Part shown: positions 1-64,000 of the stretch, in pieces
Position numbering within the stretch: position 1 is the stretch's first letter
Layout: the number at the start of each line of letters is the position of its first letter
DNA from: Dehalococcoidales bacterium
GTDB taxonomy: Bacteria; Chloroflexota; Dehalococcoidia; Dehalococcoidales; UBA5760
NCBI GenBank assembly: GCA_034414575.1
Contig: DAOULZ010000012.1
Coordinates: forward strand, 3,035 to 67,034
Direction of reading: 5' to 3'
DNA length: 64,000 bases
The notes under the pieces: generated by a model
The model's input: only the letters and a program-made list of their open reading frames with translations
What the model was told of the DNA's origin: nothing
The model's database searches: none
Position numbers and translations under genes: made by a program

Positions 1-2
1 AA

Positions 3-815
3 GCTAATTGGCTTTCAGAGGGGTACGAGTCAGTGGAAGAGGAGGCAAGGTACCGGGCTTACGGACGGGAGATACTGACCAAGTTCTGGCAGGTTCACCA
101 TGTCGACTTCAGGATGCCGCTCGCGGTGGAGCGGATGTTTTATATTGACGTCGCGGGGGTGAAGTTGCGGGGCTATATTGACCGGGTGGATAAGCTGGAG
201 AGCGGTGGGCTATCAATTGTTGACTACAAGACTAATCAGGAGCTCTTCACCCAGGAGGACCTGGAGAGAAATCTTCAGTTGACGCTATATCAGTTGGCGG
301 TTCAGGAGCTCTGGCAGCTTCCGGTTGAGAAGCTCACCTTGTACCACCTGAGGTCGAATACCCCATGTAGCTGTGCTCCGAGGGGAGAACGGCAACTAGC
401 GGCTGCCAGACAGACTGTTCTGGCGGTGGCTGAGGATATTGCCCGGGGGGAGTTTCCGGCGGTTGAGAATCAGTATTGTCCTTGTGATTTTCCGGAACAC
501 TGTCCCTATTACCGCCAGAAGTATCAGGCAGTGAAACCGGAGCTGGCTCGTCAGGGTATCCTGCCGGGACTGGTTGCCAGTGAGGCTGTTGAGGAATACG
601 TTGCGCTTCGAGATCAGATAAAGGACCTTGAGTCGCGACTCGAAGAGGTGAGGCAGGTAATTATCGACTTCTGCCAGGCTGAGGGGTTAAATCGGGTCTT
701 TGGCAAAGAGTATGCCATTACCTACAAGCTGTTAGAGAAGACAGGCTTTGAAGAGGACGAGATTAGGACGCTGCTTGAGCCAGCGGGACTGTGGGAGCAG
801 GTACTTCACCTTTGA
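3..815 (+). CDS. PD-(D/E)XK (RecB/AddB/Cas4-like) nuclease family protein, C-terminal part; 5' end lies outside the window and the 3' end appears frameshifted
   Basis: The frame is open from the window edge. It has the GYIDRVD ... IVDYKT nuclease core and a Cys cluster (C..C ... CPCDFPEHC) typical of Fe-S-bearing RecB-family nuclease domains. Confidence 0.7.
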   Translation, partial: ANWLSEGYESVEEEARYRAYGREILTKFWQVHHVDFRMPLAVERMFYIDVAGVKLRGYIDRVDKLESGGLSIVDYKTNQELFTQEDLERNLQLTLYQLAVQELWQLPVEKLTLYHLRSNTPCSCAPRGERQLAAARQTVLAVAEDIARGEFPAVENQYCPCDFPEHCPYYRQKYQAVKPELARQGILPGLVASEAVEEYVALRDQIKDLESRLEEVRQVIIDFCQAEGLNRVFGKEYAITYKLLEKTGFEEDEIRTLLEPAGLWEQVLHL

Positions 816-967
816 CCCGGCCAAGCTGAAGCAGCTTCTCGATGATGAGAAGATAGCTATGGGTATCAGGCATAAGATAGAGGCCGTGAGACAGGTCATC
901 TCTACTTCTCCGCGGCTGTGGGTTAGACGACTCATTGAAGAAGAGTAGATTTACCCTTTATCTAGGA

Positions 968-1294
968 TTATAAAAGGGCGTCAATCTTGGGCTGAAGTGT
1001 TCGCTCGGGGACGGCACCAATGACAGTATCGGCTACCTCACCGTTCTTAAAGAACATCAGGGTTGGTATTGACATAATCCTGTACTTGGCGGCGGTTTGT
1101 TGATTCTCATCAACGTTTAGACGGCAGAACTTGACCTTGCCATTATAATTGCCCGCCAGGCTCTCGATGACGGGGGCAACCATATGGCAGGGACCACACC
1201 ACGGCGCCCACAGGTCTAACAGTACCGGCAAGCTGGATTTTATGACCTCGCTTTCAAAGGTCTGGTCAGTAACATCTATTATCATGATGCTCAT
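968..1294 (-). CDS. trxA: thioredoxin
   Basis: 108 aa with the canonical WCGPC active site and thioredoxin-length fold. Confidence 0.95.
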   Translation of the reverse strand: MSIMIIDVTDQTFESEVIKSSLPVLLDLWAPWCGPCHMVAPVIESLAGNYNGKVKFCRLNVDENQQTAAKYRIMSIPTLMFFKNGEVADTVIGAVPERTLQPKIDALL

Positions 1295-1425
1295 CTCCCC
1301 TTCAATTCCGTTTCGTTATTCTATGGTAACTCTTCCCGCTTTTATGAGTCAAGGGAAGTACTGAAGACATCAGAATGTTGACCTGGCGAGAGAAAACAAT
1401 TAGACTAGTAACAGGAGAGTAAAAC

Positions 1426-1656
1426 ATGCCGATATATGAGTACCTCTGTTCCAAATGTGGCTGTAAGTTTGAGCTAATACGTCCCATAAGCCAGTCTGAC
1501 AAGGAGGCTCCCTGCCCTCGCTGTCAGCATGAGGCGGGGCGGGTACTCTCCTCCTTCGCCTCCTTTTCTAAGGATAATAGCGGCCTGACCACTCCGGTGG
1601 GGGGTAGCTCCTGTGCCAGTTGCAGTGCCGCTAGCTGTGACAGCTGTAGTCTCTGA
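1426..1656 (+). CDS. FmdB-family zinc-ribbon protein
   Basis: MPIYEYLCSKCG...CPRC N-terminus (CxxC...CxxC) and a Ser/Cys-rich tail, characteristic of the FmdB/CxxC_CxxC_SSSS family. Confidence 0.85.
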   Translation: MPIYEYLCSKCGCKFELIRPISQSDKEAPCPRCQHEAGRVLSSFASFSKDNSGLTTPVGGSSCASCSAASCDSCSL

Positions 1657-1661
1657 CTGAG

Positions 1662-2786
1662 GTGGGTATGTCAGCCGCTATTAATCCCACCAGAACCGGT
1701 GTTGCCAATCTGCCGCTACATTATGGTAGGGCGCCACGCTGGCTCTTTGACCGTATGGTTAAGCTGGCCCGGGAGATAGTGATTGCTATCGTGACTGACT
1801 TCGGTGCCGAGGAGATGCTGCGGCGCCTTTCTGACCCCTACTGGTTTCAGGCTTTCGGGTGCATTCTTGGTTATGACTGGCACTCAAGTGGCGTGACCAC
1901 CACGCTGTGCGGGGCGCTTAAGGAAGGTGTCAGAGGTCTGGAAAGAGAACTTGGCTTATTTGTGGCCGGGGGTAAAGGTAAGACGTCACGTAAGACGCCG
2001 GCTGAAATAGAAGGCTGGGGAAATCTGATTTCTCTAAACCCTACCCCGCTGGTCTATGCCAGCCGCATGTCAGCCAAGGTAGATAGTTCGGCCGTTCAAG
2101 ATGGCTACCAGCTTTATCACCATACCTTTTTGTTTACCACTCGTGGCTCATGGGCAGTCGTCCAGCAGGGGATGAACGAAACCACTCGCTACGCCCGCCG
2201 CTATCACTGGTTGGGGGAGAAGGTGGCTGATTTTGTCAGTGAACCTCACTCCGCCATCCTCTCTGAAGCCAGGGGAGAGGCGTTAAATTTAGTGGCTTCA
2301 GAGTCGGCTCTGGCTCGAACCACCGTTTCTGAGATAGTTACCAACGAGAAGCCTGAGAACGTCTTGGCCGACCTCAGGAGAGTAAAGGTGCTTGACCTGC
2401 CCCCGCGTCACCAGCTAACGGTTCGTGACCTTCATCCGGACAGCCTGAGTAAGATTCTGCTTAGCACTTATGAGCGACAGCCGCGGGGTTTCGAGGAACT
2501 GTTGGGGTTAAGGGGGGTTGGCCCCAAGACCATCCGTGCCCTTAGCCTTATCTCGGAGCTGGTTCACGGGGTGGCTCCCAGCTATCGTGACCCGGCCTGC
2601 TACAGCTTTGCCCACGGGGGTAAGGACGGCATTCCCTATCCGGTGGATAGGGAGACCTATGATACGTCTATTGAACTCTTGAAAAGAGCTATCAGTAAGA
2701 CCAAGCTGGGTATCAGGGAGAAGAATGAGGCGGTGGGGAGATTATACAGATTGGGTAGGGGGACAGTAACTTCTAAGTTAAATTAA
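1662..2786 (+). CDS. DUF763 domain-containing protein
   Basis: The N-terminal LPLHYGRAPRWLFDRMVKLAREI ... DPYWFQAFGCILGYDWHSSG pattern matches my recollection of the DUF763 family. Confidence 0.65.
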   Translation: MGMSAAINPTRTGVANLPLHYGRAPRWLFDRMVKLAREIVIAIVTDFGAEEMLRRLSDPYWFQAFGCILGYDWHSSGVTTTLCGALKEGVRGLERELGLFVAGGKGKTSRKTPAEIEGWGNLISLNPTPLVYASRMSAKVDSSAVQDGYQLYHHTFLFTTRGSWAVVQQGMNETTRYARRYHWLGEKVADFVSEPHSAILSEARGEALNLVASESALARTTVSEIVTNEKPENVLADLRRVKVLDLPPRHQLTVRDLHPDSLSKILLSTYERQPRGFEELLGLRGVGPKTIRALSLISELVHGVAPSYRDPACYSFAHGGKDGIPYPVDRETYDTSIELLKRAISKTKLGIREKNEAVGRLYRLGRGTVTSKLN

Positions 2787-2851
2787 GTGCCGGGGTGCTC
2801 TACGGCCTTTAGCCAATTGTTAACTGAGACTATTATTAAGGGAGGTGTAGC

Positions 2852-3148
2852 ATGTTCTGTCTTGCCTCGCGTTATCAGACGCAGCCTCAGAGTATCGGGG
2901 AAATAGCCCGCATCTTTCGGGAGCAGGCTCTGCCTTTGGTGTCATGCCAGCCGGGATTTAAGGGTGTCTATCTCATGACCAAGGCGACTGGTGAGTTTAT
3001 GGTGCTCAATATCTGGGAGACGGAAGCCCAAGCTAATGCCTGGCCCCAGCACCCGGAGCATCAGAAGATAGTTGCCCAGCTAAAGCCGCTACTAAGCGGT
3101 GCCCCGCAGCGTGATGGTTATGAAGTACCGGCTCATGCTGTCGCCTAG
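2852..3148 (+). CDS. antibiotic-biosynthesis-monooxygenase (ABM)-like small protein
   Basis: 98 aa with a ferredoxin-like ABM pattern (GFKGVYLM...FMVLNIWETEAQANAW). GGAGG RBS upstream. Confidence 0.5.
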   Translation: MFCLASRYQTQPQSIGEIARIFREQALPLVSCQPGFKGVYLMTKATGEFMVLNIWETEAQANAWPQHPEHQKIVAQLKPLLSGAPQRDGYEVPAHAVA

Positions 3149-3155
3149 CCGTTGC

Positions 3156-3872
3156 TTATTTTTGTGGGTCTTTTAGAGGCTTGGCTCTTCCTGTTCTCCG
3201 TAGATATACCAGAGACATACCCAGCAGGGTTCCGGCCACCCCGGTGGTTATCTGACCAAAGAGCAGGGCGGCATCAAACCAGAAGCCCTCGGGGAAGAGC
3301 ATTATCAGATAGTCTGTGGTCGGGTCAAGCATCCAGAGGTCATTGGTGAAAGCCAGGAAGTGGAACTGGAGGAATAGCTGGTTAAAGTCTCCGGCCACGG
3401 CCCCTATTCCGAGCGCCACTATCATGCCCAGGGTAATACTGCTGCCGATAAGCGTTCCCCGGGCGAGATTCCGCCAGTATTTTCGCTTTCGCCAGAAGAG
3501 GCAGATTCCGGCGTAAATCCCGATATAAATTGCCGTTCCCATTAAGAGGCGTGAGTTTAGCTGGAGCAGCGCCTTAACGTCTTTCATGTGGGCCACCTCT
3601 CTCTGGTTAAAGAGCTCAAAGGGCTCGCCATCCTTTAGCACCTTCAGGCTGATATACTCTTCATCGGAGTTAAAGTAGTAGTTGACTATTCCCCTGGCCG
3701 CTTTTTCCAGCTCGGTTTCATCTAGGCCGGTGACTTGGCTGACGTCATATTTTTCAAAACCATTAGTGTATAGCCAGAGACTGCTAAACTCAAGACGAAT
3801 GGTAGCCGTTATGAGCAGGGCAGGTAAGGTTAATATAAACAGCCATTTAGCGATAAGAGCCGGTTTTTTCAT
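3156..3872 (-). CDS. TIGR01906/DUF1461 family integral membrane protein (Lit-like)
   Basis: N-terminal TM helix, REVAHMKDVK motif (E..HM.DV) and C-terminal multi-TM region. Confidence 0.55.
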   Translation of the reverse strand: MKKPALIAKWLFILTLPALLITATIRLEFSSLWLYTNGFEKYDVSQVTGLDETELEKAARGIVNYYFNSDEEYISLKVLKDGEPFELFNQREVAHMKDVKALLQLNSRLLMGTAIYIGIYAGICLFWRKRKYWRNLARGTLIGSSITLGMIVALGIGAVAGDFNQLFLQFHFLAFTNDLWMLDPTTDYLIMLFPEGFWFDAALLFGQITTGVAGTLLGMSLVYLRRTGRAKPLKDPQK

Positions 3873-3959
3873 AATCGTTTTCGCTTAATATTACTAGGGA
3901 TTTTACCACTGTTATCTCATAAAGAAGGATAGTTTGGCAACAAACCGGGTGCTATCCTG

Positions 3960-3968
3960 TGCTATAAT
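3960..3968 (+). promoter_or_regulatory. possible extended -10 promoter element (TGcTATAAT) upstream of dnaE
   Basis: TGCTATAAT lies 31 nt upstream of the dnaE start. No good -35 is present. Confidence 0.3.
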
Positions 3969-3998
3969 ATTGGCGAATTTCCGGCATCAGGAGGCGGC

Positions 3999-6900
3999 AT
4001 GTTCACTCACCTCCACGTTCATACCGAATACAGCTTACTTGACGGCATGTGTCGTATTTCCCAGCTGGTTAAGCGAGCTAAGGAACTGGGTATGGACAGT
4101 CTGGCGATAACTGACCACGGGGCTCTTTACGGTGCCATTGAATTTTACGTTGCTGCTAGAGAGGCAGGGATAAAGCCCATCATTGGCTGTGAGGTCTATC
4201 TTACCCCCGGTAGCCGCTTCGACCGTGGCGCCGGGGATAAAGATAATTATCACCTGATTCTACTGGCTAAGGATCAGACAGGCTATCAGAATCTGATTCA
4301 GTTGATCACCAAAGCCAACCTTGAGGGCTTCTACTACCGGCCGCGGATAGATAAGGAGCTTCTTACCGAATTCAGTCAGGGTCTCATCGGCCTCTCCGCC
4401 TGCATTGGTGGTGAGGTGCCTCGTCTGATTCTGGAGGGGCGTCTCGATACGGCGAAGGAGACTGCCTTGTGGTATAGGCAGGTATTGGGTGATTTTTATC
4501 TGGAGATACAGAGACACCCCATTGCCGAGCTGGAGCAGATAAATCAGGTTTTAATTAATATGAGCCGTGAACTGGATATCCCCCTGGTGGCAACCAGCGA
4601 CGTCCACTATCTTAAGCGTGAGGATGCTGAGGCCCACGACCTTCTGCTGTGTATCGGGCGTAACACCTCTATCCATGACGAGAAGAGATTTAGGATGCCC
4701 GGGGACTTCTTCTATCTCAGGAGCCCGGAGGAGATGGCCGAGCTTTACCGTGATATACCCGAGGCGCTGGAAAATACCGAGCGTATTGCCGCTATGTGCC
4801 ATCTGGAACTTGATTTTGAGCGGCTGTATCTCCCCGAGATTGACCTGCCTCCAGGTAAAACCGCCGACCAGTTCTTGGCTGACCTCTGTTATCAGGGCTT
4901 ACCCCAGCGCTATCTGCAGCTGACTGCGGAGATAAAGGAGCGCCTTGACTATGAATTAGAGGTAATAAGGAAAACCAAGTTTGCCAACTACTTTCTGGTT
5001 GTCTGGGATATCATCTCATTCACCAGGAAGCACAATATTTTGTTTGGGGTTAGAGGTAGTGCCGCCGCTAGCATTGTTCTTTATTGTCTGGGTATCACCG
5101 GGATTGACCCCATCGAGCACAAACTGGTCTTTGAGCGCTTTCTTAATATGGAGCGTAAGGAGATGCCCGATATTGACCTGGATTTTGAGGACGAGCGTCG
5201 TGACGAGGTGATTAACTATGTGTCGCAGAAATATGGGCAGGACCACGTGGCTCAGATTATCACCTTCGGCACCTTGGGGGCTAGGGCCGCCCTTAGGGAT
5301 GTGGGGCGGGCTTTAGGTATGTCTTACAGCGAGGTTGACCGCGTCGCTAGGCTGGTCCCCTTTGCTCCGGGCATGACCTTAGCTCGGGCCCTTGAGGAGA
5401 ATGGCGAACTCGGGAGTATCTACCGGGAGGATAATATAATTCGTAATCTGGTTGATTCGGCTCGAAAAGTAGAGGGAATCGCCCGCCATGCCAGCACCCA
5501 CGCTGCCGGTGTGGTTATCTCTAAAGAGCCGCTTACCAAATATGTTCCCTTGCAGAGGGTAAGCAAGGGTAATGCTCAGGAAGCGGTTATGACCCAGTTT
5601 AGCATGGGCGACATTGCTCGCATTGGGCTGCTCAAAATGGATTTCTTGGGTTTAGCTAATCTCACTATTCTGGGTAAGGCGAGGGAGATTATCTCTCATC
5701 AGCGTGGTGTCGAGGTTGACCTGGCTAGTCTCCCTATGGATGACGTCAAAACCTTTGCCCTGCTTGCTTCAGGGGAGACGGCGGGTGTGTTTCAGTTAGA
5801 GGGGGCGGGCATGCGCCGTTACATCAAGGAGCTTAAACCCACCAATTTTAGCGATATTGCAGCTATGGTGGCTCTGTATCGCCCGGGACCGATGGAGCAC
5901 ATTCCGACCTTCATCAAAGCTAAGCGCGGTATTGAGCCCATCCGTTATCCCCACCCGGAGCTAACCAGCATCCTGGAAGAGACCTATGGGGTGATTGTCT
6001 ACCAGGATCAGGTGTTATTTATCGTACAGGCCTTCGCTGGTTATAGTCTGGGGGAGGCTGATATCTTCCGTAAGGCAATGGGTAAAAAGATTCCCCAGGT
6101 TATGAAAAAGGAAAGGCGTAGCTTCATCAGTCGCGCTGAGAAAAATGGATTTCCTGCTGAGGTTGCCGAAGAGGTCTTTAACCTTATTGAGCCCTTTGCT
6201 GGTTACGCCTTTAATAAGGCCCACAGTGTAAGTTATGCCCTGATTGCCTATCAGACTGCCTATCTCAAGGCAAACTACCCGGCAGAATATATGACTGCTT
6301 TTCTGGTCACTAATGCCGGCCAGTCGGATAAGGTGGCCAGCGCAGTTAGTGAGTGTCGCCGCTTGGGTATAGCTATCTTACCGCCCGATATAAATCGCAG
6401 TCGGGCAAGCTTTGCTATAGAAATGGATGGTAACTACGCACCTGCCATCCGTTTCGGGCTAACAGCTATCAAGAACGTTGGGCTTAGTGCGGTTAAGCCT
6501 ATTATCGCTGAGCGTGACCAGGGGGGTGAGTATAAGTCGATTGAGGATTTGTGCCATCGTGCTGACCTAGTTGGAGTGAATCGGCGAACCCTGGAAAGCT
6601 TAATTAAGGCTGGGGCTCTGGACTGCTTGGGTAGCCGAGGTAGTTTACTGGGGAGCATAGGTAGTATCTTGTCTTTGGCTCAGCGGGAACAGCGTCTCAG
6701 AGAGACAGGGCAGGCTACCATGTTTGACCTGTGGGGTAAGGAGGTGCCGGTGCCTGTGCCTGGCCTTGACCTCGATTCCTCCGACATCCCGGTTCGGGAG
6801 AAGTTAGCTTGGGAGAAGGAGCTCTTGGGGGTCTACCTCTCCGAGCACCCTTTCAGTTCCATGGCTAATAGGGGGAGCGCGCTCAATCTTGATATAACAT

Positions 6901-7514
6901 TGTGCGGTCAGATTGATGCTGAGTTGGCAGGACAGGCTGTCGCCGTGGCCGGAATTGTGGCTTCGGTTCGCTACCTGTTTACCAGAGATGGGCGACCCTT
7001 TGCTAGGGCTGTTCTAGAAGACCTCGATGGTAGGATTGAGGTCATGGTCTGGCCCAAAGTCTATGCTGAGGCTAAAGACCTGTGGCAGGAAGGTAATATA
7101 CTATTAGTTGAAGGCAAGGTGTGGCTGAGTAATGATCAGGTGCAACTGAACTGTGACTCGGTTCGTGACTATCAGCCAGAAGTGGCTCCGGTTGGGGAAT
7201 TGGTTCCCTCTGAACCCCAAACAGCCCTGGCGGTGAATGTGGTAGCCGAGGAGCCGGCGGCTCCGGTAATAAGCCGCAGACTGATGATAAGCCTTACTCA
7301 GAGTCAGGATAAGGATAGTGATGTCACCCTGCTCAGGAAGCTGGTTGATATCTTAAATGAGTTCCCGGGGGGGGACGAGGTTAGCCTTAGGGTGATCAAT
7401 GAGTCAAAGGTTACCCATCTTAAGCTGACTAACCTGACTGTTAGCTACGATGCGCAGCTTCATGAGAGAATCGCCGGGTTGGTTGGCGAGGAAGGTCTGA
7501 TGGTAGAGCCGTGA
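3999..7514 (+). CDS. dnaE: DNA polymerase III subunit alpha
   Basis: 1171 aa with an N-terminal PHP domain (FTHLHVHTEYSLLDG), a pol III alpha core, HhH and a C-terminal OB fold. Confidence 0.97.
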   Translation: MFTHLHVHTEYSLLDGMCRISQLVKRAKELGMDSLAITDHGALYGAIEFYVAAREAGIKPIIGCEVYLTPGSRFDRGAGDKDNYHLILLAKDQTGYQNLIQLITKANLEGFYYRPRIDKELLTEFSQGLIGLSACIGGEVPRLILEGRLDTAKETALWYRQVLGDFYLEIQRHPIAELEQINQVLINMSRELDIPLVATSDVHYLKREDAEAHDLLLCIGRNTSIHDEKRFRMPGDFFYLRSPEEMAELYRDIPEALENTERIAAMCHLELDFERLYLPEIDLPPGKTADQFLADLCYQGLPQRYLQLTAEIKERLDYELEVIRKTKFANYFLVVWDIISFTRKHNILFGVRGSAAASIVLYCLGITGIDPIEHKLVFERFLNMERKEMPDIDLDFEDERRDEVINYVSQKYGQDHVAQIITFGTLGARAALRDVGRALGMSYSEVDRVARLVPFAPGMTLARALEENGELGSIYREDNIIRNLVDSARKVEGIARHASTHAAGVVISKEPLTKYVPLQRVSKGNAQEAVMTQFSMGDIARIGLLKMDFLGLANLTILGKAREIISHQRGVEVDLASLPMDDVKTFALLASGETAGVFQLEGAGMRRYIKELKPTNFSDIAAMVALYRPGPMEHIPTFIKAKRGIEPIRYPHPELTSILEETYGVIVYQDQVLFIVQAFAGYSLGEADIFRKAMGKKIPQVMKKERRSFISRAEKNGFPAEVAEEVFNLIEPFAGYAFNKAHSVSYALIAYQTAYLKANYPAEYMTAFLVTNAGQSDKVASAVSECRRLGIAILPPDINRSRASFAIEMDGNYAPAIRFGLTAIKNVGLSAVKPIIAERDQGGEYKSIEDLCHRADLVGVNRRTLESLIKAGALDCLGSRGSLLGSIGSILSLAQREQRLRETGQATMFDLWGKEVPVPVPGLDLDSSDIPVREKLAWEKELLGVYLSEHPFSSMANRGSALNLDITLCGQIDAELAGQAVAVAGIVASVRYLFTRDGRPFARAVLEDLDGRIEVMVWPKVYAEAKDLWQEGNILLVEGKVWLSNDQVQLNCDSVRDYQPEVAPVGELVPSEPQTALAVNVVAEEPAAPVISRRLMISLTQSQDKDSDVTLLRKLVDILNEFPGGDEVSLRVINESKVTHLKLTNLTVSYDAQLHERIAGLVGEEGLMVEP

Positions 7515-7545
7515 CTCAATTTTTGATCATCTATCGGGGTGAGGA

Positions 7546-8325
7546 ATGACTTCAAAGGGCAATTTGCAGGGTCATAGAAAGAGATTGCGGGAACGCTTTC
7601 TTAAAGGGGGGCTGGCTGGCTTCCATGACTACGAGGTTGTTGAATTGCTCCTGAGTCTGGGAACGCCGCGCCGGGACTGTAAGCAACCGGCCAAAGAGGC
7701 CATCAGGAGATTCAAAACTCTGCGGGGTGTTCTAGAGGCCTCACTTGAGGACCTGCAGGAGATAGACGGTATCGGTCCCCATAACGCCTTTGGCATTAAG
7801 CTAATGCAGGAAGTAGCCCGAAAGTTCCTCAGGGAAAGGATTGTTGATAAGCCGGTATACACCTCCTCGCAGGAGATTTTTGATTTTCTCTACCATTCCA
7901 TGAGAGACCTCAAGAAGGAGACCTTTAGGGTCATCTATCTCAACAGTCAGAACCAGATTATTGATATTGCTGACCTGTTTGAAGGGACGGTAAATATCAG
8001 TGTGGTTCACCCTCGTGAGGTTATCGAGGGTGCCCTGCGCCACAACGCGGTTTCCCTGATTTTTGTCCATAACCACCCCTCCGGTAACCCGGCACCGAGT
8101 CAGAATGATAAAGCGGTGACCAGAGAATTGGTTCATGCCGGCAGTATTATGCAGATTAAGGTGCTGGACCATATCATCATCGGTGATAACACCTACTTCA
8201 GCTTCGCCGGCGAGGGCTTAATTGAGGAATACGAGCTTGACTTTTTAACCATGAAAGCCAGAGCGGCTTCCAGGACCAGGCGGAGACCGAGTAAAGGTAG
8301 CGTGTCCCATATCGAGCCTGATTAG
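7546..8325 (+). CDS. radC: RadC-family JAB/MPN domain protein
   Basis: HhH region (LQEIDGIGP) and JAMM motif HNHPSGNPAPSQND. Confidence 0.9.
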   Translation: MTSKGNLQGHRKRLRERFLKGGLAGFHDYEVVELLLSLGTPRRDCKQPAKEAIRRFKTLRGVLEASLEDLQEIDGIGPHNAFGIKLMQEVARKFLRERIVDKPVYTSSQEIFDFLYHSMRDLKKETFRVIYLNSQNQIIDIADLFEGTVNISVVHPREVIEGALRHNAVSLIFVHNHPSGNPAPSQNDKAVTRELVHAGSIMQIKVLDHIIIGDNTYFSFAGEGLIEEYELDFLTMKARAASRTRRRPSKGSVSHIEPD

Positions 8326-8391
8326 GGCTCAAGAGCTGGCACTGATGGTATCTGGCTACATATATTGACATTTGTCTTTTAAATTCCCCTA

Positions 8392-8420
8392 TTGCATGAG
8401 CTTGACAAACGTGATATAAT
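8392..8420 (+). promoter_or_regulatory. sigma70-type promoter for the second radC paralogue
   Basis: TTGCAT (8392-8397), a 17-nt spacer containing TG, then TATAAT (8415-8420), about 80 nt upstream of the TTG start at 8503. Confidence 0.5.
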
Positions 8421-8502
8421 ATATCCCTAAGGTGTGACAGTTGACAAGTAACGTTTATGCCATTTGATAGGTAGCCATTAGTATAGAGGTGGTGGTGTAG
8501 CG

Positions 8503-9300
8503 TTGGCGAATGCGGATTCTGGCTTGTTTGCCAGAAAGGATCAGTTCTTGACGTCGCTTCAGAGGCGGTTTCTCCGAACAGGTCTTGAGGGGCTTAATTA
8601 CCGCAGAATTATTGAATTGCTTATTTCATCTCCAGACCTGACTCCGGTGGAGTGTCGAAGGCTAGCCGGAGAAGTTGTGCAGAGATACAAGACTCCGAGG
8701 GAGCTGGTGGCTGCCAGCGACGGGGAGCTAAGTCAGATCGGGGTTACGCCACATGGTCTGCTCCATATCAAGTTTGTGCGGGAAGTGGCTGGAGAAGTTC
8801 TCAAGGAGGGGATTACAAGCCAGCTTGTTTATAACTCGCCACAGGACATTTTTGACTATCTTATCTACTCCATGAGGGATCTCAAGAATGAGGTGTTCAA
8901 GGCGCTCTATCTCGATAGCCGTGGCCAGATTGTCGGTGTTGAGGATGTGTTCAGTGGCGAAGCGGAATCCATTGCCATCAATTTCCGGGTTATTACGGAG
9001 CGGGCTATCAAGCACGGTGCTCAAGGTATCGTGTTTGCTCATAATCATACCTCAGGTGACCCCACTCCCAGCCACTCTGATAAAGAGCTAACTAGAGAAC
9101 TGGTCTTTATGGGGATTATTCTGCAAATCAGGGTTTTGGATCACCTTGTCATTGGCGAGAATAGTTACTTCAGCTTTGCTGAGGGGGGGCTGATTAAAAG
9201 ATACGAGGATATTTTCCTGAATCTAAAGATCAAAAGTATGGCTGCTACCGTAGGGAAGCGCTTCAGTATAGCCTATCGACCTTATGCTCAAGTGAGGTGA
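8503..9300 (+). CDS. second RadC-family JAB/MPN domain protein (paralogue)
   Basis: Same architecture as the upstream gene. The JAMM motif is HNHTSGDPTPSHSD. TTG start. Confidence 0.85.
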   Translation: MANADSGLFARKDQFLTSLQRRFLRTGLEGLNYRRIIELLISSPDLTPVECRRLAGEVVQRYKTPRELVAASDGELSQIGVTPHGLLHIKFVREVAGEVLKEGITSQLVYNSPQDIFDYLIYSMRDLKNEVFKALYLDSRGQIVGVEDVFSGEAESIAINFRVITERAIKHGAQGIVFAHNHTSGDPTPSHSDKELTRELVFMGIILQIRVLDHLVIGENSYFSFAEGGLIKRYEDIFLNLKIKSMAATVGKRFSIAYRPYAQVR

Positions 9301-9332
9301 TGGGCAGCTGCAATTAGGGGGGCTTGGAGCAT

Positions 9333-9869
9333 TTAGGTGTGGTGCTGGGTGTTATCATGGTTACTGCTTACTAGAGTCTCCAGATGAAGAAGATACCTCT
9401 TCATTGTTAATCCACCGCTGAAGCCACCAAGCTTGCCATCATTATTTACTACCCGGTGACACGGGATGATAATCGGCATCGGGTTTCTCCCCAGAGCCTG
9501 CCCGACAGCTCGGCTAGCTCCTGGTTTCCCAATCTGTTTCGCTATCCAGCTATAGCTTGTGGTATTGCCATAGGGAATAAGCCTGGTTGCTTGCCATACC
9601 TGGCACTGAAAGGGAGTGGCGCCAGCGAGGTCAAGCTCGTCAGTGAAGTCTACCTTGCCCCCGTTAAAATAGGCTTGGAAACGCTCTATTAAGCTGGCAA
9701 ACAGATGGGGCGACGGCTCGGCGTAGTTTGTGGGCTTACCTAGTAAGCGGCGGGCGTCTTTGGTTGAGGGCTGGGGCAGGGTAGCTCGCCAGATTCCCTT
9801 ACTTGAGCCTAGTATCCCTACCCAGCCCATTTTGGTATCAAAGATTGCGTATTTTAGCTCTCCGGGCAT
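9333..9869 (-). CDS. ogt: methylated-DNA--protein-cysteine methyltransferase
   Basis: Active-site IPCHRVV motif and a preceding helix-turn-helix segment (TTSYSWIAKQIG). Confidence 0.9.
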   Translation of the reverse strand: MPGELKYAIFDTKMGWVGILGSSKGIWRATLPQPSTKDARRLLGKPTNYAEPSPHLFASLIERFQAYFNGGKVDFTDELDLAGATPFQCQVWQATRLIPYGNTTSYSWIAKQIGKPGASRAVGQALGRNPMPIIIPCHRVVNNDGKLGGFSGGLTMKRYLLHLETLVSSNHDNTQHHT

Positions 9870-9891
9870 TTGATTTCTTAATAAACTATGC

Positions 9892-10446
9892 TTAGCCTAA
9901 CTCGGGTTCAATGAGACCGTAGTTACTATCGCGGCGGCGATATAACAGGTTAAGTTTCTCAGTATCAGCGTTAAAGAAAAGGAAAAAATCGTGCCCCAGA
10001 ATCTCCATCTGGTCAATAGCTTCATCTACCGCCATTGGCTTGAGGGTGAACCGTTTGACCTTGACTACCTTGGGCAGGGCTGGTGCTGGTTCCGATTCTT
10101 CAGTTAGTCCACTTTGGGAGGGTGGGTTAATCTTTTTACTCTTTCTCTTGTTATATCGTTTACCCTTGTAGTGTTCTATCCGCCGGTTCATAACGGCGCT
10201 AACCTTATCAATAGCGGTAAACAGGTCTGCCCCCCTCTCTTCACTGCGAAGTGGAGTGCCGATGCTATCTATGGTTACCTGCACGACAAAGTGCTGCTGG
10301 GGAGACCGGGTCTTTTCATGAGACACCTCTACCTTAGCCTCAACGATGCTAGGCAGGTAGTGGCTGAGTTTAACTAGTTTGCGCTCGATGTAGTGGCGTA
10401 CCTCAGGTGATAGCTCCACATTCTTGCCGGTTATCTGTAATTGCAT
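9892..10446 (-). CDS. hpf: ribosome hibernation-promoting factor, long form
   Basis: MQLQITGKNVELSPEVRHYIERKL N-terminus (S30AE family) plus the C-terminal dimerisation domain (VVKVKRFTLKPM...EA..QM...GHDFFLF). Confidence 0.9.
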   Translation of the reverse strand: MQLQITGKNVELSPEVRHYIERKLVKLSHYLPSIVEAKVEVSHEKTRSPQQHFVVQVTIDSIGTPLRSEERGADLFTAIDKVSAVMNRRIEHYKGKRYNKRKSKKINPPSQSGLTEESEPAPALPKVVKVKRFTLKPMAVDEAIDQMEILGHDFFLFFNADTEKLNLLYRRRDSNYGLIEPELG

Positions 10447-10473
10447 CTGTTTTTGCTCCTCACGCGTCTTCTT

Positions 10474-11196
10474 TTAAATTTCCCTGGCTAAGGCCAGCCC
10501 CCAGACTGAGATGGCGCCGGCGGCTTTTAGGGCCACGGCACAGGCATCAAGGGTAGCCCCGGATGTGGCGACATCATCAATGAGTAATACTTGCCGGTTC
10601 TTCAATCTCTGGTCGTGGCAGGTAAAGGCACCGGCCACATTATTTCTTCGTTCGTCCACGGTTTTGGTTTGGGTCTGGGGAAGGGCGTGTCGCTGGCGGG
10701 TAAGCGAGTTATCTACCACGGGTAGGTCGGTGAGCTTGCTTAGCTGCTGGGCCAGTAGATTAGATTGGTTATAGCCGCGCTCCCTTAATCGTTTCCGATG
10801 TATTGGTACCGGCATCAGCACCTCCCCTGGGATGGGGTTGGTGGTGAGGTAGTCACCGAGAAATGTAGCCAGCGTTTCGCTTAGGGCTCTTAAGTTTCTA
10901 TATTTTAGTTGGAGGATGGCCTCGCGGATTATCCCCTCGTAGCGGAATGGGGAGCGGATGCCGTCTATGGCAGCTTGCCAACTCAGACAGCCGGGGCAGA
11001 GTGTGCTCGCGGGTTGGGGTCTACCGCACTTGGGACAGAGTGGTAAGGTAATCGGCGACAGCAGCTGATAACAGGAGCGGCAAATGAATTCACCCTCCTT
11101 ACCGCAGCCGATACACCATTTGGGAAACAACAAATCGAGTGCTGCCCTCTTGAGTTTAGCTGGTTGAAGAAGCACAGTCACCACTATGGCTACCAC
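10474..11196 (-). CDS. comF: ComF-family phosphoribosyltransferase-domain protein
   Basis: N-terminal double zinc ribbon (CIGCG..CRSC ... CPKCG..CPGC) and C-terminal PRT motif VLLIDDVATSGATL. Confidence 0.85.
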   Translation of the reverse strand: MVAIVVTVLLQPAKLKRAALDLLFPKWCIGCGKEGEFICRSCYQLLSPITLPLCPKCGRPQPASTLCPGCLSWQAAIDGIRSPFRYEGIIREAILQLKYRNLRALSETLATFLGDYLTTNPIPGEVLMPVPIHRKRLRERGYNQSNLLAQQLSKLTDLPVVDNSLTRQRHALPQTQTKTVDERRNNVAGAFTCHDQRLKNRQVLLIDDVATSGATLDACAVALKAAGAISVWGLALAREI

Positions 11197-11217
11197 CTAC
11201 TAGCGGTATTTGAGTGG

Positions 11218-11439
11218 TTAATGGGAGCGGCTGCCGTGGAGATTACCGCTCATGATGGGTTCGTTAATATAGACATCCCCATTCCTGATTTTCAGGTTAA
11301 AGCCACAATCAGGATTGGTGCAGACCCAGGCTTTGTAGTGAATGGCTGCCCCCTGACTACCAAAGTCAGATAGGGGTACCAGCTCTCCGGCGTTACACTT
11401 CAAGCACTTGGGGAAATTAATTTGATCCATTAGGTCCAC
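11218..11439 (-). CDS. small zinc-ribbon protein, function unknown
   Basis: 73 aa with CLKC ... CTNPDC cysteine pairs, directly upstream of comF on the same strand. Confidence 0.45.
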   Translation of the reverse strand: MDLMDQINFPKCLKCNAGELVPLSDFGSQGAAIHYKAWVCTNPDCGFNLKIRNGDVYINEPIMSGNLHGSRSH

Positions 11440-11530
11440 CTCCCAACCGAAGTTGAATTTTCTATAGTATACACTAGGTGTTTGACCATTGACAAGAGCC
11501 TTTTGGGGGTCTAGGCCGGCTCTTAAGATT

Positions 11531-12118
11531 TTAACCTTCTTCTCTTTCCAGCCTGACTGAGCTAATCTGGGTGTAGATGGCTCCGGCCTTGGTCAGCTGG
11601 CTTTTCATCAGGTTGATGGCGTCTACCTTAATATCACCGTCTTCAAATTTGGTGCTGGCAATGAGATTGCCAAAACTTTGCCGATCGCTCAGTGAGGCTC
11701 GGTTGCTGAGGCGGGCCAGGGTCAAGTGGGGGGTGAAGGATCGCGACTCAGGAGCGAAGCCCAGCGGGCTTAAGTTAGACTCGAGTTGCTTTTGTAGCCG
11801 GCTGAGCTTATCCAGCTCTCCACTTATGCCTACCCAGGCTACTTGAACCCGCTTCAAATTGGGAAAAACTCCCAGCTCTTTAACCTTCAGACGGAAGGGC
11901 GCTAGCCCGCGCACCGACTCCTCTATAGCCCTGGTTATGGCGGCGGTGGTATCGATAGCAATATTACCCAGGAACTTGAGTGTCAGGTGAATACTCTCGG
12001 GCCTGACCCACTTTACCCAAGGCTGCTGGTCGGCCTTCAGTTGCGCCTCAAGCTGGGCGAGTTTCAACTTTAATTCATTGGGTAGTTCGATAGCGATAAA
12101 GGAGCGAATCTGCTCCAT
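11531..12118 (-). CDS. thpR: RNA 2',3'-cyclic phosphodiesterase (2H family)
   Basis: Two H-x-T-x motifs (HLTLKFLG and HLTLARL) at the expected spacing. Confidence 0.85.
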   Translation of the reverse strand: MEQIRSFIAIELPNELKLKLAQLEAQLKADQQPWVKWVRPESIHLTLKFLGNIAIDTTAAITRAIEESVRGLAPFRLKVKELGVFPNLKRVQVAWVGISGELDKLSRLQKQLESNLSPLGFAPESRSFTPHLTLARLSNRASLSDRQSFGNLIASTKFEDGDIKVDAINLMKSQLTKAGAIYTQISSVRLEREEG

Positions 12119-12121
12119 AGC

Positions 12122-12982
12122 TCAAGCCCCTTTTGATTCGCTTTCAATACCCAGTAGCCTTCGGGCATTACCGGCTAAGATTAACTCTCTGGTTTCTTCA
12201 GATAGATCCAGGGAGTTAATCTCCTTCAGTAATCGTCCCGGTGGGAGTAGCGGCCAGTCACTGCCGAAGAGAACCTTGTCGCTACCTACCAGCTGGGTAA
12301 CCTGACGATATATTTGAGGGCTGTAGAGGAAGGGCGAGGCGGCGGTGTCGAAATAGACGTTTTTCAGGGCCCTTTTCACCTCGGGCATTAGGGCGTAGAA
12401 GGGTAGCCCGCCCCCCCAGTGGGCGCAGACTGTGGTCACATCAGGGAAGTTAGTAATCAGGGAGTAGAGCAGGTGTGGTGTAACGCCTCCCTTCCCCGGA
12501 TACTCATGACCGACGGGCTCGGAGGCATGAACGAGAAGAATCAGGTTGTGCTTTCTTATGGTCTCGATGAAGGGCAGCATCACCTGGTGATCGGTTGGAT
12601 CCATTAATTGCACATCCGGTCGCAGTTCGCCGATTCCCTTTATGCCGCCACTGGCGCAGCGTTCGATTTCAGCTATGGCAGCCTGGCATGAGAGTGGCTG
12701 AACAGCGCCGAAGCCTATCAGGCGATTCGGGTAACGGGCTATTGATTCCAGGATGTAGTCGTTGGTCTCAACACAAAGCTCATGAGTGGTCCAGCCAATA
12801 TTGGTAATGACCGAGATGTCGACCCCTTCTTTATCCATGCTGGCCACGAGTTCATCGGCCGTGGCTAGTGTGGCGTCTTTTTTTGAATACAGGATGGCAA
12901 AGCAGGGGTCGGCCTCAATATATTTATGGCGATTCTTTTTTATTTGCGGGGGAAATACGTGGGTATGGAAATCAATGATCAT
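12122..12982 (-). CDS. amidohydrolase-family (TIM-barrel metal-dependent) hydrolase
   Basis: IIDFHTHVFP N-terminal metal-binding motif, 286 aa, amidohydrolase_2-like. Confidence 0.8.
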   Translation of the reverse strand: MIIDFHTHVFPPQIKKNRHKYIEADPCFAILYSKKDATLATADELVASMDKEGVDISVITNIGWTTHELCVETNDYILESIARYPNRLIGFGAVQPLSCQAAIAEIERCASGGIKGIGELRPDVQLMDPTDHQVMLPFIETIRKHNLILLVHASEPVGHEYPGKGGVTPHLLYSLITNFPDVTTVCAHWGGGLPFYALMPEVKRALKNVYFDTAASPFLYSPQIYRQVTQLVGSDKVLFGSDWPLLPPGRLLKEINSLDLSEETRELILAGNARRLLGIESESKGA

Positions 12983-13021
12983 AGCGCAGATTCCCCATCA
13001 CAGCTCAGATAGAGGTACTAT

Positions 13022-13672
13022 TTACTCGGTCGGCGGCTCTTCTGAGGGAGCTTCGGCTTCTGCCATTGCTGCCTCCTCCTCGACGGGAACCACCTCCTCT
13101 TCTATTTCCGCTACCGCTTTCTCGCTGACCTTGACTATTAACTGGTCAGGTTCATTGGCCACCGTAATATCCGAACCTAGGGCAAGGTCTTTGACATGGA
13201 TTGCCTGCTCCACCTCCTCAAGGGGGCTCAGGTCAACCCGTATTTCGTGGGGCAGCTTGTCGGGCAGGCACTCAACACTTAAGCTGTCTAGGGTATGCAT
13301 CAGAAAGCGTCCCTTTAACTTTAACGCCGGGGCTTCACCAGTCAAAACGAGGGGGACGTCGGCCTTTATCTTCTCGGTCAGCTTCACCTGATAGAAATCT
13401 ACGTGGAGAAGCTGCCTGCCAAACACGTCTTTTTGAATTTCTCGGATGAGTACTTTGCGGGGGCGCTTTTCGCTATCAATCTTGATGTTAAGGAGTGTGG
13501 TCGTACCGGCTTGAGCTAAAATATGCTGCAGTTCGGTGGTAGCACACTGTAGGGCTAGGGATTTAAGGTCATGCCCAAAGAGATGAGTTGGGGTCATGCC
13601 CTGGCGGCGCAGAAATCTGGTCTTCTTACCGAATACGTCTCGGGTAGTGGCTTTTAGAATGAGACCCTCCAT
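13022..13672 (-). CDS. rplY: 50S ribosomal protein L25 / general stress protein Ctc
   Basis: N-terminus LKATTRDVFGKKTRFLRRQG, the long Ctc form and an acidic C-terminal tail. Confidence 0.9.
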   Translation of the reverse strand: MEGLILKATTRDVFGKKTRFLRRQGMTPTHLFGHDLKSLALQCATTELQHILAQAGTTTLLNIKIDSEKRPRKVLIREIQKDVFGRQLLHVDFYQVKLTEKIKADVPLVLTGEAPALKLKGRFLMHTLDSLSVECLPDKLPHEIRVDLSPLEEVEQAIHVKDLALGSDITVANEPDQLIVKVSEKAVAEIEEEVVPVEEEAAMAEAEAPSEEPPTE

Positions 13673-13824
13673 TTATGACCTCCTTCTATTCTTTTATATT
13701 TAAGCAGAGATTAGATGTTAAAATCAAACCGTGGCGAGAAGATTGACGGGGATGAGTGGTAAAACTAGGGATTAACCGGCCTTCCCGTAGTTTAAGCTAG
13801 GTGATCCCCTTTTATGGCTCTGGT

Positions 13825-14616
13825 TTATTCTTGACTGCCGAAAGACCGCATGGCGATGAGGATCATGACTGCTCCGAATGCCGCCAGTATGCCAACGTTA
13901 TTCCAGATTGATAAGGAATGTCCGAACAGAGTAAGTTCAAAGCTGGTTTCTGACACGTCTCCCAGTGCTACCTGGCGGATAGTGGTAATGCCGTAGGTGG
14001 CTGGGTTTATTTTGGACAGGATACTCAGCCAGAGAGGGCCTTCTTCTACGGAAAAGAATACCCCGGATAGAAAGATCATAGGGAAGGTCAGCATGGGCAT
14101 TATCGCTTGGAACGCTTCTATAGTTCTGATGCGTGTTGCCAGCAGAATGCCGAAAGAGCCCATGGCAAAAGCCAGCAGAAACATCAAAGGTAGTAGTTTT
14201 AACACGGTTACCGGGGACAGGTAGACCCCAATTAGGGGGGCAAACAAAAGGATGATCATCCCTTGTATTATAGCTATGGTGGTAGCACCCAGTGTTTTCC
14301 CAAAGGCTACCGAAGCGCGATTAATTGGTGCCACCAGGACTTCCTTTAGGAAGCCAAACTCCCGGTCCCAGACTACAGACACGCCAGACATAAAGGAGTT
14401 CATGAGCACGGTCATGCCAATTATGCCCGGGAAGAGAAACTGTGAGAAATTAACCCCGGGACTCAACATACCCATCTGACCACCAAGGCCGCCGCTAAAA
14501 ACAAATAAAAATAGGAGCGGCATAAAGATAGACCCGATGAGACGTATCCTATCCTTCCAGAATCGAAGCATATCACGATACCAGATGGTATAGACGCCGC
14601 GCAGATTATTCATCAC
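13825..14616 (-). CDS. ABC-2 type transporter permease
   Basis: 263 aa with about six hydrophobic spans, immediately downstream of the ATPase gene. Confidence 0.85.
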   Translation of the reverse strand: MMNNLRGVYTIWYRDMLRFWKDRIRLIGSIFMPLLFLFVFSGGLGGQMGMLSPGVNFSQFLFPGIIGMTVLMNSFMSGVSVVWDREFGFLKEVLVAPINRASVAFGKTLGATTIAIIQGMIILLFAPLIGVYLSPVTVLKLLPLMFLLAFAMGSFGILLATRIRTIEAFQAIMPMLTFPMIFLSGVFFSVEEGPLWLSILSKINPATYGITTIRQVALGDVSETSFELTLFGHSLSIWNNVGILAAFGAVMILIAMRSFGSQE

Positions 14617-14622
14617 TCTCTC

Positions 14623-15606
14623 CTAGTGTCGCATACGGCGGCCGTGCTGGCGGACCATAGCCTTAAGTGCGTCGCTAGCTCCCTCCTCCCTTATTTCCCG
14701 GCCGGTAAGCTTGAGAAAGACATCGTCCAGGCTCGGATGGCGCAGGCTGACACTGAGTATCTTGGTCTGAAATTCCCTGATGAAGGCGGGCAGAAACTCC
14801 TCGCCCTTGGCTACTTCAAAGACGAGCTCGTTATTATCATGTCTTGCCTCAATCTGGTAGCGTTGTCTTATTTCTGCAGCGGCTCTAGCGTTATCGTCAG
14901 TCTTCACCGAGACAATATCCTTACTGACAATGTCTTTGAGTCGCTCCGGGGTGTCCAAGGCCACGATTTTCCCATAGTCCATGATAGCAATTCGGTTGGC
15001 CTTCTCAGCTTCGTCCATGTAGTGGGTGGTTAAGAAGATAGTGGTGCCTTCCCGCTTGCGTAGCTCAAGGATGTACTCCCACAGGCGGTTACGGGTTTGC
15101 GGGTCAAGTCCCAGCGTCGGCTCGTCGAGAAAGAGCACCCTGGGGTTATGAAGGAGACCTCGAGCCAGCTCAAGGCGGCGCTTCATACCTCCAGAGTAGG
15201 TTCGCACCACGCTGTTACGTTTGTCCCACAGCTCTATCATTTTTAGCACCTGCTCAATGCGCTGCTGACGAACTGAAGCGGGCACGTTATACACCAGGGC
15301 ATGAAAATAGAGGTTCTGCAAGCCGTTAAGTCGCTCATCAAGGCTGGGATCCTGAAAAACAAGTCCGATTGACTGACGTACCTGGCCCTGCTGGTGCACG
15401 ACGTCAAAACCGCTAACCATGGCTTTTCCTGAGGAGGGTTTGGTCAGGGTGCACAGGACGTTAATCGTGGTCGTCTTTCCGGCCCCGTTTGGTCCCAGAA
15501 AACCGAAGATTTCCCCGGCGGCTACCTGGAAGCTGATGTTGTCCACCGCAACCAGTTCCCCGAACCTCTTGGTCAGGTTTTCTACGGTGATGATGTAATC
15601 ACTCAT
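14623..15606 (-). CDS. ABC transporter ATP-binding protein (DrrA-like exporter ATPase)
   Basis: Walker A GPNGAGKTT, signature YSGGMKRRL and Walker B LFLDEPT. Confidence 0.95.
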   Translation of the reverse strand: MSDYIITVENLTKRFGELVAVDNISFQVAAGEIFGFLGPNGAGKTTTINVLCTLTKPSSGKAMVSGFDVVHQQGQVRQSIGLVFQDPSLDERLNGLQNLYFHALVYNVPASVRQQRIEQVLKMIELWDKRNSVVRTYSGGMKRRLELARGLLHNPRVLFLDEPTLGLDPQTRNRLWEYILELRKREGTTIFLTTHYMDEAEKANRIAIMDYGKIVALDTPERLKDIVSKDIVSVKTDDNARAAAEIRQRYQIEARHDNNELVFEVAKGEEFLPAFIREFQTKILSVSLRHPSLDDVFLKLTGREIREEGASDALKAMVRQHGRRMRH

Positions 15607-15611
15607 GTCGA

Positions 15612-15640
15612 TTGATATCCTCTATATTAAAGAGTATAAT
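15612..15640 (+). promoter_or_regulatory. near-consensus sigma70-type promoter facing the USP gene
   Basis: TTGATA (15612-15617), exactly 17 nt of spacer, then TATAAT (15635-15640). This implies a leader of about 295 nt before the ATG at 15943. Confidence 0.45.
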
Positions 15641-15711
15641 GACAGCCCTTTCGTAAGAAATATATAACTATTCCTAATTATATTACTTTTGGTGTCAGTT
15701 TACCAGCGTTT

Positions 15712-15816
15712 TCTACAATAGCTGGACCGGGGTAGTCTAAATTATCTCTGATCGAAGAAACTCCATGAGGACTAACCGCAAATACGACCGTGGTAAAAAT
15801 TACACAGCTATTGTAG
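15712..15816 (+). promoter_or_regulatory. candidate structured leader RNA element
   Basis: CTACAATAGCTG (15713-15724) pairs perfectly with CAGCTATTGTAG (15805-15816), enclosing 80 nt. A nested GGTAGTC / GACTAACC pairing lies inside. Confidence 0.3.
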
Positions 15817-15942
15817 CATTTCAGGTGGGTAGGATGCCAAGCGATACCTCGATTGGCATTAGGAAGGGAGATGATGCTATATTGATATGGACTGGCAGAT
15901 AGCTTATCATTGTAAACGTGGTTATTTTGGGAGGTATGAACA

Positions 15943-16914
15943 ATGTATCAAAGGATGCTCGTTCCATTGGACGGTTCGGAACTATCTGAGGTGGTTTTTC
16001 CTTATGCTAAGGAGCTAGCCGGGAGGATGGGTTTGGATGTAATCCTGCTCCATGTTCACAGCCCGGACGAGGGCGACACAATGCCGCTACACCAAGCCTA
16101 TATCAAGCATAAAGCCGAGCTCATAAAGCGTAAGTCAGAGGCGGTGCAGGAGAAGGTGGGGGTTGGGCCGGGTGGTAAGGTGGTAAAGGTATGGGGTGAA
16201 CTTGCTGTTGGTTATCCGGCTGAGGAAATCCTTCGTTATGCTGAGGGGCAGGATATTGATTTTATCCTTATGGCGACTCACGGTCGCTCTGGAATCAGGC
16301 GGTGGGTCATGGGTAGTGTGGCGAATAAGGTTCTGCGTGCCTCAAAGGTTCCTGTCTGGCTGGTTAGAGGGGGGATTCCTGAAGGCATTGTCTACGATAA
16401 ATGGCCGAAAAGAACGATACTGGTTCCGCTTGATGGTTCCGAGCTGGCTGAAGCTGTCCTACCCCATGTTGAAAACTTGGCCAAGCAGCAGGGGGCTGAA
16501 CTGGCAGAGGTAGTACTGCTTAGGGTGTGTGAACCGGGAGCGGCGTTAGGTTACTATCCACCCAGCGCGCGCTTTGAAACTCCAACCGGCGCTGTTCATG
16601 TCATGCCGCGGGATTTTGCCCGTGGTGAAGCGGCTAAGCAAAAGATATTAGTCGAGCAGTACCTGGCTGGGGTAGAGAAGCGGCTTGAAGGAACTGGTCT
16701 CAGGGTACGCTCAGAGGTGCGCCAGGGCGATCCTGCTGAGGAGATTACCGAGTACGCCAATAGTAATCCATTTAATCTCATTGTCATGGCCACTCATGCC
16801 CGGTCAGGGCTGAGCCGGTGGGCCTACGGTAGCGTGGCTGCCAAGGTGCTGCAAGGTGTTACCAGTCCTATCTTTCTGGTGCGAACTTGCCAAGCGGAGT
16901 CGGCTCAAGTTTGA
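15943..16914 (+). CDS. universal stress protein, tandem USP domains
   Basis: Two repeats of the USP pattern (MLVPLDGSE ... MATHGRSG..RW.MGSVA.KVL and VPLDGSELAE ... MATHARSG). Confidence 0.9.
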   Translation: MYQRMLVPLDGSELSEVVFPYAKELAGRMGLDVILLHVHSPDEGDTMPLHQAYIKHKAELIKRKSEAVQEKVGVGPGGKVVKVWGELAVGYPAEEILRYAEGQDIDFILMATHGRSGIRRWVMGSVANKVLRASKVPVWLVRGGIPEGIVYDKWPKRTILVPLDGSELAEAVLPHVENLAKQQGAELAEVVLLRVCEPGAALGYYPPSARFETPTGAVHVMPRDFARGEAAKQKILVEQYLAGVEKRLEGTGLRVRSEVRQGDPAEEITEYANSNPFNLIVMATHARSGLSRWAYGSVAAKVLQGVTSPIFLVRTCQAESAQV

Positions 16915-16976
16915 AAGGTAGTGCCGCTGGGGGGTGCTGGGTGATGGGTGGCAAGATTATGCTAAGATAGGGCGAC

Positions 16977-18167
16977 ATGCTGATGCGGGTCATACTTTAT
17001 ACCGGTAAAGGTGGGGTAGGCAAGACCAGTGTCGCCGCGGCAACAGCGCTGCAGGCGGCAGAGTCGGGCTACAAGACTATTGTTCTCAGCACCGATGCGG
17101 CTCACAGTCTATCTGACTCCTTTGATTTTCCGCTGGCTAATGAACCACGCCTCATAGTGCCCAATCTTTGGGGGCAGGAAACTGACCTGGCGAAAACCCT
17201 GGAGGATAACCGGAGGGAGATTCACGACTATTTGTCAGCACTTTTGGCTTGGCGGGGAGTAGACGACGTGATTGCTGACGAAATTGCCTTCTCTCCCGGA
17301 ATGGAGGAACTGGCTAATCTGCTGTATATCCTCAATTATCAGGACAAGGGGGAGTATGAAGTTATTATTGTTGATTGTGCCCCCACGGGAGAGACGTTGC
17401 GCTTGCTTGGTGTTCCCGAGGTGCTTAAATGGTGGATGACAAGGCTGTTTCCTATCGGGCGGAAGATTATCACCGGGGTGCGTCCCTTAGCCAAGACGCT
17501 GACCAGTATGCCCCTGCCCGACACTAGGGTTTTCAAATCAGTTGAAGACCTCTATGCCAAGCTTACCAGGCTGCATAGTCTGCTGGCTGATGCCGAGATA
17601 ACCTCGGTGCGCCTGGTGGTTAACCCGGAAAAGATGGTGATTAAAGAGGCCCAGCGCAGTTTCACCTATTTCAGTCTCTATGGCTATGCTACTGACCTTA
17701 TTATCTGTAATCGTCTTATTCCCGACCGGGTTAAGGATAGTTACTTCAAATCGTGGAAGGCTAGCCAGCGGAAGTATCACCAGATAATTGAGGAAAGCTT
17801 TGCCCCCTTGCCTGTCTTTGATGTTCCCCTTTTTGAGCAAGAGATAGTGGGTATACCGATGCTGAGAAATGTAGCTGAGGCACTCTATGGGGAAAAAGAC
17901 CCGACTACAGTTTTTTCTCGTGGGGAGGTGCAGAGTATCCACAAAGAGGATAAGCACTATATCCTTACTCTTACCCTACCCTTTACTAGCCGGGAGCAGG
18001 TATCCCTGATGCAGAATGATGATGAGCTTACTATCCAGGTAGCTGGTTTCAGGCGGAACGTTATCCTGCCACGTTCCCTGATTGGTTTAGCCGTCAGCGA
18101 GGCAAAACTGGAGGCAAACAAGCTAAAGATTCGATTCCAGCCGGCTGGCACCGGGGCTAAAAGGTAA
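16977..18167 (+). CDS. ArsA/Get3-family ATPase with C-terminal HSP20-like domain
   Basis: Deviant Walker A GKGGVGKTS, ArsA-type switch regions and a C-terminal alpha-crystallin-like beta domain. Confidence 0.85.
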   Translation: MLMRVILYTGKGGVGKTSVAAATALQAAESGYKTIVLSTDAAHSLSDSFDFPLANEPRLIVPNLWGQETDLAKTLEDNRREIHDYLSALLAWRGVDDVIADEIAFSPGMEELANLLYILNYQDKGEYEVIIVDCAPTGETLRLLGVPEVLKWWMTRLFPIGRKIITGVRPLAKTLTSMPLPDTRVFKSVEDLYAKLTRLHSLLADAEITSVRLVVNPEKMVIKEAQRSFTYFSLYGYATDLIICNRLIPDRVKDSYFKSWKASQRKYHQIIEESFAPLPVFDVPLFEQEIVGIPMLRNVAEALYGEKDPTTVFSRGEVQSIHKEDKHYILTLTLPFTSREQVSLMQNDDELTIQVAGFRRNVILPRSLIGLAVSEAKLEANKLKIRFQPAGTGAKR

Positions 18168-18197
18168 TTAGTATTCTAAGAATAGAGGAGGGGGACA

Positions 18198-18425
18198 ATG
18201 AGTGACAGTATTTTTGAGATGGAGTATCGTCCGGGAGAGGAAGTGGTGCTGCGCTTTAAATCGCCAAGGATTCGTGGATTGCCCGCGTCTACCCGACGGC
18301 ATCTGTTAGCTGGTGGGAGGGAAGCACTGCTGGCGCTGCGTGATATCCTCGACGGGGCAATCGAGAGGACGGAGAGGTCAGAAAAAGCGCCGCGGAAGAA
18401 GAGGACCAGGGTCAAAGTGCAGTAA
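18198..18425 (+). CDS. small basic hypothetical protein
   Basis: 75 aa with a GGAGG RBS 6 nt upstream, tightly following the ArsA-like gene. No recognisable motif. Confidence 0.4.
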   Translation: MSDSIFEMEYRPGEEVVLRFKSPRIRGLPASTRRHLLAGGREALLALRDILDGAIERTERSEKAPRKKRTRVKVQ

Positions 18426-18521
18426 AGATGTTTTCCGTTGCGCGGTACTTGGAATCGATTTATCTGAAGCTAGATAGAGCGCGATTATTGGCGCAACTTC
18501 ACAGGTGTGTTGATTGGCACT

Positions 18522-19373
18522 TCACCAGTTTATATGTATGGCTTCAACAATACCTATCAGTTCGTAATATGAAAGGGAAGTCCCTCCAAGTAACTTTGTC
18601 AACTCTTGCCCTTCGGCTCTTAGTTTATCGGCCCAAGCATTAATCTCCTTTTCCTCCTCAGAGCCTTTTATATATACATTGCTCGAGACTTCTTGGTTAT
18701 ACAGCTCAATCTCCCTATTGTATTCGTCCAACATGGTTTCTAATTCGTGAATCCTTTTCATATACTCTTCAAAATAATCATACGATGTTGACTCAGCATA
18801 GTTAATGTTTATACGTCCGTATTCCTTACCTACTTCAATATAGGCAATAGTGTCCCACGACTTTTCTTGAGATAGCTGAGGCTCTGTATCTGTGGTTACC
18901 GGTTGTGTGACTGCCACAACCTCTTTGACACCACCGGTACAATCGATGTAAACCAACCCTCTGTCCCTAGTTTCAAAAGCATTACATACATGTCCCTCGT
19001 CTTTTCCCTCCAATCCTATAGCAACCCAAGCAGCTCTGATTCCAGCTGCTTCTGCATTATTGTGCACATCTTCAGCAAAATCCGCACATGTATAGGCCCT
19101 TTTAGACTCTGGGGAATAAGATTCCTCTAAGTATTCATAGGTGTCTGTTTCATCACATATAATAAAGCCTATCAATTGTCTAAAAGTCGGATTACGAGCA
19201 TTTGGGTTGTTGGTTAATTCTATGGGGTGACCATCTGCACCGACACACTTGGCACCATTTACATAAACATGTTGTGTGTTGTCACAGCCTGTGGAACATA
19301 AAAGTATAAAGGCGGTAACAATAGAGATTGCGACACCGATACATAAGCGTCTCTTTGTCGAGGCCCTGCTCAT
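18522..19373 (-). CDS. putative lipoprotein with transglutaminase-like (papain-fold) core and C-terminal coiled coil
   Basis: Signal peptide with lipobox LLCSTGC. There is a candidate Cys-His-Asp arrangement: YTCADFA ... EGHVCNAF ... VYIDCT. The gene is AT-rich. Confidence 0.5.
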   Translation of the reverse strand: MSRASTKRRLCIGVAISIVTAFILLCSTGCDNTQHVYVNGAKCVGADGHPIELTNNPNARNPTFRQLIGFIICDETDTYEYLEESYSPESKRAYTCADFAEDVHNNAEAAGIRAAWVAIGLEGKDEGHVCNAFETRDRGLVYIDCTGGVKEVVAVTQPVTTDTEPQLSQEKSWDTIAYIEVGKEYGRININYAESTSYDYFEEYMKRIHELETMLDEYNREIELYNQEVSSNVYIKGSEEEKEINAWADKLRAEGQELTKLLGGTSLSYYELIGIVEAIHINW

Positions 19374-19521
19374 CTTTCACTTCTGTCTACTGTATTTTAC
19401 ACTCGGGTTTGAATATAGCTCTCACCGGCGACTCTGTCAACACCATCGCAAATACGAAGTGCCTGTGGAACCTAAAGGGGGTATTTGCACTTAGGCTTAA
19501 CCGCGGAAGATGGGAAATAGA

Positions 19522-19596
19522 TGGAGCGGGTGAAGGGATTCGAACCCTCGACGTCTTGCTTGGGAAGCAAGCACTCTGCCGCTGAGTTACACCCGC
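19522..19596 (-). tRNA. tRNA-Gly (anticodon CCC)
   Basis: The reverse complement folds as a canonical cloverleaf: GCGGGTG/CACCCGC acceptor, ACTC/GAGT D stem, CTTGC-TTCCCAA-GCAAG anticodon arm, TTCGAAT T loop and an encoded CCA. Confidence 0.93.
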
Positions 19597-19609
19597 CTGT
19601 ACACACAAA

Positions 19610-20100
19610 GTGTTCACAAATCAGCTACTGAATGAGTTTATCACATCAAGGTCAGCAGGAACAAGCCCTAAGACAATAATCCTCTATCATTATGCTCTGG
19701 ACAGATTCATAGGGTATCACCACCTAGAAGACAAAGGAAGATACTACCAGCTATTAGCAAAGAGCAACTGGACACTATCATTTCTTATTGCCACTGTGAA
19801 AGGGATAGAGCAATCCTGAATCTACTGTGGTATAGCGGTATGAGGGTTAGTGAGTGTGCTGGTGTGAAGGTGAAAGACTTCAATTTTGAGATTACCACCA
19901 AAGGCATTAAGACAATGATACAAAGGTTATCCCATGAATAAGGTATCAAGTCTCAGCTCATGCTCTACGAAGGGGAATGGCTATCCACAACTTGAAGCAG
20001 GGTTTACCTACCCGTATTGTCCAAGACCTCGTCATTTGATGATGCCCTTCAGGTCTATCACAATGTGAATGGTCAAATCGAAGAAGGTTCACAACGGTAG
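19610..20100 (+). pseudogene. tyrosine recombinase/integrase relic (multiple frameshifts and internal deletions)
   Basis: Integrase signatures are scattered over three frames: N-terminal SAM-like segment (TSPKTIILYHYALDRF), box I (RAILNLLWYSGMRVSE), box II (SAHALRRGMA) and the Tyr region (LQVYHNV). The total span is under 500 nt. Confidence 0.75.
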
Positions 20101-20294
20101 TTACCTTTTAAGACAGTCTCAAGTTCTATGAGGCACCGCTAGTTTAACATATTGAGCTAGCAATAGTATTCTGTCTTCGGTTTCTAAGACTCGCTGTTGT
20201 CTTTGAACTAAATATACTGTATAATATCACACTTATCCATATGGATTTTATTTGCTGTAACGCATACATAGTATAATCTAGTAATAAATATGTA

Positions 20295-21026
20295 GTGAAC
20301 AAAGTGGCGAAACCAAGAAATTTCAGGCTTATTTATATAATCTTGGTCGCTCTATCGGGGTTATTCCTATACCTCCGGTATGTGACAGACAATGAATTCA
20401 TGTTTCATTTAGCTGCGATACCGCTCGAAGTGTTGCTTGCCTTATTCGTAGTCCAAAGAGTTTTTGAGAATATCAGAAACCAAGACAAGCGACGGCAATT
20501 AATGTATATTAAGAGTTATATATTTAGAGCGGAGTTGTGTAGTCTTTACGTATCTAATTTTCGTGCATTGGATTACCCAACGGTAAATATGAGACAGATT
20601 AAGGATTCAACACTAGAAGAGTTGAATCTAATTAGAAAAGAGGCAGAAAACACAAAGTATAAATCGTTAGAGGCAATGCAGCGCGTTGTTGACGAGTATG
20701 TTAAATCTCAACACGTGTGGCATGATATCATGGAAAGGGCAATTACATACGATTTTCAAGATGAGTTTGAGAGTATGATAGAGATTCTACATTTTACTCA
20801 TGATGTTAAAGTTTTTAGGGGCACAAAGCCAGGTGAGAAGTTCGTTAACGAAGCACGGAAGAATAGTATTATGATGAGTAAGGTGGAAGAGATTTTGGGT
20901 AATGGGATTCGTGCTTTTTTAGATTATGCTATAGAGCTGAAGGAAAGACATCCAAAAATGTTTTTGGATATGATGTCGGATTATGAACTTGTCTGGGAAG
21001 CCTCAGGTAAAGGTTCAACCATGTAA
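20295..21026 (+). CDS. hypothetical membrane protein (2 N-terminal TM helices plus helical cytoplasmic domain)
   Basis: 243-aa ORF in very AT-rich DNA with two hydrophobic spans near the N-terminus. No recognisable motif. Confidence 0.5.
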   Translation: MNKVAKPRNFRLIYIILVALSGLFLYLRYVTDNEFMFHLAAIPLEVLLALFVVQRVFENIRNQDKRRQLMYIKSYIFRAELCSLYVSNFRALDYPTVNMRQIKDSTLEELNLIRKEAENTKYKSLEAMQRVVDEYVKSQHVWHDIMERAITYDFQDEFESMIEILHFTHDVKVFRGTKPGEKFVNEARKNSIMMSKVEEILGNGIRAFLDYAIELKERHPKMFLDMMSDYELVWEASGKGSTM

Positions 21027-21676
21027 CTACCACACTCCCACAATATCTGCTGGTCAACCCCCTAAGAACGAGCTCCAAGCGTGCCTAGCTAGGCCACATA
21101 ATCTCAAAGCAAGTAGTTAAAGCTAGATTGTTCACGAACTGGAGAGAATCTTGAGGCTGGTCGAAGCTATCCTAGGGGGTACGGAGAACTGAATGTCGTC
21201 AACGCTTTCCGTAAATGACTTTGGGATGTCTTCTATATGCGAGTATTCAATTGGCTCAGCCCCCTTGTTTTCGAAACTTAGTATGATCTTTACATTCAAT
21301 AATCCAGAATCGCTTTCTTCGAATTCCAGGCTCCGGTCTACGAGTAGATTCTAGCGACCTCTTCTGTTTCAAACTAAAGACATATGGTAATTATCTTTTT
21401 CACTCTTCCCACTCCTTTCTTATAAGTATTCACTATAGTGGGAGTTTAATTATAATTCTTAATTTAACAATGTTAAGATGACTTATCCTGGCTATTCCTC
21501 ACCATTTTATTTGCTGACGTAGATACGCAAACGGTAACTATAACGGTGACACGAAGGGATGAGCGTGCCATAGGATAACCTAGGTATCGAAGTTGTTGCT
21601 CCGCGCAGAGCGGACGACCTAGTGGCCCCGGTCATTGCCTCTCACACCGGCGGTGAAGAATTCGAGCTTTCGCTAG

Positions 21677-21973
21677 ATGGAAGCGTATTTGCTGTGCGCC
21701 CCCGATAATCTGGAGCTCAATGCGCCTTGGAGTGTTGACGTCACGCTTCGCATAACACCTAACGTAACTGATAAGGTGACTAAGGTTGAGTGCAGGCCTG
21801 GCGTTCCTATTGGTGCTGTTGCATTTGAAGAGGAGTCGTCAGGTACTACCACAGGAAGCTCCGTTTCCTACACCGATGAGGCAGGCACCTGGACGATAAG
21901 CGCCGAGGGAGGTTATGTCTGGGACTGGCGAGCTAGTTCTCCCGAGGACTACTGGGTAGTTTTGATAGAATAG
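21677..21973 (+). CDS. hypothetical protein, possibly the tail of a decayed larger gene
   Basis: 98-aa ORF. Open stretches in other frames immediately upstream (21500-21720) also look like coding sequence, suggesting gene decay. Confidence 0.3.
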   Translation: MEAYLLCAPDNLELNAPWSVDVTLRITPNVTDKVTKVECRPGVPIGAVAFEEESSGTTTGSSVSYTDEAGTWTISAEGGYVWDWRASSPEDYWVVLIE

Positions 21974-21993
21974 TTAATGCAGCACCATAGCTT

Positions 21994-22377
21994 ATGAAAG
22001 GCAAAGTTACAGCAACTTCAGGCCTTCTGAAAGAGAATCTTAACTTTGAAGTTAATTACGCAGATGAAGATCCTCCTTGGTATATCCGCGTTTATGTGGA
22101 CGATTTTGCCAAAGACATGAAATATGCACGCGGGGGAGAACGGGGCTACGCTGAAGGTGCTGTCTTTAGTTACACGACTACTTTGAGACTGGGGCAGCAT
22201 ACCTATTACTTCGAAGCTAGTGATGGCTCTTTAATTGCCAGATTCTCTGAGAACGGATCACTTGAAATGCGGGTAGAGACTTCCAGGTTACCCTTTTGGA
22301 CTATCATTACAATAGCATTGGGTTTAGGCTTGGGAACATTTTTCTTCGTTAGAAGAATGAGGAGAATTACATCGTAA
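21994..22377 (+). CDS. hypothetical protein with C-terminal LPFW-TM-RRMRR anchor
   Basis: 127 aa with the C-terminal tail LPFWTIITIALGLGLGTFFFVRRMRRITS. Confidence 0.5.
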   Translation: MKGKVTATSGLLKENLNFEVNYADEDPPWYIRVYVDDFAKDMKYARGGERGYAEGAVFSYTTTLRLGQHTYYFEASDGSLIARFSENGSLEMRVETSRLPFWTIITIALGLGLGTFFFVRRMRRITS

Positions 22378-22519
22378 ATTTCTTTAGGTGTCTACCAAAC
22401 AAAGGGCGGATTGACTAACCCGTAGACTATGCGTCAGTCCCTCAGATTACTAACTTTTAAATCGATTTTCCGTTATTTATAATAAAGGGCGGCAAATCTG
22501 AATATGGGAGGTAATTCAA

Positions 22520-23818
22520 ATGAAGAAGGTATTGGTCTGGCTATCTATGGTGATTCTACTTATTCCGGTAACAGCCTGCTCCCAGCCGACAGCAAGTCCG
22601 GAAGGAGGTCCGGCTGTAGCCGGCGTAATACAATCAGACAAGCCGCGAGTGACCTCACCGCAGGTAAGTGAAACTGAACTAACGCCTCTGGTCGAGGGGA
22701 ATAACGCCTTCGCCTTCGAGCTCTATCAGGCACTCAATGGGGAGGATGACAATCTCTTCTACTCCCCCTACAGCATATCGCTGGCGTTGGTGATGACCTA
22801 TGCTGGCGCCCGAGGCGAGACCGAACAGCAGATGGCCGATACCCTCCATTTCACTCTCCCTCAAAACCGCCTGCATCCAGCCTTCAACAGCCTTGATATG
22901 GAGCTCGGGAAGCGTGGTGAGGGCGCCGAGGGGAAGGATGATGAGGGCTTTCGACTGAATATCGTTAATGCTATCTGGGGACAGAAAGGTTATCATTTCC
23001 TGCCCACTTTCCTTGACGTGCTGGCGGAGAACTACGGCGCCGGACTCAGAACCCTGGACTTTGCCGGAGCGCCGGAAGAGTCCCGCCTCATCATTAACGA
23101 CTGGGCCAGTGACCAGACGGAGGGTCGCATCGAAGAGCTGATACCAAAGGGCATGATTGATATACTCACCAGGCTTGTCCTCACCAATGCCATTTACTTC
23201 AACGCAGCCTGGCAGTACCCCTTTAGTGAAGGGGCAACCGTAGATAGCCAGTTCTATCTGCTTGACGGCGGAGCGGTAACCGCGCCCATGATGAGCCAGA
23301 CGGAGTCGTTCGGCTATGCCGAAGGTGATGACTATCAGGCGGTCGAGCTACTGTATGACGGTGGCGAACTATCGATGGTAATCCTGCTGCCGCGGGAGGG
23401 CCATTTCGAGGCGTTCGAAGAGTCGCTGGATGCCGAGCGAGTGGGCGCTATCATAGGCGCCCTGGAGCCAAGCCAGGTCGCCCTGGCTATACCCAAATTC
23501 GAGTTTGATTCAGCCTTCAAGATGAGGGAGACCCTTATAGCGATGGGTATGCCGGTGGCTTTTGCCGGAGACGCAGACTTTTCCGGGATGACAGGCGGTC
23601 GCGAACTGTTTATCTCGCAGGTGGTTCATAAGGCGTTTGTTTCGGTGGATGAAGCCGGTACGGAAGCAGCCGCGGCTACCGCAGTTATTATGAAGGTGAC
23701 AGCGCTGCCGACGACGCCGATTGAATTTACGGCCAATCGCCCCTTCATATTCCTGATTCGTGATATTGAGACCGACAGCCTGCTGTTCATAGGCCGTGTT
23801 TTGAACCCGGCTAGTTAA
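22520..23818 (+). CDS. serpin-family serine protease inhibitor, secreted/lipoprotein
   Basis: Signal peptide with Cys (PVTAC). Serpin body (FSPYSISLAL.M.Y.GA.GET). Inhibitory-type hinge EAGTEAAAATAV followed by FTANRPFIFLI. Confidence 0.9.
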   Translation: MKKVLVWLSMVILLIPVTACSQPTASPEGGPAVAGVIQSDKPRVTSPQVSETELTPLVEGNNAFAFELYQALNGEDDNLFYSPYSISLALVMTYAGARGETEQQMADTLHFTLPQNRLHPAFNSLDMELGKRGEGAEGKDDEGFRLNIVNAIWGQKGYHFLPTFLDVLAENYGAGLRTLDFAGAPEESRLIINDWASDQTEGRIEELIPKGMIDILTRLVLTNAIYFNAAWQYPFSEGATVDSQFYLLDGGAVTAPMMSQTESFGYAEGDDYQAVELLYDGGELSMVILLPREGHFEAFEESLDAERVGAIIGALEPSQVALAIPKFEFDSAFKMRETLIAMGMPVAFAGDADFSGMTGGRELFISQVVHKAFVSVDEAGTEAAAATAVIMKVTALPTTPIEFTANRPFIFLIRDIETDSLLFIGRVLNPAS

Positions 23819-23877
23819 ACTCCTCATAAACCTCGGCTGAGTCACCAGAGGCAACGTGAGAAAGGTAGGTCAAAGCT

Positions 23878-25026
23878 ATGAGACTAGCCACGTTCGGGAG
23901 GACACTCGTCGCCACATCATTTAGCCTCTTATTAATCCTGGCGGGATGCACGCCGACAGTGCCCGAGCCCCAGCCACTACCATCCTCAGGCCCGGTAGTG
24001 GTCAAACAGACGGGTGGTGCTTGTGCCCTAATTGCCGAATGTCGGGATAGACAATACATTATCAATACTGCTGATTACATCGTCGAGGGTACGGTGCGGG
24101 GGGTTGAAAGCAAATGGAATGAAGATAAGACTAGCATTCTTACCTATACTGACCTGTCGATAGAGAGGTATGTGAAAGGTGCCCCATTTGCTCAAGATAG
24201 GCTGCAAATCATCACACCGGGCGGCACGGTTGGTGATGTCACCCAATTAGTCGAAGACCAGCCAATCTTTCATGAGGGGAAAAGGGTTCGTATATACTTT
24301 CAGGAGATCGACGGCGAATTCCATATCGTCTGCGCACAGTTTGGGGTGGAGGAGCTGCAGGTAACGAGTGGCCTGAATATGCAAAACCCCGATCAAGCTA
24401 GAGCCAGCGAGATAGTAGTCATAAAGATAACTGATAATGAGGGTAAGCCTGTATCAGGAGCGCGTATCTACAGTACTGTACAATTGGGAGATACAATTAA
24501 TGCTGCACACCTGGGAGATACGGCTGGAGATGGCAGTCTGGCGACCTTCTTTAAAGATCCCAGCGATTACGAGCTATCTGCTAGGACAGGAAAAGTCGGA
24601 GAGCCAGGATTTGCTGAGGCAAAAGGCATAGGCATGATAAACATAATCCCCAGCACTATCGAGTTTCAGGCTTTTGATGGAATAACACCGCTTATGCCAC
24701 CAGGTCAAACCTTTACCGGAGAGCAGCATTATAAGCCAGGGATGATAGTCAGGTTCAGTTTCAAAAACACTGGTGAAAGAGAAATAATCCTGAACAATTC
24801 AGCTCCCTGGAAGATACAAAGCCGGGAAGGGGAAATAATCTTTGAACCTATTACTCTACAGGCTGTAGTCCAGTTGGCACCTGGCGAAGATAAGGAGTGG
24901 ACCTGGAATCAGAAAGATAAGGATGAGCGCCAGGTAAGCGAGGGTGGCTACATCATAGTCCTCAAATGTTCCGAGGGTGAATATGGCCTCCGTTTTGGGC
25001 TTATACCTGAAAATATGATGCCATAG
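23878..25026 (+). CDS. putative lipoprotein with carboxypeptidase-regulatory-like beta domain
   Basis: Lipobox LILAGC and the segment KITDNEGKPVSGARIYS, typical of CarboxypepD_reg-like folds. Confidence 0.5.
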   Translation: MRLATFGRTLVATSFSLLLILAGCTPTVPEPQPLPSSGPVVVKQTGGACALIAECRDRQYIINTADYIVEGTVRGVESKWNEDKTSILTYTDLSIERYVKGAPFAQDRLQIITPGGTVGDVTQLVEDQPIFHEGKRVRIYFQEIDGEFHIVCAQFGVEELQVTSGLNMQNPDQARASEIVVIKITDNEGKPVSGARIYSTVQLGDTINAAHLGDTAGDGSLATFFKDPSDYELSARTGKVGEPGFAEAKGIGMINIIPSTIEFQAFDGITPLMPPGQTFTGEQHYKPGMIVRFSFKNTGEREIILNNSAPWKIQSREGEIIFEPITLQAVVQLAPGEDKEWTWNQKDKDERQVSEGGYIIVLKCSEGEYGLRFGLIPENMMP

Positions 25027-25154
25027 GCCATCATCCGGCATCTCGTAAAGGATAACCCAAAAAGCGTGAAAAACGGAAATGAGGTTAAAACTCGACTTGG
25101 TATGAAGTTCACCGGAACCCATTCCAGATAAACACGACTCTGATGATCGTTAAC

Positions 25155-25202
25155 CTCGTCCCTACGAGATCCAGGATTCGCTTCTAGCTTCGTAGGGGCG
25201 AG
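25155..25202. repeat. 13-bp-stem inverted repeat (hairpin) with a third arm copy downstream
   Basis: CTCGTCCCTACGA (25155-25167) pairs with TCGTAGGGGCGAG (25190-25202), with one G-U. TCGTCCCTACA recurs at 25246-25256. Confidence 0.6.
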
Positions 25203-25508
25203 TAGCGTTCTTCGTTCTTAAGAAATTTGGCCGCTGCACATAGTATCGTCCCTACAAGACCGCGTTATGGATAATGGGCTGACACGTCCTAGCGAGACCA
25301 TGCATTCCGATGCTATGCCCATCATGTAGCTATAAATCATTTAGGTAACTATCCCCTAGAAGCACGTAACTGTGCGCCAAATAGCAAGACAGGCTTCAAG
25401 CTCAAGTTGTCAAAGCCTTCCGCCTGTCTGCTTGGGTTCTTGTTCCCTTGGTCGACCGTCATTAGTAGACTACTACTTTTATATCACTTTGTCAATACCC
25501 TGTTGTGT

Positions 25509-25581
25509 GGGGGTGAAGGGACTTAAACCCATATGTGTTCGATTAACGGTCGACTGCTTTATCAATTAAGCTACACCCCCA
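25509..25581 (-). tRNA. degenerate tRNA-like element (anticodon loop CCGTTAA, nominally GTT/Asn); possible pseudo-tRNA
   Basis: The reverse complement gives GGGGGTG/CACCCCC acceptor, GCTT/AAGC D stem, GTCGA-CCGTTAA-TCGAA anticodon arm and ATGGG-TTTAAGT-CCCTT T arm. C replaces U33, there is no GG in the D loop, T replaces C56 and no CCA is encoded. Confidence 0.45.
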
Positions 25582-25608
25582 CACGTGATTATACTACTGA
25601 GCCCTTCA

Positions 25609-25630
25609 TTGTCAAATCCCCCTTGACAAT
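25609..25630. repeat. perfect 8-bp inverted repeat ATTGTCAA-N6-TTGACAAT (possible operator)
   Basis: Read directly from the sequence. It lies about 90 nt upstream of the ATG at 25718 and contains a TTGACA hexamer. Confidence 0.5.
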
Positions 25631-25717
25631 CCTTGGGGGTGGGTGTTCACTATGATCAACTATCTTAGTGGCACTTACAACTACAAGAAACTTGAGTTAC
25701 CAGAAGGGGGTGTGAAT

Positions 25718-26203
25718 ATGCCAGAGGAGTTAACAAAAAACATCAAAGAACGAGTTCAAAAGATGCTCTTGGGCGATGGTTGGACACTGGTTGACTTGAC
25801 TACCAAAGAAACGATTTGGGCATGGATAGCAGAAGACCCAATGCATAGGAAGCTTGTTATTGGGCAAAGGGTGGGCAGAGAAGACGAGTTGATAATTCAG
25901 GCCTCAGTAAACATAACTTCAGATACAACCACTAGAATGAACGGTCTTTCTGAGAAGGAGCGCAACGAATTCTTGTGGGATTTACGTTTTGAATTACTCA
26001 GAACGAATCTTGAGTTTGAAGGTATTAGCCTTCCCCTCAAACAGATAATAGTGAGTGAGCGAATATGCCTAGATGCACTCTCAAAGGATGCTGTTCTACA
26101 ACGTGCATCTGAAGTTCGTAAGGGACTGCTAATCGTGTTGTGGATGATTGCCCGAAAGTTCGGCCAGCCACCACCACCAAGACAATTAGGTTTCATTAAA
26201 TAG
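25718..26203 (+). CDS. hypothetical protein (faintly YbjN/DUF2299-like)
   Basis: Start chosen at the ATG preceded by AAGGGGGTG. 161 aa. The family resemblance is from memory only. Confidence 0.45.
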   Translation: MPEELTKNIKERVQKMLLGDGWTLVDLTTKETIWAWIAEDPMHRKLVIGQRVGREDELIIQASVNITSDTTTRMNGLSEKERNEFLWDLRFELLRTNLEFEGISLPLKQIIVSERICLDALSKDAVLQRASEVRKGLLIVLWMIARKFGQPPPPRQLGFIK

Positions 26204-26217
26204 GAGGGTTAAACATA

Positions 26218-26400
26218 ATGGTAGAAGGAATGCCCAAGGAAGAAAGAATTGGCTTGGGGTTAGAAGAGATACCACCTGAAGCGAGCAACGACCTAAATTT
26301 AGAATCCTCTTTTACACAGAAGGATTTCGAGGATGCTCTTGCAAAGGTGTTCCCGTTCACTGAGGAACTCCAAGCTGACCAAGAATCGTCAAAAACATAG
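26218..26400 (+). CDS. small acidic hypothetical protein; its 3' end overlaps the transposase gene
   Basis: AGGAGGG RBS. The last 44 nt (about 14 codons) overlap the convergent IS transposase ORF, so the native C-terminus may have been replaced. Confidence 0.3.
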   Translation: MVEGMPKEERIGLGLEEIPPEASNDLNLESSFTQKDFEDALAKVFPFTEELQADQESSKT

Positions 26401-27217
26401 GTATCCTGTCTTTTCGGTGGTTGTAACGGAAGGCATACTCATCGAGGTATGTTTGGAGGTACTTAGGGCTGACAGAATGATAGACACCAGAGATACCACG
26501 TTTAATCAAAGACCAGAAACCCTCAATACAATTGGTATGAATATGTCCCCTAACATAGACTCTGGCACTATGTTCAATTCTATGATGTTTATAACCAATC
26601 CTAGTCATGTGGTCATAGGATGGAAATTCATCAGTATAGAGGATAGCTTTTCGGTTAACCTTTTGGTTAATAAAGGGAACAATACTGTGTCTTTTAACAT
26701 CGGGGACTACTTTGGCAATGACTTTGCCATTCCTTTGCGCAGCACCAATCACCTTGGATTTGCCTTCTGCACCTCTCCCACGCTTACCTTCTCTTCTTCC
26801 GCCGATATATGTCTCATCAACTTCAACTTGCCCATGCAAAGGATCAGTATCCTGGTTCAGCAATTTACGAATTTGTGTAAACATTCTCCATGCCGTTTTG
26901 TAGGTAACGCCGAATTCCCTTTGCAGTTGCTTCGCAGAAATACCACAGCGGGTAGATGCCATCAGATAAATAGCATACAACCAAAAGCGGAGAGGAGTAG
27001 AAGACTTGCGGAGAATGGTTTTAGCCATAGGGTATGTATGCGTTCCACAAATATCACAGCTATAAGCAGTTCTCCCCCTTATCCGATAGTGCTTTGTTAC
27101 CTTTTGACACTTGGGGCAACGAATACCATTGGGATACAGATGATTTACCAACCACTCCAAACAAGAATCATCATCGGGGAATTGTTTGTTAAAATCTTGT
27201 ATCGTATACTTTTCCAT
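26357..27217 (-). CDS. IS1595-family (ISXO2-like) transposase
   Basis: N-terminal transposase zinc ribbon (CPKCQ...CDICG), an HTH segment (ISAKQLQREFGVTYKTAWRM) and a DDE-type ISXO2-like core (VEVDETYIGG ... YTDEFPSY ... CIEGFWS). Start set at the ATG with an AGGAGGG RBS. Confidence 0.9.
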   Translation of the reverse strand: MEKYTIQDFNKQFPDDDSCLEWLVNHLYPNGIRCPKCQKVTKHYRIRGRTAYSCDICGTHTYPMAKTILRKSSTPLRFWLYAIYLMASTRCGISAKQLQREFGVTYKTAWRMFTQIRKLLNQDTDPLHGQVEVDETYIGGRREGKRGRGAEGKSKVIGAAQRNGKVIAKVVPDVKRHSIVPFINQKVNRKAILYTDEFPSYDHMTRIGYKHHRIEHSARVYVRGHIHTNCIEGFWSLIKRGISGVYHSVSPKYLQTYLDEYAFRYNHRKDRIPMFLTILGQLGVPQ

Positions 27218-27240
27218 CTCTCCATCCCTCCTATACACGT

Positions 27241-27269
27241 AGTATACCATATAATCCACGTGTTGTCAA
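27241..27269 (-). promoter_or_regulatory. sigma70-type promoter of the transposase gene
   Basis: On the minus strand: TTGACA (27269-27264), 17 nt, TATACT (27246-27241). Confidence 0.45.
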
Positions 27270-27592
27270 GGGATATTTACCATCATTTATCCTACAATGT
27301 TTTTTGCTACTATAGCCGCCTTAAACAGCGCTGGTCCGGAAACGCCACACAGCTATGATACCGAATACCGCAGCGAAGCCTATTAGGGCCAGGGAGGTGA
27401 GCACAGCTATAGCACCAGCACTGCGCTCGGTCTTAACCAGGGTAAGCAAATGAAACTCTTTGTAAAGAGGGTATTCCCGCCCAGCAGTCTTTCCCTTGAT
27501 CTAAAAATGCAGTTTCTGGGTCGTTGTCGCCAGAAGACAAATCGGAGTAAAATAGGGAAGACAAGTTATGAATATAAAGGGAGGCTACTCAT

Positions 27593-28390
27593 ATGGAATG
27601 GGGAATGGCTAATCGTATGGCGCAATTAATCCAATCAGACGGACATGCTCTTTTTTTGCCGGTAGACCATGGGTATTTTCAGGGTCCTACCAGAAGATTG
27701 GAGGAGCCGCGTAAAACTATTGAACCGCTGCTACCCTATGCGGATGCTATTTTCATTACCAGGGGGGTGTTACGCTCGTCAGTGGAGCCTAGCAACACCA
27801 AACCAATTATTCTCAGGGTGTCTGGGGGAACCAGCGTGGTGGGGAAGAACCTGGCTAACGAGGGAATTACTACCTCTATGGAGGAGGTTATCCGCCTCAA
27901 TGCTTCAGCGATAGGCATTTCTATCTTCGTGGGTAGCGATTATGAGAAGGAGTCTTTACTTAACCTGTCAAAGCTCGTCAGCGAGGGTGAAAGGTATGGC
28001 ATACCGGTAATGTCGGTGACCGCGGTGGGTAAAGAGCTTGAGAAGAGAGACGCGCGCTACCTGGCCCTGGCTTGTCGTATCGCCGCTGAGTTGGGGGCGC
28101 GGGTGGTGAAAACATACTGGTGTCCCGACTTTGATAGGGTGGTTCGCGGTTGCCCGGTTCCCGTAGTTATGGCTGGTGGCCCTCAGGTAGATACTGAACT
28201 TGAGGTGTTTCAGTTTGTCGATGATGGCATGCAGAAGGGTGCTATCGGGGTAAATCTGGGCCGGAACATCTGGCAGAATGACTATCCGGTAGCCATGATT
28301 AAGGCGATACGGGCTATTATTCACGATGGGGCTACCGCAGAACAAGCTCAAGAGTTATTTAGTGCGGAAAAAGAGGCGAAGACTCTGTGA
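27593..28390 (+). CDS. class I aldolase of the DhnA/LsrF/AroA' family
   Basis: 265 aa with FLPVDHGYFQGP near the N-terminus and a VKTYW Schiff-base lysine region, typical of DhnA-type aldolases. Confidence 0.75.
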   Translation: MEWGMANRMAQLIQSDGHALFLPVDHGYFQGPTRRLEEPRKTIEPLLPYADAIFITRGVLRSSVEPSNTKPIILRVSGGTSVVGKNLANEGITTSMEEVIRLNASAIGISIFVGSDYEKESLLNLSKLVSEGERYGIPVMSVTAVGKELEKRDARYLALACRIAAELGARVVKTYWCPDFDRVVRGCPVPVVMAGGPQVDTELEVFQFVDDGMQKGAIGVNLGRNIWQNDYPVAMIKAIRAIIHDGATAEQAQELFSAEKEAKTL

Positions 28391-29439
28391 CTCACTGTAG
28401 TAAGACGACCATGCGCGTCGCTATGTGGTATCGCAATCGGGACGTGCGCATAGAGGAGATACCTGTCCCCGGGATAGGTGCCGGTGAGCTCTTGGTGCGG
28501 GTAGAGGCCTGTGGCATCTGCGGCAGTGATGTTATGGAGTGGTATCGGCGTGACCGGGCGCCCTTGGTGCTGGGGCATGAGATCGGGGGGCAGATTGAAG
28601 CTGTGGGTGAAGGGGTGGAGGCCTATCGAGAAGGTGAGCGAATAACCGCTGCCCATCATGTTCCGTGTAATACCTGTTACTACTGTTTGAGGGGGCATCA
28701 TACGGTTTGTGATACGCTCCGCCAAACGAGTTTTGACCCCGGTGGCATGGCGGAGTACCTTCGTTTGTCGGCAATTCATGTTGATCGAGGAGTATTCCGA
28801 TTACCTGATGCCGTATCTTATGAAGAGGCGACCTTTGTTGAGCCGCTGGCTTGTGTTCTGCGGGGTCAGAGAATAGCCGGAATGCAACCGGGAATGACCG
28901 TCCTTGTTATTGGTAGCGGTATTACCGGGCTCTTGCATGTCCAGCTAGCGCATGCTCTAGGAGCCAGTCAAGTAGTGGCTACCGACATAATTGATTACCG
29001 TCTCAAGGCAGCAGAGCGGTTTGGGGCTGAGATTACCCTCCATGCCGATGAAGACCTACCCAACTACCTGCGCCAGGTTAACCAAGGTCGTCTGGCTGAC
29101 CTGGTAATAGTGTGTACTGGCGCCAAATCGGCCATTGGTCAGGCACTGGGGTCATTGGAACGTGGGGGCACTGTGCTTCTCTTTGCTCCGACGGACCCTG
29201 GGGTTAATATCCCGATTTCTATAAACGAGCTTTTCTTTCGCAATGATATCACGCTTACTACTTCCTATGCTGGGAGTCCAGCTGACTATCAGACAGCACT
29301 AGAGTTAATCCGGGCTGGTAGCTTACCAGTGTGCCAAATGATAACCCATCGCCTGAGTCTGGCTGAGGCGGCTTTAGGCTTCCAGTTGGTCGCTGAGGCT
29401 AAGGACTCCCTCAAGGTGATAATTGAACCTCAGCGCTAG
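28387..29439 (+). CDS. zinc-dependent alcohol dehydrogenase (threonine/sorbitol dehydrogenase-like MDR)
   Basis: CGICGSD...GHE catalytic Zn motif, a structural Zn Cys cluster (CNTCYYCLRGHHTVC) and a GSGITG Rossmann motif. The GTG start overlaps the upstream stop (GTGA). Confidence 0.88.
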   Translation: MTHCSKTTMRVAMWYRNRDVRIEEIPVPGIGAGELLVRVEACGICGSDVMEWYRRDRAPLVLGHEIGGQIEAVGEGVEAYREGERITAAHHVPCNTCYYCLRGHHTVCDTLRQTSFDPGGMAEYLRLSAIHVDRGVFRLPDAVSYEEATFVEPLACVLRGQRIAGMQPGMTVLVIGSGITGLLHVQLAHALGASQVVATDIIDYRLKAAERFGAEITLHADEDLPNYLRQVNQGRLADLVIVCTGAKSAIGQALGSLERGGTVLLFAPTDPGVNIPISINELFFRNDITLTTSYAGSPADYQTALELIRAGSLPVCQMITHRLSLAEAALGFQLVAEAKDSLKVIIEPQR

Positions 29440-29717
29440 AGCACTGAGGTGAGGGGTTGCTAGAAGTGTTGGCAATAGCCGAGGTCATGCGGGTAAATCC
29501 CTTAGAATGGATACGCGCCAGATAAGAAATATTGATATTCTAGTCTAGTTTATAGGTTCATAAAATCATTGCAAGATACTGCAATGGGTTAGTAGTTAGG
29601 GTTGATTTTAATTGGTGAACTGGATGGCAGGATCGCAGATATTATTTTCAGTAACCGTTGTAGGATTAGGTAGAGAAGGTCTCTGCTGTTTTATTTAGTA
29701 ATTGTGGAGGTGAATAG

Positions 29718-30005
29718 GTGGCTACCAAGGTAATTGTACCCCAACTAGGCACGGGCACGGAGGTGATTATGCTGGTTGAGTGGAAGGCTAAAGAGGGTGA
29801 CCGGGTTGAGAAGGGCAGCGTGGTTCTGGTGGTGGAGACCGAGAAAACTAGGTACGATGTTGAGGCTGAGGCCTCGGGGTTCCTTCATATCTTGGTTGGG
29901 GCAGGGGAGGAAGCGCCGGTCGGTTCAACGGCGGCTCTTATTGTGGCCACCAAGGAGGAGTTAGAGGTACTGCAGAAGGGGGGTGGTTGGGGGAGCGACT
30001 GTTAG
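29718..30005 (+). CDS. stand-alone lipoyl-attachment domain protein (N-terminal remnant of an E2 acyltransferase)
   Basis: The lipoyl domain has the VVETEKTRYDVEA lipoyl-lysine motif. GGAGGTG RBS and GTG start. The ORF ends in the linker. Confidence 0.7.
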   Translation: MATKVIVPQLGTGTEVIMLVEWKAKEGDRVEKGSVVLVVETEKTRYDVEAEASGFLHILVGAGEEAPVGSTAALIVATKEELEVLQKGGGWGSDC

Positions 30006-30204
30006 TGAGGTTAAGGTGACTCAAACTGAGATCGCTAAGCTAGTGGTAGCGGTCCTTAGGGCAAGATTGTGAAGGAGGGCATCGAAAGATAGGTCGCAAA
30101 CAAAGAAGGCAGCACCTCCAGTTGAAGCTGCGGCTGAGGCGGCATTCATCAACAGCTTAGCCAAGCTACTGGAAACTCCGGACCCCTTGGCCAACATTAA
30201 GTAA
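30006..30204 (+). pseudogene. decayed remainder of the E2 dihydrolipoamide acyltransferase gene
   Basis: A subunit-binding-domain-like stretch GSGP*GKIVKEGIER* (30045-30092) has in-frame stops. An E2 C-terminal-tail-like stretch AAFINSLAKLLETPDPL (within 30073-30204) is in another frame. The catalytic core is missing. Confidence 0.55.
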
Positions 30205-30215
30205 AGAGGTGGCGT

Positions 30216-31625
30216 ATGGAAAGAGGAGATGTAGTTATCATTGGCGGTGGCCCGGCTGGCTACATAGCAGCAATAAGGGCGGCGCAGCTTGGTGGCAAGG
30301 TGACGCTAGTAGAGTGGGACAAGTTGGGTGGTACTTGCCTCAATCGTGGCTGTATTCCGACCAAATTCATGTTGCACAGTGTTGAGACTTATCGATCACT
30401 AAAGACTGCCGGGCGGTATGGTATAAGTGTATCTGGGGCTAATTTGGAACTAGCCAAGATGCAGGCCGCTAAAAATAAGGTAGTATCAGCTTTAACGTCT
30501 GGGGTTGAAGGGCTTTTGGCTGGCAACAAGGTTGAGGTTATTAGAGGGTGGGCTAAGCTTACCTCATCAGGGCAGGTGGAAGTGGACTTCGCTCAGGGTG
30601 AGAAGCAGCTTATCGCTGCGGATAAAATAATACTGGCTACTGGGGCTACACCAATAGTGTTGCCTGTCCCTGGGGCTGATAGCCCGGACATAATGAGTGT
30701 TAATGACTTGCTTGAGTTAAAGGAGCTTCCGAAGAGCTTGGTGATTATCGGGGCTGGGGTTGTTGGTGTTGAGATGGCCACTGTCTGGGCTAAGCTGGGT
30801 TCGCAGGTGAGCCTGGTGGAGATGATGCCGCACTGCTTGCCCACTCAGGATGACGAGATAGTCTCAATTCTGGAGAGGGCACTCATGGAAGACGGGATTC
30901 GGGTCTGCTGTGGTGCTCAGGTGAGCCGGATTGAGGATGCCGGCGGTGGTAAAGTAGTAGTCTTTTCCGAAGGTGGAGCCGAGCAGAGAATAGAGGCAGA
31001 GGCGGTGGCGATAGCAGTAGGCTACCGACCGAATGTAGAAGGCTTGGGCCTGGAGGAGTGTGGTGTGGTAATTAACAAAGGTGCTATCCAGGTTAATGAG
31101 AAGATGGAAACCAGCTGCCCGGGTATCTATGCGGCCGGTGACATCGTCGGCGGTATGATGTTTGCCTATGTGGCTATGGCTGAGGGGACAGTGGCTGCGG
31201 AGAATGCTCTGGAGCAAAATTCGAAGGTAGATTATAACGTTATACCGCAGTGTGTTTTTACTCTGCCTGAGGTAGCCAGTGTCGGCCTCACGGAGCAGGA
31301 GGCCGCTGCTCAGGGACACGAGGTAGAGATTGGCAAATTTCCCTTTTTGGCTAACGGTATGGCGGCTATTGTAGGCGAGACGAGAGGGCTGGTCAAGGTA
31401 ATCAGCGAAACGAAGTATGGACAGATATTGGGGGTTCATATCATTGGGCCTCATGCCACGTGTCTCATAGCTGAAGCGGTTATAGCTATGAAGCTAGAGG
31501 GTACCGTTGATGATATTCTGGCTACGGTACATGCGCATCCTTCTCTCTCAGAGGCAATTTGGGCGGCGGCAGCGGATGTTAGGGGTAGGGCAGTTCATAT
31601 CCCATCTCGAAAAAGGGGTGGGTGA
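30216..31625 (+). CDS. lpdA: dihydrolipoyl dehydrogenase (E3)
   Basis: GGGPAGY FAD motif, redox-active disulfide GGTCLNRGCIPTK and C-terminal HAHPSLSE interface motif. Confidence 0.95.
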   Translation: MERGDVVIIGGGPAGYIAAIRAAQLGGKVTLVEWDKLGGTCLNRGCIPTKFMLHSVETYRSLKTAGRYGISVSGANLELAKMQAAKNKVVSALTSGVEGLLAGNKVEVIRGWAKLTSSGQVEVDFAQGEKQLIAADKIILATGATPIVLPVPGADSPDIMSVNDLLELKELPKSLVIIGAGVVGVEMATVWAKLGSQVSLVEMMPHCLPTQDDEIVSILERALMEDGIRVCCGAQVSRIEDAGGGKVVVFSEGGAEQRIEAEAVAIAVGYRPNVEGLGLEECGVVINKGAIQVNEKMETSCPGIYAAGDIVGGMMFAYVAMAEGTVAAENALEQNSKVDYNVIPQCVFTLPEVASVGLTEQEAAAQGHEVEIGKFPFLANGMAAIVGETRGLVKVISETKYGQILGVHIIGPHATCLIAEAVIAMKLEGTVDDILATVHAHPSLSEAIWAAAADVRGRAVHIPSRKRGG

Positions 31626-31660
31626 TGTACGGGCTTTACATAAAATACCCATGATGTAAG

Positions 31661-32404
31661 ATGTTGTGTTCGGTCTATCAGTTAGGGCAGGTAGGTTATA
31701 ACGAGGCGTATCAGTTACAGACGGACCTGTTACAGCAAAGAATGGACAACGGCATTGGAGACGCTCTGCTTCTGCTGGAACACCCGCCAACGATTACTGT
31801 CGGCAAATCAGGCAACTTAGAGAATATCCTGATATCTCGGGAGGAACTAGACAGGAGGGGCATCTCCTTTTTCTTCTCGGACAGGGGAGGAGATGTTACT
31901 TATCACGGTCCGGGGCAGTTGGTAGGCTACCCTATTATTGACCTGAGGAACAGGCAAAGAGACCTGCGCCAATACGTTCGTAATCTTGAAGAGGTGATCA
32001 TAAGAGCCCTTAGCGACTTTGGTATTAAGGCCACTAGAGATATCTCTCATCGCGGGGTTTGGGTCGCAGGTAAGGAAATTGCTGCCCTCGGGCTTAGAAT
32101 CAGAAAATGGGTAACTATGCATGGCTTCTCCCTGAACGTGAATACTGATTTAGAGCCGTTCTCATTGATAAACCCTTGTGGCTTTTCTGATAGAGGGGCG
32201 ACGTCAATGGCAGCGATACTGGCTCAAGAAATACCAGTGGCGGCGGTAACTAAAAGGGTGCTGGCCCATTTTTCAGAGGCTTTCGAAGTCGAGATAAAGC
32301 TTCTCCCAATTTGGATGAAGCCTAGTCCAGATGATATCAGCCATGATTTACTAATGAAAACTAATCTTGCTACTCTGGCGAGGGAAAATACTGATGAGAG
32401 CTAG
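31661..32404 (+). CDS. lipB: lipoyl(octanoyl) transferase
   Basis: LLEHPPTITVGK, RGGDVTYHGPGQLVGYPI and the KI.A.G. pattern of LipB. Confidence 0.92.
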   Translation: MLCSVYQLGQVGYNEAYQLQTDLLQQRMDNGIGDALLLLEHPPTITVGKSGNLENILISREELDRRGISFFFSDRGGDVTYHGPGQLVGYPIIDLRNRQRDLRQYVRNLEEVIIRALSDFGIKATRDISHRGVWVAGKEIAALGLRIRKWVTMHGFSLNVNTDLEPFSLINPCGFSDRGATSMAAILAQEIPVAAVTKRVLAHFSEAFEVEIKLLPIWMKPSPDDISHDLLMKTNLATLARENTDES

Positions 32405-33263
32405 ATTGCCACCCTGGTTTAAGCAGCGGTTGGTTAGCCCCGAAACCATGATGGCTATGGAAGGGCTTCTGGAAAGTCTGAAGCTGCATACTATTTGTGA
32501 GAGTGCTCGTTGTCCCAATATTGGAGATTGCTTCTCGCGGAAGACAGCCACCTTTTTAATTCTGGGTAATATCTGTACCAGGAACTGTGGCTTTTGTGCC
32601 GTTGACAAGGGCCGACCCTTGCCGGTGGATAAGGAAGAGCCTAAGCACCTGCTTGGGGCGGTAGAGAAGCTAGGTCTGCGCTACGTGGTCATAACCTCGG
32701 TTACCAGAGACGACCTTGATGATGGTGGGGCCGCTCACTTCGCGGCAGCGGTGAATCTGATTCTTGAAAAGCGGCCCGGGACCCTGGTTGAGGTGCTGGT
32801 TCCCGATTTCCTTGGCTCCAGTGAGGCGTTGGGGAAGGTGATAGCTGCTGCTCCTAGTGTGATAAATCATAATGTGGAGACAGTGCCTCGCCTTTATCCT
32901 GAGGTCAGGTCAATGGCGGATTACTGGCGCTCTATAGGGCTGCTTGCTTTGGTGAAGGAGTCAGCCTCGGGGATAGTAACTAAGTCAGGACTGATGGTTG
33001 GGCTTGGGGAGACGAGGGAGGAAGTGGTTAGTGTCATGAAGGACTTAAGGGAAGCCAAGTGTGATTTGCTTACCCTTGGTCAGTACCTTCCGCCTTCCCC
33101 ACAACATTATCCCCTATCTCGGTATGTCTCCCCTGAGGATTTCACCGAGTTCGGTGCCATCGGTAGGAGCCTCGGCTTTGCCGAGGTTGTCTCGGCACCC
33201 TTAGTAAGGAGTTCCTTTAAGGCAGAAGAGCTCTACTCTAAAGCAGGGCAGAATACAGTTTAG
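32394..33263 (+). CDS. lipA: lipoyl synthase
   Basis: N-terminal auxiliary cluster motif CESARCPNIGDC and radical-SAM motif CTRNCGFC. The start is set at the ATG overlapping the end of lipB. Confidence 0.95.
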   Translation: MRARLPPWFKQRLVSPETMMAMEGLLESLKLHTICESARCPNIGDCFSRKTATFLILGNICTRNCGFCAVDKGRPLPVDKEEPKHLLGAVEKLGLRYVVITSVTRDDLDDGGAAHFAAAVNLILEKRPGTLVEVLVPDFLGSSEALGKVIAAAPSVINHNVETVPRLYPEVRSMADYWRSIGLLALVKESASGIVTKSGLMVGLGETREEVVSVMKDLREAKCDLLTLGQYLPPSPQHYPLSRYVSPEDFTEFGAIGRSLGFAEVVSAPLVRSSFKAEELYSKAGQNTV

Positions 33264-33564
33264 GAAGCAGCTTAGCCTGTGCGTATTGTCTTGACTGCCT
33301 ACCGTCACTGGCGGCACGGTATTATCATTGGAGTCGCTGAGTTTGCTAGGGGCGTCAATTTGAGGAAGGGCAAGCGCTGGGATAGTCCTAGGATTTTTCT
33401 CTCCTTTAAGGCCTTCTGAGCCTTGGTAAGATAGACTCAGTATTGACGGGTGTCAGCTTATCGTTTATTATCACAGAAAGCTTGGTAATATGGGTTTTCA
33501 TAAAGTATCGGTAACATCTTGAAGACCCGGTTTCTGAGAGAAGACTTAATGCCAAAGGGAACCG

Positions 33565-35244
33565 ATGAAACGTCGTAAAATCAACTATATGCTGGCATCA
33601 GGCATTGCGGTGCTTCCCTTACTGGTGACAGTATTCATTGCTACCCCAGCCCAGGCTAAGGTTGAGAATGAGCTTGTCCTTGATCCAATCGAGGGTAAAC
33701 TCGGCGACAAAATTATTGTCACGGGTGAGGGCTTTGACGCTGGGACGTATTATTATCTTTACTTCTCTAGCGATGAGGCTGTTATAGGTAATTCCATTGA
33801 TGGAGATGTTACCCATTACGAGCTGTTGGAAAGGAATATCAGGACCACTGAGGCGACTGACTTGTTCCCCGGTGAATTTGACACTTATTTTTTAGTTCCT
33901 GATGCCCTTGGTAACGGAGCAGATGTAGAGGATGTGCATGGCGGTGAGTATTATGTTTATGTTACCTATCGCACCAGTAAACAGATACTGGCACTTGCCG
34001 TCCTCGAGGTGTATGGGGGTGAAATTGAGGTAGTCCCCGAAACTGCGGCGGTAGGTTCTGGGGTTACCATTAGCGGCCAGGGGCTCCGCCCGGATCAGAG
34101 TATCACTATTGAATACGATGGCAAGCAAGTTAACATAGAAAGTGGCGATGCCAAGACTGATGGTGACGGCCAATTTACCTGCGCTATTGTTATCCCGGAG
34201 TGTCCCAACGGAAGCTATACGGTGACTGCTATTGATGAGTCGGGTAACCGGCCTGAGACTGAGGTTAGTATAAAGCCTGAGATAACCTTAATCCCCACCT
34301 CGCAATATGTAGATAAAGTGGTAGAGGTTAGAGGTACCGGGTTTGGTGAGCGGGAGAATGTTACCGTCACGCTGGATGGTAAAAATATGACCACGATTCC
34401 GGTAACCCTGCATACTAATCGCCTTGGTAGTCTAGGTGGTGACTTCATTATCCCGCCCTATCCTATCTATACAGATGGTGCCATTGCTGAAGTGCGGGTC
34501 CGCGACGAAAGTGATCATACAGCCGGGGCTGAATTGACTGTTTTACCGATCCCGGCTGCCATCAGCTTAAGTCCAGCTACTAGCCAGAGCTCGCCGGGTC
34601 ATGTCGGTATGGAACTTACCGTTGGTGGTATCTGGTTTGTGGCTAATGCCCCAATTACCATCACCTATGATGACGCTGAACCCCTTACCGTTGCCACCAC
34701 TGAGGCTAGCGATGATAGGTATTTCTCGGTATCCTTTACGGTGCCGCCCAGTGCCCCGGGGAGTCATACCGTAACCGTCAACGATGGTATCAATAGTGTA
34801 AGCTCTGTCTTTAACATGGAGTCAGAGAAACCATTGACTCCAGTACTATTACTACCGACGGTTGCCGCCACCATCGACCCCGAGGCTTATTTTGACTGGA
34901 GGGACGTTAGCGACCCGAGTGGCATAGGCTATATCCTCCAGATTGGGGCCGATAGCGAGTTTGCCACTGTAGTTTTGGAGAAGAGGGAACTAGCTGACTC
35001 AGAATATATGCTTAATGAGGAGGAGAAACTCGAGCTAGTCGAGAGGGAGACTCCTTATTACTGGCGGGTTAAGGCAGTGGATGGTACCTTTAGTGAGAGC
35101 GAGTGGGCAATACTTGGCGCATTCTATGTTGGTGGTCCTCCAGGAGCATCATTGCCGAGCTGGATGAGATATTTATGGATTGGGCTTGGTAGTGCCCTGG
35201 CCGCTTTCTTTATAATAAGAATGCGGAGAAGGCAGGTCAAATAG
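33565..35244 (+). CDS. large secreted cell-surface protein with repeated Ig-like beta domains and C-terminal LPSW-TM-RMRRR anchor
   Basis: Signal peptide (ATPAQA). There are several domains of about 90 aa of the form G..V.V.G.GF ... Y.V.A.D. An FN3-like segment (YYWRVKAVDG) is followed by a C-terminal TM helix and a basic tail. Confidence 0.7.
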   Translation: MKRRKINYMLASGIAVLPLLVTVFIATPAQAKVENELVLDPIEGKLGDKIIVTGEGFDAGTYYYLYFSSDEAVIGNSIDGDVTHYELLERNIRTTEATDLFPGEFDTYFLVPDALGNGADVEDVHGGEYYVYVTYRTSKQILALAVLEVYGGEIEVVPETAAVGSGVTISGQGLRPDQSITIEYDGKQVNIESGDAKTDGDGQFTCAIVIPECPNGSYTVTAIDESGNRPETEVSIKPEITLIPTSQYVDKVVEVRGTGFGERENVTVTLDGKNMTTIPVTLHTNRLGSLGGDFIIPPYPIYTDGAIAEVRVRDESDHTAGAELTVLPIPAAISLSPATSQSSPGHVGMELTVGGIWFVANAPITITYDDAEPLTVATTEASDDRYFSVSFTVPPSAPGSHTVTVNDGINSVSSVFNMESEKPLTPVLLLPTVAATIDPEAYFDWRDVSDPSGIGYILQIGADSEFATVVLEKRELADSEYMLNEEEKLELVERETPYYWRVKAVDGTFSESEWAILGAFYVGGPPGASLPSWMRYLWIGLGSALAAFFIIRMRRRQVK

Positions 35245-35295
35245 TATCGTTAAGACGGTTAGCCTGAAGTGTCTAATGCTTTTGCGGTAATAGGG

Positions 35296-35664
35296 CTAGG
35301 CTGCTTTTAGGGTAATCTGAATTGTCTTGACTTTCTTAGCTACCTGGGCTACCGAGGGCATTTCCCTTAGTATATCCAGCAGTGACAGGGGGGTTTCCGC
35401 GGAGACAACAATCTCAGTACCGTCGACCATCGAACCGCTAATCAATACTAAGCGCAGGTCTTGAACCTGACATAGGTGCTCTTCTAATTTGCTGATCTGG
35501 CCTGAATCTACCGGGGGAACTATGGTCAGTTTTACTATGCCCTTATACAGTTCCGCACCGGTCTCTTTGGCTGGCGGTTCTGCCTTTTTCTTAATCTGAT
35601 CCTCTGCCTTCTTAGTCTCCTCAATCTCGTTCTTAGCGCTTTGCCCAGTTTCTTTCTCTTCCAT
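35296..35664 (-). CDS. hypothetical protein (K/E-rich N-terminus, about 80-aa conserved-looking C-terminal domain)
   Basis: 122-aa ORF with coding-like composition. No motif recognised. Confidence 0.45.
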   Translation of the reverse strand: MEEKETGQSAKNEIEETKKAEDQIKKKAEPPAKETGAELYKGIVKLTIVPPVDSGQISKLEEHLCQVQDLRLVLISGSMVDGTEIVVSAETPLSLLDILREMPSVAQVAKKVKTIQITLKAA

Positions 35665-36091
35665 CTCGGCTTTCTCCTTGGCTCCTCTTAGCTTCCGCTT
35701 AGTACTTTTGCACCCTACCCGGTGCTAAGCTAATGCTTATGTTGTGGTCAGGTTACTCCCGAACGTTGGTTAGTATAAACAGAGTCGGAAACACCTGTCA
35801 ATCACGATTGATATTTATTTTTCTCTATACGCTGTTGGAGTTACTTCTATATGCAGTGGCCAGGCAGCTTGGAGATGGTAGGCAGTGATGATTTCTAATT
35901 GAGATTTTCTCAGTACTCATCCTATCTTATCCTTACTTTACTTTACAATTTAATTGTTATATGGTATCTTATTGTCCTATTACTAATGGGGGATTGTTTC
36001 GCTGTCTAAATGGCCCGTTTGGGTGATTGTATTGGGTAGTAGGATGAGGCAGAATAGGTTGAGGTGAGTTTTAGATAGTTTAAGAGAGGAG

Positions 36092-36388
36092 GTGGATATG
36101 CCAAATCACAGCGAGATTGATCCTATGCTGACAACGAGCGAAGTAGCGCGACTGCTTAATGTGCATATCAATACGGTGAGACGGTGGAGTAATCAGGGGG
36201 TACTAAAGACATACCGAATCGGGGCACGTGGTGACCGGCGATTTCACCGGGACGATATTACTAGTTTCCTGTCACAGAAGTCGAAGATGGCTAGGTTGGA
36301 TACCAAGATGGAAATCCCCTCCTCGTTAGACCAAACGTCAGGAAGTCAAGAGAGCTTGTCAACATCCGTAGTCTGTGAAAGTAAGTAA
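36092..36388 (+). CDS. excisionase/MerR-type helix-turn-helix DNA-binding protein
   Basis: LTTSEVARLLNVHINTVRRWSNQGVLKTYRIG..GDRRF is the classic excisionase-family HTH. A GGAGGTG RBS precedes the ATG at 36098. Confidence 0.8.
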   Translation: MDMPNHSEIDPMLTTSEVARLLNVHINTVRRWSNQGVLKTYRIGARGDRRFHRDDITSFLSQKSKMARLDTKMEIPSSLDQTSGSQESLSTSVVCESK

Positions 36389-36411
36389 TACCTATATGTA
36401 CGAGGGAGCTA

Positions 36412-37092
36412 ATGAATAAAATCGTGATAATGATAATTGATGAGGAGTCTTTCTTTAGGGCTGGTGTGCGTCAGGCGCTGTCTCAGCAGCCGGACTTTGA
36501 GGTATTGGATTGCGATCCATCTAATGGTCCACTAGAGATGATTGAGGCCCACCTTCCCCATATTGCCCTGCTCGGCTCGGCCCTCGGTGCCCATAACGGG
36601 CTGGAGTTGGGAAGAAAGATTGCCCGTTTTTACCCAAATACTAGGGTAATCATGCTAAGTCCCAATCCTGATGACGAAGAGCTTTTTGAGGTTATTAAGA
36701 CGGCAGCCGTAGCCTGCTTAAATAGGAATACCGCTGTGGCAGATCTCATTAATACGATAAGACGGGCGTCTCGGGGTGAATATCCGATAAATGAGAGCCT
36801 TATGACGAGACCCAAGGTTGCCCAACGTGTGTTAAAGCAGTTTGAAGATATATCATCGATGGACAAGGATATTGAGACGGTAATCGCACCCCTCACCCGT
36901 CGCGAGACACAGATTCTGGACTACGTTGCTGAAGGCAACACAAATAAACAAATCGCCGATATCCTGGGCATTAGTGAGCAGACGATTAAGAGTCATGTCA
37001 GTGCCATCCTGCGTAAGCTGAATGCTAATGATAGAGCCCATGCTGTTGCCCTGGCCATCCGTAATGGTTGGATTTCGCCGGGTGAAAAGTAA
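36412..37092 (+). CDS. LuxR/NarL-family regulator with an aspartate-less (pseudo-)receiver domain
   Basis: C-terminal LuxR HTH (LTRRETQILDYVAEGNTNKQIADILGISEQTIKSHVSAILRKL). The receiver-like N-terminus has Gly where the phospho-acceptor Asp is expected (HIALLGSALGAHNGLE). Confidence 0.85.
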   Translation: MNKIVIMIIDEESFFRAGVRQALSQQPDFEVLDCDPSNGPLEMIEAHLPHIALLGSALGAHNGLELGRKIARFYPNTRVIMLSPNPDDEELFEVIKTAAVACLNRNTAVADLINTIRRASRGEYPINESLMTRPKVAQRVLKQFEDISSMDKDIETVIAPLTRRETQILDYVAEGNTNKQIADILGISEQTIKSHVSAILRKLNANDRAHAVALAIRNGWISPGEK

Positions 37093-37175
37093 TGAAGGGA
37101 TATATCGGCAGGATTTTAATGAAACCTAAACGGCAGTTTTAGGGACGTTTAATCTTGTTGGTCTGAAGTCGAGAA

Positions 37176-39605
37176 GTGGCTAATCTGAGTAAAGAGAAGG
37201 TTTCGAGCAAAAATGATGAGCTTGATTTCCGCAAATTGGCGGACCCTGCTGCCTTTGAATCGCGGGAAGAGGGAGGCAAGGTGCCGCAATTAGAGCTTGA
37301 TTCAAAGCTAAAGGACCAGATTTGTGATAACCTTCGCAAGCAGGGATATGAAGTAACCGAGGAAGCTAGACTTGTCGGTAAATCAGGGGTCGAGCATACC
37401 TTCGATATTCTGGTGCAAAGGGACGATGGTTTCATCAGCTACACCATGGCAATTTGCACTACCGCTGGAGGTGATAGAGAGGCAGAGGTAAAAACTATTT
37501 TCAACTTCGCCAACAAGGCCTATGATTGCGGTATTATTGACCGGGTGCTTATTGCTGTCCCAGAGGTTAGTCCTGAGGCAAAGCAGCTGGCTAATAAACA
37601 GCGGATAAAGGTTATTGAAGCCGACAAGATGGTAACCGTGCTTGGCTCAAAGCCGGTACCGCAGGTTAAACCTGAGGAGCCACTTGGGTTTGAGACACGG
37701 GAGCAACTGGTGAAATCTTTGCTGAATCTCGGCTACAGGGTTGAGGAAAAAGCTAAGGTTCAGAGCCGATCTGGGGTTGAGTATAACTTTGATATACTGG
37801 CCCATATTGGTGAGGGCAGTGCTGCTCACAGCCTGGGGATAGACTTTTTGAGCGGGGAGAAGGAAGTAGATCTGGAGCAGGTATCGCTGTTTGATACTAA
37901 GGCCTATGAGGTTGGTATTGATGATAAAGTTATTGTTGTCTCACCAGTGCTTAGCCCGGAAGCAAAGCAATTCACCCAGCATCAGCGAATAAGGGTTTTT
38001 GAGCTGGGAACAAGCCCAACCTCTAAGGATTCAACTGATAAGGAGACACCTTCACCGTTAACATTGGCGGCAACAAAGCCAGATTCTGCTAAGGGTAAGA
38101 CCAAACAGCTACGGCAGATGGTTCAGCCCGAGGCGTTACAACTGATACCTGAGGTGATGGCAAGAAGGTATAATGCCGTACCGCTGACTCTCTCAGGTAG
38201 CACGTTAAAAGTAGCCATGGCCGATCCGACTGATATCTTTGCTCTGGAGGCTTTTTCAGCCCTGAGTAAAAAGCGGATTCAACCGGTAGGTGCCGATCCT
38301 AGAGAAGTCAGGGAGGCTATTGACTTTAACTACAAGGGGCATAGCGAGATTGAAAAGCAGATCGCTCATATCTCTATTCCGGCTGATGCCCTTGATGAGA
38401 GGCTGGCAATTGATGCGGCTATTGATGCCCCCCTGGCTCAGGCTCTCAACCTTATTATTGAGGAGGCAGTTCGGGCTCACTCGTCCGATATTCACATTGA
38501 GCCCGAAGAGGACAGGGTAAGAGTACGTTACCGCATTGATGGTACCCTTCAGGATATGATGTCTCTACCTCTGACAGTACATCGAGCCATTATTTCTCGA
38601 ATTAAGATTTTGGCTGATATGAATATTGCTGACCATCATCGTCCTCAGGATGGGCAGTTTTCTACTCAAGCCAAGGGGCGGGAGATAGATGTTCGTGTCG
38701 CTACCGGGCCTACTGTCTGCGGCGAGATGGCGGTACTGCGGCTCCTCGACAAAGCTCGGGCTACTTTGGGGTTATCAGAGCTTGGTTTCTTGGTGGATAG
38801 CCAGGAAAAATATGAAAGTTTGCTCAAGGTGCCCTATGGCATGATCTTAATTAGTGGTCCTACCGGGGCTGGTAAGACTACTACCTTATATGCTTCCATC
38901 AATTCCCTTGATACCATGGGACGGAACATAATTACTATTGAGGACCCGGCTGAGTATCGGTTTAAGGATATTAATCAGATTCAGGTTAATCCTCAGGCTG
39001 GTATTACCTTTGCCCGAGGACTGCGGTCGATACTCCGTCTTGACCCCGATGTCATAATGGTCGGCGAAATACGTGATACTGAGACGACTCAAATAGCGGT
39101 TCAATCAGCTCTGACGGGGCATCTTATGCTCTCCTCTATTCATGCTAGTGATGCGGCTGGTGTGCTCACCCGTCTCATTGACCTCGGGGTGGAACCCTTC
39201 TTAATCGCTTCGTCTGTTATTGGTGTTGTCGCTCAGCGGATGGTACGTCGCATCTGTCCTGATTGCAGTCACCTAATTGAGGCGCCCCTGGTGGAAAGAC
39301 TGGCTTATCAAAGAGAGCTGGGGGAGGAGAAGACCGAATTTCTGTATGGCACCGGTTGTGCCACCTGTGCTTATACCGGTTATCTGGGCCGAACCGGAAT
39401 CTTTGAGATTCTGTTGATGAGTGATAGTGTCCGAGCTCTGGTTACTAATCAAGCTAATAGCAGTGAGATTCGAGCTAAGGCGCTTGAGGAAGGGATGAGG
39501 TCTATGATGAACGATGGTATGCGCAAGGTGCAAGCCGGTATTACTACTCCGTCTGAAGTACTGCGTAGCGCTTACTCCCCTGACCTTAATGTAGACTTAG
39601 CATAG
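37176..39605 (+). CDS. pilB: type IV pilus extension ATPase (GspE/PilB family) with an unusual duplicated N-terminal domain
   Basis: T2SSE_N domain (LKVAMADPTD), Walker A GPTGAGKTTT, Asp/His boxes and a tetracysteine motif (CPDC...CATC). Residues ~43-150 and ~172-277 are two copies of a degenerate nuclease-like domain. Confidence 0.92.
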   Translation: MANLSKEKVSSKNDELDFRKLADPAAFESREEGGKVPQLELDSKLKDQICDNLRKQGYEVTEEARLVGKSGVEHTFDILVQRDDGFISYTMAICTTAGGDREAEVKTIFNFANKAYDCGIIDRVLIAVPEVSPEAKQLANKQRIKVIEADKMVTVLGSKPVPQVKPEEPLGFETREQLVKSLLNLGYRVEEKAKVQSRSGVEYNFDILAHIGEGSAAHSLGIDFLSGEKEVDLEQVSLFDTKAYEVGIDDKVIVVSPVLSPEAKQFTQHQRIRVFELGTSPTSKDSTDKETPSPLTLAATKPDSAKGKTKQLRQMVQPEALQLIPEVMARRYNAVPLTLSGSTLKVAMADPTDIFALEAFSALSKKRIQPVGADPREVREAIDFNYKGHSEIEKQIAHISIPADALDERLAIDAAIDAPLAQALNLIIEEAVRAHSSDIHIEPEEDRVRVRYRIDGTLQDMMSLPLTVHRAIISRIKILADMNIADHHRPQDGQFSTQAKGREIDVRVATGPTVCGEMAVLRLLDKARATLGLSELGFLVDSQEKYESLLKVPYGMILISGPTGAGKTTTLYASINSLDTMGRNIITIEDPAEYRFKDINQIQVNPQAGITFARGLRSILRLDPDVIMVGEIRDTETTQIAVQSALTGHLMLSSIHASDAAGVLTRLIDLGVEPFLIASSVIGVVAQRMVRRICPDCSHLIEAPLVERLAYQRELGEEKTEFLYGTGCATCAYTGYLGRTGIFEILLMSDSVRALVTNQANSSEIRAKALEEGMRSMMNDGMRKVQAGITTPSEVLRSAYSPDLNVDLA

Positions 39606-39614
39606 AGGTGGAAT

Positions 39615-40823
39615 ATGGAATATTCTTATGTGGCTTACACAAAAGATAGAAGATTGGTGAAGGGTAAGCTCTCAGCGGCCAACCAAGAGGCGGCAGCTGG
39701 CCTGTTAAGCTACGGTGGCTACCAGGTGCTTAGCCTCAAGCAGGTGGTTCCCTTCTTTGATACGGAAAAACTGGGCATCCGCTTCTCCCGGGTAAAGCCG
39801 ACGGAAATAGTAATGTTCTCCCGCCAGTTGGCTTTGCTGCTTGAAGCCGGCACCGATATTGTTACCTCTTTAGAGTTATTGCAAAACCAGACAACCAACC
39901 ACACCCTGCAGAGGGTGATTGGTGAGGTGGTTGCTGACATTCGTGGTGGTAGCTCGCTATCAGTAGCACTAAGTAAGCACCCTCGGGCTTTCTCAGAATT
40001 GTATCACCGGGCAATATCGGCTGGTGAGCAGGGTGGTAATCTGGAAGAGACGCTGAGGCAGATGGCAAATCATATCGAGAGAGCTACCGTGACTCAAAAG
40101 AAGATAAGCGGGGCGCTACGCTATCCCATCATTGTTTTTGTGGTCGCGATTCTAGTGGTCGGGGTGCTGGTTACCTTTGTGCTGCCTCGTTTTACTGCCC
40201 TGTACGCTGCGTTTGGCACTGACTTGCCAACGCTACCGAGGATGCTTATGGGAATTACCGATTGGTTTGGGCATTACGGCCTCTGGCTGGTGTTGGGGAT
40301 AGTCGCCGCCATCGGCATAACCTTTGTTTATATCAAAACTCCGGCTGGCAAGACCTGGTGGCATAGAACGCTACTCAATCTGCCGGTGTTTGGGCGTATT
40401 AACCTCCTTAATCAGCTTTCCCGCGCTTGTCGCACCATAGCGCTACTATTTAAGGTCGGTGTGCCGTTACCGGAGATTATGGCGGTAGCTATTTATGGCA
40501 CCACCAATAATATTGTGGCTCAGAATCTGACTGAGGTGCAGCAGGAGTTACTCAAGGGTGAGGGCTTGTCTCGTCCTATGGCCCGGCGGAAGCTGTTTCT
40601 ACCCCTGATGGTGCAGATGGTCGGGGTCGGTGAGGAAACCGGTAACCTTGATAAAACGCTAACTACGGTGGCGCAGGCCTATGAGGCTGAGGCTGAGGAC
40701 AAGACCAGTTCTGCGGTAGCCATGATTCAGCCAGCGATGACCTTAGTTATCGGTGGCATTGTTGCCTTTATTGCGATTGCTCTGGTGCAATCCATGTATT
40801 CTGTATATGGAGCATTCGGTTAA
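39615..40823 (+). CDS. pilC: type IV pilus platform protein (GspF/PilC family)
   Basis: 402 aa with two GspF repeats and three TM segments, immediately after pilB. Confidence 0.92.
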   Translation: MEYSYVAYTKDRRLVKGKLSAANQEAAAGLLSYGGYQVLSLKQVVPFFDTEKLGIRFSRVKPTEIVMFSRQLALLLEAGTDIVTSLELLQNQTTNHTLQRVIGEVVADIRGGSSLSVALSKHPRAFSELYHRAISAGEQGGNLEETLRQMANHIERATVTQKKISGALRYPIIVFVVAILVVGVLVTFVLPRFTALYAAFGTDLPTLPRMLMGITDWFGHYGLWLVLGIVAAIGITFVYIKTPAGKTWWHRTLLNLPVFGRINLLNQLSRACRTIALLFKVGVPLPEIMAVAIYGTTNNIVAQNLTEVQQELLKGEGLSRPMARRKLFLPLMVQMVGVGEETGNLDKTLTTVAQAYEAEAEDKTSSAVAMIQPAMTLVIGGIVAFIAIALVQSMYSVYGAFG

Positions 40824-40842
40824 TAGTGGGGACTGAGGCTTG

Positions 40843-41226
40843 ATGAAAAGAGAAAGGGGTTTTTCATTCATTGAGGTGGTAATTGCCCTGGCGGTGCTGG
40901 GGATAATTGCGGTTGGTTTCCTTAGTGGTTTGGGTACTGCCTCTAAGGGGCTGCTTATTGCTAATGAGCGGGAGACGGCTAATAACCTTGCCGAAGCTCA
41001 GATAGAGAATGTCAAAAAGCAAGCTTACGATAGCACCAATAATCCACCGCAATATTCCCTGATGCCTGGCATTCCCGGTAACTTTAGCATAGACCAGCCT
41101 TTAGCAGAGAGGCTGGACCCGGATCTTGATGGTTTCGATGATGATGATGGCATTCAAAAGATAACGGTAACCGTTAGGCACGGTAGTAAAGAAGTATTAA
41201 CACTGGAAGACTATAAGGTGAACTAA
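40843..41226 (+). CDS. prepilin-type N-terminal cleavage/methylation domain protein (minor pilin)
   Basis: MKRERG|FSFIEVVIALAVLGII class III signal peptide. Confidence 0.85.
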   Translation: MKRERGFSFIEVVIALAVLGIIAVGFLSGLGTASKGLLIANERETANNLAEAQIENVKKQAYDSTNNPPQYSLMPGIPGNFSIDQPLAERLDPDLDGFDDDDGIQKITVTVRHGSKEVLTLEDYKVN

Positions 41227-41227
41227 A

Positions 41228-41758
41228 ATGTGGCGTAAATTTGGCCTGATAAATAGGAACCAGAGAGGGTTCACGATGATAGAGATGATCGTGGCCATCG
41301 CCATTAGCAGTGCTATCGGCGGTGGTATACTCTTGGGCATTTATCAGACCAGCAGTTATCAAGCTATGGACAAGGCTCGCATGAATTGCGTTAAGAATTT
41401 GGAGAACGCCATCCATTATGTAGTTCAGGATGCCCAGATGGCTCAGAAGATTGAGCCAGCCGCAGCCCCGGACCCAGATGGTTTCGACCTAACCCTGACT
41501 TGGGTAGAGTGGGACAATACTCAGAATGTGGTTACATATAGCATTGTGAGTAACGAATTAAAACGTAGTCATTCTATCAATGGTGGAGACCCCAAAGAGA
41601 ATATATTAGCTCGCTATATAAACTCTGACCCGGCTGAGACTAATTGCAGGTATACCGGCGGCGTGCTCAGTCTGAAACTTACGGCAACTATAATTGGGTT
41701 TCCTAAAGAGATAAGTGAGACCAGGGATGTTGAAATCATACCGAGGCCTGATTGGTAA
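41228..41758 (+). CDS. prepilin-type N-terminal cleavage/methylation domain protein (minor pilin)
   Basis: NQRG|FTMIEMIVAIAISS class III signal peptide. Confidence 0.85.
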   Translation: MWRKFGLINRNQRGFTMIEMIVAIAISSAIGGGILLGIYQTSSYQAMDKARMNCVKNLENAIHYVVQDAQMAQKIEPAAAPDPDGFDLTLTWVEWDNTQNVVTYSIVSNELKRSHSINGGDPKENILARYINSDPAETNCRYTGGVLSLKLTATIIGFPKEISETRDVEIIPRPDW

Positions 41759-41771
41759 GGGGAGGTGTAGT

Positions 41772-43439
41772 ATGATGGGTAGAATGATAAAGACAATACG
41801 ACATAAAATGGAAGGCAGACAGCGGGGCTATGTGTATATTCTGGTATTGGTCTTCTTATTGATAGGAGCGCTTATGATTCCACCCCTCCTGGAATTTATG
41901 GGTACCGGGATATGGTCAGGCCCCATATTTGAGCAGAAGACAGATGAAATATACGCCTGTGATGCCGGTATTGACGATGCTATCTGGCAGATTAAATATG
42001 AGAACATGTCCACCATGTTTTCTGACTACGATGAATATGACTATGACGCGGTCTGGTCCTATCCGCTTGCTGAAAATATAAACGATGAAGGCGTGGACGT
42101 TACCATCCAGAATGTCTGGGTGCCACAGAATATTTCACCTCTCGACAAAGAGGACATGAGGGATATCATTGAGGGTACCGACGAGGCTGGTTGCCGGATT
42201 AGGGTGAACGGCAGCGCCACCGCTTCCTCGGAGTACCGGATCAGGATAGATATTATCCCAGAGGAGCCGTGGGACTTGAGAGTAGAGTCGATCGGTATCT
42301 GGCTGCCTTCAGGCTTTAGCTACGTTGACGATTCAAGCAATCTTGAAGACTCGATGGAGCCCTATTATTCAGACCCTGACGTCTATGCCTATGCCGGGGG
42401 AGAGGCGGTTATTTGGAGCTTTGGTCTGCTCGAATTTGACCAGTTGCCGCCGGACGGGTCTCAGGAAAGTGCCATCGTCGAATTCAAGTATACCTCGGAG
42501 ACAGCACGGGAGCTGGTGACGGTCTCATGGATTGATACGAAAAACGTGGGGCCGGCGGGGATGCAAATCCCCTTCTCCTGGGATGATGATACCAAGGTCT
42601 TTGACATTACCTCATCGAGCTCTGGTGGGACCACTATTGAGTCCAACGTCTATCTGAACGCCAGCTACTCATCATTCCTTGAGAACGCCATTACTACGCC
42701 GGGAGAGGTTGATTGTTCGCCGAATACGACTGTGAATGGAATTATAGAGTGTCCTCCAGATGGATTTGATGAGCCGTCCGATGGCGATTGGGAATACCAA
42801 GAGTATGATGAGGACTGGCCCGATACCGAGCAGTGGCGCCAGTTCTTTGAGAATGATGCCGCTGGGGCTCCTGACCCTGGTTCGCCTGTTGATCTCAAAG
42901 ATTACGATGACGACGATGACCATATCGGACCATGGTATCGACCGGATGATTTAGATATCAAGAATACTCAAGATAACTTGGATACCATGATACTCTACGG
43001 AACTATTTATGTCGGTGATGGGGCCGGGGGTGATGACTGTGACCTTACTTTTCTGCAGCCCGGGGCTCCGAAGGCTTACACCATTGACCTTAACTATAAT
43101 ACCATCTTTGCTGAGGGGGAGATAGATTTCCCCTCCGACAAGATCACGCTCACCGGGTCGGGGTGTATTATTGCTGTTGGGGACGTCTTTTTCCACCCGA
43201 ATATAGAAGCGGACGAAAATGATTTCATTTTCGTGTGTTCCCTAGAGGGCACGGTAACCTTCAATCCGGGGGGCATCTTCTACGGGTCTGTCGCCGGGCA
43301 GGAAGTAGTTGGCATGCAGCCCGGTACCACCATTACCTGGACGCCGCCGCCAGGTGGGCTGAACCTGCCGGGGATGGGGGGAAGTGGCACCGGTGGTTTC
43401 GGCAGCAACATATCAAAATATACCTGGAAGATTGAATAG
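41772..43439 (+). CDS. large acidic PilX-N-like pilus-associated protein
   Basis: Start at the ATG after GGGGAGGTG. The N-terminal RQRGYVYILVLVFLLIGALM resembles PilX_N anchors but has no Glu5. The body is long and D/E-rich, with a Gly-rich C-terminus. Confidence 0.6.
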   Translation: MMGRMIKTIRHKMEGRQRGYVYILVLVFLLIGALMIPPLLEFMGTGIWSGPIFEQKTDEIYACDAGIDDAIWQIKYENMSTMFSDYDEYDYDAVWSYPLAENINDEGVDVTIQNVWVPQNISPLDKEDMRDIIEGTDEAGCRIRVNGSATASSEYRIRIDIIPEEPWDLRVESIGIWLPSGFSYVDDSSNLEDSMEPYYSDPDVYAYAGGEAVIWSFGLLEFDQLPPDGSQESAIVEFKYTSETARELVTVSWIDTKNVGPAGMQIPFSWDDDTKVFDITSSSSGGTTIESNVYLNASYSSFLENAITTPGEVDCSPNTTVNGIIECPPDGFDEPSDGDWEYQEYDEDWPDTEQWRQFFENDAAGAPDPGSPVDLKDYDDDDDHIGPWYRPDDLDIKNTQDNLDTMILYGTIYVGDGAGGDDCDLTFLQPGAPKAYTIDLNYNTIFAEGEIDFPSDKITLTGSGCIIAVGDVFFHPNIEADENDFIFVCSLEGTVTFNPGGIFYGSVAGQEVVGMQPGTTITWTPPPGGLNLPGMGGSGTGGFGSNISKYTWKIE

Positions 43440-43448
43440 GGGAGACTT

Positions 43449-44090
43449 ATGAAATTTGGTAAGACAGCTCAGTTAGTTCTGGCAATTGGTATTTTCGCGA
43501 TTGCGATTATCTTTCTCTACCGCATGAATGCCGCGCGAGCGAGCGAGTACGAGCAGCTCAATACCCAGCTAGCTGCGGCCCAGGCTCTTCTGCCTGAGAT
43601 CGCTGCCGAAAGCGAGGAGCTGGAAAGCCGTCTTAGCCAGCTACAGGTTGAGCTGACTCAGGCTAAGGCCTCGCTTAGCCAGGGTAAGGCAGGGTTCCCC
43701 GATTCAATAGATAGCATTAGATACGACGAGCTATTCTTCCAGATGGCTAGTGACCGTGACCTGGAGATGATGAGCCTAGACACTTCAGAGCCAGCCGAGC
43801 AAAAAGCGGGGGAGGAAGTTACTTTTACTGTTACCACTTTTGATATGCAAGTGAAAGGTTTGGTGGCTGATATCCTTGATTTCGTTAACGGCATAGCCAT
43901 CGGTGATGACTTTACCACGGCTACCGTGGAGCTGGTGTCTATCACAGTTCCAGAGCCGCTAACTGCTTACGAGGAAGAGCATGGGTTAGGTGGTCAAGAG
44001 ACAGAGGAGGAAGGGGAAGAGGAGGAAGGGGAAACAGGAGCACCGTTAGCTACGATAAGAGTGGATATCTATAGTTATCGAGGGGAGTAG
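43449..44090 (+). CDS. PilO-like pilus assembly protein (TM plus coiled coil) with poly-Glu tail
   Basis: N-terminal TM helix, then a coiled coil (EYEQLNTQLAAAQ...LQVELTQAKASL). Its position between the minor pilins and pilM fits. The C-terminus is EEEGEEEEGE. Confidence 0.55.
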   Translation: MKFGKTAQLVLAIGIFAIAIIFLYRMNAARASEYEQLNTQLAAAQALLPEIAAESEELESRLSQLQVELTQAKASLSQGKAGFPDSIDSIRYDELFFQMASDRDLEMMSLDTSEPAEQKAGEEVTFTVTTFDMQVKGLVADILDFVNGIAIGDDFTTATVELVSITVPEPLTAYEEEHGLGGQETEEEGEEEEGETGAPLATIRVDIYSYRGE

Positions 44091-44093
44091 AAT

Positions 44094-45608
44094 ATGTCCG
44101 AAGTCACTCTATTTATTGAAGATAGTGCTATCAAGCTGCTGGTGGCGAGAGGCCAGCGGGTGGAAAAGTGGGCCAAACTACCGCTGGAGCCAGGGCTGGT
44201 TAGCGACGGCTTAATCCTTGATGAAACTCAGGTAGCCGACCGGATCCGAGAGCTCTTTAATCTGCAGAAGGTGGGGGCTAGAACCGCTGTCGCTGCTTTG
44301 AGCGGATTCAATTCGGTATATCGCTTGATTTCGCTGCCTGAACTACCGTCCACAATTCTTGCTGAAGCGGTAGAGCAGGAGGCAGCTCGGGTGGTACCCG
44401 TGCCCATGGATCAGGTCTATCTCTCGTACCAGCTTATGCCCGCCCCGGCTGGGGAGACACTGATTTTCCTGGCTGCTTTTCCGCGAAGCAATACCGATGC
44501 TTTGCTCCGGACTCTGAAGAAGGCGGGGCTTAGGGTAGATGTTGTGGATTTAGCTCCTTTGGCTTTGTGTCGCACCGTTGATGCGCCGGAAGCGATAGTT
44601 GTCAATGCTAGTTCGGCTAGTCTTGATATTGCCATTATGGTGGAAAGGGTACCCCAGGTAATTCGCAGTCTTTCTCTTCCTGGTGAGGCGCAGTCGCTAT
44701 CGGAGCGGCTTACACCTATTGTTGAAGAGATTAATCGCACTATTGCCTTCTATAATTCTAGTCATCGGGATAAGCCGATAGAAGCGACGGTACCTATATT
44801 TGTCTCTGGTGAACTGGCTCAAGCTCCAGATACCTGGCAGTTGCTTAGTGGTACGGTAGGCTATCCTGTTTCGGCCTTGCCATCACCGATGGAACCACTT
44901 GAGGGTTTTGACCCCAGCCAGTTTATGGTTAATATTGGGCTGGTTCTCAAGCAGCTACCTTTGGAGAAGGTGGGAACTAACCTATCGATAGTAAACTTCA
45001 ATGCTCTGCCGCAGGCTGAAAAGCCCAAGAAGAAGGTATCTCCAGTTAGCATTCTTCTGCCCATTATTATTGTCCTGGGCTGCGGTGGGGTCTTCTATAT
45101 GTATAACCTTGGCCGGAATGCTGAGGCTCGTAATGAACTTTTGCGTTCCCATCTGGAGTTTACCCAGAGCCAAATTCCTGAGCAACAGGAGCTAAAGACT
45201 TCTCTTGAGGAGCAGCTTGCCGAGATAGAACCCCAGATTGAGCCCATAAAGACTGAGGCCGATACCTTTGATGCTACGTTCACTACTTTGGAAGAGGGGC
45301 GTAACCAGATGGACCTGGATGTGACTCGGATTTCGAATCTGACACCGGAAGATGTAGCCCTAGTTTATGCCAGTAGTGACGAGATAACGGGATATGCCTC
45401 ACCGATATCTCAAGCTAGCATTGATCATAGCGGTAGCACGGCAACGGTGATCGGTAGGAGCCAGGACATAGATGCAATCTTTCAGTATGCTAAAGACTTA
45501 AGGGCTAGCGGTGGATTCTCCGAGGTTATTATTTCGTCAATAGAGGCCTACGAATCTGAAGACGGAGCAATTAAGGGATATAACTTTAAGTTTATCCTTA
45601 CTAAGTAG
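44094..45608 (+). CDS. PilM-PilN fusion protein (actin-like ATPase domain + TM + coiled coil)
   Basis: The N-terminal ~320 aa have the PilM pattern. They are followed by the TM helix VSILLPIIIVLGCGGVFYMY, a PilN-like coiled coil and a periplasmic-type domain. Confidence 0.7.
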   Translation: MSEVTLFIEDSAIKLLVARGQRVEKWAKLPLEPGLVSDGLILDETQVADRIRELFNLQKVGARTAVAALSGFNSVYRLISLPELPSTILAEAVEQEAARVVPVPMDQVYLSYQLMPAPAGETLIFLAAFPRSNTDALLRTLKKAGLRVDVVDLAPLALCRTVDAPEAIVVNASSASLDIAIMVERVPQVIRSLSLPGEAQSLSERLTPIVEEINRTIAFYNSSHRDKPIEATVPIFVSGELAQAPDTWQLLSGTVGYPVSALPSPMEPLEGFDPSQFMVNIGLVLKQLPLEKVGTNLSIVNFNALPQAEKPKKKVSPVSILLPIIIVLGCGGVFYMYNLGRNAEARNELLRSHLEFTQSQIPEQQELKTSLEEQLAEIEPQIEPIKTEADTFDATFTTLEEGRNQMDLDVTRISNLTPEDVALVYASSDEITGYASPISQASIDHSGSTATVIGRSQDIDAIFQYAKDLRASGGFSEVIISSIEAYESEDGAIKGYNFKFILTK

Positions 45609-45621
45609 AGGGGGTGAGAGT

Positions 45622-46722
45622 ATGGATATTTTTTCTTTGCTTCATACAGCGGCATCAAAGGGGGCGTCAGACTTGCATTTGGTTGTTTCCAGCCCTCCCT
45701 TGTTACGCGTCAATGGTGCGCTTGAGCCAGTAGACGGTACCAAGCCGCTAACTGCCAACGAGATAAACCAGGCTTTTCTTCAGATAACTACCCCTGAGCA
45801 AAGAGAAAGCTTTCACCACCATCTGGAGCTTGATTTCAACTATACCCTGGCTGATGTTGGGCAGCTTCGTTGCAACGCCGCTCAGCAGCGGGGGGCTATC
45901 AGCCTTGCGGTGCGTTTGTTGCCGGCAAAAGTTCCTACCATAGATGACCTTGAGCTGCCAGCAATATATAAGGAGCTTTCCCTGAAGCAGAGGGGGCTGA
46001 TAATAGTTACCGGGCCTACTGGCAGTGGTAAATCAACCTCTCAGGCGGCTATGATTCAGCACTTGAATGAAAATGAAAGTCGTCATGTGGTTACTATTGA
46101 GGATCCCATTGAATACATCCATCCCAGTGTTAAGTGTGCCATAACACAGCGCCAACTAGGTAGTGATACCCTGTCCTTTGCTGAGGCGCTAAGGCGTGTC
46201 CTGAGACAAGACCCAGATGTGATTCTGGTGGGCGAGATGAGAGACTTGGACACAGCGGCTGCGGTGCTTTCTATCGCTGAGACCGGGCATTTGATACTGA
46301 CCACCGGTCATGCTCCCAGTGCCAGCCAGGCAGTAGAGAGGGTCATAGACCTGTTTCCACCTCATGAGCGTCCTTTAGCCCAAGCGCGGCTGGCGTCTCT
46401 CTTGATAGCGGTGCTTTTTCAGACGCTTGTTCCCCGGGCTGACGGCTCAGGGAGGATAGCCGCTATCGAGATCCTGCTGGCTAATGCCGCGGCCAAAAAC
46501 CTAATTCGTGAAGGCAAAACCTATCAATTACCCAATGTAATCCGCACTCAGCGGGAGCTCGGCATGATTTCGCTTGACGAGGCTCTGGTTAGCCTGTATC
46601 TTAAGCGAATCATCAGCGGTGAGAGCCTGCTTACTTTCTGTAGCGACCATAAGGAAGTGGAAAAGCTTGTTGGTGGGGTGGTAGGCAGGGGTAAAGAAAT
46701 CCACGTAGAAAGCTTAAGCTAG
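45622..46722 (+). CDS. pilT: type IV pilus retraction ATPase (twitching motility protein)
   Basis: 366 aa with ASDLHL at the N-terminus, Walker A GPTGSGKST, and the PilT-type VGEMRD and GHL..TT.H boxes. Confidence 0.92.
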   Translation: MDIFSLLHTAASKGASDLHLVVSSPPLLRVNGALEPVDGTKPLTANEINQAFLQITTPEQRESFHHHLELDFNYTLADVGQLRCNAAQQRGAISLAVRLLPAKVPTIDDLELPAIYKELSLKQRGLIIVTGPTGSGKSTSQAAMIQHLNENESRHVVTIEDPIEYIHPSVKCAITQRQLGSDTLSFAEALRRVLRQDPDVILVGEMRDLDTAAAVLSIAETGHLILTTGHAPSASQAVERVIDLFPPHERPLAQARLASLLIAVLFQTLVPRADGSGRIAAIEILLANAAAKNLIREGKTYQLPNVIRTQRELGMISLDEALVSLYLKRIISGESLLTFCSDHKEVEKLVGGVVGRGKEIHVESLS

Positions 46723-46750
46723 ACCCAGTCTTTACTTCAGGCCAGCCAGT

Positions 46751-46782
46751 AAAGAAAAAAAGAGGGGCATTAAGCCCCTCTT
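46751..46782 (-). terminator. rho-independent terminator (canonical on the minus strand for the pilin gene; may also stop pilT transcription)
   Basis: GC-rich hairpin AAGAGGGGC-ATTAA-GCCCCTCTT (46760-46782), followed on the minus strand by a 7-T run within TTTTTTTCTTT. Confidence 0.7.
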
Positions 46783-46950
46783 AAACTTTACCGTAAACTA
46801 ACCTCTCTGCTTCTAGAAAAATGTGTCATAAAACAGGAAAGCCCACCGGCAGGGAGGTTTTACGCTGCCGATGAGCTTCTGTTGAGCCGGCTTCACTGTT
46901 AACGACGTCTCTAAATAAAACTGCCTCTGTAACTTCTTTAGACTGAACTA

Positions 46951-47382
46951 CTAGCTGGAGGGAGTTACTTTTACGGCGCCAGTAGTCGCATCGATGTTGT
47001 ATGGTTGGGAGAGCGTATCTCCAGATTCGAAGCCGAGGATGTAGCTATCCAGAGTGACGGTATTTGTACCGTCTGTTGCGGTTACCGCGTGAACTTCGTC
47101 ATAGGTATCAACACCTGTACCGCCGGAGCAACTACTGGCATTGACGTCAGCCATCATGGCAATCACTGCTGTCTGGACATTGGCTAGCTCCGTGTCCTTG
47201 GCCTCCTGCTCACCCTCGCTCATGAACTTGGCGATGTTAGGGATGGCGACTGCGGCCAGAACACCCAGAATGGCAACCACCACGAGCAGCTCAATCAGGG
47301 TGAAACCCTTCTGCCCGCGACGGAGCTTCCTGGTAAACCTCATCTCGCCGTAGTGAAGCCTTCTCATTAATGTCTTCATCAT
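46951..47382 (-). CDS. major pilin candidate (prepilin-type N-terminal cleavage/methylation domain) with long leader
   Basis: ...RRGQKG|FTLIELLVVVAILGVLAAVAIP. The start is set at the ATG after AAGGAGGTG, giving a 27-aa leader. An internal Met would give 13 aa. Confidence 0.85.
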   Translation of the reverse strand: MMKTLMRRLHYGEMRFTRKLRRGQKGFTLIELLVVVAILGVLAAVAIPNIAKFMSEGEQEAKDTELANVQTAVIAMMADVNASSCSGGTGVDTYDEVHAVTATDGTNTVTLDSYILGFESGDTLSQPYNIDATTGAVKVTPSS

Positions 47383-47420
47383 TATTTGTTTCACCTCCTT
47401 TTCTCAGTCTATGATGAAGT

Positions 47421-47443
47421 TTAAGTAATCTTTGGTTACTTAA
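47421..47443. repeat. 8-bp perfect inverted repeat TTAAGTAA-N7-TTACTTAA in the pilin leader region
   Basis: Read directly from the sequence. It lies between the predicted -10 and the RBS of the pilin gene. Confidence 0.55.
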
Positions 47444-47447
47444 GTCC

Positions 47448-47475
47448 AGTTTAGCACAGCTACCGTCAGAGTCAA
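47448..47475 (-). promoter_or_regulatory. sigma70-type promoter of the pilin gene
   Basis: On the minus strand: TTGACT (47475-47470), 16 nt, TAAACT (47453-47448). Confidence 0.4.
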
Positions 47476-47652
47476 TCACGCATTAGTAATAGTAAGATAG
47501 TATGAGTCCGTGTGCCGCCCTGCTTGGTTTTGTCTCTCTGGGAAGCGAAGAATAACGTCGGGAAATGTACTCTGCCCGCTGATACCCCCTTTTAGTATTA
47601 GTGTCGTCTTTAAAGTGTCAGGTGAATTTTGCTATCATCAAGGTAGTATATC

Positions 47653-49020
47653 CTAGCCAGATGATCCTAATTTGTCAACCTCAAAGACTCTGATGCGCTG
47701 CCTTTCGGCAAACTGCTTGGCTTCCTGGCTGAGCCCTGGAGAAGCAATCAGTACCTTGTTCTGGATTCCGATGTCATAGGCCTTATCATCAAAATCGAAT
47801 ACTTTGCCCAGTTCTATTGGCTTATCGCTGGCCTCCATGCCGATAGCAACCTGATGCGTGACAATGCCGTCGTCTCTGATTGCCAGAATATCAATATTAT
47901 GTTCGGCACCAGACCGGCCCCTAGCTTTTGCCTTCTTCTTTACCTCATAGGCATATTGCTTCAGGTATTCTACCAGATGAGAAGTGGACTTGAATTCGAA
48001 TGGCTCCTTCTTAACTCTTACATCCAGTGGTGGTATAGCTCTGGCGAGTACTGCATCCAAATCTTTAACCGGTAGCACCGTAATTCTCTGGTGACTGGCA
48101 AATGTCGCTGCTGCCTCGTCTAATGGGGGATCAACCAGCAAGACCTTCTCACGAATGCCAGTATCATAGGCTTTATCATCAAATTCACATACGTCTCGCA
48201 GGGATACTTTATCCCCAGCCGCCTTAATCCCAATGGCAATTTCATGGGTTATAATGCCGTCATCTCTGGTTGCCAAGATATCAATATTGTGTTCGGCACC
48301 AGACCGGCCCTTTCTGGTAGCATTTTCGATTACTTCATAGCCGCACCGTTTCAGAAACTCTGTGAGCTGGGCCTTAGGTTTAAATTCAAACTCCAGCCAG
48401 CTTCTTTTGGCTTCATCAATGCTGTAGGAGTAGATATTTACCTCAGTAATCTTGTCCTCACTGGTGATTGAGGAGCATCTTAGGCAGCGCCATTTTGTTA
48501 CCGGTATCTGGAAAACGTCACCGCAGACGTGACACTTACGCATCAGGCCCAGGCTTCGATAGTCACTATCGAGTTTACGTAGCTCTGCTTTACACTTGGG
48601 ACATATGAGTCTGCCCTGAGCTATAAACTCATCTTCAAGCCCGACATATCCACAGATAGAGTGTTCTAGGACCCTGCCTCGAGCGATATTACCAGAACCA
48701 CACTTGGGACAGTTAGTGGTTGGTCTCAAATTTACTGACCGACACTGAGGGCAATGGAGAAACCGGTCAAAGAAGTCCTTATTTAGGATACCCTTATTAA
48801 CCAGGGACTCCAGCATTGATACTGCTTCCTGCCCTTTAGCCTCCAGTTTTTCTTCGATAAAGGGATAGGTAAAACCCAGTTCGCTGGTAAAATCAAGTTC
48901 GGGTCTAATATCAATAATCCCCTCCGCCAGCATGGTGGCTACTAGCTTAGTGGCTCTTTTGTCATTCCCTAAGCTGGGTAGAGCTTTAGCTGCTCTCTGG
49001 AAATCATCGCCTTTCACCAT
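47653..49020 (-). CDS. multi-zinc-ribbon protein with two C-terminal copies of the PilB-type degenerate nuclease-like domain
   Basis: Start at the ATG after GGAGGTGG. The helical N-terminus is followed by CPQC..CPKC, CPKC and CHVC..CLRC ribbons. Two repeats of about 110 aa share GRSGAEHNIDILA.RDDGI.TH..AIG ... FDDKAYD.GI..KVL ... QRI.V with the PilB N-terminus. Confidence 0.75.
   Translation of the reverse strand: MVKGDDFQRAAKALPSLGNDKRATKLVATMLAEGIIDIRPELDFTSELGFTYPFIEEKLEAKGQEAVSMLESLVNKGILNKDFFDRFLHCPQCRSVNLRPTTNCPKCGSGNIARGRVLEHSICGYVGLEDEFIAQGRLICPKCKAELRKLDSDYRSLGLMRKCHVCGDVFQIPVTKWRCLRCSSITSEDKITEVNIYSYSIDEAKRSWLEFEFKPKAQLTEFLKRCGYEVIENATRKGRSGAEHNIDILATRDDGIITHEIAIGIKAAGDKVSLRDVCEFDDKAYDTGIREKVLLVDPPLDEAAATFASHQRITVLPVKDLDAVLARAIPPLDVRVKKEPFEFKSTSHLVEYLKQYAYEVKKKAKARGRSGAEHNIDILAIRDDGIVTHQVAIGMEASDKPIELGKVFDFDDKAYDIGIQNKVLIASPGLSQEAKQFAERQRIRVFEVDKLGSSG
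47863..47920. repeat. DNA-level direct repeat, copy A (within domain repeat 4)
   Basis: 58 nt matching 48253-48310 at 53/58 positions, offset by 390 nt. Confidence 0.8.
48253..48310. repeat. DNA-level direct repeat, copy B (within domain repeat 3)
   Basis: See copy A. The pair encodes the G.SGAEHNIDILA.RDDG core of both domain copies. Confidence 0.8.
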
Positions 49021-49135
49021 TTTCCACCTCCGCCAATTGAATCTGTGGATAAAGTATACTGCTGTCAAGTGCTAAAATCAATAACCTGCTTTTCCTATTG
49101 ACTGGACTCTGAAAAGCAGTCAAAATAGAGACTAG

Positions 49136-49933
49136 ATGGAAAACGCCCTGCTAGCCATTTTTACCACATTGGGTATGGTTATAGCTAGTTTCCTCAATGT
49201 CGTGATTGACCGATTACCCAATAAGGAGTCACTTATTTTTCCTCCCTCTCATTGTCCCTCCTGTCAGCATCGCCTGGCGGTAAGGGACCTGGTGCCTGTC
49301 TTCAGCTACCTGTGGCTACGTGGTCGCTGTCGTTATTGTCAGGCTCCTATCCCCCGGCGACTGCTGGGGATGGAAATTGGCCTTGGGGCTCTATTTCCGC
49401 TTCTTTACTGGCATTATGGTTTGAGTGTTGAATTAGGAATTGTTGCCTACTGCTGCTGCCTGTTCATTGTGCTCATGGTTATTGATTGGGAGCACGGGCT
49501 TATCCTCAACAAGATTGTGTACCCGGCCATGATAGCAGCCGTGCTTATCAGTATCTTTCTAGCCGGGAGCATAAGCGTTTTCATGCTGGGTAACAGCATT
49601 ATCCTCCTACCGCCGGGAATCGCTCAGGCGGCCATCGGTGGCGCGGTTGGCTTTGGCATAACCTTGTTGGTAGTTCTTCTCTCCAGAGGTGGCATGGGTT
49701 GGGGGGACGTTAAGATGGCGGCCCTGATCGGGCTGGTTATTGGCTTTCCGCTAGTGTTTTTTACATTAATCATGGCGGCAATCTTAGGCGGTTTGGTGGC
49801 GGTGATTTTGCTCCTGCTCAAGAAAAAGAAGCGGAAAGAGGCAATCCCCTTCGGTCCGGCCCTGGCTATCGCCACTATCGTTACCTTAATCTGGGGAAAA
49901 GGCATCCTCATCTGGTGGCTGGGAATATTCTAA
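49136..49933 (+). CDS. pilD: prepilin peptidase (A24 family)
   Basis: N-terminal CPSC...CRYC zinc motif, multiple TM helices and the catalytic-Asp motif GWGDVKMAALIG. Confidence 0.92.
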   Translation: MENALLAIFTTLGMVIASFLNVVIDRLPNKESLIFPPSHCPSCQHRLAVRDLVPVFSYLWLRGRCRYCQAPIPRRLLGMEIGLGALFPLLYWHYGLSVELGIVAYCCCLFIVLMVIDWEHGLILNKIVYPAMIAAVLISIFLAGSISVFMLGNSIILLPPGIAQAAIGGAVGFGITLLVVLLSRGGMGWGDVKMAALIGLVIGFPLVFFTLIMAAILGGLVAVILLLLKKKKRKEAIPFGPALAIATIVTLIWGKGILIWWLGIF

Positions 49934-50008
49934 CCACAGTTTATGACTGACGTCCCGACATTAAGTTGCCTCCCAAATAGTTTTACCTCAAAAAATAGGC
50001 CAGGGGTA

Positions 50009-50037
50009 TTGACATTTGCCATCTGGCGAATTATAGT
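50009..50037 (+). promoter_or_regulatory. near-consensus sigma70-type promoter
   Basis: TTGACA (50009-50014), 17 nt, TATAGT (50032-50037), about 60 nt upstream of the ATG at 50096. Confidence 0.5.
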
Positions 50038-50095
50038 ATATAAAATTAGTACTTTAGAGCTAGTTCAGAAGTTGTAATTAGCAGGTAAGGTTAGC

Positions 50096-50359
50096 ATGGA
50101 AGGTAGAAGGTCAAGTATTCAAGTAATAGCCGATATATTGAGACTGGGGGAAGCGGGTAAGACCGAGATAATGTATAGTGCCAACATGAGCTTCTTCCAG
50201 CTGAAGAAGTATCTCAACTTCCTGCTTGAATTGAGGTTGATTGATAAAGTAACGGTGGGGAATCCCACGGTGACTTACCGGGTGACCAGGAAGGGCCTTA
50301 GGTTGCTCAGGAGTATAGATGCCGTACTGGAGATACTCGAGCTAAAAGAGGCTGACTGA
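50096..50359 (+). CDS. small winged-helix DNA-binding protein (HTH_45-like)
   Basis: 87 aa. IQVIADILRL...GKTEIMYSANMSFFQLKKYLNFLLELRLI...YRVTRKGLRLL is a wHTH pattern I associate mainly with archaeal small regulators. Confidence 0.6.
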   Translation: MEGRRSSIQVIADILRLGEAGKTEIMYSANMSFFQLKKYLNFLLELRLIDKVTVGNPTVTYRVTRKGLRLLRSIDAVLEILELKEAD

Positions 50360-50380
50360 GCTTAGAAAAGGAGTGCTTCT

Positions 50381-50737
50381 GTGGCTGAAAAAAGAATGCT
50401 GATAGTGCCAGCCGAGCTCGTTAGGCGAATCGATGAAAATCGCGGTGATATGAGTCAGGCGGAGTTTATCGATTTTCTGATTGATAGTCAGCTGAAAGAG
50501 GAGACCAAGACTAAAGAGCAGGGAAAGTATGTCACCGAAGAGCAGTTTCACTCTCTGGAGCAGGATATAAAGAAGCTCCTCAGGAGCTTCCTTGATTTCT
50601 TTGTCAGCTACGGTCTTGAACTGGGTAAGCAGGCTCCCCACTCTGAGTTTGAAGAGCTTGCCAGCCGCTTGCAGGGACTGGAGAAAGAGCTGGATTCCGA
50701 CTCCGGTAAGGGCAAAGCGACCATAAAGTGGAAGTAG
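50381..50737 (+). CDS. ribbon-helix-helix (CopG-like) domain protein
   Basis: MLIVPAELVRRIDENRGDMSQAEFIDFLI is an RHH pattern with a helical C-terminus. AAGGAG RBS and GTG start. Confidence 0.55.
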   Translation: MAEKRMLIVPAELVRRIDENRGDMSQAEFIDFLIDSQLKEETKTKEQGKYVTEEQFHSLEQDIKKLLRSFLDFFVSYGLELGKQAPHSEFEELASRLQGLEKELDSDSGKGKATIKWK

Positions 50738-50763
50738 CCCTATAATTCTTTAGGATATCACGA

Positions 50764-50788
50764 CCCCCTCCGGAAGATGGGGTTTTTT
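50764..50788 (+). terminator. rho-independent terminator
   Basis: A CCCC(C)TC ... GA(T)GGGG hairpin followed by TTTTTT. Confidence 0.55.
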
Positions 50789-50950
50789 ATTTGGGGGGGA
50801 TATTAACTAACGGATTTATCCCTTTGACAAACCCAATATAGAAGTCATATGAGTTGTAATTGTGTTCTAGTAAATAGCGTTCTTCGGTGGATAGTGCCTA
50901 ATGAAAAGATGTCTGAATTGGTTAAATGGCTAGATAAAATAGTTGGGAGT

Positions 50951-51271
50951 TTAACCATCTTGGAAAGGAGTCCACTCAGGGCCAAGACGCCAATCATGGT
51001 TCTTATTGTAGCCTTGTTTCCTCATCCAATCATTAACATTGAGGTCATCCACCCAAACTTCGGCTAGCCTTACGCCATAATCGGCCTTCCCTGTGATTTT
51101 ATAAGTAACTGACCGTTTGGCAATCTTGCTTACTAACTTCTGTTTAGCTTCTCTCCCTTCAGGTATAGTCAGAGGGGGAACATATACCCCAGACAATGTA
51201 ATCGTATACTTAGTCGTTTGAAATGTGTTACCATCCAAAACATTTTCTACAAAAGCACCCTCATAAGCCAT
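50951..51271 (-). CDS. short SNase (thermonuclease)-like OB-fold protein, catalytic residues not conserved
   Basis: VLDGNTF ... ITLSGVYVPP ... YGVRLAEVWVDDLNVNDWMRKQGY parallels staphylococcal nuclease. The Asp/Glu/Arg catalytic positions are substituted. Confidence 0.45.
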   Translation of the reverse strand: MAYEGAFVENVLDGNTFQTTKYTITLSGVYVPPLTIPEGREAKQKLVSKIAKRSVTYKITGKADYGVRLAEVWVDDLNVNDWMRKQGYNKNHDWRLGPEWTPFQDG

Positions 51272-51452
51272 CTTAGTTCACCCGAGGGGATTATAGCACC
51301 ATGTTAAGGGATGTCAAGGGGTGTTGAGGTATGGTTGGTTCGGGTTAGCTGGGCTGATTTTGATTGCTCCCATGGCGTAGAACATTGTTCTAGTACTCAG
51401 TACCTTCCCATTCTGGGCCCTATCCCTGATAGTAATTATTAGGGAAGGTATC

Positions 51453-52049
51453 ATGGTTTACATAATAATTGGAGCCGTCGGTTTTACCTTAGCTCATATT
51501 TTTGACCTCGTCTCCTTAAAAAGAATCCCCAGGTTAAAGCCGATAATCTGGTTTTTAGGTTGCGGCTTATTAATCTACTCGCTGGTGATGATATGCCGCT
51601 ATCCGGTTAAAATTATGCTGCCGGCCTGGTCAATCTGGTTGGGTTGGGGAGTGCTCGCCGTATCGGCTTCCTTATTAATCCATTCATTATTTATCAGCCT
51701 GCCCTTTCGCAGGACATACATTACTACCGGGGTTGGCGATAAGCTGGTAAAAACCGGGCTGTATGCCCTGGTTCGCCATCCGGGGGTTATGTGGTTTCCC
51801 CTTTTCATACTATCTCTAATCCCGATTTCAAGATCCAGCCTGCTGCTTATTGCTGCCCCGATTTTTATTGGGCTGGATATCGTGCTGGTAGTTATCCAGG
51901 ACAGGTTTGTCTTTGGCCGCATGTTTGATGGCTATGATAGCTACCGGCGGCAAACACCGATGTTACTGCCAAACAGACGGAGCGTCAGCGCTTTTCTACG
52001 CTCCTTACGGCAGGTTAAGTCTTATAGTCTGACACAAAGGAGGTTGTAA
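51453..52049 (+). CDS. ICMT/phospholipid-methyltransferase-family membrane methyltransferase
   Basis: Multi-TM protein with LVKTGLYALVRHPGVMWF (the G.Y..vRHP motif). Confidence 0.65.
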   Translation: MVYIIIGAVGFTLAHIFDLVSLKRIPRLKPIIWFLGCGLLIYSLVMICRYPVKIMLPAWSIWLGWGVLAVSASLLIHSLFISLPFRRTYITTGVGDKLVKTGLYALVRHPGVMWFPLFILSLIPISRSSLLLIAAPIFIGLDIVLVVIQDRFVFGRMFDGYDSYRRQTPMLLPNRRSVSAFLRSLRQVKSYSLTQRRL

Positions 52050-52053
52050 GACC

Positions 52054-53703
52054 ATGAGTAAGGAGGCAAGACTAATCGTCCAGGGTAAAAATGAAGAGCT
52101 GTGGCAAAGGTGTTGTGGCTTTATCGATCTAAGCTTACCAGAGTTTATGAGCATTCAGGAGAGATTACTACTGGAGCAGATGGAGCTGCTGAGAAAGTGT
52201 AAGCTGGGCAGGAGTATCATGCGTGGTGTCGAACCCAGAACTGCGGAGGAGTTTCGGCGACAGGTGCCCCTGACCACCTATGCCGATTATGAGCCATTTC
52301 TCCTTACCAAGAACGAGAAAGCCCTCCCCGCAAAACCGCTCTTTTGGCAGCATACTTCAGGGCGCTCTGGAGAGTATTCGTTCAAATGGGCACCTGTGAC
52401 CGCCAGGCAGTTCGACGAAATACGTGCCCTTCTCTTTGGCTGCCTAGCTTTTTCCTGCTGCAGAAGCAAGGGGGAAATTTCCTACAAGTGGAAGGACAAA
52501 TTCCTTTATGCTCTGGCCCCGCCACCCTATACTACCGGCGCGCTGATACACAACGCGCCTCACGAGGTGTTTGACTTCCTGCCGCCAATAAAGGCAGCGG
52601 AAAATATGTCCTTTGAAGAAAGAATACAGCTCGGCTTCAAGCTAGCGTTAACTGAAGGCCTGGATCTGTTTTTTGCCCTGTCCAGCGTGTTGGTGGCTAT
52701 CGGTGACCGTTTCAGCCAGAGAGATGGGAGCATCAGTATTAAGTCCTTAGTGGGCAGACCAAGGGTTCTATCTCGGTTGCTGAAGGGTCTGGTGAAGAGT
52801 AAACTGGCTCGCCGCAAAATTTTGCCTCGTGATATCTGGACCCTCAAGGGTCTGGTCTCAACCGGCTCAGACGGGGCTGTGTTCCGGGAAAAGGTCAAGG
52901 AGATATGGGGACGGTATCCTCTGGACGTCTACGCTGGCACCGAAGGGCTAATTATGGCGACACAAACCTGGGATTACCAGGGAATGACCTTTGTGCCTCA
53001 CATAAACTTTTTTGAGTTCATTCCTGAGGAAGAGAGTCTGAGGTCCAAGGCTGTCCCCGATTATGAGCCGGAGACGGTGCTTTTAGATAAGGTTAAAGCA
53101 GGAGAGAATTACGAGGTGGTTATCACCAGCTTCCACGGTATGCCCTTTGTCAGATACCGACTTGGTGACATGATTAAGATAACATCGCTACGCAATGAAA
53201 AGCTGGATATAGGAATTCCCCAGATGATGTTTCATGGTCGTGTGGATGACATGATCGACATCGCCGGTTTCACGCGACTGACGGAGAGGGTTATCTGGCA
53301 GGCGATAGAGAATGCAGGGATTCCCTATGAGGAATGGACAGTGCGTAAGGAACTACGGGATAAACCGGTGCTACATCTATACCTTGAGCTTAAAGAAAAC
53401 GGACGTGTTACCCCGGACGAGGTGGCTACTGCTGTTCATGAGCAGTTAACTAAGCTGGATCCCCCTTATGCTGACCTGGAGGCTTTTATCGGTTTGAGGC
53501 CCCTAGAGGTTACCCTGCTGCCTCAAGATGCTTTTCGGGCCTATATGTTACGGCAGCAGGCAGCTGGTGCTGACCTGGCTCACCTTAAGCCGCCGCATAT
53601 CAATCCCTCAGAAAGTATGGTGGAGTGTTTGGTCAAAGGTGTGGAGAAGGTACCGGTAGCTGCAGAGAAGGAGCCCGAGGCAGAAGCAGTTGAAAGTCGG
53701 TAG
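52054..53703 (+). CDS. GH3-family (acyl-acid amido synthetase-like) adenylate-forming enzyme
   Basis: FWQHTSGRSG..K..P.T nucleotide motif, YAGTEG, and NYEVVITSFHGMPFVRYRLGDMIKIT (the GH3 YRLGD motif). Confidence 0.65.
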   Translation: MSKEARLIVQGKNEELWQRCCGFIDLSLPEFMSIQERLLLEQMELLRKCKLGRSIMRGVEPRTAEEFRRQVPLTTYADYEPFLLTKNEKALPAKPLFWQHTSGRSGEYSFKWAPVTARQFDEIRALLFGCLAFSCCRSKGEISYKWKDKFLYALAPPPYTTGALIHNAPHEVFDFLPPIKAAENMSFEERIQLGFKLALTEGLDLFFALSSVLVAIGDRFSQRDGSISIKSLVGRPRVLSRLLKGLVKSKLARRKILPRDIWTLKGLVSTGSDGAVFREKVKEIWGRYPLDVYAGTEGLIMATQTWDYQGMTFVPHINFFEFIPEEESLRSKAVPDYEPETVLLDKVKAGENYEVVITSFHGMPFVRYRLGDMIKITSLRNEKLDIGIPQMMFHGRVDDMIDIAGFTRLTERVIWQAIENAGIPYEEWTVRKELRDKPVLHLYLELKENGRVTPDEVATAVHEQLTKLDPPYADLEAFIGLRPLEVTLLPQDAFRAYMLRQQAAGADLAHLKPPHINPSESMVECLVKGVEKVPVAAEKEPEAEAVESR

Positions 53704-53758
53704 ACCTTTAGTGATTTATTTTACAGCTAACGATGAGGAGTTTAAGAGGTAAAGATTA

Positions 53759-55021
53759 ATGGCTACAGGTGCAGATAATAACAACCGGCGAGTGGTGATT
53801 ACTGGAATGGGGGTTATTAGTCCAGTGGGACTGACGATTCCCGATATGTGGGAGGCTCTTATCTCCGGTAAGTGTGGGATTGACTACATTTCCTACTTTG
53901 ACACGTCAAAATTTAGGACCAAGTATGCGGCTGAGGTGAGAAACTTTGACCCAGGTGCCTATTTCGGCCCGAAAGAGGCTAGCCGCATGGATCGGTTTAG
54001 TCAGTTCGCGGTAGCTGCCAGCCTTCAGGCAGTGGAAGCTGCCGGGTTGCGACTAGATAATGGTGACGCTGAGGAAACCGGTGTCATCATCGGTGACAGT
54101 ATCTGTGGTTTGCTTCAGATCTGCGACCAGATTAAGGTGCTGGGTAGCGCTGGGCCGGAAAGGGTGAGTCCGGTTCTGGCTCCCACCATGTCCGGTGATG
54201 CTGCCTCGGTACAGGTCTCATTAATATTAGGCACCAAGGGTATTAACTATTCCCCATCATCGGCCTGCTCTAGCGGCAGCGATGCCATCGGTCAGGCCTA
54301 CGAGATAATTAGGGGGGGGGGTGCCAAGGTAATTATTGCCGGCGGTGCCGAAGCTCCGATAATGCCTATCATTTTGGCTGCCTTTAACTCCTGTCGGGCG
54401 CTCTCAACTAAAAATAATGGGGTTGAAACCGCTTGCTGTCCCTTTGATGCGAAACGAGATGGGTTTATCTTAGGCGAGGGGGCTGCCATTGTGGTTCTAG
54501 AGGAGGCTCGCTACGCTATGGAGCGTAGAGCACCCATCTTGGGTGAAATCATTGGCTACAGTGCCACCAGCGATGCTTTTCACCTGACCCAACCTTCTCC
54601 CGGTGGTGAGGGTGCCTCCAGAGCCTTAAGGCTGGCGATGGAGAGGGCTAATGTTACCCCCGGCGATATTGACTATATTAATGCTCACGGTACCGCGACC
54701 TTACTCAACGACCGGGCTGAAACTAGGGCCATGAAAAACGTGCTTGGTGACTACGCCTATAGTATTCCTATCTCGGGTAGCAAATCTCAGACGGGGCATC
54801 TGCTAGGAGCGTCCGGAAGCCTTGAGGCGGTAATCTGTCTGCTAGCCATGAATCAAGGTGTTGTCCCCCCGACCATAAACCTTGTCCATCCTGACCCTGA
54901 GTGCGATCTGGATTATGTACCCAATAAAGCACGGCGTGTTGAAGTAAAGACGGTAGTCTCAAACTCCTTTGGCTTCGGGGGACACAACTCAACACTCATC
55001 TTCAGGCAGTATGAAGAATAG
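53759..55021 (+). CDS. fabF: beta-ketoacyl-ACP synthase II
   Basis: Active-site Cys (SSACSSGSDAIG), HGTAT and GHLLGASG His motifs, and FGFGGHN at the C-terminus. Confidence 0.92.
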   Translation: MATGADNNNRRVVITGMGVISPVGLTIPDMWEALISGKCGIDYISYFDTSKFRTKYAAEVRNFDPGAYFGPKEASRMDRFSQFAVAASLQAVEAAGLRLDNGDAEETGVIIGDSICGLLQICDQIKVLGSAGPERVSPVLAPTMSGDAASVQVSLILGTKGINYSPSSACSSGSDAIGQAYEIIRGGGAKVIIAGGAEAPIMPIILAAFNSCRALSTKNNGVETACCPFDAKRDGFILGEGAAIVVLEEARYAMERRAPILGEIIGYSATSDAFHLTQPSPGGEGASRALRLAMERANVTPGDIDYINAHGTATLLNDRAETRAMKNVLGDYAYSIPISGSKSQTGHLLGASGSLEAVICLLAMNQGVVPPTINLVHPDPECDLDYVPNKARRVEVKTVVSNSFGFGGHNSTLIFRQYEE

Positions 55022-55037
55022 CCTAAGGGGGGCTAAG

Positions 55038-56963
55038 ATGAAAACGTGGATTTGTACCACTCTGGCCAATTTTTATGCTCCGTTTCTGGGTGCGGCGAGA
55101 GTCTATGCATATGTCAAAAAACAGGGCCACGATATTCATTTTAGGGATCTCAATCAAGATGCGTATTTCGCTCTTTTATCCAGAGACTACCTAGAGCCCG
55201 CCTTGGAAAGAGTAGGGTATGCCATCGATTCAGTGTCCAGGAACCGGTTTCTCCGGGAGGACCTGGGGGCCATATTGCTCCATAGCTCAGACAATGCCAT
55301 GAGACAACTGGTGACCAAGGGGATGCTCTTGCATATGCCCTGGTATAAGTATGTGAAAAGGGCCGGCATTCTGAAAAAACCTCTATTCAATATCGCTACC
55401 TCCAAGGTAAAAGCCGATAATATTCTCTATGCCCTGCTCAGCGAGAAGGAATTTGTTCTTTCTGAGATTGAGCGTAGTCGAAAGGTTCTTGACGAAAAGT
55501 TCTTCAGCCTTGACCCGGACAGCTTTGTGGAGCATTTCTATGCGCTTCTATGCGGTAAGGCCATAATGGATGCGGCTTATTTCCCGGCCCAGTTGGACTT
55601 AGGGCTTGGTTTCTACGGTACGGCCTATAGCCCGCGTACCAGTGATATACTTCGTGCCGTAGAAGACGAGAGATACAATTTTCTTATTCCCTATTACCGC
55701 AGCGAAGTGATACCCTCGCTGAGTGAAGAACGTCCTGGCCTCGTTGGAATTTCCATAACCTGTATGTTTGAACTCATACCCGCCCTTACCCTGGCGCATA
55801 TGATAAAAGCCGTTGATCCTAAAATACACATAGCATTAGGGGGTGTCCTCGTCACAGAACTGGCCGACCGGATTGCTAAGAATTCTCCGTTATGGAACTT
55901 GTTTGATAGCTTGGTGTTGGGTCCGGGTGAGCGTGTTTTTAGTGAGCTGATTGGATGCGTTGAGAAAAAAGCAGATCTATCAGCAGTGCCAAATATCATC
56001 TACAAGAATAAAGATTCTATCAAAATGAGTGACAAGCTCCACGAATTTGATATAAACGAAGCCGCTACCCCAGAGTTTGGTTCCGTACGCCCAAAGAGTG
56101 GCTTGCCTCTTGAGACAGCCAGCGGCTGTTACTGGGGTAGATGCATTTTTTGTTATTACCCGAAACAGGGAACGGCTAGTCTTGATTCCAAGCATAGAAA
56201 GAAGCGCGTACGTGATATCGAGTTGGTTATCAGCGACATCAGGGAACTGCAGGATAGGTATGACCCTCTTGCTATCGGAATTACTGATTCCGCTCTGCAC
56301 CCCAAGCGAATTGAGGCAATTGCTGAAGATAACCTGCGCAATGGGAAAAAGGTAAAGTTCTTCAGCCTTTTTCGCTTCGAGAAAGCGTTCAAGTCAAAGG
56401 CATTCTGTCGCAAGCTGGCAGAGGGTGGATTCTTGGGCGGGTATGTAGGCTTGGAATCGGGGTCACAGCGGGTGAACAATGACATCATCAATAAAGGGGT
56501 TAAACTCAGCGATGCCGAGATAATTATTAAGAACTTCTATGATGCGGGGCTCCTGCTGCACATTACCAGCATTGTAGGTATGCCCGGAGAAACAGAGGCA
56601 GAAGCCTTAATGACCTATGACTTTTTTAAACGCTGGCATCGATGGCTGAAATTAGACTGGCAGGTATACCCTCTTTATGTGTTAGAGCAGAGCCCCCTTG
56701 CTCACCAAGCCTCTGAATTGGGCCTCAAAGTTATGCCGCTGCCGGACGATTTTCTGGTGGAGTCAATGTTATACCGGTTGGAAAGTGGGTTATCTCAAGA
56801 GGAGAGCATGAGTTTATCAATAAGCTTCACTGAGAAACTGAGACGCTTCATGCATCCGCTGAATCAAATTATGGATATTGAATCGCTCAAAATATTCCTC
56901 TTAGCACAAATGGCTAAAGGTATTCCGCCAGATAAAGTGAGAAAAGTAGGCTTAAGAGTGTGA
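55038..56963 (+). CDS. B12-binding-domain radical SAM protein
   Basis: Start at the ATG after AAGGGGGG. A Rossmann-like N-terminal domain is followed by the cluster motif GCYWGRCIFCYY and a downstream GLESGS segment. Confidence 0.8.
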   Translation: MKTWICTTLANFYAPFLGAARVYAYVKKQGHDIHFRDLNQDAYFALLSRDYLEPALERVGYAIDSVSRNRFLREDLGAILLHSSDNAMRQLVTKGMLLHMPWYKYVKRAGILKKPLFNIATSKVKADNILYALLSEKEFVLSEIERSRKVLDEKFFSLDPDSFVEHFYALLCGKAIMDAAYFPAQLDLGLGFYGTAYSPRTSDILRAVEDERYNFLIPYYRSEVIPSLSEERPGLVGISITCMFELIPALTLAHMIKAVDPKIHIALGGVLVTELADRIAKNSPLWNLFDSLVLGPGERVFSELIGCVEKKADLSAVPNIIYKNKDSIKMSDKLHEFDINEAATPEFGSVRPKSGLPLETASGCYWGRCIFCYYPKQGTASLDSKHRKKRVRDIELVISDIRELQDRYDPLAIGITDSALHPKRIEAIAEDNLRNGKKVKFFSLFRFEKAFKSKAFCRKLAEGGFLGGYVGLESGSQRVNNDIINKGVKLSDAEIIIKNFYDAGLLLHITSIVGMPGETEAEALMTYDFFKRWHRWLKLDWQVYPLYVLEQSPLAHQASELGLKVMPLPDDFLVESMLYRLESGLSQEESMSLSISFTEKLRRFMHPLNQIMDIESLKIFLLAQMAKGIPPDKVRKVGLRV

Positions 56964-57327
56964 ACCCTGGTACACCCCAGTTGATAGTTGGTGTGATACT
57001 GTAGTCTAAGCGTTATATAAGAGATACCATAAACCGTACGCCTTCAAAGCGCACTGAGAGACACCCAAGATTTGAATTCAGGTCATTACTCTTGTGGTGT
57101 TGCGTCCCCTTATTGTTAAACTGCTCCTGAGGCAATCACCAAGGCAAGTCTAACTTGGAAGGTATGGCCACTATTGGGAGGCGGGTCGCAAGCAGCTAGT
57201 TCTATTTTGTAGCTATAGATCTAGTGATCAGGCTAGGTCTTCACCTCATAGTTGATTACGTTTAATCCCGTTGCATCCCGTTGCATCATTGCCAGGCCTT
57301 GATAAGCATCCCCAGACCAAGGTGCTA

Positions 57328-57356
57328 TTGACAAGCCTAGAGCCATAAGGCATAAT
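57328..57356 (+). promoter_or_regulatory. sigma70-type promoter upstream of the GGDEF/HD-GYP gene
   Basis: TTGACA (57328-57333), 17 nt, CATAAT (57351-57356). Confidence 0.45.
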
Positions 57357-57399
57357 CTCTAATATACGAAACATTATGTAATGATCAACCGTATCAGGC

Positions 57400-59937
57400 T
57401 TGCGGGTAGTAGCGAGGAATGCGGTTATGAATGTATGGGCAATAATACCTCTAGTTAGTTTTCTACTATTTGCCATCTTGGCGATAGTAGTTCTGCGCCA
57501 GGATAGACGGCGGGTAAATCGGGTATTTGCCCTATTTCTCATTGCCTCCAGCATATGGAGTTTCAGCTCTTTCATGCTGCACCTCAATCCCTATCCTCAA
57601 TATACTCTCCTATTGAGCGAGGTGCTCACCACCACCCTCGTGTGGACAGTAGTTAGTTACTACCATTTCGTCAGGGCTTACAATAATAAACCAGGCGGGT
57701 TAGGCTTATACCTGGGCTATGGTGCTGTATTCACGATCCTGGCGCTGTCTCTAAATGGCTACATAGTAGAGTATGCCTATGTCTTTAACGGGGTCTTATA
57801 CCATAGCATGGGGTCTTCGCTCTACATAATAGGGGGTATTAGTGCTGGCTTCTTAATCACTGCCATCTTAGCGCTAGTTAACCGGTATCGTAGCTCTATT
57901 GACCCCGCCGACCGCAACCGAACTATGTATCTGGTAATCGGCTCTGTGATAGTTATAGTTTCCAGTTATGTGACTAACCTAACCCCGGCTATAGCGGGCA
58001 TGTCTATTGACCACGTTGGTAACATGATCAACGCTGGAATAATCGCCTATGCCATCACGAAGTATCAGCTACTTAACGTTAGATTTGTGGCACGGAAGGT
58101 GCTGGCCTATGCCTTATTGGTTGCCTGCCTCGGCGGTATATATATCGGTCTGCTATTTCTTAGCTATAGATACTTAGCTTCCCAACCGGCATATATCTCC
58201 CTCATCCATAATAGCGGAGTGGTTATCCTTCTGGCATTTCTGGCTCGCCCCCTGCTGCGTGTAATCGAAAATTGGGTGTACCGCTCCTTTCACTGGGGGA
58301 CATATAAATACCGCCGGGCCCTGATCGACTTCAGTAATAGGATGAGCCACATCATTAACCTGGATGAACTGGCTAATGAAATGTTAACCACCATAACCAA
58401 GGCGCTCCACTTAACGCAGGCCAAACTTCTCTTTCAGGATTTCAGTAGCGGTGACTTCACTACCCAGTTTGCCCATCCCAAGGTAGAGGGTGAGGAATCA
58501 AAAAACGAGGTTAAATTTAGTGTGGCTAACCCCATAGTGGCCTGGCTCGATAAGAAAGGCGAGCCTCTTAGCTTGGAATCAATTGATAATATGCCCGAGT
58601 TTAAGGGGTTGTGGGAGTCAGAAAAGGAGCAGATAACGGTCTCCAACCTGGGGCTCTTGTGTCCTATTAAAAGTCGGGATCGGCTGATTGGTATCATCGC
58701 CCTGGGCAAAAAAGAAGCGGATACTCTCTACTCTCACGAGGACTTAGATCTGGTGATGAGCTTGGCAAACCAAGCCAGCACGATAATAGAAAATGCCCAG
58801 CTCTATTCTCAAGCGGTGACCAGAGCAAATACGGATGGGCTTACCGGACTTTATAATCACCGTCACTTTCACGAACGTCTCGATCACGAGATTGCCAGAG
58901 GCTCTCGCTTTGGTACTACCTTTTCCTTGATAATGCTGGATATAGACCTCTTCAAGGCCTACAACGATATTCACGGGCATCTGGCTGGAGATGAAATTCT
59001 GCGCCGGATCGCGGTTTGCATTAATACGTCAGTTCGAAGTCTAGATATCGCCTTTCGTTACGGGGGGGAGGAATTCGCGATTATGCTGCCTGAGGCAAGA
59101 CTTGACGACGCTCGCAAGGTGGCCGAGCGCATACGTAAGACCATAGCCGCTAGAACTAGCTCTAAGGCGCCTCCAATTACTGCTAGCCTCGGGATAGCTA
59201 ACTGGCCGATTGATGGGGTTATGAAAGCGGAAATAATCTCCTGTGCCGATGCCGCGTTATACCGGGCTAAACAAACTGGCCGGAATCGAACCTGCTTATC
59301 CTCAGATGTGGTCAAACCAACGACACCCCTGGTCAGTGTTGAGCTTGAGGCACGCTCTAGAGCCCTGAGTATAATCTATGCCCTAGCGGCTACCGTTGAT
59401 GCCAAAGACCACTATACCTATGGACATTCTAAAAAGGTTAGTGATTATGCAGTAGCTCTGGCTGAGGCAATAGGCCTCTCCCAGGAGAGAATAGATACAA
59501 TCCGTGCCGCCGGTCTGCTCCATGACATCGGTAAGGTTGGTATCCCGGATTCGACACTCAACAAGAAGGGGACCTTGAATGATGAGGAGTGGAGATTAAT
59601 TAAGACTCATCCGCAGCTTGGCGTTGAGATACTGAGACATGTCATCGATTTGGTTAATTGCTTGCCGGTTATCTTACATCACCACGAACGTTATGATGGG
59701 AGTGGTTATCCTTCCGGCTTAAAGGGCGCTAATATTCCTCTGGAGGCTCGTATTCTGGCCATAGCCGATGCCTTTGATGCCATTACTTCGCCGCGGCCTT
59801 ACCGGGAGCAACTATCCTCACAGCAGGCCTTTGATGAACTAAGACGCTGCGCTGGAACTCAGTTTGACCCTAAGATAATAGAGGTCTTCTTCAAGGTTGT
59901 TGTGCCGGCTTCACTAAAAAGGTTGGAAATAAAGTAG
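57400..59937 (+). CDS. membrane sensor with 7TM-like N-terminus, GAF, GGDEF (diguanylate cyclase) and HD-GYP (c-di-GMP phosphodiesterase) domains
   Basis: Multiple N-terminal TM helices, a GAF region, RYGGEEFAI (intact GGEEF), and HDIGK ... HHHERYDGSGYP. The true start may be the ATG at 57427. Confidence 0.9.
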   Translation: MRVVARNAVMNVWAIIPLVSFLLFAILAIVVLRQDRRRVNRVFALFLIASSIWSFSSFMLHLNPYPQYTLLLSEVLTTTLVWTVVSYYHFVRAYNNKPGGLGLYLGYGAVFTILALSLNGYIVEYAYVFNGVLYHSMGSSLYIIGGISAGFLITAILALVNRYRSSIDPADRNRTMYLVIGSVIVIVSSYVTNLTPAIAGMSIDHVGNMINAGIIAYAITKYQLLNVRFVARKVLAYALLVACLGGIYIGLLFLSYRYLASQPAYISLIHNSGVVILLAFLARPLLRVIENWVYRSFHWGTYKYRRALIDFSNRMSHIINLDELANEMLTTITKALHLTQAKLLFQDFSSGDFTTQFAHPKVEGEESKNEVKFSVANPIVAWLDKKGEPLSLESIDNMPEFKGLWESEKEQITVSNLGLLCPIKSRDRLIGIIALGKKEADTLYSHEDLDLVMSLANQASTIIENAQLYSQAVTRANTDGLTGLYNHRHFHERLDHEIARGSRFGTTFSLIMLDIDLFKAYNDIHGHLAGDEILRRIAVCINTSVRSLDIAFRYGGEEFAIMLPEARLDDARKVAERIRKTIAARTSSKAPPITASLGIANWPIDGVMKAEIISCADAALYRAKQTGRNRTCLSSDVVKPTTPLVSVELEARSRALSIIYALAATVDAKDHYTYGHSKKVSDYAVALAEAIGLSQERIDTIRAAGLLHDIGKVGIPDSTLNKKGTLNDEEWRLIKTHPQLGVEILRHVIDLVNCLPVILHHHERYDGSGYPSGLKGANIPLEARILAIADAFDAITSPRPYREQLSSQQAFDELRRCAGTQFDPKIIEVFFKVVVPASLKRLEIK

Positions 59938-60035
59938 GCCCGGCGCGGCGAATCTATGAAGAGTTCGAGACCTGCTTTTTGATAGGGCCGCCACCTTTTT
60001 GACAGCTACTTTGTGACTAAAATAGGCGCGATTTT

Positions 60036-60111
60036 GCGGGAGTAACTCAGTTGGTAGAGTCCCTGCCTTCCAAGCAGGTTGTCGCGGGTTCGAGTCCCGT
60101 CTCCCGCTCCA
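60036..60111 (+). tRNA. tRNA-Gly (anticodon TCC)
   Basis: GCGGGAG/CTCCCGC acceptor, AGTTGGTA D loop, CCTGC-CTTCCAA-GCAGG anticodon arm, TTCGAGT T loop and an encoded CCA. Confidence 0.95.
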
Positions 60112-60179
60112 CAAAGCTAGGCGACTACCTGCCTAGGTAGCAGTTGTAAATAAATGAACGGGCCGACCGCAAATGGTAA

Positions 60180-60500
60180 GTGAAGAACAAAGTCGGGACA
60201 ATTGGGCTCCGAGACCTGGTCGACGGTCTGCTATTTTCACTTAAAGCTGAAGGAAAGTCGGTTCGTACTATCACCTATTACCAAGATTTAATTCATCCGC
60301 TACTAGATTATTCTCGGGATAAGGGTTGGTCCGATAATCTTAAATCATTGGATGCACAGAGGATTAAGGAGTTCCTTTCCTGGGTCGGGACCAAATCTTG
60401 TACCACTGTCGCCGGTAACGGGCGGTTGTTCAACTGGGGAGTCGAGGAAGGGTACCTTGAACTGAGTCCTCTCGCCAAGATCCACTTTATGTGGAGCATT
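60180..60500 (+). pseudogene. truncated tyrosine-recombinase/integrase N-terminal fragment
   Basis: The SAM-like N-terminal domain pattern is present (LKAEGKSVRTITYYQDLIHPLLDY ... IKEFLSWV ... LFNWGVEEGYLELSPLAKI). No catalytic domain follows, and the ORF runs into the convergent OYE gene. Confidence 0.65.
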
Positions 60501-60550
60501 CAATGGAGACAAACCAATTTTATCACAGTGCTTTCTCCCGATATCCACAA

Positions 60551-62500
60551 TCATATTTGTCTTCCAGTGTGAGCACCAGCATGAACAGCACCGAGAGTAT
60601 TCTGGGGCTCAACGCAATCTCCGATAGCGTATAGTCCCTCGACTTGCTTTTCTAAGGCTTTAGCTAAAGAATTGTCAGCTTTGTATCCTAAAGCCAGGAC
60701 AATGGCGTCGGCCTTAATGATTTCCTTACTTTGATTCTTGTTTAGGAAAACGGCCTCACCATCCCTTACCTCGTAAAGCATCAGATTCACCCGCACATTG
60801 ACACCATTTGCGCTAAGCATCTCTAGTAAAGCTAGCTTGTGGGCACCTTCGCCATCGGTTGCCACGTCCCCCATCATATCGACGATCGTTATGTTATTCT
60901 TACCTTGTTGAGCCAGAAATAGTGCTGTTTCACAGCCAACATATCCACCACCTACCACCAAGACGTTTTTAGATACTCGTCTCTCACCCCTTAATACATC
61001 TGTGGCAAAGACAACAAAATCTTTATCAATGCCAGGAATTGAAGGCCTAATTGGCTTGGCACCGGTAGCTACTATTACCACATCTGGAGCAAAGGCCTTT
61101 ACATTCTCAATAGTCGCTTCTTTTTTCAGTTTAATTTTCACACCGGCTTTCCTAATTTGGGTCTTCTGCCAACTTGTAAACCACCTTAGCGGCTCTTTAA
61201 AGTCTGGTGCTGAGGCCACATTAAGTTGACCACCGAGCTTATCGTCCTTTTCGAAGATGGTTACATGATGCCTCCGTAAAGCGGCTGCCCTCGCAGCTTC
61301 CATTCCAGCAGGGCCACTACCGATAACCAAAACTCTCTTAGGCTTGATTACTGGCCGAATAGCATATTCTCTCTCACGACCTACTTCGGGATTAATGGAA
61401 CAGGTAATTGTCCACTCATGCCACCAATGATTAAGGCACTCGTTGCAGCCGGTACACCTCAGAATATCTTCAAGGCGACCGTCTTTGATTTTGTTAGGAA
61501 GCTCAGGATCACATAGAAGTGGTCGGCCCATAGAAATCATGTCAGCCTTACCCTCAATAAGAATCCTCTCCATCATTTCTGGGTCAGTCTGGCGACCGAG
61601 AGCCATAACTGGTATACTCATGATCCTCTTCATCCTCTCAGCAAGGTGAACGTTAGGGTTCTTAGACCAATACATCGGCGGGTGGGCATGGTGAGAACTT
61701 TCATATGTGCCTGCCGAACACTCTAGCCAGTTGATACCAGCCTTTTCCAGCTCTTTTCCGAAGACAACTGAGTCGTCCGGAGTAACGCCACCTACTAGGT
61801 ATTCATCAATACTGAGTTTATAACCGATAGGGAAGTCTGGCCCCACTTTTTCACGGATTCTCTTAACAACATCGATACCAAGCCGCATCCGGTTCTCAAG
61901 GCTTCCTCCGTATTTGTCTGTCCTATGATTTTGAAGCGGAGAAAAGAAGCCAAATAGGAGATAGCCGTGGGCACCATGAACTGCTACGGCATCAAACCCT
62001 GCCCATTTTACTCTCATTGCAGCGTTAGCAAAGTTTTCAATGGTTGCCTCAATGTCTTCGAGGCTCATTGCTTCAGGCACTGGGTAAGTATGACCAGTGG
62101 CTGCTTCTCCAGGAAGTGGTATTGGTGATGGGGCTTGGATGGTAGAGGTTCCAGTAAATATGGGGGATGTTTGGCGACCAGCATGAGCAATCTGAAGCGC
62201 GGCTCTGGCACCATTTTCCTTAATAGTCCTTGCTATTCGATTTAGCCCTGGAATTAGCTTATCATGGTAACAGCCAAGCATGGTACCAATATAACCTTTA
62301 CCTTCAGGTTGCACATTGGCAAACTCCACCTGTAACAGACCTACACCCCCCTTAGATCGAGCCGCATAGTGATCTATGTGCCGTTGAGTTACTTCTCCAT
62401 CTATAGTGGCGAAAGCAGTAGAGATAGGGGACATAACCAGCCTATTCTTAACCTCCATAGTGTGGATAGTGATGGGTTCAAACAATTTTGCAAATGCCAT
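60551..62500 (-). CDS. Old-Yellow-Enzyme-family NADH:flavin oxidoreductase fused to FAD/NAD(P)-binding domain (2,4-dienoyl-CoA reductase / enoate reductase-like)
   Basis: OYE TIM barrel (HGAHGYLL.QF.SP..N.RTD.YGGS), a Cys cluster (CTGCNEC...C), then GSGPAGMEAA and GGGYVGCE dinucleotide motifs. Confidence 0.9.
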   Translation of the reverse strand: MAFAKLFEPITIHTMEVKNRLVMSPISTAFATIDGEVTQRHIDHYAARSKGGVGLLQVEFANVQPEGKGYIGTMLGCYHDKLIPGLNRIARTIKENGARAALQIAHAGRQTSPIFTGTSTIQAPSPIPLPGEAATGHTYPVPEAMSLEDIEATIENFANAAMRVKWAGFDAVAVHGAHGYLLFGFFSPLQNHRTDKYGGSLENRMRLGIDVVKRIREKVGPDFPIGYKLSIDEYLVGGVTPDDSVVFGKELEKAGINWLECSAGTYESSHHAHPPMYWSKNPNVHLAERMKRIMSIPVMALGRQTDPEMMERILIEGKADMISMGRPLLCDPELPNKIKDGRLEDILRCTGCNECLNHWWHEWTITCSINPEVGREREYAIRPVIKPKRVLVIGSGPAGMEAARAAALRRHHVTIFEKDDKLGGQLNVASAPDFKEPLRWFTSWQKTQIRKAGVKIKLKKEATIENVKAFAPDVVIVATGAKPIRPSIPGIDKDFVVFATDVLRGERRVSKNVLVVGGGYVGCETALFLAQQGKNNITIVDMMGDVATDGEGAHKLALLEMLSANGVNVRVNLMLYEVRDGEAVFLNKNQSKEIIKADAIVLALGYKADNSLAKALEKQVEGLYAIGDCVEPQNTLGAVHAGAHTGRQI

Positions 62501-62763
62501 TGTGATTAACCTCCTAACTTACTATTAGACAAGTAATACCAAGATTGAGGCGTTTTATTAATTGACTATGCAATTCAGCTATACCTGTAGTAGACATTAT
62601 TATTGCTACCTACGATGCTGCTAAATGAACCGATTGGTGTGGAATCTCTCATAAGCCGCATACTTTACATCACGGGACTCCATGACATTAGCTATCGAGA
62701 GTAATCCCAGCACTCCACCATTTATAGTAAACCATAAGCCGCGCATTAAATCTATAGGAGCTT

Positions 62764-63468
62764 CTACCCCCCTAAATAGACTTTCCTTATGTGATCATCG
62801 CTGAGAAGAGACTGGTAATCTCCTTCAGAGATAATCTCCCCCACCTCCAATACGTAGCTTCTATCAGCAAGACTTAAAGCCATCTGGGCATTCTGTTCGA
62901 CCAAAAGAATGGTTAATCCCAGCCGTTTGAGTTCCTTTAAAGTTCTGGCTACATTGGCCACTACCATCGGGGCCAGCCCTATCGAGGGCTCGTCCACTAA
63001 CAACAGCCTTGGTTTAGACATAAGTGCGCGTCCAATGGTCAGCATCTGCTGCTCTCCGCCACTTAGTGTGCCTGCTTTTTGTTTTCGTCTCTCTTGCAAT
63101 ACTGGAAACAGACTGTAAATATTTTCCAGGTCATCTTTAGTATACTTATCACGACGGGAGTAAGCCCCCATTTCAAGGTTCTCAAACACAGTCATGAAAG
63201 GGAAAAGCCTTCTCCCCTCCATACAAAGCCCAATACTTTGCCTAGCTATCTTCTCTGGGGATAGGCCATCAATTCTTTGACCGTCGAACCAGATTTCACC
63301 GCTAGTTAGGCGGACAAGAGCGGCTATCGCTTTTAGGGTAGTAGTTTTACCAGCACCATTGGAGCCAATGATACTAACTATTTCACCATGATTGACCGTT
63401 ATTGAAACCCCCTTAAGGGCTTCAGCCTTCTCATAATGTACTACTATGTCCTTCACTTCAAGTAGCAT
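62764..63468 (-). CDS. livF: branched-chain amino acid ABC transporter ATP-binding protein (LivF type)
   Basis: Walker A GSNGAGKTT, signature LSGGEQQML and Walker B LLLVDEPS, at the 234-aa LivF length. Confidence 0.85.
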   Translation of the reverse strand: MLLEVKDIVVHYEKAEALKGVSITVNHGEIVSIIGSNGAGKTTTLKAIAALVRLTSGEIWFDGQRIDGLSPEKIARQSIGLCMEGRRLFPFMTVFENLEMGAYSRRDKYTKDDLENIYSLFPVLQERRKQKAGTLSGGEQQMLTIGRALMSKPRLLLVDEPSIGLAPMVVANVARTLKELKRLGLTILLVEQNAQMALSLADRSYVLEVGEIISEGDYQSLLSDDHIRKVYLGG

Positions 63469-64000
63469 ACTCTCCCGGCCTTCCCAGGTACGCTTCTATT
63501 ACATCCTTATTACTCTGGATTTCAGCAGGTGTACCTTCGGCAATTTTCCTACCAAAATTGAGAACTGTGATTCGGTCACAAATCCCCATAACTACCCTCA
63601 TAGTATGTTCTACAAGAAGGATAGTGATTCCTTCTCTCCGTAGTCTTTCGATAAGCCTCACCATGAAGTTGCTTTCCTCTATATTCATACCAGTCACCGG
63701 TTCATCAAGACACAATAGTTTTGGCTCCGTAGCCAAGGCAATCGCCACCCCTAATACTCTCTGGTAGCCATGCGGCAGATTCTTAGCCAATTCATTACTA
63801 ACTGCTTCCAGCCCGACCATTTCTAACAGGTCATCAGCTTTTTGGCGAGCCTCAGTTCCTAATCGTCTCGCTGAAGGTAAACCAAATATATCTCCAGCCA
63901 TGTTAATCTTACTAGGAATATGACATGCCACCTGTATATTCTCAAGTACGGATAGGCTATTGAACAGCCTAGTGGCTTGGAAAATTCGTACCAAACCCTT
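63458..64000 (-). CDS. livG: branched-chain amino acid ABC transporter ATP-binding protein (LivG type), 5' end outside window
   Basis: Q-loop onward is present: signature LPHGYQRVL, Walker B LLCLDEP and the C-terminal LivG-type extension. The frame is open to the window edge and Walker A is not in the window. Confidence 0.8.
   Translation of the reverse strand, partial: KGLVRIFQATRLFNSLSVLENIQVACHIPSKINMAGDIFGLPSARRLGTEARQKADDLLEMVGLEAVSNELAKNLPHGYQRVLGVAIALATEPKLLCLDEPVTGMNIEESNFMVRLIERLRREGITILLVEHTMRVVMGICDRITVLNFGRKIAEGTPAEIQSNKDVIEAYLGRPGEYAT

Follow-up and report, generated by a model that had tools for sequence, protein, structure and literature searches.

A tandem restriction-endonuclease-like module, predicted to be non-catalytic, at the N-terminus of a Dehalococcoidales PilB-type pilus motor

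N-terminal regions of the type IV pilus extension ATPase PilB are where signals enter the pilus motor, and the inputs known so far are c-di-GMP, sensed via MshEN, and partners such as PilZ-FimX. The pilB gene studied here raises the question of what a pair of nuclease-like domains is doing at this position. The gene (37176..39605, +; 809 aa, GTG start) lies in a 64,000-nucleotide stretch of a Dehalococcoidales contig that was analysed as a whole and is called the window throughout. In a Pfam profile search, T2SSE (PF00437) matched residues 416-797 with 424.5 bits, covering the ATPase core with the N2 domain and the C-terminal domain (38421..39566, +); the Walker A motif GPTGAGKT is found at residue 561 and a tetracysteine zinc motif, CPDC...CATC, at residue 694. 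MshEN/GSPII (PF05157) matched residues 316-387 with 61.8 bits at profile positions 13-85 of 90, i.e. the C-terminal GSPII/MshEN subdomain or N1 domain (38121..38336, +). The scores against TIGR02538 PilB (502.5 bits, equivalog cut-off 675.65) and TIGR02533 GspE (529.6 bits, equivalog cut-off 630.25) are those of a divergent family member, and the name PilB was given from gene context. Residues 1 to ~290 constitute a tandem pair of Mrr_cat-type restriction-endonuclease-fold (REase) domains, called REase2 for simplicity, which is followed by a P/S/T/K-rich flexible linker (residues ~283-318; 38022..38129, +; pLDDT <50 at the end of the model) and then by an ordinary GSPII-N2-CTD extension ATPase.

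The original prediction had placed two tandem copies of one domain at 37302-38006, corresponding to residues 43-277 of the 809-aa open reading frame and ahead of the T2SSE part, and both statements held. BLASTP aligns the two copies over 125 residues with 35% identity and 59% positives (E=9e-26), and phmmer recovers either copy from the other at E about 1e-20, a similarity far beyond what chance would produce. We delimited these two paralogous ~115-aa domains as repeat 1 (residues ~41-155; 37296..37640, +) and the more degenerate repeat 2 (residues ~169-282; 37680..38021, +). Two further copies, as had also been proposed, are present in a partner protein of 455 aa encoded in the same gene cluster (47653..49020, -), and phmmer links these to the PilB repeats with E values between 1e-19 and 6e-28. 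Partner repeat 1 (48049..48384, -) matches PilB repeat 1 at E=1e-22, and partner repeat 2 (47665..48003, -) matches the PilB repeats at E=3e-26 and 6e-28. The open reading frame of the partner extends over 47653..49068 (-), and the true start is the ATG at 49020 according to homologues and an exact database match.

Mrr_cat (PF04471, gathering score 21) scored 28.8 bits on full-length PilB, 33.0 bits on its N-terminal 315 aa and 50.4 bits on the partner protein; the match spans PilB residues 47-154, and Mrr_cat_2 weakly matches residues 205-284. In the AlphaFold2 model of the N-terminal module (pLDDT 86.3, pTM 0.75) each repeat has the secondary structure H-E-E-E-H-E-H-E. Comparing AlphaFold models with Foldseek had been suggested as a check of the fold, and the outcome was a REase-like fold with 1y88 as top match for both PilB and the partner. 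For the PilB module, the matches in the PDB were almost exclusively PD-(D/E)xK domains at probability 1.0, led by 1y88/AF1548 (probability 1.0, E=7e-6, rmsd 3.0 Å, 103 columns) and continuing with the nuclease domains of R2, Can2, MspJI, NucS and Bax1. The Mrr_cat grouping includes 1y88 (PMC3424549). A PDB sequence search with the N-terminal 315 aa of PilB returned chance matches only and a profile search reached AF1548 at just E=0.41, so that Pfam and the fold comparison are what the family assignment is based on.

The closest family of the repeats is thus Mrr_cat/AF1548 and not NucS/Hjc, the type named in the original prediction, of which the PD-(D/E)xK fold stood and the narrower kinship did not. 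Both NucS and Hjc are catalytically active and have their motifs complete. They belong to the same PD-(D/E)xK superfamily as REase2, and the NucS/EndoMS structures 2vld and 5gkj appeared in Foldseek at probability 1.0 (E about 2-3e-3), but NucS/EndoMS ranked 12th or lower (E 2-5e-3), behind AF1548, R2, Can2 and MspJI, and the window PilB had no Pfam match to a NucS or Hjc family at E<=1. With Mrr_cat/AF1548, REase2 shares the fold, the sequence family, the G-(K/R)-S-G loop, the strand 2 Asp and the C-terminal helix-strand unit. It differs from Mrr_cat in lacking the (D/E/Q)xK half, in being tandem and acidic, and in its fusion partner, which is a secretion-type ATPase or a TackOD1 zinc ribbon instead of a DNA-recognition domain.

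Residue conservation was assessed in 164 repeats from 58 PilB and 24 TackOD1 proteins, forming four repeat classes (first and second repeats of each protein). The canonical Asp is retained in 51/58, 58/58, 24/24 and 23/24 repeats, respectively. The column equivalent to the Lys of (D/E)xK reads A/T/S, L, A/L and L in the four classes, the Lys itself being present in only 5 of the 24 first repeats of TackOD1 proteins, among them that of the window partner; the acidic column reads C/G, D, G and G/N. The strings reported earlier for the E-x-K position were recovered exactly, AICTT and GIDFL in PilB repeats 1 and 2 and AIGIK and AIGME in those of the partner, and the loss of E-x-K claimed from them extends over this larger set. 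The profile alignment places IECKF of AF1548 opposite lgidil of the repeats, and the D...(D/E/Q)-x-K motif is absent under both possible alignment registers. With the canonical Asp kept and the (D/E)xK lysine gone from almost all repeats, the REase2 module is predicted to be non-catalytic by canonical criteria and would not cut nucleic acid.

An active enzyme with a rearranged site, in which E33 and D37 bind metal and a moved lysine (K73 of helix 2, or K/R82) completes a non-canonical phosphodiesterase site, would account for the near invariance of E33, H34, D37, K73, Y75 and D76. The superfamily is known for migrating active-site residues, and some restriction enzymes have rearranged sites with a displaced lysine. 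Work cited in PMC3424549 describes Mrr itself as having a novel configuration. We nevertheless consider this reading quite improbable, as strand 3 carries no conserved acidic residue or lysine in three of the four classes and a housekeeping motor with a nuclease on each of its subunits would endanger the cell. The inactive REase family NA-iREase1 (PF22722) also speaks against it, scoring 21.3 bits on the window protein, below its gathering score of 27, and passing this cut-off in some homologues (e.g. P0071 at 33.4 bits).

The PilB-borne module evolves with a dN/dS of 0.10-0.18, compared with 0.06-0.10 for the ATPase core, which indicates purifying selection on a module that appears to be functional and not decaying. 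The notion that it is an inert passenger, a leftover of gene fusion or a spacer adding nothing to PilB function, could appeal to relatives that manage with a short PilB and to the degeneration of repeat 2, in which Y stands in place of H34 and both the DDG turn and R102 have degenerated. It is highly improbable in our judgement: the low dN/dS persists even at dS 0.65-1.9, REase2 is kept in 58/58 full-length PilBs of the clade sampled, and the adjoining linker, which is the fastest-evolving PilB segment (25-79% identity across orthologues), diverges freely whereas the module does not.

The partner protein carries a TackOD1 domain with multiple CxxC zinc ribbons in front of its two repeats (PF18551; 48418..48963, -; 146.1 bits at a cut-off of 32, residues 36-217 of the 471-aa reading) and is thereby a member of TackOD1/arCOG06883. 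An alignment of 23 homologues revealed 11 Cys that are invariant across them. In the AlphaFold2 model of the partner (pLDDT 87) the N-terminal region shows a helix-helix-helix-strand pattern; Foldseek found no PDB neighbour for the TackOD1 half, all matches deriving from the REase half. Published work introduced TackOD1 as a response-regulator output and recorded its occurrence in pilus loci of Thaumarchaeota (PMC5847659, PMC4858521). A nuclease-like domain after TackOD1 is not mentioned in these two papers (0 occurrences of 'endonuclease' or 'Mrr'), nor do they describe a link to GT2 synthases or a fusion of the C-terminal module to PilB. Since nearly all TackOD1 proteins we found align over 93-100% of a TackOD1+REase query, TackOD1 proteins appear almost always to carry a nuclease-fold domain that the published descriptions examined omit. 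Judged from the sequences, REase2 is a portable two-domain module whose usual site is the C-terminal half of TackOD1 proteins, which are zinc-ribbon proteins of the cytoplasm.

In the window, pilB is preceded by a MerR-type HTH gene (36092-36388, +; HTH_17/MerR) and, directly upstream, by a REC-LuxR response regulator gene (36412-37092, +; Response_reg and GerE), a pair that precedes REase2-pilB in most type A loci. The rest of the pilus operon (39615..46722, +) comprises pilC, two N_methyl pseudopilins, two unassigned ORFs, a pilM-pilN fusion and pilT, assigned by T2SSF (191 bits), N_methyl (twice), PilM_2, PilN and a PilT-sized T2SSE protein of 366 aa. A pilin gene (46951..47394, -; N_methyl 41.5 bits) and the prepilin peptidase gene pilD (49136..49933, +; A24_N_bact 111 bits, Peptidase_A24 52 bits) flank the partner gene. 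The pilB gene order of the window recurs in at least 50 related loci.

The phyletic sample covered 80 of 150 hits, and the PilB fusion to REase2 was seen in Dehalococcoidia MAGs. At least 14 related loci contain a TackOD1-REase2 gene upstream of a ~520-aa pilB devoid of the module, with 15-35 nt between the two genes (10 of 14 loci measured). Both forms occur 2-3 kb apart in at least five loci, and three further MAGs contain both on separate contigs. The window lineage has REase2 on PilB and the TackOD1-REase2 gene still in the same pilus cluster. In the repeat tree, PilB repeat 1 and PilB repeat 2 are each monophyletic and PilB repeat 2 is sister to partner repeat 2, a topology that fits a move of REase2 as a block; the tree supports a single origin of the PilB-borne module. 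A single fusion event was not recovered in the PilB-core tree, where five long PilBs fall among short ones.

The association with type IV pilus genes that had been anticipated is real for the PilB fusion and for TackOD1-REase2 genes in pilus clusters, but it does not extend to the module at large. TackOD1-REase proteins elsewhere, often with a REC domain, adjoin processive GT2 polysaccharide synthases, and REC-TackOD1-REase2 response regulators exist. We rejected the idea that TackOD1-REase2 is specific to pilus loci, since 80 metagenome loci with REC-TackOD1-REase2 were almost free of pilus genes; a GT2 synthase lay within the locus in 66 of these 80, directly downstream of the REC-TackOD1-REase2 gene in the one inspected (L083). 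Distant single-repeat proteins beside GT2 synthases keep the S-G-x-E-H-x-F-D and K-x-Y-D signature. Some TackOD1-REase loci look archaeal, as in L163 with DUF1616 and a KaiC-like gene.

Because a zinc-ribbon protein of this gene cluster has the two-domain module as its C-terminal part too, REase2 is probably a regulatory add-on to the motor that has not been described before. We infer a non-catalytic module for regulatory input or docking through which the motor would be connected with the TackOD1 pathway. In its specific form, the PilB-borne module and the partner would associate physically, REase-fold to REase-fold or REase2 to TackOD1, and the zinc-ribbon regulator would gate hexamer recruitment or ATPase activity; a trans arrangement, in which a short pilB directly follows the regulator gene, would have become partly cis by fusion. 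Inactive nuclease-fold paralogues pair likewise in XPF-ERCC1, Mus81-Eme1 and the tRNA-splicing endonuclease. We favour protein docking slightly over small-ligand sensing and hold it as a tentative reading, with several observations weighing against it. The two repeats of one PilB chain are predicted to pack together (AlphaFold2, pTM 0.75), and this packing, if real, may occupy in cis the interface through which REase domains usually dimerise. The short-PilB loci offer the partner no PilB-borne module to pair with. Beside the GT2 synthases, no second REase-bearing protein was seen in the loci inspected, and homotypic pairing can therefore not be the general mode of the family.

The signature SG-x-EH-x-FD and K-x-YD is retained down to ~30% identity in every context, a pattern that suits a conserved pocket no less well than a protein interface. 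The degenerate nuclease site could have come to bind a ligand of the phosphoester or nucleotide type, perhaps a second messenger, through which one module would control different effectors, TackOD1 outputs in one case and the PilB motor directly in the other, in a role like that of MshEN_N/PilZ. The signature, including the canonical metal-binding Asp, is found in all four classes and in the distant single-repeat proteins, and a common ligand is the most economical explanation for three unrelated contexts (pilus motor, TackOD1 and REC-TackOD1). MshEN, the c-di-GMP receptor, occurs fused to just these two kinds of client machine, T4P/T2SS ATPases and GT2 synthases (PMC5013675). A GAF-GGDEF(GGEEF)-HD-GYP protein is encoded in the window, while the PilB has no MshEN_N motif. 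Some of the conserved residues retained in PilB repeat 1 have been lost from repeat 2, a pattern often met in tandem pseudo-dimers with one working site. We still regard such a sensor as somewhat unlikely: we are aware of no case in which a PD-(D/E)xK domain serves as a second-messenger receptor, and the conserved residues could be structural, e.g. by holding strand 2 against helix 2. The archaeal-looking loci weigh against it as well, c-di-GMP not being established in archaea to our knowledge.

The ancestral role of the fold is to bind nucleic acids, and every strong Foldseek neighbour acts on nucleic acids. An inactive fold that keeps DNA or RNA affinity would make TackOD1-REase2 a transcription factor and would let the PilB module tether DNA (e.g. 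in competence) or the motor to the nucleoid. REC-TackOD1-REase2 genes adjoin operons that they possibly control, as is typical of DNA-binding response regulators, and the modelled helix-helix-helix-strand pattern at the N-terminus of the partner is compatible with a winged helix. All repeat classes, however, are acidic (median net charge -2 to -4, pI 5.2-5.8), DNA-binding regulators of the MerR and REC-LuxR types are already encoded in the locus, and there is no obvious reason for a promoter-binding domain on a cytoplasmic hexameric pilus motor. Overall, this makes nucleic-acid binding improbable.

Compared with known modules and regulators of the motor, the docking or input module proposed here resembles the MshEN c-di-GMP receptor in lying ahead of the GSPII subdomain in an extension ATPase, but the folds are unrelated. 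MshEN is recognised by a pair of 24-residue motifs, [RKPN]hGxxhhxx[GAS]hhxxxxhxxxhxx[QNKRYWST] (PMC5013675), and a regular-expression search with a relaxed form of this motif found it neither in PilB nor in the partner nor in any other ORF of the window. The trans-acting PilB regulators PilZ-FimX, PATAN-REC and MglA/SgmX are cytoplasmic and gate localisation or activity of the extension motor, and several are response regulators (PMC11656802). They act through domains unrelated to REase2, and none of these regulators has a domain that PilB carries as a fusion as well. No known PilB accessory domain fits the repeats. This 2024 review of PilB cofactors mentions no nuclease-fold element, in line with the original prediction, which knew of no such module on a pilus motor, and no description of a REase2-PilB architecture was found in the literature searched on PilB, type IV pili, Dehalococcoidia and restriction-endonuclease-like domains. 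NA-iREase1, the NACHT-associated inactive restriction endonuclease, offers a parallel as an inactivated REase domain serving as accessory module of an NTPase, but the NTPase of the window is a PilT/VirB11-class hexamer and not a STAND protein, and it acts in pilus assembly and not in a conflict system.

If the proposed role is true, a third, unrelated input module, stemming from a restriction-enzyme family and with a candidate partner in the same locus, would widen the picture of how signals enter PilB. TackOD1, so far an orphan response-regulator output with no known function, is now testably linked to a motor ATPase and to polysaccharide synthases. The broadest extension, which we rate as unlikely, is that TackOD1-REase, or REase2 alone on PilB, represents a new receptor or regulatory class that would control type IV pilus motors and GT2 exopolysaccharide synthases post-translationally in bacteria and archaea, using the nuclease site as a pocket for a nucleotide-type signal as a functional analogue of MshEN/PilZ. 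The organisms with REase2-PilB are uncultured Dehalococcoidia, and an 809-aa protein identical to the window PilB is already on record (NCBI data).

A tandem domain had been predicted ahead of the T2SSE_N domain of the type IV pilus extension ATPase PilB, at 37302-38006. This stretch corresponds to residues 43-277 of the 809-aa ORF 37176..39605 (+), and an identical protein has already been called as a gene in public data. The N-terminal halves align with each other (35% identity across 125 residues, E=9e-26) as two repeats, together called REase2, and all sequence strings quoted in the original prediction were found, which confirms the predicted duplication. According to Pfam, the repeats are followed by an MshEN/GSPII domain (residues 316-387) and then, at residues 416-797, by the T2SSE ATPase core; the protein has a Walker A and a tetracysteine zinc motif. 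It belongs to a complete cluster of type IV pilus genes. Upstream of pilB lie genes for a MerR-type HTH protein and a REC-LuxR regulator; after it come pilC, two N_methyl pseudopilins, a pilM-pilN fusion, pilT, a pilin gene and the gene of the prepilin peptidase. The fusion (44094-45608, +) is a single 504-aa protein with PilM_2 at residues 19-168 and PilN at 442-498. Just upstream of the pilus locus, 33565-35244 (+) encodes a secreted 559-aa protein that combines TIG/Ig-like domains with a C-terminal membrane anchor; in the related locus L059 a 1243-aa protein (5200-8931, -) upstream of the pilus genes is similar to it in its C-terminal part. A full-length serpin (390 bits), a family uncommon in bacteria, is encoded at 22520-23818 (+).

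When either repeat was compared with all six-frame ORFs of the window, the sole other match was ORF 47653..49068 (-), which holds two further copies. As called mechanically, this ORF is 471 aa long and opens with TTG, but its true start is the ATG at 49020 (455 aa), as shown by homologues and by an exactly matching database entry. The partner protein consists of TackOD1 (PF18551, 146 bits) and then two REase-like repeats. TackOD1 was defined as the output domain of thaumarchaeal response regulators and equals arCOG06883, noted earlier in thaumarchaeal pilus loci (PMC5847659, PMC4858521); neither paper mentions a nuclease-like domain with TackOD1.

Pfam matched Mrr_cat (PF04471) above its gathering score of 21 in PilB (28.8-33.0 bits) and in the partner (50.4 bits), with a sub-threshold match to NA-iREase1, an inactive restriction endonuclease family. 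An AlphaFold2 model of PilB residues 31-290 (51 sequences; mean pLDDT 86.3, pTM 0.75) showed in each repeat a helix, three strands, a helix, a strand, a helix and a strand. Foldseek against the PDB returned AF1548 (1y88; E=7e-6, probability 1.0) as top match, then nuclease domains of R2 retrotransposon proteins, Can2/Cdn1, MspJI, NucS/EndoMS and Bax1, and after those VC1899 and the Rpb5 N-domain. A superfamily survey places 1y88 in the Mrr_cat group (PMC3424549). Two independent lines of analysis thus support the restriction-endonuclease fold. Of the predicted NucS/Hjc-like PD-(D/E)XK identity the fold holds, but Mrr, not NucS/Hjc, is the closest family. Taken alone, the fold call has no novelty: PF04471 already appears on these proteins in routine Pfam annotation, and some fragments bear the name 'restriction endonuclease' at NCBI. 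In the literature searched, we found no description of a nuclease-fold domain on a PilB-type motor or of its pairing with TackOD1; the window PilB is, as far as this literature goes, an extension ATPase with an accessory module not previously described.

With a single-repeat HMM, 164 repeats from 58 PilB and 24 TackOD1 proteins were aligned. Nearly every repeat keeps the canonical Asp of strand 2 (FDILA). In PilB, the strand-3 Lys column reads A/T/S in the first repeat and L in the second; in the partner proteins it reads A/L in the first (K in 5/24) and L in the second. For these four classes in turn, the acidic column reads C/G, D, G and G/N. In a profile alignment to AF1548, IECKF faces 'lgidil' and the catalytic motif is absent in either register, which bears out the predicted loss of E-x-K. 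REase2 is thus unlikely, judged by sequence, to be a canonical nuclease, and we regard a rearranged active site as improbable. All four repeat classes conserve S-G-x-E-H-x-F-D, a D-D-G turn, K-A-Y-D-x-G, K/R82 and E-A-x-Q-F-A-x-x-Q-R-I, and the core SG-x-EH-x-FD plus K-x-YD is kept in single-repeat relatives at only ~30% identity. Nucleic-acid binding by REase2 is unlikely, since the repeats are acidic in every class (median net charge -2 to -4). Against five orthologues, dN/dS was 0.10-0.18 for the module and 0.06-0.10 for the ATPase core, and the PilB linker diverges freely. The module is thus maintained by selection; these ratios contradict an inert passenger, which we consider highly improbable.

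A scan of species-representative genomes gave 150 module relatives, nearly all in Dehalococcoidia/Dehalococcoidales MAGs, and arrangements were typed in the 79 loci retained. Fifty-five are window-like (type A: (MerR)-REC-LuxR, REase2-pilB, pilC). Fourteen (type B) have a TackOD1-REase2 gene immediately 5' of a ~520-aa pilB without the module (gap 15-35 nt in ten loci measured), and five (type C) have TackOD1-REase2 2-3 kb 5' of REase2-pilB. In the other five, TackOD1-REase2 is the sole module-bearing gene; four of them (L060, L063, L064, L078) have it next to pilD, pilin genes or both, which is also its position in the window, and in L056 it has no typed neighbour. In three MAGs the two genes lie on separate contigs. 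In repeat trees, the first repeats of PilB form one clade and the second repeats another, the latter being sister to partner repeat 2; mean identity is 0.41 between the first repeats of PilB and partner, 0.45 between their second repeats and 0.34 between PilB repeats 1 and 2; topology and identities fit a two-repeat module that would have moved as one block. In the PilB-core tree the five long type C PilBs (L058, L059, L066, L072, L073) fall among short PilBs, and yet their REase repeats cluster with the repeats of every other long PilB. Such a conflict would imply recombination or repeated module loss. Between TackOD1-REase2 and REase2-pilB of the type C locus L059 (11037-13168) lie four paralogous 131-141-aa genes, for which Pfam gives nothing but a MAPKK1_Int match below threshold (17.9 bits), a hint of a Roadblock/LC7-like fold. 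REase2-pilB of L035 (9842-12432) is split into two overlapping ORFs, probably by a frameshift or sequencing error. In the 288-aa protein P0023 REase-like repeats continue into a MerR-type HTH resembling window ORF 36092-36388, either as a true fusion or as an assembly chimera.

Searched with a profile, 1.8 billion representative proteins yielded 930 matches at E<=1e-3 (85 at E<=1e-30) and an additional architecture, REC-linker-TackOD1-REase response regulators of 630-980 aa with one or two REase copies. Nearly all retrieved TackOD1 proteins align across 93-100% of the TackOD1+REase query, even where Pfam gives TackOD1 alone. The metagenomic loci of the REC-containing proteins are not pilus loci: 66 of 80 metagenome loci contain a ~500-aa processive family-2 glycosyltransferase (Glycos_transf_2/Chitin_synth_2), which in the inspected L083 lies directly 3' of the REC-TackOD1-REase gene. 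Single-REase TackOD1 proteins (311-387 aa) also adjoin such a synthase, in either orientation. Across L080-L159 and L160-L164, the synthases beside TackOD1-REase, with or without N-terminal REC, are ~400-510 aa and Chitin_synth_2-like (e.g. L083 12238-13758; L153 11045-12466); frequent companions are polysaccharide deacetylase, UDP-glucose dehydrogenase, epimerase and TPR proteins. No description of a TackOD1-REase link to GT2 synthases was found in the literature searched, and the two look like a conserved, so far undescribed regulator-synthase pair. With pilus motors and GT2 synthases as its neighbours, the TackOD1-REase unit thus widely accompanies envelope polymer machines of two kinds. 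In L081-L117 a second REC-containing gene (~240 aa) almost always lies immediately 5' of the REC-TackOD1-REase2 gene (e.g. L083 9212-9922).

PilB shares the module with a zinc-ribbon protein encoded in its own locus, sister lineages instead have the regulator gene adjoining a short pilB, and the donor family includes response-regulator architectures. REase2 probably gives the pilus motor a regulatory input or a docking site. Tentatively, we favour a physical coupling of PilB-borne REase2 to the TackOD1 protein, because such paralogous nuclease-fold domains usually pair when two proteins of a system carry them, and an alternation between neighbouring and fused genes is a classic mark of interacting partners. 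The main rival, a small-ligand sensor, is a somewhat less likely possibility that better accounts for the same module and polar signature in pilus, GT2 and REC contexts and also fits the predicted packing of one chain's two repeats on each other.

Fusions of the c-di-GMP receptor MshEN occur on the same two kinds of machine that TackOD1-REase accompanies, secretion ATPases and glycosyltransferases (PMC5013675). Neither PilZ nor MshEN was found on the two GT2 synthases scanned, and the MshEN_N motif was not found in the window PilB. Although PilB is without this motif, c-di-GMP turnover is encoded in the window, because ~8 kb past the pilus cluster 57400-59937 (+) encodes an 845-aa protein with 7TM (HisKA_7TM), GAF, GGDEF (intact GGEEF) and HD-GYP domains.

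Follow-up and report, generated by a model that had tools for sequence, protein, structure and literature searches.

The window, the entire 64,000-nucleotide stretch of Dehalococcoidales DNA analysed here, encodes a 455-aa protein in which a zinc-binding TackOD1 domain precedes two restriction-endonuclease-like (REase-like) domains, the same tandem pair that is found at the N-terminus of the pilus ATPase PilB. The coding sequence of this pair invariably lies just 5' of that for the MshEN–ATPase part of PilB, either as the C-terminal half of an upstream TackOD1 protein or as the N-terminus of PilB itself. From these sequence comparisons, we tentatively propose, with slightly more reservation than assurance, that the protein may act in the cytoplasm, without catalysis, as a regulator or an accessory subunit of the type IV pilus motor. 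The coordinates of the relevant features are collected in Table 1.

Table 1. Positions of the TackOD1 gene, the pilus genes and associated elements in the window
Feature	Position	Strand	Basis
Gene for the 455-aa protein (TackOD1 + two probably inactive REase-like domains)	47653..49020	-	ORF, RBS, homologues, Pfam, AF2 model
TackOD1 domain (aa 20-201)	48418..48963	-	PF18551, invariant Cys/His ligands, domain model
REase-like domain 1 (aa 212-326)	48043..48387	-	profile match iE 8e-50; Mrr_cat; Foldseek PD-(D/E)xK fold
REase-like domain 2 (aa 341-453)	47662..48000	-	profile match iE 1e-53; Mrr_cat at aa 349-451
Major pilin gene, directly 3' of the TackOD1 gene, same strand	46951..47394	-	N_methyl motif, E 8e-11
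Pilin promoter TTGACT-16-TAAACT with TG and conserved upstream element CTATTACTAATG	47448..47492	-	promoter scan; conserved across Dehalococcoidia loci
Second copy of the pilin-promoter element, before the HTH_17 - LuxR regulator - pilB operon	35977..35998	+	exact 12-mer match
Head of the pilB operon: HTH_17 protein of 98 aa, LuxR-type response regulator	36092..37092	+	ORFs; Pfam Response_reg + GerE
PilB of 809 aa (REase-like pair, MshEN and T2SSE ATPase)	37176..39605	+	Pfam; NCBIfam GspE/PilB-type ATPase
PilB REase-like domain 1 (aa 42-155)	37299..37640	+	profile match iE 5e-46; Mrr_cat at aa 47-154
PilB REase-like domain 2 (aa 170-281)	37683..38018	+	profile match iE 7e-45; alignment
Prepilin peptidase PilD, divergent	49136..49933	+	Pfam A24_N_bact + Peptidase_A24
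HTH_45 / Sso10a-family small winged-helix protein	50096..50359	+	PF14947, E 9e-21; NCBIfam Sso10a_fam

In the ORF list, the frame of this gene opens at TTG 49068 and comprises 471 aa. Because GGAGGTG precedes ATG 49020 and the homologues are 451–464 aa long, the 455-aa reading given by the original prediction is correct. Its placement of the gene is also borne out, with the pilin gene 258 nt downstream on the same strand and pilD 115 nt upstream in the divergent orientation. A terminator-like hairpin at 46760–46782 accompanies the pilin gene. An RNA element or attenuator between the TackOD1 and pilin genes was rejected, as the Rfam search gave no relevant match. The protein has 864 homologues, the best of which are of the same length and come from Dehalococcoidia metagenome-assembled genomes, and the AF2 model of the entire chain has a pLDDT of 86.8. 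The small HTH_45 protein encoded beyond pilD scores 62.7 bits against the NCBIfam Sso10a_fam cut-off of 60, and it recurs beside TackOD1 genes in 24 of 80 Dehalococcoidia loci as well as in archaeal loci L081 and L089.

By its sequence, the protein is a member of the named zinc-binding TackOD1 family (arCOG06883, Thaumarchaeal output domain 1). It matches PF18551 over profile positions 7–188 of 188 with an E-value of 1.1e-42 (146.2 bits against a gathering cut-off of 32). An acidic winged-helix-like head is followed by a beta-rich module carrying five CxxC motifs and one HxxC motif; the hallmark of the family, as described in PMC5847659, is eleven conserved cysteines in five CxxC motifs plus one HxxC. 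The ligand pairs C90/C93, C104/C107, H120/C123, C140/C143, C163/C166, and C179/C182 are invariant in 72 homologues. The original prediction had counted three or four zinc-ribbon units; the CxxC ligands are real, and the count becomes 12 ligands, which are predicted to form three Zn sites. When the TackOD1 domain was modelled alone (pLDDT 91), Foldseek found no significant fold match in the PDB, and no known function could be transferred to it. TackOD1 is described as an output domain of response regulators, with its function given as unknown (PMC5847659), and its presence in type IV pilus loci of thaumarchaea has already been noted (PMC5847659, PMC4858521). Set against the original prediction's refuting condition of a known regulator family, the wider family is thus a named output domain. 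The window protein differs from the described family in being bacterial (Dehalococcoidia) and in lacking a receiver domain, and it adds a C-terminal pair of REase-like domains, present on PilB as well. The available portions of the two papers defining TackOD1 (PMC5847659, PMC4858521) mention neither this C-terminal domain nor the PilB fusion. A receiver–TackOD1–Mrr_cat architecture is present in homologues P0189, P0191, P0194, P0201, and P0202.

The C-terminal half matches Pfam Mrr_cat (PF04471; E 2.5e-13), so that a name exists for the repeated domain, which had been recognised correctly but left unnamed; both copies had been located to within about 20 nt. Foldseek with the model returned AF1548 (1y88) at an E-value of 3.6e-6 and a probability of 1.00, followed by NucS/EndoMS, Can2/Cdn1, and MspJI. 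As judged from profiles and the predicted structure, the domains have a restriction-endonuclease fold with an alpha-beta-beta-beta-alpha-beta core, in common with Mrr, AF1548, Hjc resolvase, and NucS/EndoMS. The G-x-S-G ... D-I-L-A layout of beta-1 and beta-2 is like that of Hjc and Mrr. In contrast to these enzymes, the family carries G-I-x or D-x-x in place of (D/E)xK on beta-3 and has no restriction-modification context. Domain 1 has IAIGIK as its beta-3 strand, where the acidic residue of the motif is absent, and domain 2 has VAIGMEA, with no (D/E)xK; the beta-2 Asp is retained. The same strand is IAIGI-x in 72 Dehalococcoidia homologues, with IGI as the family consensus, and ID-x-x without Lys in 44 archaeal-type proteins. 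In the branch linked to GT2 synthases, the helix lysine of FDDKAYD is replaced by Arg or another residue. Since the (D/E)xK motif is not conserved, the REase-like domains are probably not nucleases, and weak matches of homologues to the inactive family NA-iREase1 (PF22722) point the same way. The polar residues at the former active site (G-x-S-G, H, the beta-2 D, and Y-D-x-G-I) are conserved and common to the TackOD1 proteins, the PilB fusions, and the GT2-linked and archaeal single-domain forms. PDB profile searches with the whole protein and with the REase-like domain gave nothing significant; the best match was the MCM N-terminal domain (E 0.007), to which the Foldseek match was also weak (E 0.03), and this likeness is regarded only as a lead.

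PilB is identified by its T2SSE (E 3.6e-127) and MshEN (E 6e-17) matches in Pfam, and it matches TIGR02533 and TIGR02538 below their equivalog cut-offs. A profile search of the six-frame translation found exactly four copies of the REase-like domain in the window, two in the TackOD1 protein and two in PilB, in agreement with the original prediction. The C-terminal half of the TackOD1 protein and the N-terminus of PilB align collinearly in BLASTP, linker included (E 2e-53, 41% identity over 253 aa), and the pairwise identities among the four domains are 36–54%; at the sequence level, this likeness is far beyond chance. A tree of the domains places PilB domain 1 broadly with domain 1 of the TackOD1 proteins and PilB domain 2 with their domain 2, suggesting that the pair was probably transferred as one unit in an old event. 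Because a full tandem pair is present in either protein, simple one-to-one heterodimerisation between them is not required. A search with the PilB N-terminus revealed just two credible architectures that contain the pair, namely PilB and the TackOD1 proteins. A third, P0142, combining the REase-like domain with MerR/HTH_17, was rejected as a probable chimeric short contig, since its C-terminus is the separate HTH_17 product of the window, attached partway through REase-like domain 2. The HTH_17 assignment of the 98-aa protein at the head of the pilB operon is inferred from its identity to this region of P0142.

Pilus genes are present in 71 of 80 related Dehalococcoidia loci. Seven of the nine exceptions end just after the gene, and the other two (L019 and L060) have full flanks with no nearby pilus genes. 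In 18 loci (L057, L058, L067–L069, L071, L072, L074, L075, L079, L153, L156, L157, L162, L163, and L165–L167), the TackOD1 gene immediately precedes pilB and the PilB protein is without the pair; in L072, the encoded PilB has 519 aa and the gap between the genes is 27 nt. In the six loci with the two genes separated (L070, L076, L080, L168, L169, and the window itself), PilB has its own pair. The survey thus upholds both the association with type IV pili and the more specific link to PilB that had been predicted. Programmed read-through from the TackOD1 gene into pilB was considered and rejected, as the two share a frame in 4 of the 10 adjacent loci of the genome set, about the proportion expected by chance. 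Our literature searches returned no published account of pilus genes at the 71 of 80 loci, of the 18-versus-6 PilB pattern, or of the GT2-adjacent sister branch described below, and nothing relevant on PilB with REase-like domains or on Dehalococcoidia pili.

A sister branch, whose members are often fused to a receiver domain, is encoded directly upstream of a GT2 polysaccharide synthase at 56 loci. The metagenome scan used the receiver-type alignment as the query, and the cassette of TackOD1 and the pair before a GT2 synthase, frequently under two-component control, occurs across many further metagenomic lineages as well as in ammonia-oxidising archaea. A histidine kinase adjoins the cassette in L084. 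L085 encodes a single REase-like domain together with a stand-alone 144-aa partner. The functional unit of the REase-like domain appears to be a pair, either in tandem or as a domain plus partner. The association with pilus loci thus holds for the subfamily of the window protein, whereas the wider family is not pilus-specific.

In the mechanism that we propose, the REase-like pair would be a module working with PilB, which may dock on the ATPase or sense a ligand common to the PilB-fused copy, and it would fill the regulatory place held by the c-di-GMP-binding N-terminus in other PilB/MshE ATPases. The TackOD1 domain would act as the output or adaptor part. In the sister proteins, the fused receiver would put the module under phosphorylation control, and the target would be the GT2 polysaccharide synthase, not PilB. 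A regulatory character is supported by the receiver-fused architectures, the histidine kinase of L084 and the description of TackOD1 as a response-regulator output, and the lack of a c-di-GMP-binding MshEN motif in PilB of the window counts in favour of the link to PilB. The carrier organisms are uncultured, and the mechanism is read from gene order and domain architecture alone. Control at the protein level is considered more likely than DNA binding, and the acidity of the winged-helix part (pI 4.7) and the acidic or neutral character of the REase-like domains were counted against the latter. Several observations nevertheless weigh against a motor regulator. The GT2 synthase is a different kind of machine, and varied targets are more simply accounted for by a regulator of adjacent genes, for instance a transcription factor. 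The basic zinc-ribbon module (net charge +5) might bind nucleic acid, and no binding protein is assigned to the promoter element conserved before the pilin gene and the pilB operon. The active-site polar residues (S-G, D, and Y-D) common to all forms favour a shared ligand over a machine-specific contact, and L019 and L060 carry the gene with full flanks and no pilus genes.

The principal alternative, which we regard as possible but rather unlikely, is a transcription factor whose TackOD1 domain binds the pilin and pilB-operon promoters and whose REase-like pair serves for dimerisation or effector sensing; the PilB copy would then let motor activity and gene expression answer the same signal. 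The occurrence of TackOD1 as a response-regulator output, as stated in PMC5847659, is consistent with this role, as is the basic charge of the zinc-ribbon module. The gene always adjoins the operon that would be controlled, whether pilB, pilin, or GT2. Across the Dehalococcoidia loci, 33 sites in front of pilin or pilT carry a conserved element, TTAC(T/C)AA(T/C)-N5-ATTGAC. The window has it twice, before the pilin gene and before the pilB operon, and the likeness between these copies extends over about 30 nt. The element is also written TTACTAAT-N5-ATTGAC. The N-terminus shows weak local Foldseek likeness to the MarR/SarA/Stf76 winged helices and TFIIE-alpha, but these matches are not significant (E > 0.2). 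The putative recognition helix has a net charge of -1 with no basic residues, and it is acidic across the family (median -1 to -2). The cluster encodes three ordinary DNA-binding proteins (HTH_17, the LuxR-type response regulator, and HTH_45), any of which could use the element, and fusion of the C-terminal half to a motor ATPase would be unexpected unless it is purely a sensor. Together, the acidic domains and the three other DNA-binding proteins weaken the earlier suggestion of a nucleic-acid-binding regulator of pilin expression.

It is less probable still that the pair serves as the receptor of some small, symmetric ligand, for instance a nucleotide second messenger, bound at the former active site of the pseudo-dimer, with the ligand switching PilB directly and the TackOD1 protein in parallel, as a counterpart of PilZ or MshEN. 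The would-be active-site polar residues are kept across all forms and the catalytic (D/E)xK is not, the unit appears to be a pair, and the targets, namely pili and a GT2 synthase, are those classically addressed by c-di-GMP receptors. The c-di-GMP-binding MshEN motif RLGxx(L/V/I)(L/V/I)xxG(L/V/I/F)(L/V/I)xxxxLxxxLxxQ is absent from PilB and from all six frames of the window in a regular-expression search. However, the conserved residues may be simply structural, and the neighbourhoods showed neither a cyclase nor any other enzyme that makes a messenger. Activity as a nuclease or DNA-processing enzyme, in pilus-mediated DNA uptake or in defence, is highly improbable. The Mrr_cat match and the PD-(D/E)xK fold would suit such an enzyme, and some sources label homologues as restriction endonucleases or Holliday junction resolvases; against this, (D/E)xK is missing from both domains throughout the family, methyltransferase or defence-gene context was not found, and the GT2-linked branch makes a role in DNA uptake unlikely. 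A defence or restriction system was likewise rejected, with no PADLOC match and no NCBIfam name.

The switching of PilB is understood in only a few model bacteria, where it involves c-di-GMP and MshEN, PilZ–FimX, or the Chp system. The present data point to a different PilB input module, widespread in Dehalococcoidia and related Chloroflexota, which would consist of an inactive nuclease-fold pair fused to PilB or supplied by an adjacent TackOD1 gene. On the regulatory reading proposed here, the obscure TackOD1 output domain gains a testable role in the control of cell-surface polymer production, namely pili and exopolysaccharide. By functional analogy only, the pair may be compared with the c-di-GMP receptors (MshEN of MshE/PilB, PilZ–FimX–PilB, and PilZ on cellulose or alginate synthases): in both cases, a small regulatory module either forms an N-terminal fusion with the pilus ATPase or is a separate neighbouring protein, and in other lineages it is attached to a processive GT2 synthase system. 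In contrast to those receptors, the pair has no sequence or fold relationship to them, and PilB of the window is without the c-di-GMP-binding motif. A broader and distinctly speculative generalisation, which we consider improbable, is that the tandem inactive-nuclease pair is an unrecognised signal-receiver module of archaea and bacteria, possibly for a nucleotide messenger, that directly switches PilB, by fusion or through an adjacent TackOD1 protein, and GT2 exopolysaccharide synthases. If true, it would be the counterpart of PilZ and MshEN in lineages with no evident c-di-GMP input to these machines.

A further parallel is NA-iREase1 (PF22722), the NACHT-associated inactive restriction endonuclease, which is likewise an inactive REase fold serving as an accessory on an NTPase; the partner ATPase differs, being PilB/GspE for the REase-like pair and NACHT for NA-iREase1. 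The PF22722 profile gave no match to the window protein at E <= 1. The PilB-type copies in homologues match it weakly, at 24.9–30.1 bits, mostly under the 27-bit cut-off, with P0127 and P0142 at 24.9–26.4 bits, and the TackOD1 protein P0189 reaches 33.4 bits.

The gene between pilD and the pilin gene encodes a 455-aa protein. In the ORF list the frame begins at TTG 49068 and has 471 aa; since a GGAGGTG ribosome-binding site precedes ATG 49020 and the homologues are 451-464 aa long, the 455-aa reading is correct. TackOD1 (PF18551) covers residues 20-201 (Pfam, E 1.1e-42), and the C-terminal half contains two Mrr_cat (PF04471) matches (E 2.5e-13). This half aligns with residues 34-280 of PilB at 41% identity (BLASTP, E 2e-53), and the four restriction endonuclease (REase)-like domains of the window share 36-54% pairwise identity. 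A profile search of the six-frame translation of the window detected exactly four copies, two in each protein, as the original prediction had claimed; its descriptive statements on the reading frame, the neighbours and the domain copies all hold. The domain itself had been left unnamed: its sharing with PilB stands, and its identity is that of a restriction-endonuclease-fold domain.

Coordinates of features in the window and, where a locus is named, in loci of relatives
Feature	Locus	Position	Strand	Description
TackOD1 gene	window	47653-49020	-	455 aa; TackOD1 + two REase-like domains
Pilin gene	window		same as TackOD1 gene	258 nt downstream of the TackOD1 gene
pilD	window		divergent from TackOD1 gene	upstream of the TackOD1 gene
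PilB	window	37176-39605		809 aa; Mrr_cat + MshEN + T2SSE
HTH_17 (excisionase/MerR-like) protein	window	36092-36388	+	98 aa; head of the LuxR regulator-pilB operon
CTATTACTAATG copy 1	window	47481-47492	-	before the pilin gene
CTATTACTAATG copy 2	window	35977-35988	+	before the HTH_17-LuxR regulator-pilB operon
Small ORF	window	35296-35664	-	122 aa
Small ORF	window	50381-50737	+	118 aa
HTH_45/Sso10a-family gene	window	50096-50359	+	
HTH_45/Sso10a-family gene	L081	10873-11190		
HTH_45/Sso10a-family gene	L089	1117-1389		
Stand-alone REase-like protein	L085	9013-9447		144 aa
Four tandem paralogous genes	L070	3124-5458		141-142 aa each

The protein belongs to TackOD1, a known but uncharacterised family. 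TackOD1 received its name in 2018 (PMC5847659), as an output domain of response regulators that is lineage-specific and defined by a signature of five CxxC motifs and one HxxC motif; its range is given as 'primarily in Thaumarchaeota ... as well as in some bacteria' and its function is called 'obscure'. The zinc ligands of the window protein (C90/93, C104/107, H120/C123, C140/143, C163/166 and C179/182), which are invariant in 72 homologues, match this signature exactly, and a count of twelve ligands would give three zinc sites. The zinc module is basic, with a net charge of +5, and the winged-helix-like head has an acidic pI of 4.7. AlphaFold2 modelled the whole protein with a pLDDT of 86.8 and a pTM of 0.67, and the TackOD1 part alone with a pLDDT of 91. 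Foldseek found no significant structural relative of the TackOD1 part (best E 0.011), the weak local likenesses being to winged helices (MarR, SarA, Stf76 and TFIIE-alpha), rubredoxin knuckles and the MCM N-terminal domain.

The C-terminal domains were assigned to the PD-(D/E)xK fold, with Foldseek matches to AF1548 (1y88, E 3.6e-6) and further to NucS/EndoMS, VC1899, Can2/Cdn1, MspJI and AspBHI. The beta-2 aspartate (H-x-x-D-I-L-A) is kept. At the expected (D/E)xK site on the beta-3 strand, domain 1 reads IAIGIK and domain 2 VAIGMEA; the Dehalococcoidia consensus is I-G-I, the archaeal relatives have I-D-x-x without the lysine, and the helix lysine of FDDKAYD is variable in the branch linked to glycosyltransferase family 2 (GT2) polysaccharide synthase genes. 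The catalytic residues have thus probably been lost, and since they are absent or varied across the branches, the domains are most likely inactive as nucleases, which agrees with the weak matches of homologues to the Pfam family 'NACHT-associated inactive REase 1'. An active nuclease or defence role for the protein is unlikely. G-x-S-G, the beta-2 aspartate and Y-D-x-G-I are conserved in all branches compared; domain 1 is acidic (net charge -3) and domain 2 neutral (0).

A word-indexed search with the protein yielded 864 relatives, the best 120 of which share its architecture and all derive from Dehalococcoidia/Dehalococcoidales metagenome-assembled genomes. An exhaustive search of cluster representatives gave 2370 proteins at E <= 1e-3 and 154 at E <= 1e-30. 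As read from cluster names and Pfam scans of samples, the architectures comprise TackOD1 with two REase-like domains (about 455 aa, Dehalococcoidia); a receiver domain, sometimes with an extra zinc ribbon, followed by TackOD1 and two REase-like domains (620-980 aa); TackOD1 with one REase-like domain (about 320 aa, including Nitrososphaerales (Thaumarchaeota)); and the REase-like pair with MshEN and T2SSE, namely PilB (789-809 aa). The PilB N-terminus as a query matched PilB-type and TackOD1-type proteins only, save P0142, a REase-like domain with HTH_17 on a 1.7-kb Logan contig. P0142 is probably a chimeric assembly rather than an extra architecture, since it ends in the protein encoded by the separate HTH_17 gene of the window, joined mid-domain to the PilB N-terminus. 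In another protein, the cluster representative P0294, TackOD1 is fused with a portion of a UDP-glucose dehydrogenase.

Scanning one genome per species identified 167 relatives and 80 loci, almost all carrying a Dehalococcoidia or Chloroflexota label. With the pilus proteins of the window as tblastn queries, 71 of these loci showed one pilus gene or more. Seven of the nine loci without pilus genes end less than 500 nt after the TackOD1 gene. In L019 and L060, no pilus genes were found within 4-10 kb of the TackOD1 gene despite full flanks, and these copies of TackOD1 with the REase-like pair may be orphaned or relocated. The neighbours in L019 are unrelated, encoding a metallo-beta-lactamase-fold protein and acyl-CoA dehydrogenases.

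The window-type order is pilD, TackOD1 gene and pilin gene, with pilT, pilMN, pilC and pilB further on, and in the adjacent-type order the TackOD1 gene lies directly 5' of pilB-pilC. On the complete chromosome OY970123.1 (L072), pilB begins 27 nt after the gene of a 453-aa TackOD1 protein and encodes a PilB of 519 aa without REase-like domains. Such a bare PilB is encoded in 18 genome and metagenome loci with the TackOD1 gene directly 5' of pilB, while PilB carries its own REase-like pair in six loci with separated genes (the window, L070, L076, L080, L168 and L169), counted among those in which the PilB N-terminus is visible. In all 24 judgeable loci, the pair is encoded directly before the MshEN-ATPase part of PilB, as the tail of the upstream TackOD1 protein or as the head of PilB itself. 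This complementary layout is a fission/fusion ('Rosetta stone') pattern, and it is the strongest evidence for the pair working together with PilB. In a neighbour-joining tree, PilB domains 1 and 2 lie broadly beside domains 1 and 2 of the TackOD1 proteins; the PilB domain-2 copies of different loci form one clade, and domain 1 is resolved less well. This grouping points to an old event that moved both domains of the pair together, rather than to a recent duplication within the locus.

Outside Dehalococcoidia, a processive-type GT2 gene (Glyco_transf_21, Glyco_tranf_2_3 or chitin-synthase-like) adjoins the TackOD1 gene in L081-L083 (Nitrososphaerales), L085, L086 and L089, as well as in two bacterial forms with a fused receiver domain (in L084 and on the P0202 contig). 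L087 has no GT2 but a KaiC-like ATPase beside TackOD1, and L088 a DUF87 ATPase. When metagenomes were scanned with the receiver-type alignment as seed, 80 loci were obtained; the GT2 gene is next on the same strand in 56 (median inferred gap ~65 nt), an epimerase and a UDP-glucose dehydrogenase occur in 28 and 24 of these, respectively, and pilB follows the TackOD1 gene in ten. The 14 with neither GT2 nor pilB next comprise 11 with less than 500 nt downstream, two short ones (L103 with 716 nt and L123 with 822 nt) and L152, whose pilus genes are arranged as in the window. In the window, a GT2 of the TackOD1-linked type was not found, and the Dehalococcoidia loci contain one weak partial match (L051). 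The TackOD1 family therefore splits into two branches that do not share neighbours: one adjoins a pilus engine, the other a polysaccharide synthase engine. The GT2 layout, often with an epimerase and a UDP-glucose dehydrogenase nearby (L090-L151, L081-L086 and L089), recalls that of hyaluronan-type has operons. In L085, the stand-alone REase-like protein has its gene between those of a single-domain TackOD1 protein and the GT2, an arrangement which suggests that the REase-like domain functions as a pair or dimer.

Alignment across loci revealed a conserved block in the TackOD1-pilin intergenic region, ...TACTATTACTAATG-N4-ATTGAC-N17-TGCTAAACT, made up of an upstream element, a -35 box and an extended -10 box. 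The element TTAC(T/C)AA(T/C)-N5-ATTGAC abuts the -35 box in the window and in loci L003-L043. Across about 1.1 Mb of Dehalococcoidia loci there are 33 sites with TTAC(T/C)AA(T/C)-N5-ATTG and, where a scored gene match is available, all sites but one lie 80-230 nt upstream of a pilin/pilT start. The exact 12-mer CTATTACTAATG is present twice in the window, and the ~30 nt surrounding the two copies are similar. Judged from its distribution, the element looks like the mark of a pilus regulon, as a candidate operator or UP-like element.

We infer a non-catalytic role for the protein, as a regulator or an accessory subunit of the pilus motor, in which the REase-like pair would be the part communicating with PilB. 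Since the c-di-GMP-binding MshEN motif was not found in the window PilB, the pair may supply regulatory input to PilB in place of c-di-GMP. The gene-order pattern favours a physical association of the pair with PilB, and a common ligand is favoured by the complete tandem pair in each protein together with the polar residues of the old active site, which the pilus-linked, the GT2-linked and the archaeal forms all retain.

The main rival explanation is that the protein is a transcription factor. Its basic zinc module would suit such a role, but the putative recognition helix is acidic and the winged-helix matches of TackOD1 are not significant. Also in favour are the status of TackOD1 as an output domain, the varied target operons that its genes adjoin and the conserved promoter element of the pilus genes; against it, the same cluster encodes three conventional DNA-binding proteins. 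The original interpretation, that the shared domains heterodimerise or bind a common ligand and so couple a zinc-ribbon regulator to the pilus, is partly supported: residence in the pilus cluster and the PilB fusion pattern speak for it, and the acidic putative recognition helix speaks against nucleic-acid binding by the regulator.

A literature search covering few subscription journals retrieved no paper on the C-terminal REase-like domain of the TackOD1 family, on the occurrence of this domain in PilB, on the complementary PilB fusion pattern or on the TackOD1-GT2 association. The inactive-nuclease pair that PilB also carries, its complementary fusion pattern and the GT2-linked sister branch appear to be undescribed features.

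Two small ORFs flank the pilus cluster of the window; neither has a Pfam match, and the 118-aa ORF has none in NCBIfam. In L070, the stretch from the TackOD1 gene to the fused pilB contains four tandem paralogous genes, one of which weakly matches MAPKK1_Int of the Roadblock/LC7 superfamily (E 4e-4, below the cut-off); the paralogues may be MglB-like regulators. Bacteria and archaea alike encode a small winged-helix protein of the HTH_45/Sso10a family close to TackOD1 genes: it occurs in the window, in 24 of the 80 Dehalococcoidia loci and in the archaeal loci L081 and L089. Sso10a is an archaeal chromatin-protein family, and its recurrence hints at an HTH_45 and TackOD1 cassette common to, or exchanged between, bacteria and archaea.
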